From sequence record SRR20825006_884: 59,712 nucleotides of DNA; one strand, 5' to 3'. The notes under the pieces are model-generated. The model was not told the DNA's origin. It saw nothing but the letters and a program-made list of their open reading frames with translations, and made no database searches. The translations under genes and the position numbers were made by a program. The number at the start of each line of letters is the position of its first letter. The first letter of the stretch is position 1. Below, in pieces: positions 1 to 59,712 of this stretch.

Positions 1-1
1 C

Positions 2-571
2 CGTGGCACGGTCGGCTTCCTGATGAACGAATTCAACGTCGACAAACTCCCCGACCGTATCAACTCAGCCGAACGCGCCGTCATCTCGCCCCTGCGAATG
101 ACCGTTCGCGACGTACATGATCACGAACACCGCGCCCTTGCGATCAATGAAGTATCGATGTTTCGCCAGACGGCGCAGACGTCGAGGTTCAAGATCACAA
201 TCGACGGCAAGATGCGGATGGACGAGCTGGCCTGTGACGGTTTGATGGTCGCAACGCCAGCGGGATCCACGGCCTACAACTTGTCCGCACATGGCCCGAT
301 CCTGCCGATCGGAGCTGGCCTGCTCGCCCTCACGCCTGTCAGCGCCTTCCGGCCGCGCAGGTGGAAAGGCGCCCTACTTCGGCGCGACGCGCATGTACGT
401 ATTGATGTGATCGCTCCGATCCTGCGTCCCGTTGCCGCTGCCGCGGACAATCAGGAAGTGCGCGACATTGTCAGCGTGGACGTTCAAGAGGACCGGCGTC
501 GGCTTACCATGCTGTTCGATCCAGGGCATGCGCTTGATGAACGCATCTTGCGGGAACAGTTTGGTTTCTGA
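2..571 (+). CDS. nadK: NAD kinase (5' end outside window)
   Basis: Motifs GTVGFLMN, AINEVS and DGLMVATPAGSTAYNLSAHGPI are diagnostic of NAD kinase; the frame is open from the window start. Confidence 0.93.
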   Translation, partial: RGTVGFLMNEFNVDKLPDRINSAERAVISPLRMTVRDVHDHEHRALAINEVSMFRQTAQTSRFKITIDGKMRMDELACDGLMVATPAGSTAYNLSAHGPILPIGAGLLALTPVSAFRPRRWKGALLRRDAHVRIDVIAPILRPVAAAADNQEVRDIVSVDVQEDRRRLTMLFDPGHALDERILREQFGF

Positions 572-647
572 AGCGATTTCAAAGACCTTCGGTCAGGAAA
601 ACGTTAAGGCTTGGACGATACGATTACCCGAACGATAGGGAATCGCG

Positions 648-1211
648 ATGCTCAAGGCTCTGATAAACAAACTGAAACCCAATGCTGGCGCGAAGAGCGA
701 CCAGCCAGCTACCTCAATAACTCCGGATATCAGCCGAGTGATAAAGATGGCCCCCGTTGCACCAGTTGGTGATGCCGCTGTTGCTGCATCGGACGCCGGT
801 CACGATCCGGACGAGCTCGGGGATAGAGCAGAAGCCGCGGTCGAAGACCTGTCATCTCGTTTTGACGCGTGGATGCAGGCGGACCTTGATCGTTTGAAGA
901 GTGCCTGGGGAGCCGCCAAGACTTCCGGTGCCAGCCATGCGGACTACAAATTACTCGAAACTTGCGCGCACAATATTCGCGGTGTTGCCACATCATACGG
1001 ATATCCCGCGGTGTCGCGCCTTTGTGGGTCGCTCTGCAGGTTGCTGTCTGAAACTGAGCCAGGCGAGAATTCTGCGCTGATCAATCTCCATGTCGAGGCC
1101 TGCATGGCCGCTTTTGGATCGATTGGCCGGGGTGACGCAGCCCAATCGGTCGCGAACGCAGTGTGTGATGCCCTTGAAGAGCGGGTCGCCGTGAAGACAG
1201 CAAAGACCTGA
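648..1211 (+). CDS. Hpt (histidine phosphotransfer) domain protein
   Basis: Helical protein with AHNIRGVATSYGYP, an HxxKG/RG-like Hpt signature. Confidence 0.7.
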   Translation: MLKALINKLKPNAGAKSDQPATSITPDISRVIKMAPVAPVGDAAVAASDAGHDPDELGDRAEAAVEDLSSRFDAWMQADLDRLKSAWGAAKTSGASHADYKLLETCAHNIRGVATSYGYPAVSRLCGSLCRLLSETEPGENSALINLHVEACMAAFGSIGRGDAAQSVANAVCDALEERVAVKTAKT

Positions 1212-2051
1212 TCAAGCCGCAGCTTTCGGCTCACTTTCTGACCTGATCAGAAATTCCCGTATCAGGTCGGCGGTCTCTTCAGCGCGCGTCACAAGAAACA
1301 GATGCCCCCCGCCCTCAATGACTTTCAGCTCAGCGTCAGGCAGTGCCACCCGTAATATATGGCCATTGGCGACAGGCACGATCGTGTCCCGGTCTCCCAT
1401 CAAAACCAATGTCGGCATTGTCAGAAAGCGGATGAATGGCAGACTCGACCAGCCGACAAAGGCCAGCAACTGGTAGATATAACCTTTGGGGTCTGGCGGC
1501 AGGAGATTGTCGATATGGCTGCCAGCCTCTCCATCGACGGCTTCGCCATAGAGCGACTCGAAACTCTTCCGCATGAATTCCGGGTCCGAGTAGCGTCGTG
1601 TGTCCACCATTTTGGAGAGCGACTTCGGGTGGCCCGGAATCATCGTCATCCCGGCTGTGGTCGCGCAAAGCACCAGTTTTCCGACGCGGCGGCGATACTG
1701 AAAGGCGAATTGTTGCGCCATGGCCCCGCCCCAAGACACGCCCATCACGTCCACTTCTTCAATATCGTGCAAATCCAGAAGCTTGCGGGCCCAGCGTGCC
1801 AGCATCCAGGGGCGATAAGGCCAGCTGGTCACGGGACTCAAGCCAACGCCGGGCACATCAAAGGTGATGATGTCCCGGTCCGGAAACATGTCGCCAAGAC
1901 CGAGCGTCAGTTCCAGATTGGCTCCAATGCCATTGAAGAACAGCAAAGTCGCCTGCCTCGAATTGGACGCCGATGTCCATCGCGCTGTGCGCAATTCGAT
2001 ACCGTCTACGTCTTGTGTTTCGATGATCGGCATGCGTTTCGGCGACGTCAT
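1212..2051 (-). CDS. phaZ: Intracellular poly(3-hydroxyalkanoate) depolymerase (alpha/beta hydrolase)
   Basis: FNGIGANLEL, FDVPGVG, lipase box GVSWGG and GHLFL as in Pseudomonas PhaZ; directly downstream of phaC. Confidence 0.88.
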   Translation of the reverse strand: MTSPKRMPIIETQDVDGIELRTARWTSASNSRQATLLFFNGIGANLELTLGLGDMFPDRDIITFDVPGVGLSPVTSWPYRPWMLARWARKLLDLHDIEEVDVMGVSWGGAMAQQFAFQYRRRVGKLVLCATTAGMTMIPGHPKSLSKMVDTRRYSDPEFMRKSFESLYGEAVDGEAGSHIDNLLPPDPKGYIYQLLAFVGWSSLPFIRFLTMPTLVLMGDRDTIVPVANGHILRVALPDAELKVIEGGGHLFLVTRAEETADLIREFLIRSESEPKAAA

Positions 2052-2075
2052 GAAGGCTCCCGTGAGATTTTCGGC

Positions 2076-3764
2076 CTATTCGTCAAACACGTAATGGCCC
2101 GGCGCGTCATAGAGAGCCGGGAATGCCTCACCACCGCAAGCGCGGGGCGCAGCTTTCAATGTCTCCGAGCGCTCTTTTAGCCACTCGCCCCAGACAGGCC
2201 ACCAGCTGCCAGCTTCTTCTGTTGCCTTTGCCGCCCAGGTATCGGCATCCGCGTCCAGGTCCGGGTTGCGAAGCATCTTCGCCTTCGGATTGCCTGGTGG
2301 ATTCAATAGGGACTGGATATGTCCGCTGGAAGACAACACGAATTTTATACTCTGTGATCCGAGGAGTTGAGTTGTGCGGTAACACGCCTTCCACGGGGTG
2401 ATGTGATCGGTCAGGCCCCCAACCACAAAAGCGTCGGCTGTCACTTTCGTCAAATCAACTGCGTGTCCAGCCACTTCAAACTCGCCCGGGTGACTGAAAG
2501 GCTGGTTCAGCCCCATGTCGAGATAGTCCGAATGCAATTGCGCCGGCAAGTTCGTGGAGTCGTTGTTCCAGAACAGGATGTCGAAGGGCGGCGGATCCTC
2601 GCCCATCAGGTAGTTATTCACCACATAGTTCCAGACAAGATCATTCGGACGCATCCAGGCAAACATGCGTGCCAGATCATCGCCTTTAAGGATGCCTTTG
2701 CGTCTGGAATATTTCCGGGCGACCTCTAGGCTCTGATCAGACACAATCTGCCCCATCTCACTATCTTCCCGCTGGGGATCCAGGACACATACCATGAAGG
2801 TCAGCGAGTTGATGCGGTCGTCACCTGCTGCTGCGAACAGACTGGCCAATGTCGCCGCCGTGATACCGCCCGAACAGGCGCCGGCGATATTTAGCTTCCC
2901 GGATCGCGTGACCTTGCGGATAACTTCGCTCGCCTGGATCAAGCTGTCGATATAGGCGCTCATGCCCCAATGCGCGTGCTCTTTCTGAGGATTGCGCCAG
3001 GACACAACAAAGGTCTGCATTTGCTGCGCCATCAGGAACTGGACCATTGAGATCGCGGGAGACAGATCCATCGCATAAAACTTGTTGATCTGTGGTGGGA
3101 CGATCAGAACTGGCGTGCGGTGAACCTTGTCGGTAATTGGCTCGTACTGGATCAGTTCCAGCATCTCATTTTTCCAGATCACCTTGCCGCGCGACATTGC
3201 GAGATTCTTGCCGACCTCGAAGGGTCGCTTGTCTACCTGACTCGGCAAACCACCATTTTTTGTGACGTCCGTATACGCATTCTTCAGCCCCTTCAGCAGG
3301 GACATGCCTCCTGACTCCACCACTTTCTTGCTGGCGGCCGGATTGCCGAGCAGGGTGTTGGTGGGTGCCAAGGCGTCAGTAATCATGCTGGTCAGGAACT
3401 TCGCCCGCGCATGTTCCAACTCCGTCATGCTGAGATTGGCCACCCAGTCATTCAGATGCTCCTGAGTCGACAGATAAGCTTGCATACCGCGCTTGTAGAA
3501 GGGGCTCTCAGACCAGGTCGAATCCTTGAAACGGCGATCGCGAGGATCTGCCGCCCGATCGGACCTGCCCATCAAGATCTTCGCGCCGTCAGCTGCCATC
3601 CGGCTGGCAGCTTTCGCTGTAATGGCGGGATTTTTCATGGTCGAGCGCAACATCATGGCTACTGCGCCGACCATCTCCTGCGGGTCGGAACCGGACAAGA
3701 ACGGGTTCACGTCCTTGAATGCCGTAGCCGCCTTGTTTGCGTAGTCTTTCTTCGGGCGCGTCAT
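2076..3764 (-). CDS. phaC: Class II poly(R)-hydroxyalkanoate synthase
   Basis: PPQINKFY, catalytic box GACSGG (class II type), FAWMRPNDLVWNY, DHITPW, SGHIQS; start placed at the ATG after GGGGAGAGG (ORF track extends to 3803). Confidence 0.93.
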   Translation of the reverse strand: MTRPKKDYANKAATAFKDVNPFLSGSDPQEMVGAVAMMLRSTMKNPAITAKAASRMAADGAKILMGRSDRAADPRDRRFKDSTWSESPFYKRGMQAYLSTQEHLNDWVANLSMTELEHARAKFLTSMITDALAPTNTLLGNPAASKKVVESGGMSLLKGLKNAYTDVTKNGGLPSQVDKRPFEVGKNLAMSRGKVIWKNEMLELIQYEPITDKVHRTPVLIVPPQINKFYAMDLSPAISMVQFLMAQQMQTFVVSWRNPQKEHAHWGMSAYIDSLIQASEVIRKVTRSGKLNIAGACSGGITAATLASLFAAAGDDRINSLTFMVCVLDPQREDSEMGQIVSDQSLEVARKYSRRKGILKGDDLARMFAWMRPNDLVWNYVVNNYLMGEDPPPFDILFWNNDSTNLPAQLHSDYLDMGLNQPFSHPGEFEVAGHAVDLTKVTADAFVVGGLTDHITPWKACYRTTQLLGSQSIKFVLSSSGHIQSLLNPPGNPKAKMLRNPDLDADADTWAAKATEEAGSWWPVWGEWLKERSETLKAAPRACGGEAFPALYDAPGHYVFDE

Positions 3765-3919
3765 GCCCCTCTCCCCTTGGGTCTGCCCAGTCATTCCCAC
3801 CAAACGTGGCGACTGGATCTTTTATTGGGCCTCTTTCGCATTCGGAAAAAGGTTACATCAAAATTTCAAATAAAATTCGTTCCATAGTGAGAATTGCGTG
3901 TCAAACACCATATCAGACC

Positions 3920-4552
3920 ATGAAAACACGCGATCGCATACTTCACGTTAGTTTGCTTCTCTTCAATGAAGAAGGAGAAGCCCAGCAGACGGCTGTTGAT
4001 ATTTCGAATGCGCTCGATATCAGCCCTGGCAACCTCTATTACCATTTCAAGGGCAAGGACGCGATCATCCATGCCCTGTTTGACCGGTTCGAGGACGAGA
4101 TGCGCATCATCCTGAGCGGGTCCCGTGGCCGGATTACCAGTCTGGAGGACAGCTGGGTCTACCTCTACATCATTCTCGAAGAAATTTACGACTTTCGGTT
4201 TTTTTATCGCGATCTTGGACTATTGCTCGATCGGTATCCTGACCTTGCCAAACGGTTCAGATCCATCCTGTCGCGGATGCGGACCGCGCTTGTTGATGTG
4301 CTGGATGAATTGACCGCGGGATCGGTGTTGCGGCTGGATCCGCGTCTGAGAGAAGTTCTGACAGACCAATTCATGACGACCCTGACCTTTTGGTTGGCGG
4401 AGGATCATTTGAATGCGGACAGCCATGATGGGCCAACCTTGATCCACAGGACTGTGCTTCAGGTCATGTGCCTGTTGCCACCCTATATGGGTGACCGGGG
4501 TGTGGAGACGCTGACAGATCTCTTCGAGCATTACGACACCGTCGTCGCATAA
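3920..4552 (+). CDS. phaD: TetR-family regulator, PhaD-like
   Basis: MKTRDRIL...ISPGNLYYHFKGK HTH closely resembles PhaD; lies in the pha locus. Confidence 0.85.
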   Translation: MKTRDRILHVSLLLFNEEGEAQQTAVDISNALDISPGNLYYHFKGKDAIIHALFDRFEDEMRIILSGSRGRITSLEDSWVYLYIILEEIYDFRFFYRDLGLLLDRYPDLAKRFRSILSRMRTALVDVLDELTAGSVLRLDPRLREVLTDQFMTTLTFWLAEDHLNADSHDGPTLIHRTVLQVMCLLPPYMGDRGVETLTDLFEHYDTVVA

Positions 4553-4553
4553 G

Positions 4554-4582
4554 AAAAGGGCGGTCCCTCACGGAACCGCCCT
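4554..4582 (-). terminator. Rho-independent terminator between convergent phaD and phaF-like genes
   Basis: AGGGCGGT...ACCGCCCT stem with a flanking A-tract (U-tract on the minus strand). Confidence 0.7.
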
Positions 4583-4606
4583 CGCCTGTTTCATGATTGT
4601 GCCGGA

Positions 4607-5551
4607 CTACTTCATCAGCACTTTGGCTTGTTTGACCCATTCATCGCGGGCGATACGGCCACGCGCCATTATCTTGGCGTCCAGGGCCTGAATGTCTGCC
4701 GCCTTGAGCGCGGCGATATCGGCAAAGCTCTTGATACCCGCCGCTTTCAACTTGGCGGCTAGTGCAGGGCCGACCCCTGTCATGAGCGTGAAGTCATCCG
4801 CCTTGGTTGACGCGGCAGAGGCCGGTTTTGCCTTTGCGACAGGCTTGGCTTTTGCAGATGTCTTCGGTTTAGCCTCCGCTGGCTTTGCGACGGCGTCCTG
4901 AACAGCCTTTGATGTGCGTTGGGCCGCCTTCTTGCTCGTCTTAACAAGATCCGCACCGGACTCCGTTGCCACAGCTTCGATCTCTTCGGTCAGCCGTGAA
5001 ATACGCTGCTTCAGATCATTGCTGCGGTCTTTGGTTTTGGACCGAGCCTTCGAAACCGTTTCAGCAACTTCGTCTTCCAGTTTGTCGAGCTTGGCGGCGA
5101 GCTTGCCACCTTTCTTGCCGAGGCCCTTCACGCCCAGCAAGTCGCGCATGCGTTCCATCCGAGCTTCAAACTCGTCACGTGCCTGAGTCTGGAATTCGCG
5201 GGCGACGCTGGCATATTTGGCCGCGTTCTTCGAAGCGTTCTGAACAACATCATTGTCCTGAACGCGTGCGCGGACGTCATGCTCAATCTCTTCGCCACGC
5301 TTGACGAGGTCTTCGAACAATTCGGTGGACTGCTTGTTGAACGTCTTCGTATTGGCGATTGCCTTGTCATAGGCTTTGCCATAGGCGCCAACGCCTGCGA
5401 GCCAGATCTTGTGTGCCATGTCGGCCGTGTTTGGCTCAGGCGCTTTGGAAGCCTTCTTTGCCTTGGCTGGCTTCTTGGTGGATTTGGAGGCTTTTGCGCT
5501 CGCGGCTTTTGCCGACTTCGCTTTCGCCTTCTTCTCATTTTTCTTGGCCAT
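4607..5551 (-). CDS. PhaF/PhaI-like phasin with Lys/Ala-rich segments and a C-terminal helix-hairpin-helix domain
   Basis: KIWLAGVGAYGKA...FEDLVKRGE phasin motif; AKP-rich linker; C-terminal DDFTLMTGVGP...GIKSFADIA HhH-like domain; AAGGAG RBS before the ATG at 5551. Confidence 0.8.
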   Translation of the reverse strand: MAKKNEKKAKAKSAKAASAKASKSTKKPAKAKKASKAPEPNTADMAHKIWLAGVGAYGKAYDKAIANTKTFNKQSTELFEDLVKRGEEIEHDVRARVQDNDVVQNASKNAAKYASVAREFQTQARDEFEARMERMRDLLGVKGLGKKGGKLAAKLDKLEDEVAETVSKARSKTKDRSNDLKQRISRLTEEIEAVATESGADLVKTSKKAAQRTSKAVQDAVAKPAEAKPKTSAKAKPVAKAKPASAASTKADDFTLMTGVGPALAAKLKAAGIKSFADIAALKAADIQALDAKIMARGRIARDEWVKQAKVLMK

Positions 5552-5694
5552 GTGTGGCGCTCCTTTATCCGTAAGTTTCAATGGGACAGGACGTATCGAA
5601 AATTCCTAGAATCTTCATACTAATCGCTGCCCCCCTTGAAACAGAAGACCGAATGCCCTGTATCTGACAGGCACACACCAAGGAGAGCAAAGAC

Positions 5695-6396
5695 ATGAGC
5701 GAAGTTGATTACACTGTCGATGGCAAGACCTATGAGGGCTACTTCCTACGCCCAAAGGGCAAGGATACAGCTCCAGTCGTCGTGATCGCCCATGCATGGG
5801 GCGGCCTGGGCGACAATGAGCGCGAGAAGGCCGAACGCATAGCAAAGCTTGGTTATGCCGCTTTCGCCATGGACGTCTATGGCAAGGGAAAGCGCGGCAC
5901 GACGGTCGAAGAGAACCAAGCCCTCATGAATCCTCTTGTTGGCGACCGGGCCGAATTGCAGAAGCGCCTTGCAGGTGGCCTTGCTGCCGCAAAGCAACAA
6001 GTGGGTGTTGACCCAACGAAAGCGGCAGCCATCGGCTTCTGTTTTGGGGGTCTCGCCGTTCTGGACATGGCTCGCGCCAATCATGAGGTTCTGGGCGTAG
6101 CCTCATTCCACGGCCTATTCCGCCCAGCCGAAAATGTGCCGGCACCGAAGATCACCGTGAAAGTGATGATCGAGCATGGCTGGCATGATCCAATGGCCAC
6201 TCCGGAAGACGTGATGGCCATTACGAAGGAACTGGACGGGTCAGGTGCGGACTGGCAATTGCACGTGCACGGTAATTCCATGCACTCCTTCACGACGCTT
6301 GGCGCTGATAACAAGGAAATGGGTACGGTCTACAACGCAGATTCAGACCGTCGCAGCTTTGAAAACCTCGAAAACCTCCTGTCTGAACTTTTCTAG
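5695..6396 (+). CDS. Dienelactone hydrolase family protein
   Basis: HAWGG, nucleophile motif IGFCFGG, SFHG, HSFT. Confidence 0.9.
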   Translation: MSEVDYTVDGKTYEGYFLRPKGKDTAPVVVIAHAWGGLGDNEREKAERIAKLGYAAFAMDVYGKGKRGTTVEENQALMNPLVGDRAELQKRLAGGLAAAKQQVGVDPTKAAAIGFCFGGLAVLDMARANHEVLGVASFHGLFRPAENVPAPKITVKVMIEHGWHDPMATPEDVMAITKELDGSGADWQLHVHGNSMHSFTTLGADNKEMGTVYNADSDRRSFENLENLLSELF

Positions 6397-7079
6397 TCAG
6401 CTCGAAGGGCATACCCGGCGGAGCGGACGGTCCGGATCGGATCGTCCCCGCCTTCCTGACGCAATGCCTTGCGCAGACGCCCGACATGCACGTCTACGGT
6501 CCGCGCCTCGACATAAACGTCCGAGCCCCAGACTGTGTCGAGCAATTGCTCGCGTGAAAACACACGTCCCGGATGCTGCATGAAATAGTCCAGCAAGCGA
6601 AACTCGGTCGGCCCGAGATGGATATCCTGCCCATTCCGGGCGACCTTGTGCGCGACCCGGTCAATCTCGATATCCCCTACTGTAATTCGGTCATCCTTCA
6701 GGCCGGGACGAATACGGCGCAACACGGCGCGAACACGCGCCATCAATTCGGTCGTTGAAAAAGGCTTGGTGACGTAATCATCGGCGCCGGTATCGAGCCC
6801 CCGAATGCGGTCACTTTCTTCGCCCCGTGCGGTCAACATGATGATCGGCAAGTTCGGATTGGCCCCGCCACTGCGGATCCGACGGCAGACTTCGATGCCG
6901 CTGACCTTGGGAAGCATCCAGTCAAGCAACAGCAGATCTGGTGCGCGCTCCTCGATCATCAGCATCGCTTCTTCACCATCGCTGGCAATTGCGACCTCAT
7001 AGTCCTCTTTCTTGAGATTGTAGAAAAGCAACTCCGAAACGGCGCTCTCATCTTCAGCGATAAGCACATAGGGCTTCAT
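6393..7079 (-). CDS. phoB: Phosphate regulon response regulator PhoB
   Basis: REC domain (LLDWMLP) plus OmpR wHTH (GPTEFRLL, RTVDVHVGRLRKAL); last gene of the pst-phoU operon. Confidence 0.96.
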   Translation of the reverse strand: MKPYVLIAEDESAVSELLFYNLKKEDYEVAIASDGEEAMLMIEERAPDLLLLDWMLPKVSGIEVCRRIRSGGANPNLPIIMLTARGEESDRIRGLDTGADDYVTKPFSTTELMARVRAVLRRIRPGLKDDRITVGDIEIDRVAHKVARNGQDIHLGPTEFRLLDYFMQHPGRVFSREQLLDTVWGSDVYVEARTVDVHVGRLRKALRQEGGDDPIRTVRSAGYALRAD

Positions 7080-7105
7080 GACAGATCCTCTTGTCCTACG
7101 TCTTT

Positions 7106-7798
7106 TCAGACGCCCGTATTGGGGGCTTTCGGGCGCTCATGGGGCATGAGATATTCGCCAGTGATTTGAAAGTAAATGAATTCTGCGATGTTCGTGCAGT
7201 GGTCGCCGATGCGTTCAAGGTTTTTGGCCATGAACAACATATGCGCTCCAGCACCGATGGTGCGCGGATCCTCGATCATGTAAGTGATCATTTCCCGGAA
7301 CAATGAATTATAGTGCTGGTCGATGTCGTCATCGCTTTCCCAGACCATTTTGGCGGTCTCGGCATTGCTGGTCGCATAAGCATCCAACACGGAATGCAAT
7401 TGCAGTGACACCGGGCGTGCCATGCGCGCTACGCCGTGGCGCATCATGGACGGGACAGCATCATCCAGCATCAGGGTGCGTTTGCCGATATTCTTCGAAA
7501 GATCACCAATCCGCTCCAGCTCACCCGCCGTCTTCAGCGCCGCAAAGACCGACCGCAGATCATGAGCCATGGGCTGGCGGCGCGCGATCAGACTCACAAT
7601 CTGGCGCTCCACTTCTTCTTCCAGCCGGTCGACACTGGGATCGCGGGAGATCACATCCTTTGCGAGTTCCTTGTCATTGCGGTCTACCGCCTGGCAGGAA
7701 TCCAGGATCATCGTTTCCACAATGCCGCCCATACGCATGAGATCGGCAGCGATCTTGTCGAGCTCGTCTGTAAATGCTGAGACGATGTGATCTGCCAT
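7106..7798 (-). CDS. phoU: Phosphate signaling protein PhoU
   Basis: RQPMAHDLR, LERIGD repeated twice, NIAE. Confidence 0.96.
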   Translation of the reverse strand: MADHIVSAFTDELDKIAADLMRMGGIVETMILDSCQAVDRNDKELAKDVISRDPSVDRLEEEVERQIVSLIARRQPMAHDLRSVFAALKTAGELERIGDLSKNIGKRTLMLDDAVPSMMRHGVARMARPVSLQLHSVLDAYATSNAETAKMVWESDDDIDQHYNSLFREMITYMIEDPRTIGAGAHMLFMAKNLERIGDHCTNIAEFIYFQITGEYLMPHERPKAPNTGV

Positions 7799-7807
7799 GC
7801 AGTCTCC

Positions 7808-8638
7808 CTATCCGAACCGGCCGGTGATGTAGTCTTCAGTGCGCCGCTCACGCGGGCTGGTGAATATTTGGTCGGTGTCGCCCATCTCAACGAGGTGGCC
7901 AAGATGGAAGAAGGCCGTGCGTTGCGACACTCGCGCTGCCTGTTGCATGGAATGGGTCACGATTACAATGCAATAGCGCTTTCTGAGCTCGTCAATCAGT
8001 TCTTCGATCCGTGCCGTTGCAATCGGATCCAGAGAAGAACACGGCTCATCCATCAAAATAACCTCAGGTCGCACGGCGATTGCGCGGGCAATGCACAAGC
8101 GCTGCTGCTGCCCACCTGACAGGCTGGTGCCGGGCTGGGTGAGCCGGTCTTTAACTTCCTGCCACAGACCGGCGCGGCGCAGGCTTTTCTCGACGATGGC
8201 ATCGAGTTCCTGGCGATCGTCTACGAGTCCATGAATGCGCGGCCCATAAGCGATGTTATCGTAAATGGATTTCGGAAACGGGTTGGGCTTCTGGAACACC
8301 ATGCCGACACGCGACCGCAATAGCACCGGGTCGACATCTGGCGAATTGATGTTCTCACCATCCATGAAGATGTCGCCGGTCACCTTCGCTCCATCAATCG
8401 TATCGTTCATACGGTTCAGGCAGCGCAGAAAGGTGGATTTTCCACACCCGGATGGGCCAATCAGCGCTGTAACCGAACGGTCGAAAACTGGCAGCGACAC
8501 ATCGAACACGGCCTGTTTGCCGCTGTAAAAGACGTTGACGTCCTGACAATTGATGCGGGGATAAACCAGCGCCTGCGCCTGGTCAGCGCCTTCTCCGGTC
8601 AAAGCCGGATCGTGATCTGTCTGGGCCGTGGTATCCAT
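7808..8638 (-). CDS. pstB: Phosphate ABC transporter ATP-binding protein
   Basis: [47 protein letters not shown]. Confidence 0.96.
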
Positions 8639-10206
8639 TACCATCTCCGCTCGAATTTGCGTCGCAACATAACGACGATGACATTCATTGTAACAAGAAG
8701 CGCCAGAAGGATCACGATAACTGCAGCCGTCATCGGCTCCCAGGCGCGCTCCGCATTTGACGCCCAGCTATAGATCAGCACCGGTAGCGCAGTTGCCTCG
8801 TCGGTCGTCGAGGACGGCACTTCCGCAACAAATGCCACCATTCCAATCAGAAGCAATGGTGCTGTCTCCCCCAATGCGCGCGCCATTCCGAGGATTGCGC
8901 CGGTCAACATGCCCGGAAAGGCGAGCGGCAGAACATGGTGAAACACGGCCTGCATTCGAGACGCGCCAACAGCGAGCGCGCCACTTCGGATAGACGGGGG
9001 CACAGCCCTGAGGGCTGCGCGGGCAGCGATGATCACAACCGGCAGGATCAGCAAAGCCAGAACGAGACCGCCCACCAGAGGCGCCGATCGCGGCAAACCG
9101 AACGTGCCGAGCAACAAGGTTGCCCCCAACAGGCCAAAGACGATGGACGGTACCGCTGCCAGATTGTTGATGTTCACCTCAATCAGTTGAGTCAGCCGAT
9201 TCTTCGGCGCGAACTCCTCAAGGAATATGGCGGCAAAAATGCCCATGGGGATGGCAACCATGCCAGTAACCAGCATCGTCAACAGAGATCCAACAATTGC
9301 CGCTAGAGATCCCGCAAGTTCCGGATATGTGCTGTCTGTGCTGGTCAAGAGGCTCGTATGGGGCACGCGCCGAATGATACCTTCCGATTTCAAGGCCAAT
9401 GCCCATGCGATCTGCAAATCAGAAATCGTCCGGTTGCTCTCGGGAACGGCCACGATCAGACCCTTCAACTGCTTGCCTTGAAAGTCTGCGAGATCGCCAG
9501 CCAGTATCTCGAACCCGGCGGTCTGGTCTTGCAAATCTGTTAGACGCGCCACTGCGCTGTCGGCGATCACCAATACCGATGGCGCGCCTTGCTGCGATCC
9601 GAGCGCTGTGAGCGAGGAAAGAACGGACTCCAAGGCCGGATGCCTCAGGACCATTTCATCCGTACCCTGCCCCAGGCTGATTTGTGCGCCCTGTCCAAGC
9701 CGGAACGGTATGCTGCGCGGCGACGACCGCTTCAGGAACAGGTCGACATCATCCGAAACGGGAACCTGGATCGAGACCGTCTGGTCAATCAATGTAGGAT
9801 TTTTCGCCACCCGACGCGCGAGCGGCAAAACCGCCAGCCGGTCAATCAAGGCGCTGAAGTCCTTCCGTACTGCGGGAGTGTCTTCCAGGTTAGCGAATTC
9901 CGCAAAAAGGTCATCCCGCACCAGCGTGTAGAAGCCTTCGATATTTCGGGTGATTTCTTCTGGCGAGGCATTGCCATCGGGTACAATGCGGTCAGCCTCG
10001 AGCACGATATCAGTCTTCACCACATGATAGGTGACCGCGCTGCTCGCCTTCCAGGCAATCGCGCAGATCAAGAAAACCAAAGAGAAAAGTGCAAAGCCAA
10101 GGGCCACGAGCCCATACACCCGGAATCGCGTGTCCGCAGCGCGGCGGCGGCGCAGGTGCTTCAAGGCCTTTTCTGACCGAAGCGGTGTTTCCACGGGACT
10201 ACTCAT
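8638..10206 (-). CDS. pstA: Phosphate ABC transporter permease PstA (large periplasmic insertion)
   Basis: [19 protein letters not shown] and [10 protein letters not shown] motifs. Confidence 0.93.
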
Positions 10207-11614
10207 ACTTCTCTCTGTATCGCTGGACGACCCGGAGGGCGATCAGGTTAAAGCCGAGTGTAACGACGAAGAGGACAAGTCCCAACGCAAAGGCTGACAG
10301 CGTCTTCGGACTGTCGAACTGCGTCTCCCCCGTCAGAAGTGCCACGATCTGGACCGTAATTGTCGTCAAATCCGTAGACGGATCGAAAGAAATGCGTGCC
10401 CGCTGACCTGCCGCCATAACAACAATCATGGTTTCGCCTATAGCTCGGGAAACGGCCAGCAGCATGGACGCGACAATACCCGGCAAGGCGGCCGGCAAGA
10501 TGATCTGCTTGATCGTCTCCGACTTGGTTGCCCCCATAGCGAACGCAGCATCACGCAAAGTTTGCGGCACGGCATTGATCACGTCATCCGACAAGGATGA
10601 CACAAATGGAATGACCATGACGCCCATGACCAATCCCGCCGCCAGCGCGCTTGTCGGTTGTGCTGCCAGCAAAGGTTCGGACGTGATGCCAATATTGATC
10701 AACAAGCTGTTGATCCCGAGTGCAGCCGCCCTCACACCGGGCGCAATTACCAGAAGCGCAAAGAAACCATACACAACCGTCGGAATGCCGGCGAGCATCT
10801 CCAGCAACGGCTTCGTGTACCGCCGAACGCGCGGGGAGGCATATTCCGACAGGAATATAGCGGCGAACAACCCGATCGGGGCCGCCACCAGCATCGCGAT
10901 CAATGCGATCATGAACGTGCCGAAGAAAAGTGGTAGTGCGCCGAATTCTGCGCTTGTCTGCGCGTTCCACCGCGTGCCAAACAGAAAGTCGGTTATCGGC
11001 ACCTGAGCGAAAAAACGTATGCTTTCATAGAGAAGGGACGCAACGATACCGACTGTGGTGGCGATCGCGATGGCCGCGCACAGGAACAGGAATGCTTCTG
11101 CCCCACGCTCCACTTTGAGCCGGGCCCGAAAAGCTGGAGCGACCTGGCGACGCGCATAGGCGATACCTCCAATCGCAGCCAGAACCATCGCCCCCAGCGT
11201 AGCACCATTCAGACTGCCAGATAATTCAAGGTAGCGGTTCGTAACCGTCGCGAATATGCGGTCTGCGCCAGTATAGCCGCCGGTCCGCGCCGCCGCTGAG
11301 ACAGCTTCCAAATAGGATTGAAGCTCAGCCCTGGAAAATTGACGGAAGCCCTCCGGCAACTCGCTGTCCAGCCACCCGAAGATGGCCGCGCGTGAAAACA
11401 GGATATAGGCCGACGCGATGAATAGCGTGGGCAGCAGGCCCCACATTGCCACATAGTAGCCGTGATAGTTTCCACGTGAATGAAATTTGTGACGGCCCGA
11501 CACCAAGTAACGCTCAGCGCGTATTCGCCCCACAGAAAATCCGGTCGTGACCACGAAGATTATCAGCGCGGTCAGCAACCATCCCATAGGTAGTTGGCCG
11601 AGCTGTTGCACCAT
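10199..11614 (-). CDS. pstC: Phosphate ABC transporter permease PstC
   Basis: KPLLEMLAGIPTVVYGFFA and SRAIGETMIV motifs. Confidence 0.94.
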   Translation of the reverse strand: MVQQLGQLPMGWLLTALIIFVVTTGFSVGRIRAERYLVSGRHKFHSRGNYHGYYVAMWGLLPTLFIASAYILFSRAAIFGWLDSELPEGFRQFSRAELQSYLEAVSAAARTGGYTGADRIFATVTNRYLELSGSLNGATLGAMVLAAIGGIAYARRQVAPAFRARLKVERGAEAFLFLCAAIAIATTVGIVASLLYESIRFFAQVPITDFLFGTRWNAQTSAEFGALPLFFGTFMIALIAMLVAAPIGLFAAIFLSEYASPRVRRYTKPLLEMLAGIPTVVYGFFALLVIAPGVRAAALGINSLLINIGITSEPLLAAQPTSALAAGLVMGVMVIPFVSSLSDDVINAVPQTLRDAAFAMGATKSETIKQIILPAALPGIVASMLLAVSRAIGETMIVVMAAGQRARISFDPSTDLTTITVQIVALLTGETQFDSPKTLSAFALGLVLFVVTLGFNLIALRVVQRYREKYE

Positions 11615-11656
11615 TCAGGCGGTTCCCTTCCATCCGCGCCCAGATAGCCGGGCAAA

Positions 11657-11674
11657 GCTACACTTATATGACAT
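11657..11674 (-). promoter_or_regulatory. Pho box upstream of pstC
   Basis: Minus strand reads ATGTCAT-ATAA-GTGTAGC, matching the CTGTCAT-AWAW-CTGTMAY consensus, about 40 bp upstream of pstC. Confidence 0.75.
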
Positions 11675-11743
11675 ATCTCTGTGGAAATTCATGTAACAGG
11701 TCCTCTCTTGAACAGACAGCACGGATCGGCCACATCATTCGCC

Positions 11744-12301
11744 ATGACGCACGACACTGACAACGCCGCCATTTGGCATGGCACAACCATTCTCGCCGTC
11801 CGCAAGGGCCGAAAACTCGTCATGCTCAGCGATGGGCAGGTTTCGATGGGTCAGACCATCATGAAAGGCAACGCCCGCAAGGTCCGCCGAATCGCTGGCG
11901 GAGACATTCTCGCAGGATTTGCCGGCGCAACTGCGGACGCTTTCACCCTGTTTGAGCGACTTGAAGCCAAATTGGAGCGCCACCCTGGCCAGCTCCAACG
12001 CGCTGCCGTTGAACTTGCCAAGGATTGGCGGACCGAAAAATATCTTCAAAAACTCGAAGCCTTGCTGATCGTGGCCGACAAGGAATCGACACTCGTCATC
12101 ACAGGCGCCGGTGATGTGTTGGAGCCCGAACACAATGTCGTTGCTGTAGGGTCTGGCGGCAATTACGCCCTGGCCGCGGCCCGCGGCCTTTACGACTATG
12201 AGGACGACTCCGAAGAGATCGGCCGCAAAGCAATGCAGATTGCTGCCGACATCTGCGTCTACACCAATAGCCATTTCACGCTGGAAACGCTGGACCTCTA
12301 G
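11744..12301 (+). CDS. hslV: ATP-dependent protease subunit HslV
   Basis: HGTTILAVR (N-terminal Thr nucleophile), [25 protein letters not shown]. Confidence 0.97.
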
Positions 12302-12363
12302 GTTCCCGCATTTCGCGCCTTGTTTCACGCTGGCCAAGCGCCAGACCCAGTTCGGAAGTCCTG

Positions 12364-13668
12364 ATGAAAGACCTTACTCCCCGCGAAATTGTCGCAGAAC
12401 TTGACCGCCACATCGTTGGGCAGACTGGCGCGAAGCGCGCAGTTGCCATAGCACTCCGCAATCGCTGGCGCCGGAAACAGGCACCCGACTCGATCCGATC
12501 TGAGATCACGCCAAAGAATATCCTGATGATCGGACCCACGGGCGTCGGCAAGACTGAAGTGTCTCGTCGTCTTGCCCGACTTGCCAATGCGCCTTTCCTG
12601 AAAGTTGAAGCCACAAAGTTCACGGAAGTCGGCTATGTCGGGCGTGATGTGGAACAGATCATCCGCGATCTGGTGGAGTCATCGGTTTCGATGATCCGCG
12701 AACAAAAACGAGAGGGCGTTACGGCGCAGGCGCGAGATGCAGCCGAAGAACGTCTACTCGATGCGCTGGTCGGCGAAGAGGCCCAGTCCTCCACACGCGA
12801 AGTCTTTCGCACCAAACTCCGCGCCGGAGAACTCGACGACAAGCCGGTCGATCTCGACATCGCTGAAACCAACAGCCCGATGCAGATGATGGATATTCCT
12901 GGCCAAGGTGGCTCCATGGGCATGATCAATCTCTCCGACATGCTGGGTAAAGCCATGGGCGGGCGCACGAAGCGTGTGCGAACGACGGTCAAGGAAGCCT
13001 ACCAACCGTTGATCGAGGAAGAAGCTGATCGGTTGCTGGACGAAGACGCGATTGTCCGGGAAGCCGTTCATGCGGTCGAAGAAGATGGGATCGTTTTCCT
13101 GGATGAGATCGACAAAGTTGCCGCCAAACAAGGCCGTGGCGGCGCTGATGTCAGCCGCGAAGGCGTTCAACGCGACCTCTTGCCCCTAATCGAAGGCACC
13201 ACTGTCAGCACCAAGCGCGGCGCCATCAAGACCGACCATATACTCTTTATTGCTTCCGGCGCGTTTCACGTTTCGAAACCGTCTGACCTCCTGCCCGAAC
13301 TGCAGGGGCGCCTCCCCATCCGCGTCGAACTCGACGCTCTGACACGGGATGATTTACGTCGTATTCTGGTAGAGCCCGAAGCCAGCCTGATCCGCCAGTA
13401 TCAAGCCCTGATGGAAGCTGAAGGCGTCACACTGGAATTCGAAGACGCTGCCATCGACCGCCTTGCCGATCTTGCCGAGGCCGTGAACAGCAGCGTGGAA
13501 AATATCGGCGCCCGTCGCCTGCAAACAGTCCTGGAGCGCCTGCTGGACGAAATCAGCTTCGAGGCGCCCGACAAGTCAGGCGAGACCATCACGATCACGC
13601 CCGACTATGTGAATAAGCGTGTCGAGAGCCTGGCTGGAGATGCCGACCTCTCGAAATTCATTCTCTAG
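12364..13668 (+). CDS. hslU: ATP-dependent protease ATPase subunit HslU
   Basis: [46 protein letters not shown]-terminal LSKFIL. Confidence 0.98.
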
Positions 13669-14468
13669 ACGTTTACGCGGGACAGCAGCTCAACGGTCTG
13701 GCCGTACCCCTCCACGTCTGGAATGATCAGACACGGCTCGCCTTCGGGTGTCTCTGACTGCTGCGGTTTGACGGTTATAACGGTTTCGCGGCCAAATCGC
13801 TCGACCGCATCGGCCACAGAACTGGCCGTTGCGAACTTTTTCAAATTCATCCGGGTGGGGAAGATGATAATAGCCTCACCGGCCTCCTCTGCATCCAGTG
13901 CGGCTTGCGCCCCAATCCACACAGAGTCCGTTGTCTCGCGGCCATCATGGGCGGCAATCTGATCTGGCGGTGCAGGCGCAACATAGAAATGCGTATCAAA
14001 GCGCTTGGGCATCATGTCGGGTGTGATCCAGTGCCCAAAGTAAACGAGACTATCGAGCGCGAGCACGAGATCATTGTCGCGTATCAGCTCCAGAAAGCTC
14101 TGCTCGCCCCGGTCTACAGCTGACCGGAATGGATCCAGTTTTTCCGCCATGTCAGGGCCAACCAGCGGCTGATTGGTACCACGCTGCGCGCGCGGGCGCG
14201 CCAGCAACAGGCCCGACTCCTCATAAGCTTCGCGCACCGCCGCGATACGCGCGTCCTGCTGCACCGGCCCGAAATCGCCATCGGTGTAGGGATCCCAATC
14301 CGCACTTGCATCTTCCGCATTTGCCTTGCCACCTGGGAAGACGAGCGCGCCCGCAGCAAAGTCGATCTGATAGTGGCGTTTCACCATCAGCACTTCGGGA
14401 ATGTTTGCTCCATCTCGAACGATGAGCACTGTGGCCGAGAGTCTTGGTGCGTCGGGCTGCGTTGTCAT
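13665..14468 (-). CDS. NUDIX hydrolase
   Basis: VFPGG...[11 protein letters not shown] Nudix box, plus [13 protein letters not shown] typical of this subfamily. Confidence 0.88.
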
Positions 14469-14590
14469 TTTCTTATGGTCCCGTATTTTTCTGTCAAATT
14501 TCCTCAAAATCCCAATGGATTTCTGCGCGTGATCTTCAATCCTCTCCCTTAGGTAAGGCAATAGGCACGGTCAGAAAGACGGGAAGAGTG

Positions 14591-15271
14591 ATGCGGGAAT
14601 TGCTTCAAACGAAAGTTGTCGCCCACAGTGGACAGAAGGTCCATCTCCGCTTCCAGCCTGTCATGCATGTGCTCGACGGTACCTCGTTTGGTACGGTCTG
14701 CGAGATGTCCAAGCGGTTTGAAGAGAAGGCCGCCTTCGGCCCGGCCGCCGCTACTCAGTCAGCAACAGGCCCAGCCAAATGGCTTGCTGATCGTCTTCTC
14801 GAAGTCGCCAGCGCGGCGCATACATTTGACAATCGGATGCGCCCAATCATTGTGCCGGCCCCGGCAGCAGCGCTTGGGGATGACAACACAGCTGTAGGCT
14901 GTGATGCCGCGATCCGCCGAACGACCCTCTGCCAACAAGAAATCAGTCTCGAATTCCAGGATTCTGTCTTCGCCGATGGGCGCACGGAGGCGATCCACAG
15001 CGTGGCAAGTCTCCGCAAGCGCGGCTTTCGCGTATCAATCGATATGCGTAAATCGTGGCAGACCCAATTGCGCGATGGCCTCGGTCTGATGATCGATAGT
15101 ATCCGAGTGGATGCCCGAGAACTGCAAATCAATGAAGAGCTGATGGATTTGTGCGAATTTGCCAGCGCCGCCGGTATTCTCGTCATCGCCGACAAGGCGA
15201 ATTGGCGTGATGGAGCGTTTTTCGACAGTCTGGGTGTCCAGGCGGGCGTCCGAATGCGCACCGACTGCTAG
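14591..15271 (+). CDS. Degenerate EAL-domain protein
   Basis: LRFQPV, ISLEF and GFRVSID resemble the EAL fold, but the EAL and DDFGTG motifs are absent. Confidence 0.6.
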   Translation: MRELLQTKVVAHSGQKVHLRFQPVMHVLDGTSFGTVCEMSKRFEEKAAFGPAAATQSATGPAKWLADRLLEVASAAHTFDNRMRPIIVPAPAAALGDDNTAVGCDAAIRRTTLCQQEISLEFQDSVFADGRTEAIHSVASLRKRGFRVSIDMRKSWQTQLRDGLGLMIDSIRVDARELQINEELMDLCEFASAAGILVIADKANWRDGAFFDSLGVQAGVRMRTDC

Positions 15272-16428
15272 GCGACATCTACCGTACCGCTGGCTTCGTC
15301 CATCGCCGCCATTTCCGAATAATAGTCCAGTTTCTCAAGCAGATAGTCGAGGTCTTCCTTCGGGATGGCCTGGAACTGGGTCAATACACGTTCGATCATG
15401 CGCGCGCGGAATCGGGCCCGATCATTTGGTCCACCGTCATGCGTTGTCTCATGGAAAACATTCACAGCGGCCCGGAACGCGGGCAGCATTTTCCGGGGCA
15501 TACCGGCTCTATCGAATACAGCCTGTAGCCCCAACGGCCCCGCATCATGGATCATCAACCAAACGCGCTGGTGGCCCACACCAGACAATTCCGCCAGCGA
15601 ATGCTCAACGAACGGCATCTGGCCACAGCAGAGCGCCCGCATAATCAGTGAATGCGTCAACCGTCCATTCAGGTGCAGTTGCGAGACGAAACGCGGTAAA
15701 TCATAAGTTCGCCCCGCCTGCTCTACCAGATCAATCGTTGCCCGCTCACGCGATGCCGAGGCGAGGTCGATCGCCATTTGTGCCGGAAGCTCGTGGCGAT
15801 TGACCAGCAGGTCAAACAACTGGCCAGAAACCAGCGAAACCATCTTTTCGGCGATATGGGTGGGGATGTATTCGCGACTGATAAAGCCCTTTTGCACATC
15901 CTCATCAGACCCAAACCGGCGGATCGAGTTGTCATAAGCGGCGTCCGTAAACTCCGCCCCTTCATTTGCGGACAACATCCGCACGGCCTCAACCGTTCCA
16001 TGCTCGGAAATCACGTCTGTCAGTGTCGTCGACAGGGTTTCACGATTGGCAATTGCGGCCTGTTTTGCCGCGGTGACGGACAGGACAAGTTCAATCAGAT
16101 CCTCTTCGGTAAACACCGGCGAGTCCTGCAGTACGGGAATGGCTACAGCCTCGATATCCTGCGCCAGCTTCAAGGCGATCTCTCGTGGCAAAATCGGCGA
16201 GTTTCGTAACGTGACAGACAAGGTGCGCCGCACCAGATCCGCCGCATCATCCGCGAGTATTCCCATGATTTCCTGTGCATATTCGCGCTCGGAATCACTC
16301 AGCACATCCAGAGCGATCCGGCGACACAACCGATGGGCAACCGATGCCCGATCTTCGGGTGTTTCACCCTTGATCAGTCTGTGGATGTCCTGTTCGTTCA
16401 GTTGTGGGCGAATACTCTGGACGCTCAT
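15268..16428 (-). CDS. DUF2336 domain protein (SpbR-like polar protein family)
   Basis: LPREIALKLAQDIEAVAIPVLQDSPVFTEEDL and LHLNGRLTHSLIMRALCCG patterns. Confidence 0.82.
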   Translation of the reverse strand: MSVQSIRPQLNEQDIHRLIKGETPEDRASVAHRLCRRIALDVLSDSEREYAQEIMGILADDAADLVRRTLSVTLRNSPILPREIALKLAQDIEAVAIPVLQDSPVFTEEDLIELVLSVTAAKQAAIANRETLSTTLTDVISEHGTVEAVRMLSANEGAEFTDAAYDNSIRRFGSDEDVQKGFISREYIPTHIAEKMVSLVSGQLFDLLVNRHELPAQMAIDLASASRERATIDLVEQAGRTYDLPRFVSQLHLNGRLTHSLIMRALCCGQMPFVEHSLAELSGVGHQRVWLMIHDAGPLGLQAVFDRAGMPRKMLPAFRAAVNVFHETTHDGGPNDRARFRARMIERVLTQFQAIPKEDLDYLLEKLDYYSEMAAMDEASGTVDVA

Positions 16429-16476
16429 CTTCTGATGCCTCTTATTTTCGATTCGATACAAACTCGCGGTATGCGG

Positions 16477-16492
16477 TTAACATCCGGTTTAC
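16477..16492. promoter_or_regulatory. Putative CtrA binding site
   Basis: TTAA-CATCCGG-TTTAC, close to TTAA-N7-TTAAC, about 50 bp upstream of the DUF2336 gene. Confidence 0.55.
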
Positions 16493-16512
16493 CTATTGGG
16501 GTTCGCCACATG

Positions 16513-16541
16513 AAAAAAGCCAGCCCCTGCGGACTGGCTTT
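16513..16541 (-). terminator. Rho-independent terminator of tig
   Basis: AAAGCCAG...CTGGCTTT stem with an A6 tract, downstream of the tig stop. Confidence 0.8.
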
Positions 16542-16569
16542 CATCAGATTTCGTCTACTGGCGTGAAGA

Positions 16570-17919
16570 CTACTCGTCTTCTTCCTTGAACAGGTCTTCG
16601 CGGGACACCGTTTCCTCGGTGATTTCAGCGACTTCCAGAATATGGTCGACGACCTTGTCTTCGTAGATCGGTGCGCGCAGCTGGGCCATCGCGCCAGGAT
16701 TGTTGCGGAAGAATTCCACCACCTGCGTTTCCTGACCTGGATACTGGCGTGCTTCGCGGACCAGAGCCTGGTTCACTTCCTGCTCGGAAATGCGAACGTC
16801 GGCCACGCGGCCGATCTCGGCGAGGACCAGACCGAGGCGCACGCGACGCTCTGCGATCTTGCGATACTCTTCCTTGAGTTCGTCTTCCGACTTGTCCTTG
16901 TCTTCGTCAGCGGTGCGGCCCGCATCCATCTCCGACTGCAGTTGCTGCCAGATCTGATTGAACTCCTGCTCCACCATGTTTGGTGGCAGGTCGAAGCTGT
17001 GAGCCTCATCCAGCTGGTCAAGCAGGTTACGCTTCGCTTTGGCGCGGGACGCACCGTCATGCTCAGCTTTCAACTGGTCTTTCACAAGGCCGGTCAGCTG
17101 CTCAAGGCTTTCCAGACCGAGGCCCTTGGCGAATTCGTCGTCGAGTTCAGCCGTTTTTGGCGCGCGAACTTCGTGCACTTTCACTTCGAAGACAGCTTCC
17201 TTGCCGGCAAGGTCAGCGGCGCCGTACTCTTCCGGGAACGTTACGGTCACGTCTTTTTCGTCACCCGCCTTCACGCCGACCAGTTGGTCTTCGAAGCCCG
17301 GGATGAACTGGCCGGAACCAATGACCAGTGTCTGCTGCTCGGCGCTACCACCTTCAAAGGCTTCGCCATCGATCTTGCCCACGAAATCCATGACGACTGC
17401 GTCGCCTTCCTTGGCTTTCGCCGTCTTGGCGCGCGGTTCATACTGTGTGTTCTGTTCGGCGATACGGCCAAGCGCTTCGTCGATCTGTTCCTGAGCGACG
17501 TCCGCGACGGGGCGCGTGATGGTCAGCTTGGTCACATCGGCCGGCTCGAATTCCGGCATCACATCGACATTCATGTTGTAGGACAGGTCGGCTTGGCCCT
17601 TGACCACAGCTTCCATGTCGCCGTCGATCTGGACGTCTGGCTGGCCAGCCGGGCGCAGCTCATTGTCTTCAAGCGCCTTCTGGTTGGTCTCGGTGACCAG
17701 CTTGTTGATCAGCTCGCCCATCAGGTCCTGGCCGTACAGCTTGCGGACATGGGATGCGGGCACTTTGCCCGGACGGAAGCCCTTGAGCTTCATTTGCGGC
17801 CGGATTTCTTCAATCCGCTCGTCGAGTTTGGCCTGCAGTTCCGAGGCCGGCACTTTAACGGCGAACGTGCGGCTAAGACCTTCTGCCTTGGTCTGGGTAA
17901 CTTCCATCGGTTCAATCAT
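16570..17919 (-). CDS. tig: Trigger factor
   Basis: GFRPGKVP ribosome-binding motif, FKBP domain (FIPGFEDQL), ERRVRLGL; the start may be the ATG at 17907. Confidence 0.97.
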   Translation of the reverse strand: MIEPMEVTQTKAEGLSRTFAVKVPASELQAKLDERIEEIRPQMKLKGFRPGKVPASHVRKLYGQDLMGELINKLVTETNQKALEDNELRPAGQPDVQIDGDMEAVVKGQADLSYNMNVDVMPEFEPADVTKLTITRPVADVAQEQIDEALGRIAEQNTQYEPRAKTAKAKEGDAVVMDFVGKIDGEAFEGGSAEQQTLVIGSGQFIPGFEDQLVGVKAGDEKDVTVTFPEEYGAADLAGKEAVFEVKVHEVRAPKTAELDDEFAKGLGLESLEQLTGLVKDQLKAEHDGASRAKAKRNLLDQLDEAHSFDLPPNMVEQEFNQIWQQLQSEMDAGRTADEDKDKSEDELKEEYRKIAERRVRLGLVLAEIGRVADVRISEQEVNQALVREARQYPGQETQVVEFFRNNPGAMAQLRAPIYEDKVVDHILEVAEITEETVSREDLFKEEDE

Positions 17920-18125
17920 CCGTATCTTGGGTCACGGGCGCAAGAAATGCGCGCGGGCGCCCTGTGAATCCTGTCTGAAGGGGCGGCTTATGTCATAGCC
18001 GAAAGCCCCTGTCCACGTTGGACTATAAGCGTATTACAGCACTTTCGGTCGCCTCCTGACCAGAAAGCCCAATTCGAACAGATTCAGAGCCACAGAGAGG
18101 CCCCGGAACCGCCCGCGAGCAATGG

Positions 18126-18159
18126 AAAAAGGCCCGTGCGCACAGGACGAACGGGCCTT
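18126..18159 (-). terminator. Rho-independent terminator downstream of the hfa-like operon
   Basis: AAGGCCCGT...ACGGGCCTT stem with an A5 tract; a second long hairpin lies at 18187-18235. Confidence 0.7.
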
Positions 18160-18243
18160 GGACCAAAGAGCACTTTATCTATCAATGAGGGCGCCGAACT
18201 TGCATTCGGGGGACTGACGGCAGTCCGGCGCCCTCTTCCACAC

Positions 18244-19158
18244 CTACTGAACGGAGATGTTCACCGAGTTGCCGATGGATGCAGCGGTGGCTGCGGCCTC
18301 GGCACCATGGGACACCTGGGCAGCAAGTGCAGAAATCTGATGGCCAGAATTCGCCTGTCTGACGCGAGTCAGGCCGTTGCCCACGACATCAGAGTTCAGG
18401 CTGGTGAGCGATGCGGAATTACCGATCGCAGCTGCGGTGGCTGTTCCGTCAGCAAAGCCAACCAAACGACCGTTCAATTCGGCGACCATCGTACCGGAAT
18501 TGTACTGCTGCGCAGTCATGCTGCCGCTTCCCGGGATCTCAACGGATAGCGAATTGCCGATCGACGCCGCAGTTGCGGTGGCTTCAGTTATCTCACTGAT
18601 CGTCGCATTCATCTGAGTGGTCATGTATCCGCTGTTCGATTGCGTTGAGCGGCTTGCGAGTGTGCTGGCTTCTGACGTGACCGATGCAGTATTGCCGATG
18701 GCAGCTGCCGTCGCTGTTGCGATACCGGAATTCTCGATGTTCACATTGGCATTGGCATAGGCTGCACCTGAATTGCCTTGGTTGACCGATGAGACGGCAT
18801 CGGCAACCGAGTCGATCGAATAGGAATTGCCGATTGTCGCAGCCGTGCCGGTGACTTCACCCATCGCACCGCTGAGAAGGTTGAGAGTTGCACTCTGATT
18901 GCCGCTGTTGACCTGACGCGTTGCGTAGTCAACTGCGTTGGCGGCGGCATCGGACACGTCACCAAGAGCTGAATCGCCCAGCACGTCCAAATCGGCATCA
19001 ACCAAACTGTCGCCACCAATGTCGACAGAGGCATCGACGACGTCTCCAATGCCGAGATCGACATCGACTGGACCTCTGCCATTATTGTTGCCGCGGTCGG
19101 CGACCGCCTGTTCGCACAGAATGAGGGCAGAAGCGAAGAAAAGAGCAGACCGTTTCAT
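18244..19158 (-). CDS. Secreted HfaD-like holdfast-anchor / amyloid-like repeat protein
   Basis: Signal peptide; five repeats of QxNSG...TAA(A/S/T)IGN(S/T); Ala/Ser/Asn/Gly-rich; third gene after hfaA- and hfaB-like genes. Confidence 0.75.
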   Translation of the reverse strand: MKRSALFFASALILCEQAVADRGNNNGRGPVDVDLGIGDVVDASVDIGGDSLVDADLDVLGDSALGDVSDAAANAVDYATRQVNSGNQSATLNLLSGAMGEVTGTAATIGNSYSIDSVADAVSSVNQGNSGAAYANANVNIENSGIATATAAAIGNTASVTSEASTLASRSTQSNSGYMTTQMNATISEITEATATAASIGNSLSVEIPGSGSMTAQQYNSGTMVAELNGRLVGFADGTATAAAIGNSASLTSLNSDVVGNGLTRVRQANSGHQISALAAQVSHGAEAAATAASIGNSVNISVQ

Positions 19159-19170
19159 GAATATTCTCCT

Positions 19171-20025
19171 TTAATGATTAGTCTGTTGAAAGGCAGGCAC
19201 GTCCGACATGACGAACTCTGCTTGAGAGCAGGCTTGCACGGACGGACCGGCGATACCTGAGACGAGATCGAAAACGGCGCTTTCGACGATCGTTCGGATT
19301 GCAGTGTGCACAGGCTCCTGAGCGCGCTCGCCCATGCCAATGTCGATGGTTGTGTCCCCAATGAATTCGAACACACCCGCGCGAATTTCGCGCCCGCGAA
19401 TTATTTTCCGTTGGCTGACCAGATTTACCACGCTCAAATCAGTGGCATTGACCAGACGGAGGTCCAGGGCGACAGTCATTGCATAGTGGCGTTCACCACC
19501 TACAACAGGCCCTATACGTGCTTCGCGAACATCGCTGTGCACGTTGAAATTCAGTTCCGTGATACCGCCGAGCAGGATGTAGTCGCTGCCGGCAATCGAA
19601 CCTGTGAATACTTTGCGGTAGTCTTCGGTTGGTTCGCCAGCTTCACTGATTAACCGATTGTTTGCGAATTCCAGCTCCTGCTCGGCGACCGCCGTATCCA
19701 GACGTTCAGCCAGTGGAAAACCAGCCTGGCTCACTGCCGACATCACCATCAGAGAGGCGCCCTGCGTGGCCACTGCGCCTTCGAAAGTTGAAAATCTTCC
19801 GGTCATGTCGCGAATGTCGCCCACGGCAATTCGTGGTTTCTCCGCCGGCGTGCTCCACTTCATGCAGCTGAGCTGGCCCGAATACGCAGTGGAGCTATCT
19901 TCCACGATTGCGCCCGTCGACAAGTAGTCGGGATTGGAGACGATTCCTTCCATCGACGTGCAAGCCGTCGAAAAGACCAGACCTGCGCCGATCAGAAACG
20001 TGCGAAATGCTTTTCGATAGGTCAT
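19171..20025 (-). CDS. hfaB: HfaB / CsgG-family outer-membrane secretion lipoprotein
   Basis: Lipobox STAC; IAVGDIRDMTG, TQGASLMVMSA, ERLD, GGITELNFN, VALDLRLV, AQEPV. Confidence 0.85.
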   Translation of the reverse strand: MTYRKAFRTFLIGAGLVFSTACTSMEGIVSNPDYLSTGAIVEDSSTAYSGQLSCMKWSTPAEKPRIAVGDIRDMTGRFSTFEGAVATQGASLMVMSAVSQAGFPLAERLDTAVAEQELEFANNRLISEAGEPTEDYRKVFTGSIAGSDYILLGGITELNFNVHSDVREARIGPVVGGERHYAMTVALDLRLVNATDLSVVNLVSQRKIIRGREIRAGVFEFIGDTTIDIGMGERAQEPVHTAIRTIVESAVFDLVSGIAGPSVQACSQAEFVMSDVPAFQQTNH

Positions 20026-20027
20026 GA

Positions 20028-20414
20028 TCAGTCACTCCCACTCGTTGGAAGGTGAGCGACGATTGCGGTCTGGTTCCCCGTGCTGATTTGGGAGGCATCC
20101 ACCATCACGGTGTTGTTGTTGCCTTCAATATCCACACTGATCATGTTGCCGATTGCGGTAGCACTACCGCCAGTTGTTGTACCTGACCATGACGGCATCA
20201 TCGCACGCGTGCTCCCGAAGGAACCGTTGGTAGCTGAGGATCTGGACCCCCCGCCGGCGACGATGACGCGATTGGCCTGGGCATCGCGGCTGAAGCCTAG
20301 CGGCGTATCTGACCATCCGCCGGCTTCCATGCTTATCTGAGCCGAAGCCGGGATAGCAGACACAAGCGATGCAGAAATCGCAATTGCTTGTAGTTTCAGT
20401 TTCAAATTCGTCAT
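20028..20414 (-). CDS. hfaA: HfaA-like holdfast anchoring protein
   Basis: Signal peptide; RDAQANRVIV and C-terminal SATAIGNMISVDIEGNNNTVMVDASQISTGNQTA typical of HfaA. Confidence 0.8.
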   Translation of the reverse strand: MTNLKLKLQAIAISASLVSAIPASAQISMEAGGWSDTPLGFSRDAQANRVIVAGGGSRSSATNGSFGSTRAMMPSWSGTTTGGSATAIGNMISVDIEGNNNTVMVDASQISTGNQTAIVAHLPTSGSD

Positions 20415-20518
20415 TTCGTATCCCCGAATGAGTACCAAGCTCGAGGACACAATCGACCTTTATTGTGGCGCGGTATATTCTCCGGAAGGACGGTCTTGCA
20501 GCGCAAAGGGCGGGGCCG

Positions 20519-20538
20519 ACCTGACCTTTTGGTCAGGT
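20519..20538. promoter_or_regulatory. Perfect inverted repeat in the hfaA / H-NOX divergent promoter region (putative operator)
   Basis: ACCTGACC-TTTT-GGTCAGGT. Confidence 0.6.
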
Positions 20539-20646
20539 AGTTCCCTCAATCGATCACTGGTATTTGTTCGAAAGGCTTAGAAGCCCTGGCACGATCGGGC
20601 CGAGGTCTGCTGCTTTGCTGTATTTGGAATGAACTGGAGCCAAATG

Positions 20647-21195
20647 ATGAAGGGAGTTGTGTTCAGACAGTTTCTGGAATTCGCAGAAAAGGAGTTCGGC
20701 GAAGCCAAAATCGACGAATTGCTGCGCACGACCGACTTGGAATCGGCTGGAGTGTATACGAATGTCGGATATTACGACCATGTCGAAATGCTGACATTGG
20801 TTACCGCGCTCTCAAATCAGACAGGCCGGTCAGCACGACAACTCCTGGTTGGCTTTGGACGCAGTCTGTTCCCCACGCTTATTGCGGGTCACCCTCAAGA
20901 CGGTATCAGCCATGCCTTTGACTTGATCGAACGCATACATGGCGTCATTCATCGGGATGTTCGTAAACTGTATCCCGATGCTGAAGTCCCGGATATCCAG
21001 CCCCGATCTCGTGATGGAGACCGCGAAATGCGCATCACATACGCCTCGGGACGACCCATGGCCGATTTATGTGAAGGCATGATCATGGCGGCTCTTGATC
21101 ACTATAATAAACTCGAAGATTTTGAAATTGTACGAACCGATAGTAAACATCGGTACCTTTACAATGCGGAATTTCATGTATTCCGCAGGGATTGA
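20647..21195 (+). CDS. H-NOX (heme NO/O2-binding, HNOB) sensor protein
   Basis: N-terminal MKG, YTNVGYYD, proximal His region IHRDVRKLYPDAEVP, YxSxR motif YASGR. Confidence 0.88.
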   Translation: MKGVVFRQFLEFAEKEFGEAKIDELLRTTDLESAGVYTNVGYYDHVEMLTLVTALSNQTGRSARQLLVGFGRSLFPTLIAGHPQDGISHAFDLIERIHGVIHRDVRKLYPDAEVPDIQPRSRDGDREMRITYASGRPMADLCEGMIMAALDHYNKLEDFEIVRTDSKHRYLYNAEFHVFRRD

Positions 21196-22889
21196 ACTTG
21201 AGCGAAAGTGATGAAAATCTCGCACGGCTAAAACGGAAGCTCGAGAGAGAGTCTGCTGCACGCACGGCTGCGGAAAACCTGCTGGAAGTTCGATCCGCTG
21301 AACTTTATGAAATCACCGAGCAACTCCGTGAGGAAGCCCTCCAAGTCAAACACTTGTCGACCGCGATTGATGTGTCTGCTGACGGTGTCGCCATCACCAA
21401 CAAGGATGGCGTTTTCACCTACATGAATCCGACCCATGCCAGTATGTTCGGGTATGCCTACGCCGGTGAGTGTATCGGACGACCCTGGACGATTTTGTAC
21501 GCCAAGGACACGTTGCGCCGATTTGAACGCGACATCTTTCCTCTCTTCCAGCAAAACGGGTATTGGCGCGGCGAAGTCGCCGGCATTGCCAATGATGGTT
21601 CAAAAGTACATCAGGATCTGTCGCTGACAGCGATCGCGGATGGAGGCATCCTCTGCTCCACACGCGATGTGGGCATCATTCGACGCCGCGAAGCCCAACG
21701 AGAACAATTGCACGAAATGCTGCTCGACGCTGAACGCCGCGATGCTCTCGGCCGTATGGCGAAATCAGTTGGGCACGACTTCGCAAACATACTGGCCATC
21801 ATAAACGCCTCTGCACAATTGCTGGCTGATGACGGACAGGCCGACATCTTCGAATTGTTGATAGAGCGCATTCTCCAATCCTGTAATCAGGCCAATGATC
21901 TGGTCGAAGACTTGATGCATTTCGATACCGAACCAGAGCAAAAAGTCTGTTCCCTGAACGACCTCGTTCGGGATGTCAGCGAACTCAACAGCAACCAGTT
22001 CCTGGCAACGCAGGGCTTCGAAACCCTGGTGACCACAAGCAAGCTCATCTGCGAAACCGATCCGACCCTGTTTTCCCGGATGGTCTTCAATCTTGTCAAG
22101 AATGCACGCGAGGCCATCAACGAGAATGGGAGCGTCTACCTCTCCCTGGAGCAGATCGATAAAGACAGTACAGTGGAACCCGACTTTCACCCATCCGCAA
22201 TTTGCAACCGTGGAGACTGCCAGTCATTCCCGGCTGCGCGCCTGATCGTGCGCGACGATGGAGTCGGCATGTCTCAAAAAGCTCTTGATACAGCTTTTTT
22301 GCCATTTCAGTCGACCAAAGGTACCGGGCGCGGGCTTGGACTGGTTACGGTTGATGCCCTGTTACAGGGTCAGATGGGCCGAATGCGCGCTTTCAGCCGC
22401 CCCGGCGAAGGGACGATGGTCGCGATCGACTTGCCCTTGCTGGACGCACGCGCGCCCAGAACGTTTCCCAATTCCATCAACGACCCCGATAAGCCAAGTA
22501 CGGGCGCTCAAGGCGCACTGGTCATAGACGATGATCAATTTCAAGTGGACCTTGTCGTCACCCTGTTGAGAGAATTCGGTTGGGATGCTGTGGGTTTTAC
22601 AAATCCGGTCGCCGCACTTGGCGTCTTCAAAGTTGCACCCTGGGCCTTCGAGTTGATTGTAACAGACCGTCGCATGCCACAAATGAGCGGTGATGAGCTG
22701 GTTCTCGAATTGCTGGATGTCCGGGCGGACATCCCCGTCGTAATGAGTTCCGGCGCTCTCGCATCCCCCCTGCCAGCCGGTCTGGCCGCGACCATTGCCA
22801 AACCACTGTCTCGTGAAAAATTATGGGCAACCCTGCACAAGATTGGCAAAACTGCGCCGGCACATCCACCATTGTCAGCGAACGAGTGA
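21192..22889 (+). CDS. PAS-containing hybrid sensor histidine kinase (H-NOX-associated)
   Basis: N-terminal coiled coil, PAS, H-box GHDFAN, NLVKNAREA, DDGVGM, GRGLGL, C-terminal REC (TDRRMP); overlaps the H-NOX stop codon. Confidence 0.9.
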   Translation: MNLSESDENLARLKRKLERESAARTAAENLLEVRSAELYEITEQLREEALQVKHLSTAIDVSADGVAITNKDGVFTYMNPTHASMFGYAYAGECIGRPWTILYAKDTLRRFERDIFPLFQQNGYWRGEVAGIANDGSKVHQDLSLTAIADGGILCSTRDVGIIRRREAQREQLHEMLLDAERRDALGRMAKSVGHDFANILAIINASAQLLADDGQADIFELLIERILQSCNQANDLVEDLMHFDTEPEQKVCSLNDLVRDVSELNSNQFLATQGFETLVTTSKLICETDPTLFSRMVFNLVKNAREAINENGSVYLSLEQIDKDSTVEPDFHPSAICNRGDCQSFPAARLIVRDDGVGMSQKALDTAFLPFQSTKGTGRGLGLVTVDALLQGQMGRMRAFSRPGEGTMVAIDLPLLDARAPRTFPNSINDPDKPSTGAQGALVIDDDQFQVDLVVTLLREFGWDAVGFTNPVAALGVFKVAPWAFELIVTDRRMPQMSGDELVLELLDVRADIPVVMSSGALASPLPAGLAATIAKPLSREKLWATLHKIGKTAPAHPPLSANE

Positions 22890-22903
22890 ATCGGATTTAC
22901 AGC

Positions 22904-23509
22904 ATGCACCTTCTAATTGCCGATGATCATGATCTCGTGCTGGACGCCGTCCGGTCACTGCTGGAGCACGAATTGCCCGACGCGAAGATTACGATCATGC
23001 GCGATGGCGATGTCGTCAGGACCGCTCTTCAGAATGGCGATCGCTATGATCTCGCTTTGCTGGACCTGCGGATGCCGGGCATCACGGGTGTTCAAGACGT
23101 CAAAGAGCTTATTGCCATGTTTTCCGATCAACCGATTGCGATCCTGTCAGGTGTTGCAGGGCAGATGGAGATAACTGCTCTATTGGAAAGTGGCGCCCGG
23201 GGCTTTATCCCCAAGACCATGCCGGGCGACGGCTTGGTCGCCGCGGTCCGTCTTATTCTGGCAGGACAGGTTTTCAGTCCCACCCAGACCGACAAGAGTC
23301 AGGGAGCAGACGGCTCAAGTCTCACCCCACGTGAACGCGAAGTGCTGTTCTGCCTGCAGCGAGGGGAATCCAACAAACAGATCGCCCGGTTGCTCGACAT
23401 TCAGGAAACAACAGTAAAGCTACACTTGCGGTCGTTGGCCTTGAAACTGGAAGCACGCAATCGCACCGAAGTGGTCGTCAAGGCGATCCAGTCGGGTCTA
23501 ATCGCATAG
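22904..23509 (+). CDS. NarL/LuxR-family response regulator
   Basis: IADDH, LDLRMPG, FIPK; HTH LTPREREVL...SNKQIA...TVKLH. Confidence 0.92.
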   Translation: MHLLIADDHDLVLDAVRSLLEHELPDAKITIMRDGDVVRTALQNGDRYDLALLDLRMPGITGVQDVKELIAMFSDQPIAILSGVAGQMEITALLESGARGFIPKTMPGDGLVAAVRLILAGQVFSPTQTDKSQGADGSSLTPREREVLFCLQRGESNKQIARLLDIQETTVKLHLRSLALKLEARNRTEVVVKAIQSGLIA

Positions 23510-23585
23510 ATAACCGTCTCATGAGCACGTCATTCAACAAGCGGCGCACGCCGGCTTGTTTTCTCGTGCCCCACTTATTCCGATA

Positions 23586-23601
23586 TGCGTATTCTTCCGG
23601 A
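23586..23601. promoter_or_regulatory. FixJ/NarL-type 6-4-6 box upstream of the fixK-like gene
   Basis: TGCGTA-TTCT-TCCGGA; similar boxes at 24938, 24957 and 32567. Confidence 0.45.
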
Positions 23602-23660
23602 GTGTCCGCGCCACCGCTTTGCACCACTCTTCTTTGATGGATCAAAGTTAGGAGAGTGGC

Positions 23661-24335
23661 ATGGCACGGTTTGCAGCAGTTCCTGAAGCACATGCGAGCT
23701 TAGCTAGCGCACGACAAGTGTACGCCCCCGGGACTCATCTTTTCCATCAAGGCGATATTGAGCGAGGCATCCACAAGATTGTATCGGGTACCGTGACCGT
23801 TTACCGAGTCACGGCGGATGGACATCGCCAGATCGAAGCATTTTCCGGCCCAGGTGAATATGTCTCTCTGTGTTTGTGCGCCACCAGTCCGACAAGTGCA
23901 GAAGCGCTAAGCCGCGTGGAAACAAACTATGTGAGCCGTGAAGCTTTTGAGCGATGCCTTCTACAAGACGCGCAATTTCGACAGACGGTGTTTCGCGAGA
24001 TAGACAAGGCGTCCGCAGACGCGCGCCGTCAGGCCACATTGCTAGCCTGTCGCTGTGCGAAGGAGCGGGTAGCAGATTTCGTGCTTTTCCTTGATTCACG
24101 CTTTGCACCCAAAGCCGATGGCTACACACCTATTCGAATGAGCCGGTGTGACATCGCCGATCATCTGGGGCTGACAATTGAAACCGTCAGCCGCATGCTC
24201 AACCAGTTCAAGCAAATTGGCGTCATCGACATGCCTCGGGCTGATCGCTTTCGCCTAAGAAACCGTCAATATCTCAACCGCCTGGCCGGCCAGAATGATG
24301 AAGCGGATAGCAGACCACACGGACTGGCCCTGTAA
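23661..24335 (+). CDS. Crp/Fnr-family regulator, FixK-like
   Basis: cNMP-like domain; HTH MSRCDIADHLGLTIETVSR (ExxSR recognition helix); no N-terminal Fnr Cys cluster. Confidence 0.88.
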   Translation: MARFAAVPEAHASLASARQVYAPGTHLFHQGDIERGIHKIVSGTVTVYRVTADGHRQIEAFSGPGEYVSLCLCATSPTSAEALSRVETNYVSREAFERCLLQDAQFRQTVFREIDKASADARRQATLLACRCAKERVADFVLFLDSRFAPKADGYTPIRMSRCDIADHLGLTIETVSRMLNQFKQIGVIDMPRADRFRLRNRQYLNRLAGQNDEADSRPHGLAL

Positions 24336-24496
24336 GTCAGTCCTCTTTACAATCCGTTGATCCCCGTACGGCGTATGGTGCGGTGACTTTCCAAGCAGGA
24401 AATTTCGGCGAGTGATCTTGTACTCGCGGAACACTAATACGTCCGGAGGCAAATTTTTCACCTCCGACTACAGGTTAAGCTGTGCGCGCCTTAATG

Positions 24497-24856
24497 CTAT
24501 TCAGAGGATGAACTATCCAGTGTAATCGCGACGAAGCGGTCGAGCTGGTCGACATAGTCATGCGCTGCTTCGCTGGCTGCGCGGAACCAAACTGCGGCGC
24601 CCTGTTGTGGCGATTTACAAGTGCCAAGTTCACTCATGAAAGAAATGTCCTTCCGCAGGCGCCTGTTGTAGAACTTCGCCATATCCTGACTTGCTTCCAT
24701 GAAGTGCTTCATGCTGACGGCACCAAATTGCATTGTGTCGGTTACCGGGATCGGTATCGCGCTGTTGGGAATGAACCCTGTCCCGTTTGTGCCAACTTGC
24801 GAACTTGATTTTTGACTCGCTGCCGCTTTCTGGGTTGTGGACTTAGTCTGGGCCAT
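24497..24856 (-). CDS. Phasin-like small protein
   Basis: FYNRRLRKD...LGTCKSPQQ...AAHDY pattern of alphaproteobacterial phasins; GGAGAG RBS. Confidence 0.6.
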   Translation of the reverse strand: MAQTKSTTQKAAASQKSSSQVGTNGTGFIPNSAIPIPVTDTMQFGAVSMKHFMEASQDMAKFYNRRLRKDISFMSELGTCKSPQQGAAVWFRAASEAAHDYVDQLDRFVAITLDSSSSE

Positions 24857-24937
24857 GGCATCTCTCCGATATGTTTGAAATGTTGGGGTTAGAGTTCTGT
24901 CTTTTACCATACAACCGCAGTCTATCTCGCCGCGAAA

Positions 24938-24972
24938 TACGCATTACCCCTGAATTCACGTACTTCTACGGA
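24938..24972. promoter_or_regulatory. Tandem 6-4-6 boxes in the phasin / pta divergent promoter
   Basis: TACGCA-TTAC-CCCTGA (24938-24953) and CACGTA-CTTC-TACGGA (24957-24972). Confidence 0.45.
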
Positions 24973-25078
24973 CTTGCCCAAATGTCTCCGTCAGGATTGA
25001 GTATGCGAAACGGTATTCCGGAGAGAGTGATCGCATGACAAGTACAATTCGATATCCCGCCAGAACCCGGTCAGGGTC

Positions 25079-26014
25079 GTGACCAGCGACATGGATGGCA
25101 AGTTCGATTGGCTCATTGCGAAAGCCGCGGCTCAACCCGGCCCGACATTACGCGTTGCGGTTATACATCCTGTAGATGCCTCCAGCCTCAAAGGTGCTTT
25201 GGACGCGGCGCAGGCTGGTATCATGACGCCCATCCTGGTGGGACCGATTGCAAAAATGTCTGCAGCAGCGGAATTGGCCGGCCTCGACATTTCTGGCCTT
25301 GTGCAGATTGAAGCACCCTACAGCCACGCAGCCGCGGCAAGATCCGTAGAGCTTATCCATGAAGGCAATGCAGATGCCCTCATGAAAGGCGCGCTCCACA
25401 CAAATGAAATGATGGCTGAAATCGTCAAACGCGCCGGTGGCTTGCGCACTGACCGGCGCATGAGCCATGTGTTCCTGCTCTCCACCGCCGGTTATCACAA
25501 ACCGTTGCTGATCAGTGATGGCGCCCTCAACATTGCGCCTGACCTCACCTCGAAACGCTGGATAACGCAAAACGCAATTGACGCGGCCCGGGCCATCGAC
25601 ATCGATCCGCCAAAAGTTGCCATCCTGTCTGCAACCGAAGAGGTGGACCCGATCATACCGTCCACCCTGGATGCAGCCGCCCTGTGCAAGATGGCGGACC
25701 GAGGTCAGATCAAGGGCGGCGTCGTGGACGGCCCCCTTGCATTTGATCTGGCTGTCTCACCTGAATCGGTCGCAACCAAAGGCCTGAAGTCTCCGGTCGC
25801 CGGGGATGCAGATATTCTGATCGTTCCCGCCATCGAGGCTGGAAACATGTTGGCCAAACAGCTGGACTATCTAGCCGGCGCATCAGCGGCTGGAATTGTT
25901 CTGGGTGCCAGTGTTCCGATTATTCTGACCAGCCGCGCCGACAGCGCCGAGGAGCGACTGGCTTCATGCGCCTTTGCGTCAGCCGTGGCGCACTGGCAGC
26001 GAGACCAGCCATGA
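25079..26014 (+). CDS. pta: Phosphate acetyl/butyryl transferase
   Basis: ALMKGALHT, DGALNIAP, VDGPLAFD, PAIEAGNMLAK, PIILTSRAD. Confidence 0.9.
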   Translation: MTSDMDGKFDWLIAKAAAQPGPTLRVAVIHPVDASSLKGALDAAQAGIMTPILVGPIAKMSAAAELAGLDISGLVQIEAPYSHAAAARSVELIHEGNADALMKGALHTNEMMAEIVKRAGGLRTDRRMSHVFLLSTAGYHKPLLISDGALNIAPDLTSKRWITQNAIDAARAIDIDPPKVAILSATEEVDPIIPSTLDAAALCKMADRGQIKGGVVDGPLAFDLAVSPESVATKGLKSPVAGDADILIVPAIEAGNMLAKQLDYLAGASAAGIVLGASVPIILTSRADSAEERLASCAFASAVAHWQRDQP

Positions 26015-27186
26015 CGCGCCGCGCTGTCGCAACATTCAATGTGGGTTCTTCCAGCCTCAAATTCTCGATTTTCGAAATCGACGCTGTCGGCGAGTTGGGA
26101 GAATGCCTCTTTCGCGGCGCTGTGCGCGATCTTTCCGGCGCGCGACGCGTAGACGTATCAGACCCGGAAAAAGTGAAGCCGCTTCAGAGCGTCATAGCCA
26201 GCATATCTGATCCAAAGCATTTGATCACCGCGCTTGCGACCTGGCTAACCGGGCCGGAGGCGGGCGTGACCCTTTCCGGTATAGGACACAGGATCGTGCA
26301 TGGCGGCACCCTGTTTGAGGGCCCGGTCGCCGTTAGCGACAAGACCATTGAGCGCTTACAGGCCCTCGCAGTCTTCGCGCCAGCGCACCAACCGCATAAT
26401 CTCGCGGGCGTGCAAGCCGTTGCAAATGCCCTGCCCGAGATCCGTCAAACCTTGTCATTCGACACGGCGTTCCACAGGACCATGCCGCACATTGCCGAAC
26501 TCTACGCTCTGCCCCGTGCGCTAAGCGAACAAGGCATATTGCGCTTCGGATTTCATGGCTTGTCATATGTGCACATCGCAGAAACTCTTAGTGAGGTTCT
26601 GGGCGCGCGTCCAAAGCGTGTGCTTGCCTTGCATCTGGGCAGCGGCGCAAGCGCCTGCGCCATGATTGACGGGAAAAGCATCGCCACATCCATGGGCTTG
26701 ACCGCACTTGATGGCTTGCCCATGGCGACTCGCTGCGGGGATCTGGATCCGGGCGTGGTCCTGCACCTGATCAAGGATCGTGCTATGCCAGTCGAAGAGG
26801 TTTCCGACCTGCTTTACACGAAGTCTGGCCTACTTGGCGTCTCTGGCATATCGGGAGATACCAAAACGCTTCTGGAAAGCCCTGCCCAAGAGGCGAAAGA
26901 AGCTATCGATCTATATTGCTACAGGATCGCCAGCCAATGCGGCTCACTTGCCGTAGATATGAAAGGGTTTGACGCAATTGTATTCTCGGGCGGAGTCGGC
27001 GAGAACGCACCAGCAATCCGCTCACGAATTATTCAACACCTCGATTGGCTAGGTCCAACTCTTGACGACGCCGCGAACGAAGCGAATGCAGAAGTTCTGT
27101 CTCCCAAGGGGGCGTCGGTGCCGGTGGTGCGCGTTGTCGCGGATGAAGAGCGCATCATTGCGCGCGAATGTGCCTCTCTTCTCTAG
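26011..27186 (+). CDS. ackA: Acetate/propionate kinase
   Basis: NVGSSSLKF, GHRIVHGG, FDTAFH, GFHGLSY, HLGSGAS, FSGGVGEN. Confidence 0.93.
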   Translation: MTRRAVATFNVGSSSLKFSIFEIDAVGELGECLFRGAVRDLSGARRVDVSDPEKVKPLQSVIASISDPKHLITALATWLTGPEAGVTLSGIGHRIVHGGTLFEGPVAVSDKTIERLQALAVFAPAHQPHNLAGVQAVANALPEIRQTLSFDTAFHRTMPHIAELYALPRALSEQGILRFGFHGLSYVHIAETLSEVLGARPKRVLALHLGSGASACAMIDGKSIATSMGLTALDGLPMATRCGDLDPGVVLHLIKDRAMPVEEVSDLLYTKSGLLGVSGISGDTKTLLESPAQEAKEAIDLYCYRIASQCGSLAVDMKGFDAIVFSGGVGENAPAIRSRIIQHLDWLGPTLDDAANEANAEVLSPKGASVPVVRVVADEERIIARECASLL

Positions 27187-28475
27187 CGGATCAGAAAATC
27201 GCAGCCACCTACAGTATTGTCCCAAGTAGCCGATAGCTGCACTGCCGCTGACTCTGAACCGTCCTGCGCCTCGGAAGTCGGCTGTGGAGCTTCACGTGCG
27301 CGCACCAACACCTTGTCGACAATCCGGCTCGAAGGGTGCTCTACCAGCAAATCTCCCTCTTCAAGACCCAACAGAATCTCTGCCTCCTGGCCATTCAAAT
27401 GCCCGATCGTTACTTGACGCAAGCGGGCGCGACCGTTTTCGATGCGATAGACGGACCAGTTGCGATCCTGCTTGAACAATGCGATTATTGGAATAGTGAG
27501 AACATTGTCCTGCGACCAGATCTGGACAGCTACGTCCACCCTGTATCCATGACCCAGCCGGTCCGCAGGCTGGCCTTGCAGCAAGTCCACGACAACATTC
27601 ACGCGCTGCTCCTCAATCCCGAGTGCGGATATTTTTGTGAAGGCAAAAGGCTCAATTTGCCGAACCTTGCCTTGCAGGACGGGACCACCCCAATCCGAGA
27701 TGATCACAGGATCTCCGGGTGAAATGCGCACCGCATCCTCAGACAACAGATCCGCCACGATCTCGATCTCCTCAGGATCCCCAACTTCCACAAGAGGTGC
27801 GCCCTGTGCCACCGGCCCCTCGCTCTGGCGAAGGCGCCGCAGCAAAACCCCATCGATAGGTGCGATGACATCGATCAGTTCTCCGCCCTCATCCTCACTG
27901 CTCGGGCGAAGCGCAGCGCGGGCGGCTGCCAGTTCCTGCCGGCGCATGGCAAGTGCAGCTTCCGCAGCCCGAGCAGCCGCCTGCAGCGTCGTCTCTTCCG
28001 CTTCGGCCCGCTCCAGCATCTGGCGCGATATTGCTCCACCTGGCGCCAGCAGCCGATAGCGATTGGCATCCGTGGTGGCATGGTTCAGTTCGGACCGAAC
28101 CCGGTCGAGTTCCGCCTTGGACGCCGTCACAGCAGCAGCGGCAGCATCGGCAACTGCCGACAATTGCTTTTGGGATCGACTGTCCAGCACAGGCGCAGCC
28201 ACGGGACGGATGCCTGCGACGATTGTCTCCCCTTGATATACGCAATCGCCTGCTTCGAGGCTGATCCGCTCCAATTGCCCTGAGACGGGCGCGGAGATTT
28301 CAAAGACATCATGAATGCGCGTCTTGCCTTCCTCATTTACGGAAACGGTCATCGACCTACTGCTTGCTTTCACGATATCTACGTCGATGGCGCGGGGTGA
28401 GAATGCCCAGACCGCCAGCGCCAGCACAATTATGGCGATGACAGCCCAAAACAGAAGACGATTGCGAAGGGCCAT
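27183..28475 (-). CDS. Efflux periplasmic adaptor subunit (HlyD/MacA-like)
   Basis: N-terminal anchor, EEGKTR, APVSG, alpha-hairpin, FTKISALGIEEQRV. Confidence 0.88.
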   Translation of the reverse strand: MALRNRLLFWAVIAIIVLALAVWAFSPRAIDVDIVKASSRSMTVSVNEEGKTRIHDVFEISAPVSGQLERISLEAGDCVYQGETIVAGIRPVAAPVLDSRSQKQLSAVADAAAAAVTASKAELDRVRSELNHATTDANRYRLLAPGGAISRQMLERAEAEETTLQAAARAAEAALAMRRQELAAARAALRPSSEDEGGELIDVIAPIDGVLLRRLRQSEGPVAQGAPLVEVGDPEEIEIVADLLSEDAVRISPGDPVIISDWGGPVLQGKVRQIEPFAFTKISALGIEEQRVNVVVDLLQGQPADRLGHGYRVDVAVQIWSQDNVLTIPIIALFKQDRNWSVYRIENGRARLRQVTIGHLNGQEAEILLGLEEGDLLVEHPSSRIVDKVLVRAREAPQPTSEAQDGSESAAVQLSATWDNTVGGCDFLIR

Positions 28476-28479
28476 GAGG

Positions 28480-30855
28480 TCACTCCCGGGTTTTCAAAAC
28501 GGCGATAAGGTCGAGCGATTTCACGCGCTGGCGCACGAATAGAGCAGCGGCGATCGATGACACGATCACAATGGAAGCGGCCAGCCCGTGCGTGGAGGGG
28601 GCGACTGTAATGGGTACTCGGAATAATTCAGTCGCCATTGATGTCGCCACGAGATAGGCGAGCCCCATTCCCATCGCCCCGCCCAGCGGCAGAGCCAGGA
28701 AAACCAGCAAGGCCAATTCTCCAATCAGGATGTACGATACCTCGCCTTCCGAAAATCCGAGCACACGCAGGCTGGCCAACTCGCGACCTCGCTCAGTCAG
28801 GCCGATACGCGCAGCATTGTAAACGACCGCCGCGGCAATCGCACCGCCAATCAAAGCGTAGATTGTCATCATGATATTGATGTTCTCTTCCATTGAGTCA
28901 TTGAAATTCTCAATCGAAGCGCGCTGGAGAGAGACGCTGGCAATCCCGGGGCGCTCCAGAACCGCAGCGCTGAAGACTGCCTCCCTGTCAGGATCAATCA
29001 TGGCATAAACACCGCTGACGACATTGCTTTCACCCAAGGCACGCTCTAGCGAATCCACATCCATGAATGCTGGCCATCCCATGGCTTCATTCACAATGGC
29101 CGTAACGGACACATCCAGCGTCGGCCTTTCCCCTTCAAGCACTTCCAGACTGACCCGATCACCGCGCCCGACATTGATCATTCCTGCCAGCTGCGAAGAC
29201 ACAGCCAATCCTCGATCCGGAACACCCAGGAATTTATCCTGATCATCCAGCAGCCGCCGCAGCCGGCCGTCAGGCTCCACACCCACCAACCTCACCCGTT
29301 CGTCCAACTGGCCATGCCTCACGCGGATAGAGATGTCCCGATTAGGCTGCACCGAAAGCACACCCGGGATTCGCTCTATTTCTCGCACAGCGCCAATATT
29401 TGTCGGTTCGACAAAGTTGATTGCGACGTCATATGCATCCGTGCGGTGAAAGTGCTGCTCCATCATTTCGTCAATTGAATCGAACGCAAACAAAGTCCCC
29501 ACCAGCAAGGCTTGCGCCGCCGCAACGCCTATGACGGTCACGCCTGCACGCACGGGCCACCGCGTGACATGCCTTAGTATCATACGGGTTGGCTCATCAA
29601 AATGTATGTGTGCGAACGCACGCTGAACCGGTCCTTTTCCATAAACGGTTGGCGGCGCAGCAGACATTGCCTCGGCTGGCGCTAGCTTCGCTGCAGATCG
29701 CGCGGACCCGACTGCGCCAAATATCGCTGCAAGGGTTGCAGCCCCCCCACCGATCACAAATGCCGACGGATCCGGCCGGAAAATCATATCGGGAAACCGG
29801 AAGCTATCCGTATAGAGATTGGTCATCAAGCGCGCCAATGCTGCACCAAGGACAAAACCGACCAGAATACCGCCGATCACCATGCCCAACGCCATCTTCA
29901 CATAGTGCCAGGCGATTTCCCACTCATCGAAACCGAAAGCTTTCAGCAAACCAATCTGCTGGCGCTCCGTCGCGATCAGTCGCGCCAGAATCGCATTTAA
30001 CAGCATGGCTGACACAATCAGGAATATTGGCGGTATGATCGCAGCGATCGATGCCAGTTGCTGCATCTCGCTTTCGATGAACGCATTAGACAATTGATCT
30101 TCCGCGCCATAAGCCCCGCCAGTGCCGTATGGCTCCAACAATTTGTCCAGCGAGTCGATCACCCTTTGTGGGTTGGCTCCGGGACTGAGAGAGACGCTCA
30201 CACTGTTGAACGCCCCATCCAGATCAAAGGCCGCTTCAAGTGCCCTACGGCTTAGCCAGAAGATAGCGAAACGTTTTTCATCAGGTAGCAGACCGCTCGG
30301 GCCCAGCATGTAGACATGCTCTGGGGAATCCCCAACCCCGACAATCTCCAGGTCACGCGCACGTCCATTGATGATGGCGCGTACATGGCTGCCCAGCGTA
30401 AACCCGTGCGCATCTACGAACGCCTTGGAAACCACTGCCTCGTCCGGGCGGCTGGGATCGGGGAAGCGTCCGGAATACAGCAGGACGCCGTTCAGTCTTG
30501 GTTCTCCGTTCTCAGGCACCGACACCAATTGAGCGTTCGCTGGCTCGCGCATGCCTTCAATGTCCAGTGTTACAAGGCGAGAAATGCGTGTTTCGATGGT
30601 TCGGACGCCATCAATCTCCGAGATTTCATTTGCGAGTCGCTCGGGCGCGCGCTTCGCATTCGAGAAGACGTCCGCAAATCGAAACCGGTCGTAATAAGTA
30701 TCGCGGCTCAACTCGAGAGACGATATCGCACCTAGCGCCATCACCATGATCGCTACGCCGCACGCCACAATCGCGCCCACCGCCAGCCCCTGACCGCGCA
30801 TATGCAACAGATCCCGCAACAATTTGCGGTCCAGCGCTGATATCCATCCTACCAT
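28480..30855 (-). CDS. ABC transporter permease (FtsX/MacB-like, two repeats)
   Basis: [21 protein letters not shown] and [13 protein letters not shown]. Confidence 0.9.
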
Positions 30856-31598
30856 GACAAATCAGCCGGTTTTTTTGCCCTGCCGACTTCTTCAACATCC
30901 ACAATGCGCCCATCAGACAGCCGAATTGTGCGGTCCGACATTTCGGAGATACCGACATTGTGCGTGATGACGACCGTTGTCGCGCCGAGTTCACTGTTTA
31001 CATGGTCAAGCGCTTCCAGAACCTGGATGCCGGTCTTGCTATCGAGGGCACCGGTTGGCTCATCGCAAAAGAGCAATGCGGGTCGCTTTGCGATCGCTCG
31101 TGCAACGGCCACGCGCTGTTGTTCGCCCCCGGACAGTTCAGCTGGGAAATGATCCAGGCGCGCACTCAGCCCAACCATGGCAAGGGCGTCTTCAGGGGGT
31201 ATGGGATCGCGTGCAATTTCTGTCACCAGCGCCACATTCTCACGCGCTGTCAGGCTGGGTACGAGATTGTAGAATTGGAAGATAAAGCCAACATGGTGCC
31301 GGCGGTACCGGGTCAATCCCGCGTCCGACCTCCGGGTAAGTGACTTACCTTCGAACTGGACATCCCCCTCGGTCGGGCGATCAAGTCCCCCGAGAATGTT
31401 GAGCAAGGTGGACTTTCCGCTGCCGGACGCTCCCAGCATGACCAACAATTCGCCGCGCCGAACGTCCAGATCAACCCCGCGCAACGCCTGAACTTTGACC
31501 TCACCCGTGTCATAGACCTTGGTCAGCCCCCGGGCAGACAGAAGCACGCCCGTATCGGGATCTGCATACGATGCCGGTGCAGGCGTCAACACGTTCAT
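30849..31598 (-). CDS. ABC transporter ATP-binding protein (LolD/MacB-like)
   Basis: [28 protein letters not shown]. Confidence 0.93.
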
Positions 31599-31608
31599 CC
31601 ACGCCCCC

Positions 31609-32481
31609 CTAATGAACCATCAAGATTGGCAAGTCTGCATGCTGGATCATGTGCAAGGTCACGCCGCCCATGATGGATTCACGCAACCGGGAATGAGAGT
31701 AACCGCCCATCAAGACAACATCGCTGTTGCTCGCTTCGCATTGATTGAGAATTCGTTCCGCGATTGGCCGCTCCGGCCACTCCACGTGACGGCTCGTGAC
31801 CAGGACCCCTGCCCGCTCGAGCCACAGCTTTGCCTGCTCAAGACTCGGCGTGGCTGCGTCCGTTTCCCCAATCGTCAGCAATGTCGTCTCGTCACTTTGC
31901 AATAGTAGGGGAAGAGCCGCACGGACGACTCTTGATGCCTGCAGGCTGCCATCCCACGCGACCAGCGGTCGGCGCGGTACGGCGCTCAGGCCAGAACGCA
32001 GCGTAAGGAAAACTGGCGCACCCGATTGCATCAACACGGCTTCAAACAGCTCACGCTCCGGATGCGGCCCCTTGGCATCGGGAATTGCCATGACGACAAG
32101 GTCTGCCGCACGTGCCGAAAGACCGTAATTGAGCGGGAATTGTCCAACTTCTTCTGTCCACGAAGCGGTCACACCGTTTTGTTTCAACGCCTCCGGTACC
32201 GGCACGACATGGGCGTCCAAAGCGGCGCAGAGACCTTCAAACTTGGTGCGCAACCCACGGGCATAGCGGCTCGTCGCCTGATCATGCGCCTCCATTGCCA
32301 TCATGGTGGCTGAGGCAGACGCTGGATAGAACTCCATGGGCGGGTAGCCTGTGAAGCGCGGACGCACATGTTGAGCCATCACATGCCCCTTGAACGCACC
32401 GGCGAGCAACAAGGCAGTCTCTGACACCAATTTTGCTGTTTCTTCAAAAGCGAGCGGAGCGAAGATCGTCTTGAACGTCAT
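31609..32481 (-). CDS. Universal stress protein (tandem Usp)
   Basis: [35 protein letters not shown]. Confidence 0.9.
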
Positions 32482-32566
32482 GGGCGTAATCCTCTCAAGG
32501 GGATAGCGAGACCACACGTCTCACGAACACGAGACCCTATATTGAACCGGATCCACAACGTCTCCA

Positions 32567-32582
32567 TCCGTAATTCTACGGA
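32567..32582. promoter_or_regulatory. Perfect 6-4-6 palindrome in the usp / P-type ATPase divergent promoter
   Basis: TCCGTA-ATTC-TACGGA. Confidence 0.55.
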
Positions 32583-32645
32583 GACGCGAACCACGCGCGG
32601 TCATGTATCCATTCAGGGTCCCGACACAGGATCCGGAACACACTG

Positions 32646-35348
32646 ATGCTTGATCATCAGTCAAGGCCCAACCAAATGCCGGTGCCTGCTCATGCAGAGT
32701 CGACTGAGGCAGCTTTAAAACGCCTCTCATCCTCCCGGCTGGGACTGACACAAGCTGAAGCGGCAACCCGTTTGAGTGAATACGGATTAAACAGGACGCC
32801 CCGCGGACGCAGGACGCCGCTTCTGCTCCGGTTTCTGCGTCACTTTCACAATGCTTTGATCTATGTGCTGATCGCCTCTGCAGCCGTCACATGGTGGTTA
32901 GGCCATCCCATCGACACTGCCGTGATCCTGTTCGTAGTGATGGCCAATGGTGTCATCGGCTTCATTCAGGAAGGCCGCGCTGAATCCGCCATGGAAGCGA
33001 TCGCTACCCTACTCTCACCTCACGCTGCCGTGCTGCGAGATGGAGACAGGGTGACGGTCGACGCCGAAACCCTGGTTCCGGGGGATATCGTGCTCGTTGA
33101 GGCTGGAGATCGAATTCCGGCAGACCTTCGACTGATAGAATCCAGCGGCCTGAAAATTCAGGAAGCAATCCTGACTGGAGAATCTGTACCTGTCGAAAAG
33201 TCCGTGGAACCGTCGCGCACCGATGCGGTCCTGGGCGACCGTTCGAGTTCTGCATTCAGTGGCACTATTGTCACTGCTGGGCAGGCTCAGGGATTGGTCA
33301 CCGCAACAGGCGTCAATACGGAGATCGGCCGGATCAGCAGCATGCTGTCGTCTGTGGACGAGCTGCAGACGCCATTGCTGCGCCAGATGAATGCCTTCGC
33401 CAAATGGTTGACCATTCTGATCCTGCTGATTGGCTCAGCCTTGCTCTCATATGGCGTGTTCATCAGACATGCCGACTTTTCCGAAACCTTCATGTCCGTG
33501 GTTGGCTTGTCGGTTGCAGCCATTCCGGAAGGCCTGCCAGCAGTCCTGACCATCACCATGGCGATAGGTGTTCGGGCAATGGCTGGAAAGAATGCAATCA
33601 TTCGACGTCTGCCTGCTATCGAAACCCTGGGCGCTGTCTCCGTCATCTGCACGGACAAGACCGGCACATTAACTCACAATGAAATGACGGTCTCAGCACT
33701 CATCATCGCATCACAGGCATTCGATGTGACAGGAGATGGATACACGCCAAGCGGGGATATTACGCCATCGCCGTCGGAGACCATCCGTCCTGTATTTGAG
33801 CTACTCGCGGAAACAGCGGCGCGCTGCAACGATTCCAGTCTGGCAAAGGAGGGAGACGTCTGGATCGTCAGTGGAGACCCCATGGAGGGTGCACTTCTTG
33901 CCTTCGCCGGAAAGGTCCTGGGAAATGCCGAGGATGTGCGACGCGACACTCCCCGTCAGGCTGTCCTGCCCTTCGATTCTCGCCACCGCTTCATGGCTAC
34001 CAAGAATTCGGGGCCGGCTGGCGTACGAATCCACGCAAAAGGTGCTCCAGAGGATATCTCGGCGCTTTGCACGCACATGATCGGTGCTGATGGAACACCG
34101 GTTCCCATCGACCGTGAGGAAATCACGGCGATTACCGCTGAATTGGCTGCGCAGGGACAGCGAGTACTTGCATTGGCCTCAGCAGAGGCCAAGCCGGACC
34201 AGGCATTGACCCCGGAGGCGCTGAAAGGCGCTTTGGTTTTTCTGGGTGTCGTGGGTCTGAAAGACCCTCCTCGCGCCGAGGCTGTGGATGCTATCGCTGA
34301 GTGTCATGCTGCTGGAATCCAGGTGAAAATGATCACTGGCGACCATGCCGGCACCGCGGCTGCCATCGCAAAGGAAATCGGACTTCCTCACCCGGGTCAC
34401 GTCCTGGAAGGTCGTGATCTGGACGCGATGGATGATGTCGACCTTGTCCACGCGGCGCTGGAGACCAATGTCTTCGCGCGCACGAGCCCTGAACACAAAC
34501 TGCGCCTGGTGCAGGCCCTGCAGAGCCAAAACATGATCGTGGCGATGACCGGAGACGGCGTGAATGACGCGCCTGCCCTGAAACGTGCCGATGTTGGCGT
34601 AGCAATGGGCGTCAAGGGTAGCGAAGCCGCGAAGGAGGCTGCCGCAGTCGTCCTAGCAAACGACAATTTTGCCTCGATCGCTGCCGCCGTCACTGAGGGG
34701 CGCCGGATCTACGACAATATTCGAAAACTGATCCGGTGGACTCTCCCCACCGGTGGCGGGGAATCCAGTGTCGTGATTCTGGCACTTCTGTTCGGCACGA
34801 CGCTTCCAGTGACAGCAATCCAGATATTGTGGATCAATCTGATCACGGAAATGACCCTTGGTTTCGCACTCGCCCTGGAACCTCTTGAGCCCAGAAGTAT
34901 GCAACAGCCCCCTCGCAAGCGCGATGCGACCTTGCTAGACGGTGGATTGCTCGCAGACATCGTCGTTGCAACTATCCTTTTCGCGGCTGCCGTCTTCGCA
35001 GTCTTCACCTATACGCTAGATCAGTCCGCCTCCATTGAGCTGGCCCGGACGGTTGCGTTCAACACGCTTGTTGTTCTCCAGATCGCCTACCTGTTTTTCG
35101 TTCGCTATCTACATGGAGCGTCCAGCACACTGGACGGGCTGAAGGGCACACCCTCTGTATGGGTGGCACTCTCGATTGTCATGGTCGGTCAACTGATGGC
35201 GACCTACCTTCCAGCTGCGCAGAGTATATTTGGCACCGTCTCGCTTTCTCCCTTTTACGCTTCCATCGTAGTCGGTACCGGGATTGCGGTGTTTGGTTTG
35301 CTCGAAGTGGAAAAGCAGATGCGGCTTGCCATGCGGCGTATCCGATAA
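32646..35348 (+). CDS. P2-type cation-transporting ATPase
   Basis: TGES, PEGLP, DKTGTLT, MITGD, GDGVNDAPAL; the start may be the ATG at 32676. Confidence 0.95.
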   Translation: MLDHQSRPNQMPVPAHAESTEAALKRLSSSRLGLTQAEAATRLSEYGLNRTPRGRRTPLLLRFLRHFHNALIYVLIASAAVTWWLGHPIDTAVILFVVMANGVIGFIQEGRAESAMEAIATLLSPHAAVLRDGDRVTVDAETLVPGDIVLVEAGDRIPADLRLIESSGLKIQEAILTGESVPVEKSVEPSRTDAVLGDRSSSAFSGTIVTAGQAQGLVTATGVNTEIGRISSMLSSVDELQTPLLRQMNAFAKWLTILILLIGSALLSYGVFIRHADFSETFMSVVGLSVAAIPEGLPAVLTITMAIGVRAMAGKNAIIRRLPAIETLGAVSVICTDKTGTLTHNEMTVSALIIASQAFDVTGDGYTPSGDITPSPSETIRPVFELLAETAARCNDSSLAKEGDVWIVSGDPMEGALLAFAGKVLGNAEDVRRDTPRQAVLPFDSRHRFMATKNSGPAGVRIHAKGAPEDISALCTHMIGADGTPVPIDREEITAITAELAAQGQRVLALASAEAKPDQALTPEALKGALVFLGVVGLKDPPRAEAVDAIAECHAAGIQVKMITGDHAGTAAAIAKEIGLPHPGHVLEGRDLDAMDDVDLVHAALETNVFARTSPEHKLRLVQALQSQNMIVAMTGDGVNDAPALKRADVGVAMGVKGSEAAKEAAAVVLANDNFASIAAAVTEGRRIYDNIRKLIRWTLPTGGGESSVVILALLFGTTLPVTAIQILWINLITEMTLGFALALEPLEPRSMQQPPRKRDATLLDGGLLADIVVATILFAAAVFAVFTYTLDQSASIELARTVAFNTLVVLQIAYLFFVRYLHGASSTLDGLKGTPSVWVALSIVMVGQLMATYLPAAQSIFGTVSLSPFYASIVVGTGIAVFGLLEVEKQMRLAMRRIR

Positions 35349-35368
35349 GGACGAAGTTGTTTCAACAG

Positions 35369-35382
35369 TTGATAAGCATCAA
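35369..35382. promoter_or_regulatory. FNR/FixK box
   Basis: Perfect TTGAT-AAGC-ATCAA, about 65 bp upstream of the lipoprotein ATG. Confidence 0.8.
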
Positions 35383-35446
35383 TAAAGGGCGCTGGCGTTT
35401 GGTTAAGGTCCATCATCTTGTCCGTATCAGTGGAGGCAATCGAATT

Positions 35447-35962
35447 ATGGCCAATCTCAATCCCTCGCCCGTCGCATCCATCGCGTTGCTCGCCATAGCC
35501 CTGCTAACAGGTTGCGCATCGGCGCCGACTCCTTACCAGCCTGCAACTGAACTCCACGGCTATACGAGTGAAAACGTTGGCGATGGGCTGATCCGCGTAG
35601 GCTTCAGGGGGAATTCAGAGACAAGCCGAGACGAGGTAGAAGCGAGCCTGTTTCACCGTATGGTCGAGATCGCTGAAGAGGAATCCGCTGGAAGCTTCAC
35701 GATTGTCGGTCGGGAGACCGCCTGCACAACAACGCTCAGAACAGCCCCCGACACGACTTGCACCTATCATCAATCTGCGGATGCCCTGTTCCCTTACTAT
35801 TTCGGTGTCTATGAACTCGACAGCCCGTGGCACTCCAAGCCCAAGCGAGAATATGAAGCTGTCGCGACGATCCGACTGTCACCAGAGCCCGTTTGCGGGG
35901 ATTATGCAGATTGCTTTATCACAACAGATGCGCGGGCCGCGATCAGCAAAAACTCGGAATGA
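35447..35962 (+). CDS. Lipoprotein (CC0125/CC1285-like)
   Basis: Lipobox LTGC followed by PTPYQP...GY...VGFRGNSETSR; GGAGG upstream. Confidence 0.72.
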   Translation: MANLNPSPVASIALLAIALLTGCASAPTPYQPATELHGYTSENVGDGLIRVGFRGNSETSRDEVEASLFHRMVEIAEEESAGSFTIVGRETACTTTLRTAPDTTCTYHQSADALFPYYFGVYELDSPWHSKPKREYEAVATIRLSPEPVCGDYADCFITTDARAAISKNSE

Positions 35963-36031
35963 CTCTGGACACTGTTGCCGCCTCGATCCGCCTTGGACAT
36001 CAATAGTCCTGTCTCCGTGAAAGAGGTCAGG

Positions 36032-36045
36032 TTGATAGTTGTCAA
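36032..36045. promoter_or_regulatory. FNR/FixK box
   Basis: TTGAT-AGTT-GTCAA, about 54 bp upstream of the host-attachment gene ATG. Confidence 0.7.
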
Positions 36046-36098
36046 ACTGCGAAACGAATAAGTCTGCACTCTGTATGCGTCATATGGGAGACTCGATT

Positions 36099-36536
36099 AT
36101 GCATTTGCCAACCGGAGCGTTCGTCCTTGTGTGCGATGGCTCAAAAGCCCTGCTTTTGGAAAACAAGGGCGATGCCGATTTGCTGGATTTGAGAATTGTC
36201 GAGGCTCTAACGGACGACAATCCGCCGAATCGAGATCAGTCAAGTGATCGGGCCGGGCGCTTCAAGACACCTTCTGGCGCACATGCCGCAACAGAACAGA
36301 CTGACTGGCACGACATTGCAGAAGAACGCTTTCTGTCGACCGTCGCCGAGATGGCCCTGAAAGAAATAGGCCAGTCAACTCCCGCCAGCCTTGTCGTCGC
36401 AGCAGATCCTCGCTCACTCGGGAAGTTGCGTCCGATGCTGACAGATTCAGGATCGGTTTCAATCCTGGCGGAACTTAACCGCGATCTGGCGCATCATACG
36501 CTTCCAAAAATCGAAGAAGCGATCAGCAACGCGTGA
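36099..36536 (+). CDS. Host attachment family protein (AtsE / baeRF12)
   Basis: VLVCDGSKALLLENKGD, SDRAGR, TDWHDIAEERF, VAADPRSLGKLR. Confidence 0.85.
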   Translation: MHLPTGAFVLVCDGSKALLLENKGDADLLDLRIVEALTDDNPPNRDQSSDRAGRFKTPSGAHAATEQTDWHDIAEERFLSTVAEMALKEIGQSTPASLVVAADPRSLGKLRPMLTDSGSVSILAELNRDLAHHTLPKIEEAISNA

Positions 36537-36540
36537 GCAC

Positions 36541-38814
36541 TCAGGCCAATTGCCCCATGCGGTCGCTTAACTTGATACCCAGTCCCAGTTGTGAAATAGG
36601 CGCAGGTCGACCAAACAGATAGCCTTGTACTTCACCAAAGCCTGCCAGGTTCACGAACCGGAACTGTTCTTCTGTCTCCACACCTTCAGCAATCACCTTG
36701 ATATCCAGAACCCGACTCATGCCTGACAGAATGCCGAGGATTTGCCGGGCGCGATCACTTTCTTCCGCACGAACGAAGAATGAGCGGTCGATCTTAACCC
36801 GGTCCACCGGCAAATGCTCCAGACGGCTGAGCGAAGAATTTCCGGTCCCGAAATCATCCAAAGCGATCGTGATACCCATTTCCCGGATAACCTCAATCAC
36901 CTTGCACGAAGTTTCGATATTGCGCAGCACGCCCCGCTCCGTGATTTCGAGCTCCAGCAGGTGTGGGGGAAACCCCGTCTCTTGAAGTATTTCAGCGACC
37001 GATTCAGAAAAACCATCGGACAATAATTCATTGGGAGATACATTGACGCTCAACCGAATGCTGTCACCGCTCTTCGACATCCACCCGAGAACGTCTTCGC
37101 ATGCCTGACGCAACACATACTGGCCGAATGCAATGATATGCCGACTTGCCTCAGCGATCTCGATGAATTCCGACGGATTGATCGATCCGTACTTGGGGTG
37201 GGTCCACCGCGCCAACGCTTCGACACCAACCAACTGGCAATCTGAGACCCGCACAATCGGCTGGTAGTACAACCCGATCTTGCCTTCATCTATTGCAGGC
37301 ATGAGGTCCCGGTGAATGGACAGGCGACGCTCCAGGCGTTGACGTACTTTCGCATCGGGAACAACGCAGGAATCGCCGCCTTGTGACTTCGCTTCGTATA
37401 CTGCCGCATCAGCCTGTTCCAACACGTCCGCAATGGATTCTCCCTGCAAGCCGATGGCCGCGCCAATGGACGCTGTTACATCAATCAAGCGACCATCATA
37501 TGCGATTGGCTTTGATACCAAGGATCTGATCCGGTCTGCCAAGACCGAGATATCATCAAGATTCACCGCCCTGCCGACAACGCAACAGAACTCATCGCCC
37601 CCAATCCGGAACACGCGAATGCTATCGTCTTTGTCGGCGAGATGTTTCAAACGACCCCCGAGTGCGATCAACGCCGCATCCCCGCCAGCATGACCATGCC
37701 GGTCATTCAATTCCTTGAACTTGTCCAAATCGATGTAGAGGACGCTCATCAAGGCAGGGCGATCATCTCTCTTGCAAGATTCGATCAGAGAATTGAATGC
37801 GTGGCGGTTCTCCAAGCCTGTTAGAAGATCCGTCGTAGCCTGCTGCTTCAGCTTCTGCTCAAATTCCTCACGTACACTGATGTCATGCGCCACGCCCAGA
37901 TACCCGGTAAATTCCCCATTCTCGGAGAACAGCGGACGCCCGCTAACCTCAACGCTGCAATTGACGCCATCGGCGCGCAGAACACCCTTTATCCTCGAAA
38001 ACGGCTCACGACGCTGAATAGCTCCTGTGAACACCGCCTCATCGTTTTCCCATCCAATCAGCACATCGCGCCAACGACGTCCGAGAGCGTCGCCCTTGCC
38101 GAAATAATGGACAATCTTGCCAGTCGAATCGACTTCAATATGCCAGTCCGAAGACATCTCGGCATACGAAGTAGACCGCCCCCGATATCTATTCTCCCGC
38201 TGCAGAACCTCTTTCAGCGTAGTGTAGACATTTTGTCCGAATTGTTTCGGCAGCACGGCCGCAACACAACACGCAATAGCAATCAGGCTCAGCCCGATAG
38301 CTGTAAGTGCCGTATTGTCTACTCCGCCTACAATTACGTCCAACCGATCGGCTGGTCCCATATACCAGTTGATGAACCCGATAATGAAAGCAGTGTAGGC
38401 AAAGCTCAGCTTCATCGTGGTGAAGAGCCCCCAGATGATCGGCGTAATGCTGAGTAATAGCATTCCCACAAATATGCCTTCATGGTCCAATACAAGCATG
38501 GCGAACAAATTTGCCGGAACACTGACACAAAGCAGCAATCCCTGGAGCAACATGAATTTGCGTCTGGCTGCGAAGTAAGCAGATGCAATCAACGCTGCCG
38601 CCGTAAGAGCGTCTATGAAGGTTCCGATATTCAGTTCGTATTGATCAACCACAAGCAGGCTCGTGATCGTGATCATCATGATGATGAGGGCTGTCAGAGC
38701 ACTGTAGAAGATGATCGATTGCTGCAGACGATCCGGGCTCAGAATGGATTCTGCCAGCTCATCAATCGGGCCATCCCAGGAAGACGTTTTGGATTTACTG
38801 ATATATTGCTGCAT
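36541..38814 (-). CDS. Membrane-anchored PAS-GGDEF-EAL diguanylate cyclase/phosphodiesterase
   Basis: N-terminal TM helices; DLLTGLENR, DLDKFKELND, GGDEF, EAL and DDFGTG motifs all intact. Confidence 0.92.
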   Translation of the reverse strand: MQQYISKSKTSSWDGPIDELAESILSPDRLQQSIIFYSALTALIIMMITITSLLVVDQYELNIGTFIDALTAAALIASAYFAARRKFMLLQGLLLCVSVPANLFAMLVLDHEGIFVGMLLLSITPIIWGLFTTMKLSFAYTAFIIGFINWYMGPADRLDVIVGGVDNTALTAIGLSLIAIACCVAAVLPKQFGQNVYTTLKEVLQRENRYRGRSTSYAEMSSDWHIEVDSTGKIVHYFGKGDALGRRWRDVLIGWENDEAVFTGAIQRREPFSRIKGVLRADGVNCSVEVSGRPLFSENGEFTGYLGVAHDISVREEFEQKLKQQATTDLLTGLENRHAFNSLIESCKRDDRPALMSVLYIDLDKFKELNDRHGHAGGDAALIALGGRLKHLADKDDSIRVFRIGGDEFCCVVGRAVNLDDISVLADRIRSLVSKPIAYDGRLIDVTASIGAAIGLQGESIADVLEQADAAVYEAKSQGGDSCVVPDAKVRQRLERRLSIHRDLMPAIDEGKIGLYYQPIVRVSDCQLVGVEALARWTHPKYGSINPSEFIEIAEASRHIIAFGQYVLRQACEDVLGWMSKSGDSIRLSVNVSPNELLSDGFSESVAEILQETGFPPHLLELEITERGVLRNIETSCKVIEVIREMGITIALDDFGTGNSSLSRLEHLPVDRVKIDRSFFVRAEESDRARQILGILSGMSRVLDIKVIAEGVETEEQFRFVNLAGFGEVQGYLFGRPAPISQLGLGIKLSDRMGQLA

Positions 38815-38989
38815 GGGGATCCTCGGCCTGTAGGGTTAACCCTACCCACGCTCAGTTAGCCCTCTGCAAAAGCCGGACTGGAATATCCGACCAATGACTT
38901 AGGATTTGATTAGGATTTCCACGGGGGCCGATGCCACTGAAGCCATGTTGTCCTGATTCCGAACAAGAAGAATTACCCGCTCCACGAAG

Positions 38990-39509
38990 AGAGACTGCAT
39001 AGTAAACTTCCCGGAGACGGGTTTTCCCGAAAATCGCAATGTCTGATGGACTGCCGACCAACTGAATCAGGCGTAACATCGCTTCGGTGAAATCAGGGCT
39101 CCAGCCCGCAAACGAAAGACCTCGAACCATAGCTCCTTCGGCCGACATGGCGTCGATACCGCCAATACTTTCTATTTCCATGGTGCGCTCAGTCATTACG
39201 CGCGGATCGAGCGCGATATAGACGCCGAGGAGCGGATCGTTCGGCGACGCCTTGGGCGCCCCGGCTTCGACGGGAAGGTTTAGGGAGCAGCACATGTGCT
39301 GACGACTGTCATAGACATGGCGGTCTCCATCGAGGATTGCCTCTTTGGCGCCATTCAGGATTGCCATGATACAAGGTTCATAAATGACCGGGGCGCAACC
39401 CACTGGCTCAGTTATGCGAAACAGCTGAACTCCCCGGTATCCCTGTTTCGAACATTCCTGCACCCGTCAACCGGGCTGCGATGAAACGCTTCAGTTCTGA
39501 CTTGCTCAT
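38990..39509 (-). pseudogene. AraC-family regulator remnant (AraC_N domain; frameshifted, HTH lost)
   Basis: ATG at 39509 gives MSKSELKRF...ETGIPG; a frameshift in the G4 run near 39432-39435 continues as GVQLFRITEP...IYEP..GAKE; similarity appears to end near REVYYAV. Confidence 0.7.
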
Positions 39510-39898
39510 TGACGAAACCTATCCGGCGAGAAGTCAGCGGCATGCTCTCCATCCTTGGCGCAGACAGCGTCACGCGCCTCGCTGAAACTGATACCGAACG
39601 CGCCGCAACGGTCTGGCTCGCTGTTGGCATTGTGCAGAATGTTTTGGGCGGGGGCACCGAGTTGGTCGGCGGCGTCTGGAACACGCTGGCCAGCTTGACC
39701 GGACTGCGGCGTCGCGGTTTGCCCAGTGCGTTGAACCTGTTCGGCGTTTTCATCGGGCTTGCCGGAATCGAGACGATCTATCCAGATTTCGAACCCCTCA
39801 ACGCCGTTTTCGGGCTCAGCCAGATCGTCTGGTTTATTTGGGTGGGTGTCGTGATGCTGGACCGCAGGTCACCTGAGCTGATGCCCTCAGCGACCTGA
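39510..39898 (+). pseudogene. C-terminal remnant of a DUF4386-like membrane protein
   Basis: LGGGTELVGGVW...FGLSQIVWFIWVG; no convincing start or RBS, and it abuts the AraC remnant. Confidence 0.55.
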
Positions 39899-39926
39899 GT
39901 GCCCGATATTATCAGGATGAAACAAC

Positions 39927-40604
39927 ATGTCTGAACTTCCACTCATGGGGTTGGCACATCTGTTGATGGGCACACTGGCCGTCATCTCTGGTGCGGGAGC
40001 ATTGGCGGTCGCAAAGGGGCTCCGTCTGCACAGGGTGGCCGGAAACCTGTTCTTTGGCGCAATGCTCCTCCTGATCGCAAGTGGCCTCTATTTCAGCGTC
40101 ACGCGATCCATTCTCTTCACTATTTTCCTGAGCGTGATGGCCTTCTATTTGCTCTCGAGTGGCTGGGCGACCGTGATACGCCGCGAAGGTAAAACGGAGC
40201 GGTTTGAGCTAGCGAATTGTCTTTTCATTCTCCTTGCAGGCGCGTTCGCACTCGGAATGGGCCTGACCGAAACAATCCGCGGGGCTCCGTTACAGGACGA
40301 TGTTCCCTCCGCCGCCTTTTTCATCCTGGCCGCGCTCGCGGGGCTGTTTGGGGCGTATGATGTTGCTGTGATCCGGCGCGGTGGCTGTACTGGTAAGCAT
40401 CGGATTGCGCGCCATCTCTGGCGGATGTGTCTGTCTCTGTTCATCGCCGTGACGATCTTCTTTCTCGGTAACAATGACGTACTGCCGGAAGTCCTGCGCA
40501 CACCATTCTTTCTCACCGCCCCGATTGTCGCCGTTCTGGCACTGATGGTGTTTTGGCTCGTGCGCGTGATTTTCACTAATTGGTACAGAACTCCTTCCCA
40601 ATAG
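39927..40604 (+). CDS. DUF2306-like integral membrane protein
   Basis: HLLMG...KGLRLHRVAGNLF and RIARHLWRMC conserved His motifs; about 6-7 TM helices. Confidence 0.75.
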   Translation: MSELPLMGLAHLLMGTLAVISGAGALAVAKGLRLHRVAGNLFFGAMLLLIASGLYFSVTRSILFTIFLSVMAFYLLSSGWATVIRREGKTERFELANCLFILLAGAFALGMGLTETIRGAPLQDDVPSAAFFILAALAGLFGAYDVAVIRRGGCTGKHRIARHLWRMCLSLFIAVTIFFLGNNDVLPEVLRTPFFLTAPIVAVLALMVFWLVRVIFTNWYRTPSQ

Positions 40605-40837
40605 ATACGCCGTTCGGAGGCCTGTCCGTACCTGTCTCAGCTGGGCGCGTTGATGTTACGGGGCGAATGACGCTGGAAGACGTCATTGGGTGTATATTGC
40701 CGGCCAACAACAAAGGGCCAATGACACTTGTGTTCCGATGTCCTCTTTCGCATCCTCAGCGGTCGTTGAATGATTGGAAACGACATTTTGGTTGCTGGGA
40801 GAAGGCCCGGTCGGTAAGCTCAACATAACCGAAAATA

Positions 40838-42922
40838 TTGGGAGAACGGGGTTTGCCGCTAATTGAAGACCTCGAGTTCCAACTCCACGTTTCGCTATTT
40901 GGTTCATTTCAAGTCGCAACACCATCCGAAACACCAATCGACATTTCCAACCGGCGCGCGCGTACCATTCTCGCTATGCTGAGTATAAATCCAGGGCAAA
41001 GCTTAAGCCGGGACTTGGTCAGCAAGCTAATATGGGCGGGCCGCTTCAAGCCTCAGGCGCGCGCCAGTCTGCGACAATGCCTGCACGATCTCAAACGCGA
41101 ATTTCAAGGCTCGGGTTGGGAAATTCTGGAGATCTCCAACACTCAGCTCGCGGTCAAATCACATTTGATCCACACTGACCTTCAATCGCTGGAAACAGCC
41201 TTGAAAGAGAGAGATGATGTCCTTGCAACACAGCTTCTGCTTGAGCTATCCGGAAAGCCTCTGCTCGCGAATTTCGATTTGGGAGACGACCTGACTCAAT
41301 GGCTCGCAATCCAGCGTGGTCAGATCGAAAACCGACTTCGGATTTCCACACAGCGCCTGTTGTCGGCGCTGAGAGCGAGCGGGCTAGACGAGCGTCATGA
41401 AGCTCTAGAACAAGCCTGGCACGGTTGGAGTGGCATATCTCGACTACGTCAACGTAGAGGACTTGCAATCCTGCCCTTCAAGCAGATTGACGAAGTAGGT
41501 GGCGATCTGTTTCTCGCAGATGCGGCGGTTGAGGAACTCTCGTCACGTCTTGGCGGATTGAACGGACTGGCGCTTGCCGGACAAACATCTGCGGAGGCGG
41601 TGGCTGGATCATCACTAACGCTTCCAGAGATGGCCGAGAAGCTTGGCGTGACACACTTCATTGAAGGCGCGGTCCATCGATCCACAGGTTCAGTCAAGCT
41701 CTCCATACGACTGATAGAGGGGGCTTCCGGCAAACAGATATGGTTCGATCAGATCGTTGAGTCCGAAACATACTTTTTCGATCAGCGTAAGTTAATCGGC
41801 GAAAATGCCATTGCGGGCTTAAGCCATGCCATGGGTCTTGAGCGAAATTCGCGGCCGGTACGGACGATGACGCGCAGCCGTGAGGCTTATGCGCTGTATC
41901 TGCAGGGGCGAACATTGACCCAGCGGGTAACACTGGAAGGGGGATTGCTAAAAGCTGTCGAGCTGCTTGAGCAAGCCTTGGAGATTGACTCGGAGTTTGC
42001 TGAATGCTGGACGGCCCTCGGCGAGGCGTTCATTCATGTCGCTGTCTATACGCCCTGTCTCGAGCGCGTTGCGCTATCAGAAAAAGCGGCATCTTGCGCG
42101 CGGCGCGCTTTGGATCTCGATCCCAATCAAGGCTATGCCTACGCGATACTCAGTATCCATGAATGGACGTGCTTTAATCCCGCTGGGGCGCTGGAATACG
42201 CATTGGAAGCCTATAGGCTGGAACCCCACAATGCCGATGTGACCCTGAGACTGGGATCCAGCCTATTGTATCTCGGACGCACAAGAGAGGCCTTGCCCTA
42301 TATCGAAGCAGCGATTGAACAGGATCCCGTCTATGGCCGGAACTATGTGATGCTTTGTGTCGCACACTTAAATGTTGGAGATCTTGAGGCGGCCATGCGT
42401 GCAGGACAACGGATGGCAGATCTCGGGATTCCAGGTTTCTATCTCGGGGTCGCTCAAGCTGCTGCCGGCAATCACGAAACCGCTGTCAAAACTTATTTTG
42501 AGACACGGCGTTATGTCGGAACACTCATTATGTCGCCACCTGGCGCGGCCGAAATCTCAGACGAAGCGCGCGATTTCTATTTGAAAACCGCCGCGGAAGG
42601 CATTTGCAGCGGCAATGAAGAGGCCCGCCAGACCTATTGCAAACTGATTGACATGCTGCACCAAACCTTGCTCGACCCCTACGATCAAACCGTCGCTTGG
42701 CCAGCGGTCTGGATGGGGCATTCTGACTTGGTGATGAAGGTCTATCGTGAACAGATTCACCCTGCCAATATGCCGGGGCTGATGAGCCTCTGGACCGACA
42801 TCGACCCCATCGGCCGTACGCTTCAGCACCCGGATTTCATGGCGTTTGCTGAAGACATTGGCATGGTTGAGGCGTGGGAAAAATATGGTTGGCCGGATCT
42901 TATCCCCTCAGACCCGCGCTAA
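40838..42922 (+). CDS. SARP/AfsR-like winged-helix regulator with TolB-like and TPR domains
   Basis: SLFGSFQ...SRDLVSKLIW...ARASLRQCLHDL; LAILPF TolB-like segment; EAYALYLQG followed by TPR repeats; start codon uncertain. Confidence 0.8.
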   Translation: MGERGLPLIEDLEFQLHVSLFGSFQVATPSETPIDISNRRARTILAMLSINPGQSLSRDLVSKLIWAGRFKPQARASLRQCLHDLKREFQGSGWEILEISNTQLAVKSHLIHTDLQSLETALKERDDVLATQLLLELSGKPLLANFDLGDDLTQWLAIQRGQIENRLRISTQRLLSALRASGLDERHEALEQAWHGWSGISRLRQRRGLAILPFKQIDEVGGDLFLADAAVEELSSRLGGLNGLALAGQTSAEAVAGSSLTLPEMAEKLGVTHFIEGAVHRSTGSVKLSIRLIEGASGKQIWFDQIVESETYFFDQRKLIGENAIAGLSHAMGLERNSRPVRTMTRSREAYALYLQGRTLTQRVTLEGGLLKAVELLEQALEIDSEFAECWTALGEAFIHVAVYTPCLERVALSEKAASCARRALDLDPNQGYAYAILSIHEWTCFNPAGALEYALEAYRLEPHNADVTLRLGSSLLYLGRTREALPYIEAAIEQDPVYGRNYVMLCVAHLNVGDLEAAMRAGQRMADLGIPGFYLGVAQAAAGNHETAVKTYFETRRYVGTLIMSPPGAAEISDEARDFYLKTAAEGICSGNEEARQTYCKLIDMLHQTLLDPYDQTVAWPAVWMGHSDLVMKVYREQIHPANMPGLMSLWTDIDPIGRTLQHPDFMAFAEDIGMVEAWEKYGWPDLIPSDPR

Positions 42923-42934
42923 GTCCCAGGCGAA

Positions 42935-42968
42935 TTAACGCTTTTTTGACGCCACCTCGAATTGACCG
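42935..42968 (+). promoter_or_regulatory. Direct-repeat operator/promoter, copy 1
   Basis: TTAACGC-TTTT-TTGACGC-N9-TTGAC. Confidence 0.55.
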
Positions 42969-43026
42969 TGTTGGCACAAGAGCACCATCCTCCGCGTACC
43001 CAAAAAGGGAATTACGGAGAGAAACC

Positions 43027-43479
43027 ATGAAACGAATTTTCAGCTTGCTACTGATCGCATTTTCAATCGGACTCACACCTGCGCAGGCCCAACTAGAGCC
43101 ATTCACTGATTATGAGATCAGCGACGCGGTCTGGGAAATCGGAACTATCAAGGTGAAGACCAATGCGGGCGATCACTATCTCGAGGGTCTGAAGGCGACC
43201 TGGGTTCGGGGCGCGGAAATCAGTAAAGAGCTCGGCTATATTGAGGACTATTCCATCTATTCGAGCATTACGCCTGAGAGCGGTGATTTTAATCTGCTGC
43301 TTGTCACAAAGTATGCCAGTCTTGCCGATATGGCTCCATCGAAAGAGAAGTATGAGGCAATCATGGACGCGCTCGGCCAGGAGCAAGCTGATGCGGATTC
43401 AAAGCGGGCGCTTGAGACCTATCCAGAATTGCGCGAAATCACCGGCAGCTACATCGTGCATGAGATCGACCTTAAATAA
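43027..43479 (+). CDS. Secreted hypothetical protein
   Basis: GGAGAG RBS; Sec signal peptide MKRIFSLLLIAFSIGLTPAQA; possible ferredoxin-like (NIPSNAP-like) fold. Confidence 0.75.
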   Translation: MKRIFSLLLIAFSIGLTPAQAQLEPFTDYEISDAVWEIGTIKVKTNAGDHYLEGLKATWVRGAEISKELGYIEDYSIYSSITPESGDFNLLLVTKYASLADMAPSKEKYEAIMDALGQEQADADSKRALETYPELREITGSYIVHEIDLK

Positions 43480-43609
43480 AGCCGGCATTTAACAGTGCGG
43501 AATTCTTTCACGGCACCCCGTTTCCTGGTCAAACCTCGATATGTGGGGTGTCGTATTTGCTTCTCAGTATGGTCCGCACCCGTCATGGTTACATAATCTA
43601 TCGACCGAT

Positions 43610-43643
43610 TTGACACTATTTTGACGCTTGCATCGCTTGACGG
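43610..43643 (+). promoter_or_regulatory. Direct-repeat operator/promoter, copy 2
   Basis: TTGACAC-TATT-TTGACGC-N9-TTGAC, same spacing as copy 1. Confidence 0.55.
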
Positions 43644-43704
43644 TGGTCGCCGTGACCCTGCACAGTTTACTCGTATTACATTAATAAAAACAGTGTGCTG
43701 CATG

Positions 43705-43846
43705 GCTTATCGGACCTCCGACCGAGAGGCTTGGCATAGCTGTGTCGACCGGAGACTTCTGGATGCCCCCCTAATTTTACTGGCAACAGAGGTCTCCGGC
43801 AAAGGCGATAAGCAGGGTTGGCTCCCGGTTATCCACAACCCTGTTT
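43705..43846 (+). ncRNA. Candidate structured leader RNA upstream of the MFS gene
   Basis: Closing helix GCTTATCG/CGATAAGC, a 13-bp internal stem 43749-43761/43787-43799, then a CAGGGTTG/CAACCCTG-TTT hairpin. Confidence 0.4.
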
Positions 43847-43863
43847 GAGTGAGGCACTTTGAT

Positions 43864-45216
43864 ATGACGGATAACGCGAATATCGCTCTAAAAGCCGGAA
43901 CCTCTACGCTGCCAGCTTATACCGAAAATGCACGTTTGCGCTTCGCGACCGGTACTTTACTTTATCTGGCGCAAGGCTTGGCCCAGGGGTTATTCTTCGT
44001 CGCAATTCCGAGTTGGCTTGCCGTGAACGGACAGCCCGTTGGGGCGATCGGGTCGTTTATCGCAGCAATCTCATTACCCTGGAGTCTCAAGTTTTTTATT
44101 GGCGCCGTTGTCGACCGGTATGCCTTTCTGCCGATGGGCCGTCGGCGCGCATGGCTTGTTGGCGCGCAGGCCTGCTTGATCATTTCGCTCATCGCCTTCG
44201 CCATTCGGAGCCCTTTACCGAGTGAGCTGGCGACGATCATCATTTTTGGCGCGGTCTTGTCGGCCATGACGGCCGTTCAGGACGTGGCGCTGGACGCGAT
44301 GATCATCGACCTGACTCCCAAGAATGAACTCGGAAAGATCAATGCTTTCATGCTGGGCGGAAAGTCTGTGGGCATGGCTGGCGGCGCGGCATTGGTTGGG
44401 TATTTCCTTGAGTATCAGAGCTTTCCGATTGCGATGATCGCAACCGCCTGCCTGTTCTCGATCCCCGCATTCGCCGCCATCCTGATCCGGGAACGCCCGG
44501 GTGAAAAACTCTTTCCATGGAATGAGGGCCAGACGTCGGTCCAGAGCCGCGATGCCAAACCAGACGCCTGGTGGCCTGTGTTGCGCGAAACGTTCCGCGT
44601 CTTGCTTCGGCGTGACCCGCTCTTGATTATTGGTCTCTGCGTTTTCTACGGCATGCATCAAGGCATAATCGAAGCGACGCTGCCGGCATTCGCAGCCCAG
44701 GAAATGCAGTGGGGAGAGACGCGATATTCGTCCTTGGCGGGGATTGGATATCTGATCTCCAGTGCCGGTTTATTGTTGGTTGGGGGCTGGGTAACCGACA
44801 AAATCGGGCCAGCCACACTCGGATATTGGACATCGGGTATCGTGGCCGGTGTCATCGCCATATTCATCTTTGTGGCACTCGCTTCGACAACCGACTTGTT
44901 TTTTTCAAGCTGGTACCTGTTTTACACCCTGATCGTTTCCGGGTTTTACCTCTGCATGGTGACACTGGGCATGCGCGTGTGTGAAGAGCACGTGGCGGCC
45001 ACCTCATATGCTTTAATGATGGGATCAATGGCGCTCGGCATGATGCTCGGTGCGGGCAGCGCCGGTCTTCTAGACCAGATCGGTGGTTATGCAGCCCTGC
45101 TGACGGCGGCAATCGTTACGATACTTTCGTCAGCCGCCATGGGTTTGGGGCTTAGCCCGGCTACCGGCGGGCCCGTCCGAGCCCCAGGCTTAGTCTCGGA
45201 ACCGCCGCCAAGATGA
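43864..45216 (+). CDS. MFS transporter, AmpG-like
   Basis: LYLAQGL, PWSLKFF..VDRY, GRRRAW, QDVALDA. Confidence 0.85.
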   Translation: MTDNANIALKAGTSTLPAYTENARLRFATGTLLYLAQGLAQGLFFVAIPSWLAVNGQPVGAIGSFIAAISLPWSLKFFIGAVVDRYAFLPMGRRRAWLVGAQACLIISLIAFAIRSPLPSELATIIIFGAVLSAMTAVQDVALDAMIIDLTPKNELGKINAFMLGGKSVGMAGGAALVGYFLEYQSFPIAMIATACLFSIPAFAAILIRERPGEKLFPWNEGQTSVQSRDAKPDAWWPVLRETFRVLLRRDPLLIIGLCVFYGMHQGIIEATLPAFAAQEMQWGETRYSSLAGIGYLISSAGLLLVGGWVTDKIGPATLGYWTSGIVAGVIAIFIFVALASTTDLFFSSWYLFYTLIVSGFYLCMVTLGMRVCEEHVAATSYALMMGSMALGMMLGAGSAGLLDQIGGYAALLTAAIVTILSSAAMGLGLSPATGGPVRAPGLVSEPPPR

Positions 45217-45248
45217 GAATCGGCCGCATCGCTCAGCATGTTCGCGCG

Positions 45249-46066
45249 GATGCTGTCAGTCTAATGCGAACCAGTCTCCACAATTCGCGGACGAGCAGGT
45301 GCTAGGCAACAAGGAGGTCGCGCCACTCGCGAAGCGCGGTGTCTCGTTTCTGTTTGAACAGGGTTCTGGTGTTGTCGTGCCTTTCAAAGTTGAAGTGATT
45401 GTGCACTGACGAAGAAACTGAGACGAACTTCTGCAGACTTCGCATCCGCCTGAGCCGGGACATCGCCCGCTCTCGCCTGCGGAAGGATAGGTGAGAAATT
45501 TATGCGCGTTTATTCAGATGGCGACCAGTTTCTTGGCGCGCCTCACTTCCGATGACCTTCATCGCAGCCCGATTAGACGGCCATCTACGAGTCACAATAA
45601 TTCGTGGATTCCCATGTCGCTTCATTGCTTTTTTGAGGAAACCTCAACGCAGCAGCCTTATGGCGCTTCTTCGCGACAAACGATTCCAAGACTTCGCTTT
45701 CATGATCCACGGCTCGCCAGAGGTAGTGGCGTAAGCCGCGAATCTCGACGAAGACGTCGTCCAGGTGCCACCGCCATTGGAGGCTTCTTCGCATCGACTC
45801 TGAGCGCCGCCTCCAGATCTTGTGTGCGAACAATGTGCCGAACCGATCAACCCAGAGCCTCAGGCTTTCGTAGCTGACATCTATCCCTCCCTCGCTTGTG
45901 GACAAGGTCCTCGACATTTTGGAGCGACAGCGGAAATCAGACGTACATCAACACGCAAGCTGGATGATCTCAGGCGAGGCTTTAAAGTAGCGACACGGGT
46001 TCTTGGCCATTTCCTCAGGCTAAACACCAGGATTGGTCGCCTCCAGATGTTTGCCCTGACAACACC
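45249..46066 (-). mobile_element. Degenerate IS6-family insertion sequence (transposase pseudogene at about 45302-46010)
   Basis: RWHLDDVFV...YLWRAVDHESEVL DDE segment and SHLSFRRRERAM...HNHFN C-terminus, with stops and frameshifts; imperfect terminal IRs GATGCTGTCAG / GGTGTTGTCAG; about 818 bp. Confidence 0.85.
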
Positions 46067-46083
46067 TTCTTGAGGCCATGCAG

Positions 46084-46347
46084 TCATCCCCCACTCATTG
46101 GAGGAATGAAGGCGACCTCATCCTCACTTGAAATTCGGAGTGTTGCCGCTGCGGGATGAATCTCATGATTCACACAGATTCGATTTTGCTGTTCGGAGAG
46201 CACCGCGGCAAGGTCAGGACGCGTTTGACATATGTGCGCAATAAACCTGGTTGCAGGCAAGTCTCCATCGAATTCGGGCATAGGCCATTCGTTGGCGCCC
46301 GCCAGATCCGACAGCTTTCCGAAAAACAGGATTTTTCCTTTCGCCAC
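46084..46347 (-). CDS. moaD: Molybdopterin synthase sulfur carrier subunit
   Basis: ILFFG...DEVAFIPPMSGG with C-terminal GG. Confidence 0.92.
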   Translation of the reverse strand: MAKGKILFFGKLSDLAGANEWPMPEFDGDLPATRFIAHICQTRPDLAAVLSEQQNRICVNHEIHPAAATLRISSEDEVAFIPPMSGG

Positions 46348-46349
46348 GC

Positions 46350-47408
46350 CTAGCCTCCTGTAACAGACATAGTGCGTTGTGTGGCGGGCTGGTCAATGCG
46401 CTCTGCATCGAAATTATGGCGCTCAGGCTTTTGGCGCAATGCCTGATCCAATACGTCGTGGAACACTGATCCATCCGGCTCTGCACGCAGGGCACCGCGC
46501 AGATCTACCCCGGCCTCGTATCCAAGACAGGTATATAACATACCCGTGCAGGTAACCCGCACACGATTGCACGTCCCGCAGAAATTGTGGCTGAGCGGTG
46601 AAATGAATCCCAATCGGCCGCCTGTTTCGGCAATTCGTACGTACCGCGAAGGTCCACCAGTCGAATAGACCAACGGCTCCAGGCTCCAGCGCTTAGCCAA
46701 CGTCTCACGTACTGTAAGAAGCGAAAGGTAGTGGTCTTCACGAGCGGCCACACCTTCGCCCAATGGCATGGTCTCAATCAGGGAGACATCAAAGGCCTGA
46801 CGATGAGCCCATTCGACTATTTCGGGGATCTCGTCTTCGTTGATGTTTCGCAAGGCCACAGTGTTGATCTTGATCTTCAATCCGACATCACGGGCCTTCG
46901 CGATCCCCCGCATGACCGTCTCGAACTGGTCTTTCCTCGTGACCCTTTGAAACATCTTCGGCGACAGCGTGTCCAGAGACACATTGATGCGCTCAATACC
47001 CAGACGTTTCAAATCCGCTGCATAGTGTTCGAGGCGCGTCCCGTTCGTGGTCAAGGAAATCTCTTTCAGACCGGTCGTGCCGAGTCTGCGCGAAAGATGT
47101 TCCAGCAATTGCATGACATCTCGGCGCACAAGGGGCTCTCCACCCGTGATCCTCAGTTTCGTGATGCCTCGCGCGATAAACCCATCAACCAGCCTGGCCA
47201 ATTCCTCAAAACTGAGAATGTCCGTCTTCGGTAGAAACCGCATACGCTCCGGCATGCAATAGGTGCATCGTAAGTCACACCGGTCCGTGACCGAGAGCCG
47301 AAGATAGCTGACCCGCCGCCCTGCCCCATCGACGAGCGCGGAACGCGGTGGCGCTTGGCCTGATGCGCCAACCTCCGCCTCACCGGGCCCGATAAGACGA
47401 ACCTTCAA
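46350..47408 (-). CDS. moaA: GTP 3',8-cyclase
   Basis: [30 protein letters not shown]-terminal GG. Confidence 0.96.
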
Positions 47409-47899
47409 GCCGAATCCTCAGCCGGCGACGCGGAGTAGTCACCCGAACTGCCTCCGGTTTTACTCAGCAGTCGGATGGAATAGACCTCCATGTCCTTCTG
47501 CACAGCCTTCAGCATGTCGTAGAGCGTGAGACAAGCGACACTCACCGCCGTCAGTGCTTCCATTTCCACGCCCGTCCGGCCAGAAGTGCGCACCTCTGCC
47601 ACCACTCGAAGGCCATTTTCATTGGGCGTAATGTCGACATTCACCCGTGACAAGGGAAGCGGGTGACAGAGCGGGATCAATTCGGCGGTCCGTTTCGCGG
47701 CCATGATCCCCGCCAGAATGCTGGTCGTGATTGCATCCCCCTTTTTCGACGTTCCACCCAATGCAAGATCCCGCGTTGCGGCGGACATGCGAACTACGCC
47801 TTCAGCCATCGCGACCCGCGCGCTGACATCCTTCGCGGATACGTCGACCATCTGTGGTCGTCCCTGGGAATCAAGATGTGTCAGTCCCTCTCCGCTCAT
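47405..47899 (-). CDS. moaC: Cyclic pyranopterin monophosphate synthase
   Basis: [23 protein letters not shown]. Confidence 0.96.
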
Positions 47900-47903
47900 G
47901 ACG

Positions 47904-48464
47904 TCATCTCTCTTTCAAGCGGGGCATCAGTTCGACCATGTTGCAGGGGGCGTGGCGACTGTCCAATTGCCACCGGATCACCTTGTCCCAGCCGTCCCGG
48001 CAAGCGCCATTCGACCCGGGCAGGCAGAAGATGAATGTGCCATTCGACACGCCAGCACAGGCGCGAGACTGTAATGTGGACAGGCCGACGCTCTGATAGC
48101 TCACCATGTGCCAGACGACGGCAAATCCTTCGATCTGCTTCTCGAACAACGGCATCAGAGCTTCCGGCGTGACGTCCCGGCCCGTCAACCCGGTTCCTCC
48201 CGTCGAGATCACGACGTCGATGTCCGACGCGTCGATCCACGTCCGGACTGTCGCGGAAATGATTTCCTTGTCGTCCGTGACCAGCGTCCGGGCTGCCAGT
48301 ACATGACCTGCCTCTTCTACGCGCGCTGAGAGAATAGCACCTGACGTATCAGACGATTCATCGCGCGAATCCGAAACGGTCAGCAGGGCGATACGAACGG
48401 GCTTGAAGGCGCGCTCCATCACTATTTTGCCCCCGGGCGCTGGCAGTTCCGGCTTATCGGTCAT
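47904..48464 (-). CDS. moaB: Molybdenum cofactor biosynthesis protein B
   Basis: [31 protein letters not shown]. Confidence 0.94.
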
Positions 48465-48470
48465 ACGGGA

Positions 48471-48920
48471 TCAACTTTCTTTGTTCCACGCAGCTGCGGC
48501 CGCATGATCGCTCGATCTGGGCTCGATCCAGGTCTCTCCGTCGGGACCGATCTGCTTTTTCCAAAAGGGAGCACTTGTCTTCAGATAATCCATAAGAAAG
48601 TCGACAGCTTCGAAGGCAGGTTTCCTGTGTTTTGCCAGAACCGCTACCAGTACAATCGCTTCTGAAGGCAATATTCGACCAACACGATGAATTATCAGGC
48701 AGTCTAGCACATCGAACCGAGCCCGGGCCATTCGTTCGAACCGGGCGATCTCCGCTTCGGTCACGGCAGGATAATGCTGAAGTTCGAGCGCCGTGACGTT
48801 CCCATGCTCGCTTCGAACATACCCTTCGAAACTGGCAAGCGCCCCATAATCCGGAGAGCTCAGGCGATATGCCTGAAGTTCGGACTCTATGTCCAACGGA
48901 GCGCTTTGAATACGGATCAC
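48471..48920 (-). CDS. moaE: Molybdopterin synthase catalytic subunit
   Basis: FEGYVR, HRVG, MDYLKTSAPFWKK. Confidence 0.93.
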   Translation of the reverse strand: MIRIQSAPLDIESELQAYRLSSPDYGALASFEGYVRSEHGNVTALELQHYPAVTEAEIARFERMARARFDVLDCLIIHRVGRILPSEAIVLVAVLAKHRKPAFEAVDFLMDYLKTSAPFWKKQIGPDGETWIEPRSSDHAAAAAWNKES

Positions 48921-49014
48921 GCTGGAATTCCTCGAACAATCCTGACAACCCGGACAACCTAGCGCGGGATAGCCGCATGTTTACATCCCTTTTTTCAGGA
49001 GGCACCAAGATACG

Positions 49015-49770
49015 ATGATCTGGCTTACGCTCGGCTTCGCGCTTGTGGCACTTCTCTATTCGAGCGTTGGGTTCGGCGGCGGCTCGACGTATACGGCCCT
49101 GCTGGTGATCTCGGGCGTGCCCGTAATGCTGGTGCCGATTGTCTCCCTCTGCTGCAACATCCTCGTGTCCAGCCTGGGGGTGGCGAAATGCTGGAAGGCT
49201 GGCCTGTATCCAAACTCTCGCGTCCTACCGATCCTGGCCATGTCTGTGCCGGCAGCCTTCCTGGGCGGACTGACACCTATCCCCGAACGCACACTCGTCC
49301 TGCTACTGGGCGGCGCCCTGCTTGCAGCGGGCATCCAACTGGCATGGACAAGCTTCATGCGCACGTCCCCTGAGACATTGAGCACGTCGCGCCTGCCAAA
49401 ACTCGCGGCCCCTTTAATAGGCGCAGGGATTGGCTATGTGTCAGGCCTTGTCGGGATTGGCGGCGGCATCTTTCTGGCACCGATCCTCCATCTCGTCAGA
49501 TGGGCCCCTCCACGAACCATAGCTGCCTTGTCCAGTGCCTATATCGCGGCCAACTCTGTTGCCGCACTGGTCGGAAAGTCACTGTCATTGCAGACTGGCA
49601 GAATGACGATCGATCTCTGGGAATTCTGGCCCCTCCTCATCGCTGTCGCCTTCGGCAGCTGGCTGGGGCACAAACTCCTTCTCGGCATGTTCCCCGAGCG
49701 TTGGGTGAAAGCAATCACTGCACTGCTCGTGTTGATCGTGGCCTTCCGCCTTCTGACCAGTCATGTATAG
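49015..49770 (+). CDS. TauE/SafE (TSUP) family membrane transporter
   Basis: YSSVGFGGGSTY and SGLVGIGGGIFLAP repeats. Confidence 0.88.
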   Translation: MIWLTLGFALVALLYSSVGFGGGSTYTALLVISGVPVMLVPIVSLCCNILVSSLGVAKCWKAGLYPNSRVLPILAMSVPAAFLGGLTPIPERTLVLLLGGALLAAGIQLAWTSFMRTSPETLSTSRLPKLAAPLIGAGIGYVSGLVGIGGGIFLAPILHLVRWAPPRTIAALSSAYIAANSVAALVGKSLSLQTGRMTIDLWEFWPLLIAVAFGSWLGHKLLLGMFPERWVKAITALLVLIVAFRLLTSHV

Positions 49771-49779
49771 ACCGATCCC

Positions 49780-50970
49780 ATGATTACCAGACAGGAAGCC
49801 TTGGCGTATATCGGCAGTGTGCCAGCCATCCAGGAAACGGAAACGCTTCCATTGGAGGAGTGTGTCGGTCGAATATTGGCGGAAGATGTGGCGGCGAGAC
49901 TGACCCATCCGCCCGCGGCCATGTCTGCCATGGATGGCTACGCCGTGCGATTCGCAGAAGCGCTCAGCAATGGGCCTCTGGCATTGATTGGAGAGGCCGC
50001 CGCAGGCACGCCCTTTGATGGCATTGTCGCTCCCGGCCAATGTGTGCGGGTCTTCACCGGCTCGGTTATCCCGCGCGGATGTGACCATGTCATCATTCAG
50101 GAAGATGTCCGGCGGCAGGACACCACAGTCTGGATCAATGTGCCCCAGGTATCGCCGCGCAACATCCGGCAAGCGGGGGTCGATTTTCACGCAGGGCAAG
50201 TGCTTCTTGAAGCAGGTGCCCGGATCAGGCCAGCTCACCTCTCTATTTGTGCGGCCGCCAATCATGCATACATGATTGTGTATCGTCGCCCACGTGTGGC
50301 ATTACTGACCAATGGCGACGAATTGAAACCTCCCGGCTCCGACCTGCAACCCGGACAGATCATATCCTCCAACGAATATGCACTGAAGGCGTTGATCCGC
50401 GACTGGGGAGCAGAGGCCATCAATCTCGGTACAGCAAGGGATGACCCATCCGATATCAGACGCCGCGTAGAAGACGCGGGTAACCCGGATGTCTTTGTCC
50501 CAATCGGCGGCGCGTCCGTGGGCGATCATGACCACATGAAGGATGTTTTCGGGCATCTCGGCTTTGACCCCATCTTCACCAAGATCGCCATAAAGCCCGG
50601 AAAGCCGACCTGGCATTCCAGACGAGATCATCAATACGTTCTGGGACTACCGGGAAACCCGGCCTCGGCTCTTGTTTGCGCCCATCTCTTTTTGAGGCCC
50701 CTGATGAATGCCCTTCAAGGCCAACCAGCCGACGCCCAATGGATGCAGGCGCCTCTCGTAGCGTCCTTACCGGCAAACGGAGCGCGAGAGGCCTTCCTGA
50801 GAGGGACGCTGGCCCACACCAAGAATGAGGCGCCCAGTATCACGCCCGCCAGCAACCAGGACAGCTCTCTGCTCACCCCCTTTATCGAGACGAACTTCCT
50901 GATTCACCGCCCATCTGACGCGCCGGCCCTGGCGGCTGGAGATATGGTGGAAGGTGTCTGGCTGGCCTGA
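49780..50970 (+). CDS. moeA: Molybdopterin molybdotransferase
   Basis: SAMDGYA, GGASVGDHD, KPGKP, GLPGNP. Confidence 0.95.
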   Translation: MITRQEALAYIGSVPAIQETETLPLEECVGRILAEDVAARLTHPPAAMSAMDGYAVRFAEALSNGPLALIGEAAAGTPFDGIVAPGQCVRVFTGSVIPRGCDHVIIQEDVRRQDTTVWINVPQVSPRNIRQAGVDFHAGQVLLEAGARIRPAHLSICAAANHAYMIVYRRPRVALLTNGDELKPPGSDLQPGQIISSNEYALKALIRDWGAEAINLGTARDDPSDIRRRVEDAGNPDVFVPIGGASVGDHDHMKDVFGHLGFDPIFTKIAIKPGKPTWHSRRDHQYVLGLPGNPASALVCAHLFLRPLMNALQGQPADAQWMQAPLVASLPANGAREAFLRGTLAHTKNEAPSITPASNQDSSLLTPFIETNFLIHRPSDAPALAAGDMVEGVWLA

Positions 50971-51000
50971 TCGATTGATCAAACCCGTCAGAGAGGCAGG

Positions 51001-51615
51001 CTAAGACCGTTCCAACAAGGCCGCTACAGCTTCAGCGCGCTGAATATCCTCCGGCGTATTTATATTCAGGAACGCCTCATCTTCGGCCTGAAACCGGACT
51101 TTGACTGCCCCAACATGATCGGCGATTGCGTGGAGCGCCAATTTGCCCTGCTTGACACAAGAGCGGACATCTGGCGCGAGCGCACATGACCAAAGGCCAA
51201 ATGTCGGCTGTAGACGAAACTCCGTTTCGACCAGGGCGGCGCGTGCGTTACCGCGGCCAGTGGACAATTGTGCGAATAGGTCCACCGGGAAGAACGGGGC
51301 ATCAATCGGAACGGTCAGCAGTAAGCTCTCTGGTCCTTTCTCTCGCAGACAATGCTCCAATGCTGCGAGAAGCCCCCCCGCCGGGCCGATAGGCTCACCG
51401 TTCGGCTGGAAATCTTGCACGAAAACCAGCCCCGGAACAGCCTCCGACCACTCCGGCGCGGTAGGACCCGTGACCACCATCTGGTCGACCATGGGGGTGA
51501 TCCGGTGGGTGGCGCGCTTCCAGAGGGGACTTCCGGAAAATTCGATCAACGCTTTTTCAACGCCGCCGAGCCTGCGTCCTGCGCCTCCCGCGAACAGGCA
51601 CCCCATGACCGTCAT
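51001..51615 (-). CDS. mobA: Molybdenum cofactor guanylyltransferase
   Basis: AGGAGRRLGGVEK, GPAGG, NINTPED. Confidence 0.9.
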   Translation of the reverse strand: MTVMGCLFAGGAGRRLGGVEKALIEFSGSPLWKRATHRITPMVDQMVVTGPTAPEWSEAVPGLVFVQDFQPNGEPIGPAGGLLAALEHCLREKGPESLLLTVPIDAPFFPVDLFAQLSTGRGNARAALVETEFRLQPTFGLWSCALAPDVRSCVKQGKLALHAIADHVGAVKVRFQAEDEAFLNINTPEDIQRAEAVAALLERS

Positions 51616-51861
51616 TCAAAGATCCTTTCCCCGTGACAGCAGCGTAAACCGCTACATCTTCCCGACCTGCCCAGAATGACTGAATTTCTGGCAGACCTCA
51701 ATCATCCCGCCCAGAGACTGATCTGAATTGGCGGAAGTTTTTTGTCACTCCTTGATCCCGTTGCACAGTTCGGTGGCCCGGGGCAAAAACTAGCCAGCTT
51801 TGAATGGTCAAAGTCTTCGCGCCCGAAGCTGGGCGCAAATCTTCGGTGAAGAAGTTGAACC

Positions 51862-51894
51862 GTCCGGACGTTGGTTTCCGGGCTATTTTTCTTT
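51862..51894 (+). terminator. Leader terminator (probable ANTAR/NasT-controlled attenuator)
   Basis: GTCCGGA...TCCGGGC stem followed by TATTTTTCTTT, about 50 bp before the porin-like ATG. Confidence 0.65.
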
Positions 51895-51945
51895 CTGCTG
51901 GTCTACGCCTTTCACGGCGATGCCAGTTCAGACCGAGGACTGATC

Positions 51946-53178
51946 ATGTCTGCAAAACCCAATTTCCGCGCGCTCATCGCGCCTGTCGTGTTGCTCTCCG
52001 TTGCACTCCCGTGTGCAGCCGAAGCCGACCAGACCACTTCCCGCTGGGAAACCGCACTGGCTGACACAAAGCCGATCTTCAATGCACGGCTTCGCTATGA
52101 GGGCGTCGAACAGGAAGGCCTGCCGGAGGATGCAAGCGCCCTCACCTATCGCTTCCGAGCCGGCTTCGAGACAGGCAAAATCTTCGACACCGCTCTCTTG
52201 GTCGAGTTCGATCACATCGACGACCTCATCGACGATTTCAATTCGACCATCAATGGAAAGACCGGCTATCCGGTCGTCGCGGATCCGAATGCAACGGAAT
52301 TGAACCGATTTCAACTAACCAATACCTCATTGCCGGATACGATAATCACGCTGGGTCGCCAAAGGATCGGCCTGGATGACGCGCGTTTTGTGGGCAATGT
52401 CGGATGGCGCCAGAATGAGCAGACCTTCGATGGCGCAAGGGTTCAGAATTCCTCGTTGGGTGAACTGAAGGTCGATTTCACCTATATCGCCCAGATCAAC
52501 CGCATCTTTGGAGATGATTCCGCCGTGGGACGCTGGGATGGCGATTCCTATCTGCTGAACCTCAGTCACCCCACCCCGATCGGCACGCTGACTGGCTTTG
52601 CCTATCAGATTGACGTTGACAATGCTGGCGGCGTTTTCTCGTCCCAGACAGTCGGCGCCAGATTGGCGGGAAAGCAGGCCATCGGGACCGGAAAGCTCGG
52701 ATACACAGTTTCCTGCGCTACCCAGTCCGACTATGGCTCCAGTTCCCTGGATTACTCGGCCGATTACTATCTCGTTGAAGGCACATATTCTGTTGAAGCA
52801 GTTACGCTCGGCGCCGGCATTGAAGTGCTCGGCGGCGACGATGCACGCGGATTTCAAACACCGCTGGCGACGCTTCACAAATTCCAGGGCTGGGCCGACA
52901 AGTTTTTGACCACTCCCACGACCGGTGTGGAAGATATTTATGCAAAGGCAGCGTATCAGGTTGGCGATGTCGGCCCGTTCAGTGGTGTGGCCTTGACTGC
53001 AGTCTATCATGATTTCAGCGCAGATGTCGGAGGGGCCGATTATGGCAGCGAACTCGATCTCGCGGCTTCTGCAAAATGGGACAAGATCGGTATCACCCTC
53101 AAATATGCGGATTACAGCGCAGATGACTTCGCCACAAACACCAGCAAGTTCTGGATCCAGTTTGACTTCGCCCTCTAA
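51946..53178 (+). CDS. Alginate-export-family outer-membrane beta-barrel (nitrate-assimilation associated)
   Basis: Signal peptide; RLRYE, GRQRI.LDD.RFVGNVGWRQNEQTFD, FQTPLATLHKFQGWAD. Confidence 0.8.
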   Translation: MSAKPNFRALIAPVVLLSVALPCAAEADQTTSRWETALADTKPIFNARLRYEGVEQEGLPEDASALTYRFRAGFETGKIFDTALLVEFDHIDDLIDDFNSTINGKTGYPVVADPNATELNRFQLTNTSLPDTIITLGRQRIGLDDARFVGNVGWRQNEQTFDGARVQNSSLGELKVDFTYIAQINRIFGDDSAVGRWDGDSYLLNLSHPTPIGTLTGFAYQIDVDNAGGVFSSQTVGARLAGKQAIGTGKLGYTVSCATQSDYGSSSLDYSADYYLVEGTYSVEAVTLGAGIEVLGGDDARGFQTPLATLHKFQGWADKFLTTPTTGVEDIYAKAAYQVGDVGPFSGVALTAVYHDFSADVGGADYGSELDLAASAKWDKIGITLKYADYSADDFATNTSKFWIQFDFAL

Positions 53179-53233
53179 GGGTCAGGAAGTTGAAGCTGTT
53201 CCAGCTCAAGGCGCAGTCACTTCGGCTGCGCCT

Positions 53234-53830
53234 TTGAGCGTGCTGTTGATTGATGAAGATCCGGAACGGGCCCGGCAGGTTGAAGAGGGACTGATCGCCA
53301 ATGCCGTCGTGCACACAGCCACGCAAACCCATGGACGGGTTCTCCTCGACCTGATCGCCCGGATCAGTCCGGATGTTATCATCATGGATTGCAATTCGCC
53401 GGATAGAGACACGATTGAAAGCCTGCGCCTGGTCGCCCAATCCAACCCCAAACCCATTGTGATGTTCGTGGAGGAAGAAGGTGGCGGCGGTATGCAGGAG
53501 GCAATTGAAGCCGGCGTCAGCGCCTATGTGATTGATGGCTTAACCCCCAAACGGGTCCAGCCCCTCATCGACACGGCCATTGCCCGCTTCCGTCACATGG
53601 ATGGCCTGCGCAACGAACTGAAAAAAACCAAGGACGATCTCGCCGCTCGCAAAGTGATAGAGCGCGCGAAAGGCATGCTGATGCAACATCATGGCATGAC
53701 GGAGGACCAAGCCTTCTCCTCAATACGCACCATGTCCCAACAACAGGGCAAGCCCATCAAAGAGGTGGCTGAAAACATTTTGACCATTGTCGGCATGCTT
53801 GCCGGCAAGCATGCACCGGACAACATCTGA
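53234..53830 (+). CDS. nasT: ANTAR-domain response regulator NasT
   Basis: Pseudo-receiver (SPDRDTIE, AGVSAYV) plus ANTAR domain (RKVIERAKGMLM...EDQAF); start uncertain (TTG at 53234). Confidence 0.85.
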   Translation: MSVLLIDEDPERARQVEEGLIANAVVHTATQTHGRVLLDLIARISPDVIIMDCNSPDRDTIESLRLVAQSNPKPIVMFVEEEGGGGMQEAIEAGVSAYVIDGLTPKRVQPLIDTAIARFRHMDGLRNELKKTKDDLAARKVIERAKGMLMQHHGMTEDQAFSSIRTMSQQQGKPIKEVAENILTIVGMLAGKHAPDNI

Positions 53831-55110
53831 TGGCACATTCTCTCACACTCGGATTTGCACAGCTCACAGATTGCGCCCCATTGGCGGTAGCCAAGGAGCG
53901 TGGTGCCTTCGCAGCGCATGGACTGGATGTGACCCTTAAACGGTTTGTTTCCTGGGCAGCCATGCGCGACGCGCTCGGCACCGGCGCGATTGATGGCGCC
54001 CACATGCTGTCACCCATGGTCGTTGCCTCGGCAGCCGGCATCGGTCCCTTCCCAGGTGAGTTCACGACAGCCTTCACGCTCAACCTCAATGGCAATGCGA
54101 TCACCGTTTCAACCACCTTGTTCGAAGCCATGGCGCAGATGGCACCGGAGACCATTTCTCGTCGTCCGCTCTCCGCCTACGCCCTCAAACGCGTGATAGA
54201 CCAGCGCAAGGAAGATGGCAAAGCCGCGCTGACCTTTGCGCATGTGTATCCTCATTCGATGCATGCACTTGAATTGCGCTACTGGCTGGCCGCCGCCGGC
54301 ATTGATCCGATGCGCGATCTCAACCTCGTCGTCGTGCCGCCATCCCTGATGGTTGACGCGCTCGCGGCCGGACAGATCGATGGCTATTGCGTCGGCGAGC
54401 CGTGGAACAATGCCGCTGTGGTTGCGGGTATTGGACGCACACTGATCACATCCGGAGAGATCTGGTCGAATGGCCCTGAAAAAGTTCTTGGAGTGCGTCA
54501 GGACTGGACCGAGCAGAACAAGGAATGGCATCTAAAGCTCATCGCCGCTTTGTCGGAGACTTGCGCCTGGCTGGATGACATGGACAACCGGTTAACTGCA
54601 GCCCAGATCATTTCGACCCCCGACTATGTGAATGCGCCCTTCGACGAAGTTGTAGGCTCACTGACGGGAAAGAACCGACAGACGGGTGGTGAACTCCGCA
54701 TAGATATGCCCGATTTCAACGTCTTCCACCGCTACGCGGCTAACTTCCCCTGGCGGTCACACGCCAAGTGGATCCTGTCCCAGATGATCCGGTGGGGAGA
54801 AGCTCCAGACGATGTGGATGCGAGTGCTATCGCCAGGCTGGCTTTCCGACCTGACATCTACTGCGAGGCTGTCGAGCGACTGGGCATAGCTTGCCCCAGC
54901 GCCGATGAAAAAATGGAAGGTGCGCATCAACATGCCTGGCTACTGAGTGATGCAACAGAGCCCGTCGCCATGGGGGCAGACCAGTTCATGGATCGGCGCA
55001 TATTCGATCCGACCAATATTGATGGCTACATTTCAGGCTTCACCATCAGAGACCAGAGAAGTCGGCTCGGCGCCCTCGACACGAGCCAAATCACCCATTT
55101 GGCTAAATAG
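53830..55110 (+). CDS. nasS: Cytoplasmic nitrate sensor NasS (CmpA/NrtA family)
   Basis: LTDCAPL..AKERG, GYCVGEPWN, PEKVL; no signal peptide; coupled to nasT. Confidence 0.83.
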   Translation: MAHSLTLGFAQLTDCAPLAVAKERGAFAAHGLDVTLKRFVSWAAMRDALGTGAIDGAHMLSPMVVASAAGIGPFPGEFTTAFTLNLNGNAITVSTTLFEAMAQMAPETISRRPLSAYALKRVIDQRKEDGKAALTFAHVYPHSMHALELRYWLAAAGIDPMRDLNLVVVPPSLMVDALAAGQIDGYCVGEPWNNAAVVAGIGRTLITSGEIWSNGPEKVLGVRQDWTEQNKEWHLKLIAALSETCAWLDDMDNRLTAAQIISTPDYVNAPFDEVVGSLTGKNRQTGGELRIDMPDFNVFHRYAANFPWRSHAKWILSQMIRWGEAPDDVDASAIARLAFRPDIYCEAVERLGIACPSADEKMEGAHQHAWLLSDATEPVAMGADQFMDRRIFDPTNIDGYISGFTIRDQRSRLGALDTSQITHLAK

Positions 55111-55861
55111 TCATACCGTCAGCTGGAGCGGGAATAACTTCCACATTCGTCGCACTGAGCGGGTAACGAATGAAAAGTATGGCAGGGTTCCGGACTCTGT
55201 GTTGCCGCGCATCCAAAGCAAGACGGTCCAAGCGAGTTTCTACCCTGCGACAGTCCGGTTTTCCGACATTCTCCACCCATTCCGCCTGGAGTGACCCCGG
55301 CACACCTCGCGCCATCAAGGCGGTCTGAATGCGCCATGCCTGCGCTACGCTCATATAGAAAGCAACGCATATTCCGGGTTTCAATAAATTGGCCCAATCG
55401 GGTTCCTTGTCCTTGTTCGCAGAGCGACCTGTCGTCACGACAAAGCTCTGCAACTCGGCGCGCTCGGTCACTGGGATCGAGCATTCCGCCGCCGCCGCCA
55501 GCGCCGCGGTCACACCCGGAACGATTTCAATTTCGGCGCCAAGCTCAACAGCCACCGCAATTTCCTCAGCGGCTCGGCCGAATATCATGGGATCGCCAGA
55601 CTTCAGACGTGCAACATGGCGTCCTGCCAGCAAGGCGCCACGCAACATGCTGTTGATGTCAGTCTGTTGACGCCCACCATCCGTACATTTTTTTCCAACA
55701 TATTGCAGGGTGGCCGCGGGGCTTGCGAATTCCAGCACATCAGCCTCGACCAATCGGTCATGAAAAACAATATCTGCCTCACCGATCCGGCGCGCGGCAC
55801 GTATTGTCAGGAGATCCGATGCGCCCGGACCACAGCCGATCAAAGTCAATTTTCCAAGCAT
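55103..55861 (-). CDS. cobA: Uroporphyrinogen-III C-methyltransferase (siroheme synthesis)
   Basis: GCGPGASDLLT, RLKSGDPMIFGR, VPGVTA. Confidence 0.92.
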   Translation of the reverse strand: MLGKLTLIGCGPGASDLLTIRAARRIGEADIVFHDRLVEADVLEFASPAATLQYVGKKCTDGGRQQTDINSMLRGALLAGRHVARLKSGDPMIFGRAAEEIAVAVELGAEIEIVPGVTAALAAAAECSIPVTERAELQSFVVTTGRSANKDKEPDWANLLKPGICVAFYMSVAQAWRIQTALMARGVPGSLQAEWVENVGKPDCRRVETRLDRLALDARQHRVRNPAILFIRYPLSATNVEVIPAPADGMTI

Positions 55862-55865
55862 GTGC

Positions 55866-58562
55866 CTACTCCGCAGCCATCGTGTGTGGGGATGTTTCTT
55901 CCGACTTCAACTTTTCCAGAAAGGCACGAATTTCAGGTTTGCATGACCCGCAATTGGTACCCGCGCCCGTAGCGGCCCCGACCCCCTCAACACTCCTGCT
56001 CCCGGCCTGGATCGCTTCGCCAATTGCCACGCTGCCAACACCCAGACAGGAACAGATAAGCCGGCCGGACGATTTCCCGCTTGGAGGACGTCCCGCCAAC
56101 AGGCCCAGCCTCGTTGTCTCGTCCATGTCGACGGCAAGCAAGCCAGCGAGCCAGCCACGATCCGCGCTCACAGGTCCGGACGTTGACGCGATCAAGCATA
56201 TGTCGAGGGAGTCATCTTGAAAGGACGCGCGAGCGATTTGACCGTTTGCGCGGATCATCTGGACCGCCAAGATGTCCGGACATAATTGTTCTGCCCATTC
56301 TTGCAGTTTTCCGCACCCAGCCAATTCATATCGCCATCCCCCACTCGCGCGCGCAGAGGCCCAATAGTCCAGCTTTCCCAGAACCTGGCCCGGTAGCTCT
56401 GTTCTGCAAACCACGAATGCAAACCAATCCGGCCGTAGAGGTGCTAGGGACACGACAGAATGTTTCGACTCGGGTTGTCCCGACACGGGGTCTACATTTG
56501 GCGCAACCAGGCAGTCCACGCGGCCGCCTGAACTGTACCGAGCCGTCCAGTGCATCGGGGCGAATACAGTTCCGGGCTGAACCCGGTCCGTCACCAGAAC
56601 CCGCAGGGCTACACGCCCATACTCGTTCTTTACCTCCGCAAGCCCCGCTGGATGCAAGCCCAGCCTGTCAGCATCTTCAGGGCAAATTTCGAGGAATGGT
56701 TCTGCGGTGTGGGCGGATAGACGCGGCGATTTTCCTGTCCGTGTCAGCGTGTGCCAATGATCCCGCACACGGCCCGTGTTCAATACATAAGGACGTTTCT
56801 TGCTCGGTTGCGACAGGGCCGGCAGGAACGGCGTCGCAACAAATCTGGCGCGGTGATCGTCCGTGAAAAACTCGCCGTCGGAAAAGAAGCGATGATTGAG
56901 GGCCGCCAAATTGCCAGAGCGAGGGGTATCTTCCGCCAGCGGCCACTGGAACGGCACAAGTTCATCATATGCCTTCTCGTCAATATTGGCATGGGCCCCG
57001 ATATTGAAATCACGTGTTCCATCATTCTCGAACGCAGATAGCGCAGCATACTCCTGGTAGATTTCGGCGGCTGACGTAAAGTCAAACCCGTTGAACCCCA
57101 TGCGGCGCGCCACTTCGCAAATCGCCCACCAATCATGTCGCGTTTCGCCGGGAGCTCTCAGAAAGCTCCGTTGACGGGAGATCCGGCGTTCGGAATTGGT
57201 GACCGTACCTGACTTCTCCCCCCAGCCCGTGGCCGGGAGCACAATGTCAGCCAGCTTGGCTGTATCAGACCGCCCGGTGACGTCCGACACAATAACCAGG
57301 GGGCACGCCTTAATGGCAGCTCGAACGCGATCAGCATTCGGCAGCGAAACGACGGGATTGGTTGCCATGATCCAGAGTGCTTTGATCTTTCCCTCATGCA
57401 CAGCCTCGAACAGGTCGACCGCTTTCAGACCAGGTTGTGTGGCCATATTCGGCGCCTGCCAGAAACGCTGCACCCGGTCGACATCCTTCGGTGCAAAATC
57501 CATGTGCGCGACCAATTGGTTCGCGAGACCGCCAACTTCGCGCCCCCCCATGGCATTGGGCTGGCCCGTCACGGAAAATGGCCCGCATCCGGGCTTCCCG
57601 ATACGTCCCGTGACCAAGTGGCAATTAATTATCGCATTGACCTTGTCTGAACCTGCCGAGGATTGATTCACACCCTGAGAATAGATGGTTACCGTCGCGG
57701 GCGTCTGCTCCACCCACTGAAAGAAGGTCCGCAAGTCAGATTTTGCCAGCGCTGTGGCTATGGAAAGTTCGGCCAGTCCGAGGGGCCCTGAAGCATCCAG
57801 CGCTGCGTCCAGCCCCTTGGTGTGCGCATTAACGAACGACGTATCATGAGCGTCGCTCGCAGCAAGGTGAGCAAAGAGCGCATTGAACAACAGAACATCT
57901 GCTCCCGGACGGATCGGAAGATGAAGGTCCGCTGCATCGGTGGTGGCCGTCTTGCGGGGATCGATAATCACGAGGCGCGTGCCACGCTTTTCCCTTGCCG
58001 CCAAGATCCGATTGTGAAGCACGGGGTGGCACCAGGCCAGGTTACTGCCCACCATCACAACAAGGTCAGCCCGTTCCAGGTCCTCATAACAGCCGGGAAC
58101 CGTATCCGAACCGAACGCGCGCTTGTGACCGGCCACGGAAGACGCCATGCAAAGTCGCGAATTCGTGTCGATATTCGCCGACCCTACAAAGCCTTTCATG
58201 AGCTTGTTGGCGACATAATAGTCTTCTGTCAGAATCTGTCCGGAGACATAGAGCGCGACACTATCGGGCCCATGGGTAGCAATCGCCTCTGAAAATCCGT
58301 TGCCGATTTTGTCCAAAGCAGAATCCCAACTCGCCCTCTCTCCAGAAATGGTTGGAAACAGCTGGCGTTCGTCCAGATCCAGCGTCTCCCCCAACGCAGA
58401 TCCTTTCGAGCAAAGTCGGCCAAAATTCGCCGGATGATCGGGATTCCCGCGCACTGTGGCGGCTTCCCCACCTTCGTCAGGTTTGACCAGAACGCCACAG
58501 CCCACACCGCAGTAAGGGCATGTTGTGGAGACTTCTTCTGCTGTCGGGCGCATACGGTCCAT
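55866..58562 (-). CDS. nasA: Assimilatory nitrate reductase catalytic subunit
   Basis: TCPYCGVGCG...LCSKG Fe4S4 motif, NSRLCMASS, TGQPNAMGGRE, C-terminal BFD-like CSC...CGSC. Confidence 0.94.
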   Translation of the reverse strand: MDRMRPTAEEVSTTCPYCGVGCGVLVKPDEGGEAATVRGNPDHPANFGRLCSKGSALGETLDLDERQLFPTISGERASWDSALDKIGNGFSEAIATHGPDSVALYVSGQILTEDYYVANKLMKGFVGSANIDTNSRLCMASSVAGHKRAFGSDTVPGCYEDLERADLVVMVGSNLAWCHPVLHNRILAAREKRGTRLVIIDPRKTATTDAADLHLPIRPGADVLLFNALFAHLAASDAHDTSFVNAHTKGLDAALDASGPLGLAELSIATALAKSDLRTFFQWVEQTPATVTIYSQGVNQSSAGSDKVNAIINCHLVTGRIGKPGCGPFSVTGQPNAMGGREVGGLANQLVAHMDFAPKDVDRVQRFWQAPNMATQPGLKAVDLFEAVHEGKIKALWIMATNPVVSLPNADRVRAAIKACPLVIVSDVTGRSDTAKLADIVLPATGWGEKSGTVTNSERRISRQRSFLRAPGETRHDWWAICEVARRMGFNGFDFTSAAEIYQEYAALSAFENDGTRDFNIGAHANIDEKAYDELVPFQWPLAEDTPRSGNLAALNHRFFSDGEFFTDDHRARFVATPFLPALSQPSKKRPYVLNTGRVRDHWHTLTRTGKSPRLSAHTAEPFLEICPEDADRLGLHPAGLAEVKNEYGRVALRVLVTDRVQPGTVFAPMHWTARYSSGGRVDCLVAPNVDPVSGQPESKHSVVSLAPLRPDWFAFVVCRTELPGQVLGKLDYWASARASGGWRYELAGCGKLQEWAEQLCPDILAVQMIRANGQIARASFQDDSLDICLIASTSGPVSADRGWLAGLLAVDMDETTRLGLLAGRPPSGKSSGRLICSCLGVGSVAIGEAIQAGSRSVEGVGAATGAGTNCGSCKPEIRAFLEKLKSEETSPHTMAAE

Positions 58563-58570
58563 TGGGGGGG

Positions 58571-58909
58571 TCAGCCGGATTGAAGACCGATGTAAACTCG
58601 GCCACCTTCCCGAATTTCGATTGGGTAGGTGCGCACGCAACCGGTGTCGGCGCCGCGCGCCCTGCCCGTCTCCAGATCAATCACCATCGCGTGCAGGGGA
58701 CATGAGACCGCAGTATCATGTACGATCCCTTCGCTGAGTGGCCCCCCCTTATGCGGGCAGACATTCTGGATCGCGAACACGGTGTTCGCTGCGGTCCGAA
58801 ACACGGCCACTTCTTCAGCATCGAGCGTTACCCGCCGAGACCCCCGGAGGGGAATATCGTCAACCCCACACAGCTCGGCCCATGACATAATGGCGGTCTG
58901 AGTACTCAT
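58571..58909 (-). CDS. nirD: Nitrite reductase small subunit (Rieske)
   Basis: CPHKGGPLSEGIV...CPLH. Confidence 0.93.
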   Translation of the reverse strand: MSTQTAIMSWAELCGVDDIPLRGSRRVTLDAEEVAVFRTAANTVFAIQNVCPHKGGPLSEGIVHDTAVSCPLHAMVIDLETGRARGADTGCVRTYPIEIREGGRVYIGLQSG

Positions 58910-58914
58910 TCGAT

Positions 58915-59712
58915 CTATCCCACCGGTTCGAGTTTTTTGAATTCGTGCGCATCAACCCCGCCTGTAGCCCGCTCTGCCCAGGGATCGATTTGAGCGAAAC
59001 GCTGGGAGTATGCGAAGCGCTCGACCAGATTTGCCCGGTTTTCAGCGTCTTCGACAATTTGCGCCTGAACCCGGTCGATGCCGACCCGCGCGGCCCATTT
59101 GTAGATGCGCTCAAGATAGAAGCCCTGCTCGCGATAGAGCTGGAGCACGGCCGTACACATTTCGATCGCCTCTGCTTCGTCGGTGACCTTTGTCAGCAAT
59201 TCCGTAGCCTTGACCTCCATACCGGCCGCGCCGGCGAAGTGAATTTCGTATCCACTGTCAACGCAAACCACACCAATATCCTTGCAAGTGGCTTCCGCAC
59301 AGTTTCGAGGGCATCCGGAAACAGCCAGCTTCACCTTGTGGGGGGTCCACGATCCCCACATGAGCTTTTCAAGCTTGATCCCAAGGCCGGTCGAATCCTG
59401 CGTTCCGACCCGGCACCAGTCGGTTCCGACGCATGTTTTCACCGTGCGCAGGGATTTTCCGTATGCATGGCCGGAGACCATGCCCGCCGCATTCAGATCT
59501 GCCCATACAGCTGGGAGGTCTTCTTTCTTCACGCCCAACATGTCGATGCGCTGCCCGCCTGTATATTTCACCGTAGGAATATCGAACTTGTCCACAACGT
59601 CTGCGATCGCTCGCAACTCACTTGCTGTGGTCACGCCGCCCCAAGTGCGAGGTACGACAGAATAAGTCCCGTCTTTCTGAATATTGGCGTGGACGCGCTC
59701 ATTGATGAAGCG
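58915..59712 (-). CDS. nirB: NADH nitrite reductase large subunit (5' end outside window)
   Basis: HANIQKDGTYSVVPR, RTVKTCVG..WC, SGCPRNCAE siroheme/Fe4S4 motifs. Confidence 0.95.
   Translation of the reverse strand, partial: RFINERVHANIQKDGTYSVVPRTWGGVTTASELRAIADVVDKFDIPTVKYTGGQRIDMLGVKKEDLPAVWADLNAAGMVSGHAYGKSLRTVKTCVGTDWCRVGTQDSTGLGIKLEKLMWGSWTPHKVKLAVSGCPRNCAEATCKDIGVVCVDSGYEIHFAGAAGMEVKATELLTKVTDEAEAIEMCTAVLQLYREQGFYLERIYKWAARVGIDRVQAQIVEDAENRANLVERFAYSQRFAQIDPWAERATGGVDAHEFKKLEPVG

Follow-up and report, generated by a model that had tools for sequence, protein, structure and literature searches.

The 59.7-kb stretch of marine Hyphomonas DNA analysed here (the window) contains a six-gene cassette made of two operons arranged back to back. 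As the first-pass annotation had proposed, an hfaA-hfaB(CsgG)-hfaD-like operon is divergent from a trio encoding an H-NOX protein, a PAS hybrid kinase and a NarL-type regulator, with 232 nt separating the conserved start codons, and the perfect palindrome reported between the two operons is present and 20 bp long. All elements described were located at the following positions:

18244-19158, minus strand: HfaD-like secreted repeat protein, 304 aa (NF037936, 29.5 bits, E 4.5e-7, cut-off 100)
19171-20025, minus strand: HfaB-like CsgG-family lipoprotein, 284 aa (NF037935, 235.2 bits, cut-off 300; PF03783, 70.2 bits against 20.8)
20028-20414, minus strand: HfaA-like small secreted protein, 128 aa from the conserved ATG (NF037934, 47.5 bits, cut-off 50)
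20472-20509, no strand: conserved block in the promoter region, towards hfaA, without change in 4 Hyphomonas; contains ATATT (20475-20479)
20519-20538, no strand: perfect 20-bp palindrome ACCTGACC-TTTT-GGTCAGGT, putative operator of the NarL-type regulator
20647-21195, plus strand: H-NOX heme sensor protein, 182 aa from the conserved MKG start (PF07700, 99.1 bits)
21192-22889, plus strand: cytoplasmic hybrid histidine kinase, PAS-HisKA-HATPase-REC (domain matches)
22904-23509, plus strand: NarL/FixJ-type response regulator, REC and GerE helix-turn-helix (domain matches)

Conserved starts were used for three genes. The HfaA ORF as listed extends to 20450 (start kept in relatives, ATG 20412-20414), the H-NOX ORF starts at 20629 (conserved MKG at 20647) and the regulator ORF spans 22823-23509 (conserved start at 22904). 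The H-NOX and kinase ORFs share 4 nt at the H-NOX stop.

The best NCBIfam matches of the three Hfa-like proteins were the three Hfa models, each scoring under its equivalog cut-off, which counts against the gas-controlled adhesin proposed below. The HfaB-like lipoprotein, in which Cys22 is invariant, is probably the outer-membrane secretion channel. The HfaD-like protein has a signal peptide followed by an acidic D/G-rich region and five Q-x-N-S-G ... A-I-G-N-S repeats, the motifs of which are invariant in 7 orthologues. The HfaA-like gene is the fastest-diverging of the cassette (89, 70, 68, 43 and 45% identity to G001, G062, G034, G109 and G208, respectively). A profile scan of the window ORFs gave no match to Curlin_rpt, CsgE or CsgF; the missing Curlin_rpt in the subunits also counts against the proposal, and a 'curli-like amyloid' nature of the secreted product is unproven. 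No glycosyltransferase or polysaccharide-export family was found among the 54 window ORFs scanned. The description of the hfa-like module as stand-alone fits the window and the nearest genome, but two other genera have genes for a single-domain receiver, a YaiO-like barrel and a GT2 glycosyltransferase after hfaD; a polysaccharide partner is therefore possible.

The closest solved structures to the H-NOX protein are 6ocv and 6bde, with which the His and the Y-x-S-x-R motif align, and His103, Pro116, Tyr133, Ser135, Arg137 and Leu142 are invariant in 9 sequences. With the heme ligands preserved, and with an invariant Leu five residues past the YxSxR arginine, where O2 binding by H-NOX generally requires a Tyr, the most likely ligand appears to be NO rather than O2. 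Other Hyphomonas H-NOX proteins are at most 40% identical to that of the window, and typical Caulobacterales H-NOX proteins score ~120-150 bits on PF07700. The kinase consists of a coiled coil, PAS, HisKA (His195), HATPase and a C-terminal receiver (Asp492), and of the NCBIfam models the VirA-like kinase PRK13837 fits it best, though at 146 bits it stays far under the cut-off. Phospho-acceptor residues are retained in both the kinase and the regulator. Conservation within the cassette is highest for the regulator (99, 83, 80, 77 and 71% identity), whose helix-turn-helix region scores 50 bits against the CsgD model (cut-off 250).

Distribution of the cassette

The identical six-gene arrangement occurs in 3 of 80 Hyphomonas genomes, and exactly the same three carry an orthologous H-NOX (at least 76% identity) and HfaB-like gene (at least 90%), always in the order tig-hfaD-hfaB-hfaA<>hnox-hk-rr. 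The full cassette is also present in three genomes of two other Caulobacterales genera, one from the same family (G109) and two from another (G208 and G277), with proteins 43-77% identical to those of the window (measured for G109 and G208) and flanked by P450/MFS or aldo-keto reductase/cupin genes, as opposed to FixK or PhaC. Among marine metagenome contigs, hnox was divergent from hfa on 13 of the 13 members of the H-NOX-linked HfaB clade that have the upstream flank, and 66 contigs from other HfaB lineages all lacked H-NOX. Synteny of HNOB, kinase and LuxR regulator beside CsgG/HfaB genes, the check suggested by the first-pass annotation, is kept across three genera and metagenomes. No paper describing a linkage of an H-NOX trio to an hfa-like operon was found in a literature search, in line with its earlier presentation as undescribed.

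The HfaB proteins linked to H-NOX group together in a 28-row tree as a single distinct clade (7 rows, SH-aLRT 100, stem length 1.7), which scores under NCBI's HfaB cut-off. All cassette copies thus share one origin, and their conservation therefore reflects retention, not repeated independent assembly. On this comparative evidence the pairing of the operons is not chance. A chance neighbourhood devoid of functional meaning would fit the single ancestral arrangement behind all copies, but it is very improbable given that the arrangement is kept in every assessable metagenome clade member and in 6/6 genomes, with H-NOX missing from the 66 contigs of other lineages, and that operator spacing is conserved while the genomic context differs between genera. 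The search for a separate canonical hfaABD gave a divided answer: no second HfaB-family gene was found in the nearest genome, and G109, G208 and G277 also have a canonical hfaB elsewhere in the genome.

The shared control region

The palindrome belongs to the family ACCTG(A/T)(C/T)C-N4-G(G/A)(T/A)CAGG and is invariant in 4 Hyphomonas, in which adjacent bases vary. In the window, 114 nt separate its centre from the hfaA ATG and 118 nt from that of hnox. In nine of nine representative sequences from three genera the centre lies 114-116 nt upstream of the hfaA ATG, whereas its spacing to hnox ranges between 110 and 138 nt. The element ATATT is found 60-61 nt upstream of the hfaA ATG in 9/9 representative sequences (Hyphomonas, G109, G208/G277/L060; for the last group 97-36=61 using the conserved start). 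The exact 18-bp core is present as a single copy in the window and as a single copy per genome in G001, G034 and G062, each time in the hfaA/hnox gap. Matches to the degenerate pattern are confined to this gap in G109, G208 and G277 (one to three sites each), with 2 extra matches in G001 and 1 in G034 (reversed-pattern controls, 0-4). Across 18 cassette loci, 25 matches fell within 10,961 nt of hnox-hfaB spans compared to none in 223,296 nt of flanks, counts that are not independent as the loci are related. The evidence supports the view that the palindrome behaves as a conserved operator with fixed spacing to hfaA.

The motif also appears to travel with the regulator, since a remotely related trio in G179 (hnox 34%, hk 33% and rr 43% identity), which lacks hfa genes, still has CCTGACCTTTTGGACAGG, ending 75 nt upstream of the hnox start and the sole match in a 19-kb locus, and shares the recognition-helix stretch ETTVKLHLR of the regulator. 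A 20-bp palindrome with ACCTG/CAGGT ends presumably resembles the operators of several LuxR-family proteins, and this likeness would favour binding by a regulator encoded elsewhere, e.g., a LuxR-type quorum-sensing protein. We find this improbable, as the motif is nearly private to the hfaA/hnox gap in five genomes and moves between genera with the cassette as well as with the G179 homologue, the cassette regulator is so strongly conserved, and the FixK-like neighbour gene does not adjoin the cassette in G062, G109 or G208.

The two-component system might instead autoregulate only its own operon via the palindrome, with the hfa-like operon co-inherited under other control; even then the operons may be functionally linked, e.g., by both serving surface life. 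This is consistent with the motif upstream of the G179 hnox operon, where a divergent hfa is lacking, with one site at G109/G208-type loci that precedes the hnox start by 65-67 nt, a position appropriate for an hnox promoter, and with related HfaB paralogues in other genomes that lack H-NOX nearby, which also count against control of the hfa-like operon by H-NOX. The single central site in Hyphomonas could likewise serve the hnox promoter alone, a further point against such control. On the other hand, the hfaA-proximal site is fixed relative to both the hfaA ATG and ATATT in nine sequences, and the operons are still divergent neighbours despite the divergence of their proteins and a changed genomic context; we therefore regard autoregulation alone as a possible but rather unlikely explanation. 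A consensus scan gave no sigma-70-like promoter, so promoter positions are guesses.

A putative sense-and-stick circuit

We propose that the cassette may be a self-contained six-gene 'sense-and-stick' unit of marine Caulobacterales. The H-NOX protein would bind heme, sense nitric oxide most likely in preference to O2, and modulate autophosphorylation of the co-transcribed cytoplasmic PAS hybrid kinase, which would set the phosphorylation state of the NarL-type regulator. Kinase-to-regulator transfer may be direct, with the kinase receiver domain a putative regulatory element, the role that the receiver of VirA plays. The cassette contains no Hpt gene, which in combination with a hybrid kinase counts against this circuit. 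A regulator dimer is predicted to occupy the palindrome in the shared promoter region and would govern its own genes as well as the divergent hfaA-hfaB-hfaD-like operon, the products of which comprise two secreted proteins rich in repeats and a probable outer-membrane channel of the CsgG type. Since the hfa-like products are related to the Caulobacter holdfast anchor, the output may be a surface adhesin or anchor fibre. The shared DNA control site suggests, without proving, that a gas sensor controls adhesion, and for the core of the proposal, in which a probably NO-selective H-NOX acts through the kinase and the phosphorylated regulator on both operons, we see about an even chance.

Both operons are represented by contigs in four RNA libraries, one from each of four studies, with DNA carry-over possible, and single contigs run across hnox-hk-rr (X1, 20610-23598; X3, 20634-23809). 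The depth ratio between the two operons changes from run to run, and this coverage gives the proposal weak support.

The signal could differ from NO sensed via H-NOX, with the kinase PAS domain detecting redox state, O2 or a metabolite, or with H-NOX binding O2 or CO and being accessory at most. A PAS domain is, to our knowledge, missing from classical H-NOX-associated kinases, and the one present here could be the real sensor, which counts against the NO circuit. We consider such a signal doubtful because hnox and the kinase gene abut or overlap in all cassette copies, the heme ligands are invariant with Leu in place of the Tyr that O2-binding H-NOX proteins generally need, and the PAS domain showed no match of LOV type and scored only 49.7 bits on the FixL model (cut-off 850). 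As to the direction of the NO circuit, we lean weakly towards activation of hfa by the phosphorylated regulator because the palindrome centre lies ~54 bp upstream of ATATT, a typical activator position. In studied systems NO-bound H-NOX inhibits its kinase, and NO might therefore lower hfa expression.

Comparison with known systems

In Shewanella oneidensis and Vibrio cholerae, the H-NOX/HnoK networks contain HnoC, a DNA-binding regulator of the hno genes. As in the proposed circuit, the gene for a stand-alone heme H-NOX is transcribed together with that of a cytoplasmic histidine kinase, the output touches attachment and biofilm, and a response regulator is an autoregulating transcription factor. 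The cassette differs in that its kinase is a PAS-containing hybrid, its sole regulator is a NarL-type DNA binder rather than a c-di-GMP enzyme, and its proposed direct target is a CsgG-type secretion operon. The Vibrio H-NOX partner kinase HqsK is a hybrid, and HqsK and the Silicibacter H-NOX kinases act by way of Hpt proteins on quorum-sensing or c-di-GMP circuits, whereas the cassette, lacking an Hpt gene, would be wired through a private operator beside adhesin genes. Vibrio H-NOX/HqsK and Silicibacter sp. TrichCH4B represent marine H-NOX/histidine kinase pairs in which NO affects biofilm, according to the available portions of the sources (PMC3759921, PMC6759604, PMC4436077).

Caulobacter crescentus belongs to the same bacterial order as the cassette hosts, and its H-NOX (CC2992) adjoins the kinase HnoK (CC2993); deletion of hnox led to more surface-attached biomass and more c-di-GMP, in the available portion of PMC10746521. 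As far as this source goes, CC2992 is not beside hfa genes, and 'hfa' has 0 occurrences in its main text. The holdfast anchor of Caulobacter and Hirschia, as the available part of the preprint describes it (bioRxiv 10.1101/523142), has the gene order hfaA-hfaB-hfaD seen in the cassette, and likewise combines a CsgG-like HfaB with two secreted proteins, one small (HfaA-like) and one larger (HfaD-like). The cassette proteins differ by scoring under the equivalog cut-offs, with an HfaB in a separate, long-branched clade.

The enterobacterial curli operons are laid out as csgBAC/csgDEFG with the FixJ/NarL-type regulator CsgD. Both systems have divergent operons with a common control region and a GerE-type regulator opposite CsgG-dependent secreted repeat proteins, but the cassette subunits have no Curlin_rpt match, CsgE and CsgF homologues are missing, and csgG sits with the subunit genes. 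The cassette regulator also differs from CsgD in being a genuine phospho-accepting response regulator, for which a kinase and a gas sensor are encoded alongside. Mycobacterial DosS/DosT-DosR carries heme in GAF domains of the kinase itself and controls a large dormancy regulon. It resembles the proposed wiring in linking heme-based gas sensing to a NarL-type regulator and a 20-bp palindrome, and differs from the cassette, the operator of which is nearly private to one gap.

Gene layout and class of the Hfa-like proteins

The first-pass annotation had described an hfaA-hfaB(CsgG)-hfaD-like operon divergent from a trio of H-NOX, kinase and regulator genes with a palindrome in between, and every detail of this layout was recovered in place, with 232 nt separating the conserved hfaA-like and H-NOX start codons.

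Genes of the cassette in the window (position, strand, product and supporting match)
18244-19158, minus strand: HfaD-like protein with a signal peptide, an acidic D/G-rich stretch and five Q-x-N-S-G...A-I-G-N-S repeats
19171-20025, minus strand: HfaB-like, CsgG-family lipoprotein (PF03783, NF037935)
20028-20414, minus strand: HfaA-like protein (NF037934)
Start 20647 (MKG) by orthologue alignment, plus strand: H-NOX (PF07700, 99.1 bits)
ORF overlapping the H-NOX stop by 4 nt, plus strand: cytoplasmic kinase, coiled coil-PAS-HisKA-HATPase-REC (domain matches)
Start 22904 by orthologue alignment, plus strand: REC+GerE regulator (domain matches)

The top NCBIfam matches of the three minus-strand proteins were the three holdfast-anchor models, each scoring below its cut-off. 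HfaB-like reached 235.2 bits on the equivalog model NF037935 (cut-off 300; canonical HfaB of relatives 384-453 bits), HfaA-like 47.5 bits on NF037934 (cut-off 50) and HfaD-like 29.5 bits on NF037936 (cut-off 100; match spanning residues 211-300 only). Because of this sub-cut-off score and its placement in a separate clade, the window protein is HfaB-like and not an HfaB equivalog. The single-operon order hfaA-hfaB-hfaD is that of the holdfast anchor and was kept in all cassette copies. HfaB-like has the CsgG domain of type VIII secretion (PF03783; 70.2 bits against a threshold of 20.8) and a lipoprotein Cys22 after 'STA', invariant in seven orthologues. The proposal of a curli-like amyloid calls for caution: HfaA- and HfaD-like gave no match to the curlin repeat PF07012 at E<=0.01, and a domain scan found neither CsgE nor CsgF in the cassette region, whereas the same scan picked up a true csgF-csgG-curlin cluster in another genome (G137).

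HfaA-like diverges faster than its neighbours, with 89% identity to Hyphomonas sp. L-53-1-40 (G001) compared to 94-99% for the other five cassette proteins, and the surface-exposed parts of the Hfa-like proteins look variable in length and sequence. On a metagenome contig otherwise 99-100% identical, the HfaD-like match was 73% over 341 residues (L049 6868-7878), and in a third cassette-bearing Hyphomonas (G034) the HfaD-like copy, 325 aa long, contains additional acidic repeats. The AlphaFold2 model of HfaD-like, built on a 7-sequence alignment, was unusable (mean pLDDT 41.6). The 22 nt before the hfaA ATG (window 20412-20436; sense ACTCATTCGGGGATACGAA-ATG) were nearly invariant in Hyphomonas. 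In this leader UUCG and CGAA can pair to close a loop, GGGAUA, that holds the ribosome-binding purines; the structure may be a translational control hairpin and was absent from G109 (same family, different genus) and from G208 (a different family).

The window, with a G+C content of 57%, belongs to a Hyphomonas, and G001 was the nearest of the genomes compared. Outside the cassette it carries pst/phoU/phoB, trigger factor, DUF2336, a FixK-like gene, a phasin, pta-ackA and an ABC pump, together with molybdenum-cofactor and assimilatory nitrate/nitrite reductase genes. Of these, the FixK-like gene, which encodes a Crp/Fnr regulator (123.7 bits, cut-off 300), the phasin and pta-ackA adjoin the cassette (23661-27186); farther off (2076-5581) come a PHA synthase, a TetR-type PHA regulator and a second phasin. 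The cassette of G034 instead has PhaC and a FixL/FixJ-like pair as neighbours. Beside DUF2336, three genes from the cassette, stands an ORF with a weak EAL-domain match (32 bits; 14444-15271), in a position kept in G001 and G034, and at a distance of 13 kb there is a GGDEF-EAL protein (36541-38814); either may link the cassette to c-di-GMP. An IS240-type DDE transposase fragment (110-aa ORF; 45585-45917) was found about 22 kb from the cassette.

Conservation and origin of the pairing

Synteny analysis found the HNOB, kinase and regulator genes (HNOB being the Pfam family of H-NOX) adjoining HfaB-like genes in three genera as well as in metagenomes, so that the adjacency noted in the window is conserved. 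Among 80 Hyphomonas genomes, orthologues of the window H-NOX (95, 80 and 76% identity) occurred in exactly G001, H. atlantica 22II1-22F38 (G062) and G034, and HfaB-like had its orthologues (97, 90 and 90%) in these three genomes and no others. Matches in other Hyphomonas genomes were at most 40% identical for H-NOX (11 genomes) and at most 45% for HfaB-like (18 genomes). Gene order in all three was tig-hfaD-hfaB-hfaA<>hnox-hk-rr, and two of the carriers, Hyphomonas sp. L-53-1-40 and H. atlantica 22II1-22F38, are cultured strains.

In an order-wide survey of 301 genomes at least 90% complete, 55 had HNOB and 163 had an HfaB-family gene; the latter count includes G121, a genome flagged unpublished on which no other result depends. 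Flanks were compared for eight H-NOX genes and six typical ones; six of the eight had been picked for a low, window-like HNOB score and two (G204, G317) for a paralogue-class HfaB in the genome. The full cassette was present in G109, G208 and G277 (the last of the same other family as G208), where the flanking genes differ from those in Hyphomonas. Identities to the window in G109/G208 were 43/45% for hfaA, 65/64% for hfaB, 53/53% for hfaD, 58/60% for hnox, 58/56% for the kinase and 77/71% for the regulator. No further adjacent H-NOX/HfaB pair was found order-wide among the HfaB-family matches listed (150 of 208), the closest non-cassette pair among them being 30.7 kb apart (G055). In G018 the H-NOX (30% identity) lies in an unrelated context and the HfaB is a fragment on a 1.6-kb contig. 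The question raised earlier of a separate canonical hfaABD had a divided answer: G001 has none, its single HfaB-family gene being the cassette copy, but G109, G208 and G277 carry canonical hfaB elsewhere.

Scanning metagenomes with the HfaB alignment of the clade gave 80 loci, 14 of them at >=64% identity. Thirteen of these had an upstream flank (the fourteenth begins inside hfaB), and hnox was in the divergent position in all 13, followed by the kinase and regulator as far as each contig extends. The 66 loci of 41-49% HfaB identity, many of them on short contigs, gave no H-NOX match. In a 28-row HfaB tree, from which the G018 fragment was left out and for which locus L042 gave no match, the seven H-NOX-linked HfaB grouped as a single long-stemmed clade (SH-aLRT 100), sister to paralogues without H-NOX and apart from canonical HfaB. 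One HfaB clade, divergent copies and differing flanks together indicate that the association had a single origin and was kept through deep divergence and changes of context. On these comparative sequence grounds the H-NOX/hfa-like pairing is considered a conserved functional unit, and the cassette defines a third, sensor-linked lineage of HfaB/CsgG-type secretion, outside the canonical holdfast anchor and curli.

The hfa-like module had also been called stand-alone, lacking polysaccharide genes in the window. This holds for the window, where a domain scan of the ORFs found no polysaccharide synthesis or export families, but the term needs caution elsewhere, as GT2 and YaiO-like genes follow hfaD in G109, G208 and G277. 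There, four genes come directly after hfaD (L020 12410-15674 in G109; L021 12430-15891 in G208): a single-domain receiver (126 aa), a 258-aa protein with a weak YaiO beta-barrel match (E 6e-4), an unannotated ORF and a GT2 membrane glycosyltransferase of 473-477 aa. They could provide a synthase-type polysaccharide partner and a second phospho-acceptor. Searches of G001 and G062 found neither the GT2 nor the YaiO-like barrel, and their homologues in G034 (46%/27% identity) lie 1.57 Mb away.

The palindrome as a putative operator and expression in marine RNA

The perfect palindrome ACCTGACC-TTTT-GGTCAGGT lies at 20519-20538, inside the 232-nt gap. It was invariant in four Hyphomonas genomes with variable flanking bases, and its exact 18-bp core occurred once per genome in G001, G034 and G062, always in this gap. 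The gap of G109, G208 and G277 could not be aligned with that of Hyphomonas, yet it holds two or three variants of the 20-mer. Genome-wide, the pattern ACCTGNYCNNNNGRNCAGG matched this gap only in G109, G208 and G277, with two extra matches in G001 and one in G034 (reversed-pattern controls 0-4). Across 18 cassette loci there were 25 pattern matches in 10,961 nt of hnox-hfaB spans compared to 0 in 223,296 nt of flanks, a contrast that is descriptive and carries no test because the loci are related. In 9/9 representative sequences the hfaA-proximal site was centred 114-116 nt before the hfaA ATG, and all nine also had a conserved ATATT 60-61 nt upstream of that ATG; spacings in G208, G277 and locus L060 were counted from the conserved hfaA start. 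The distance from palindrome to hnox was variable (110 to 138 nt), and in loci of the G109/G208 type a further site stands 65-67 nt from hnox.

In G179 a distantly homologous trio (hnox/kinase/regulator 34/33/43% identity) lacks hfa genes but keeps CCTGACCTTTTGGACAGG, ending 75 nt upstream of the hnox start and the sole match in 19 kb, and its regulator has the stretch ETTVKLHLR in common with the cassette regulators. With a site kept where there are no hfa genes, the motif follows the regulator; within the cassette it sits at a fixed distance from hfaA. Palindromes of 20 bp with such outer pentamers are typical of GerE/LuxR-type DNA binders, and in its distribution this one behaves like a putative operator. 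A genome-wide scan with a degenerate palindrome (up to 2 mismatches) gave 33/41/34 matches compared to 23/48/20 for the reversed control, with nothing to indicate a wider regulon. Away from the cassette, G062 (C1:66503-66520) and G034 (C1:2004803-2004820) share a copy of the core with one mismatch (CCTGACCTTCCGGTCAGA). A sigma-70 consensus scan of 20350-20700 returned 0 promoter-like sites.

In G179 (L023 9156-16308) the genes are all co-directional with the palindrome upstream: an H-NOX/PAS hybrid kinase pair, a DUF4402 protein, proteins of 293 aa (sub-threshold PapD_N match, E 0.046) and 884 aa, and then a NarL-type regulator. Here the same signalling genes may serve another type of surface-fibre cargo. 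G137 (L025 8265-18839) has a second, divergent H-NOX, whose hybrid kinase lacks PAS, about 4.2 kb from its curli genes (CsgF, CsgG and two Curlin_rpt proteins), with ribosomal protein L9, an unknown ORF and DUF4915 in between. The palindrome is absent at L025, and this proximity is probably a coincidence.

Four marine RNA libraries, each from a different study, gave contigs over hfaD-hfaB-hfaA and, separately, over hnox-kinase-regulator (e.g., 19147-20428 and 20610-23598 in library X1; 20634-23809 in X3). The coverage is consistent with natural transcription of the two operons, with DNA carry-over possible. A single contig spanned hnox-hk-rr in three runs, which is no proof of a single transcript, and depth ratios differed between runs. 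Three of the four runs had no contig over about 20429-20584 and X3 had none over 20544-20633; neither these contig gaps nor the adapter-like loose ends at 20410, 20413 and 20585 are evidence of transcript ends.

Sensor, putative phosphorelay and comparison with known H-NOX systems

The window H-NOX scored well above the gathering score of PF07700 (25.5), and its best solved relatives were 6ocv (E 1.3e-33) and 6bde, in both of which the His of 'VIHRDV' and the 'Y-A-S-G-R' motif align with the same residues. His103 (the proximal heme ligand), Pro116, Tyr133, Ser135 and Arg137 were invariant in nine H-NOX sequences, as was Leu142, five residues past the Arg of Y-x-S-x-R. Known O2-binding H-NOX proteins need a Tyr at this position, and Leu142 therefore points to NO as the favoured ligand over O2.

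The adjacent kinase has a HisKA + HATPase_c core, as in HnoK-type kinases, and keeps His195 and the receiver Asp492. The regulator (Response_reg 61.9 bits, GerE 66.1 bits) keeps its acidic pocket, with the DD, D, S and K positions visible in the sequence. A complex prediction for H-NOX and kinase residues 1-430 (score 0.14, mark 0.34) was evidence neither way. No Hpt was found in the cassette or in the scan of window ORFs; Hpt matches do occur at other sites in the genomes, and in Hyphomonas they share the contig of the cassette at a distance of 15-19 kb. Of the family models, a VirA-like one matched the kinase best, though far below its cut-off. VirA acts on its regulator by direct phosphorylation and has a receiver domain with a regulatory role, and by analogy the likeliest route would be direct phosphotransfer from kinase to regulator, with the receiver domain playing a regulatory part. 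A FixL-FixJ-FixK reading was rejected, the matches being 49.7 bits to the FixL model (cut-off 850) and 66.9 bits to FixJ (cut-off 255), and the FixK-like neighbour not being conserved beside the cassette.

The best-supported reading, drawn entirely from comparative evidence, is that the gas sensor would control transcription of the hfa-like operon, as the first-pass annotation had proposed. A bolder and rather doubtful version is that the cassette would be a mobile self-contained unit in which an NO-sensing H-NOX system, through a private 20-bp operator, directly switches CsgG-type secretion of amyloid-like fibres, the same chassis of sensor, kinase, regulator and operator serving one set of surface-fibre genes here (Hfa-like) and another in G179 (a DUF4402-containing cluster within the operon). 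The linkage had been noted as not known to be described, and a full-text literature search likewise found no paper describing H-NOX linked to hfa or to CsgG-type genes. The Caulobacter H-NOX study reports increased attached biomass and c-di-GMP on hnox deletion, with hfa unmentioned in its main text (PMC10746521), and the canonical hfaABD operon is described in a Hirschia/Caulobacterales preprint (bioRxiv 10.1101/523142).

The cassette is a form of H-NOX two-component signalling whose output is of a new kind. It can be tested in its cultured carriers, and since the output would pass through one regulator and one operator, the whole path from NO to attachment could be tested in six genes and a 232-bp promoter region. 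In the bacteria studied, H-NOX reaches biofilm via c-di-GMP enzymes or quorum-sensing relays, whereas the output of the cassette would be direct transcription of an adhesin/anchor secretion operon.
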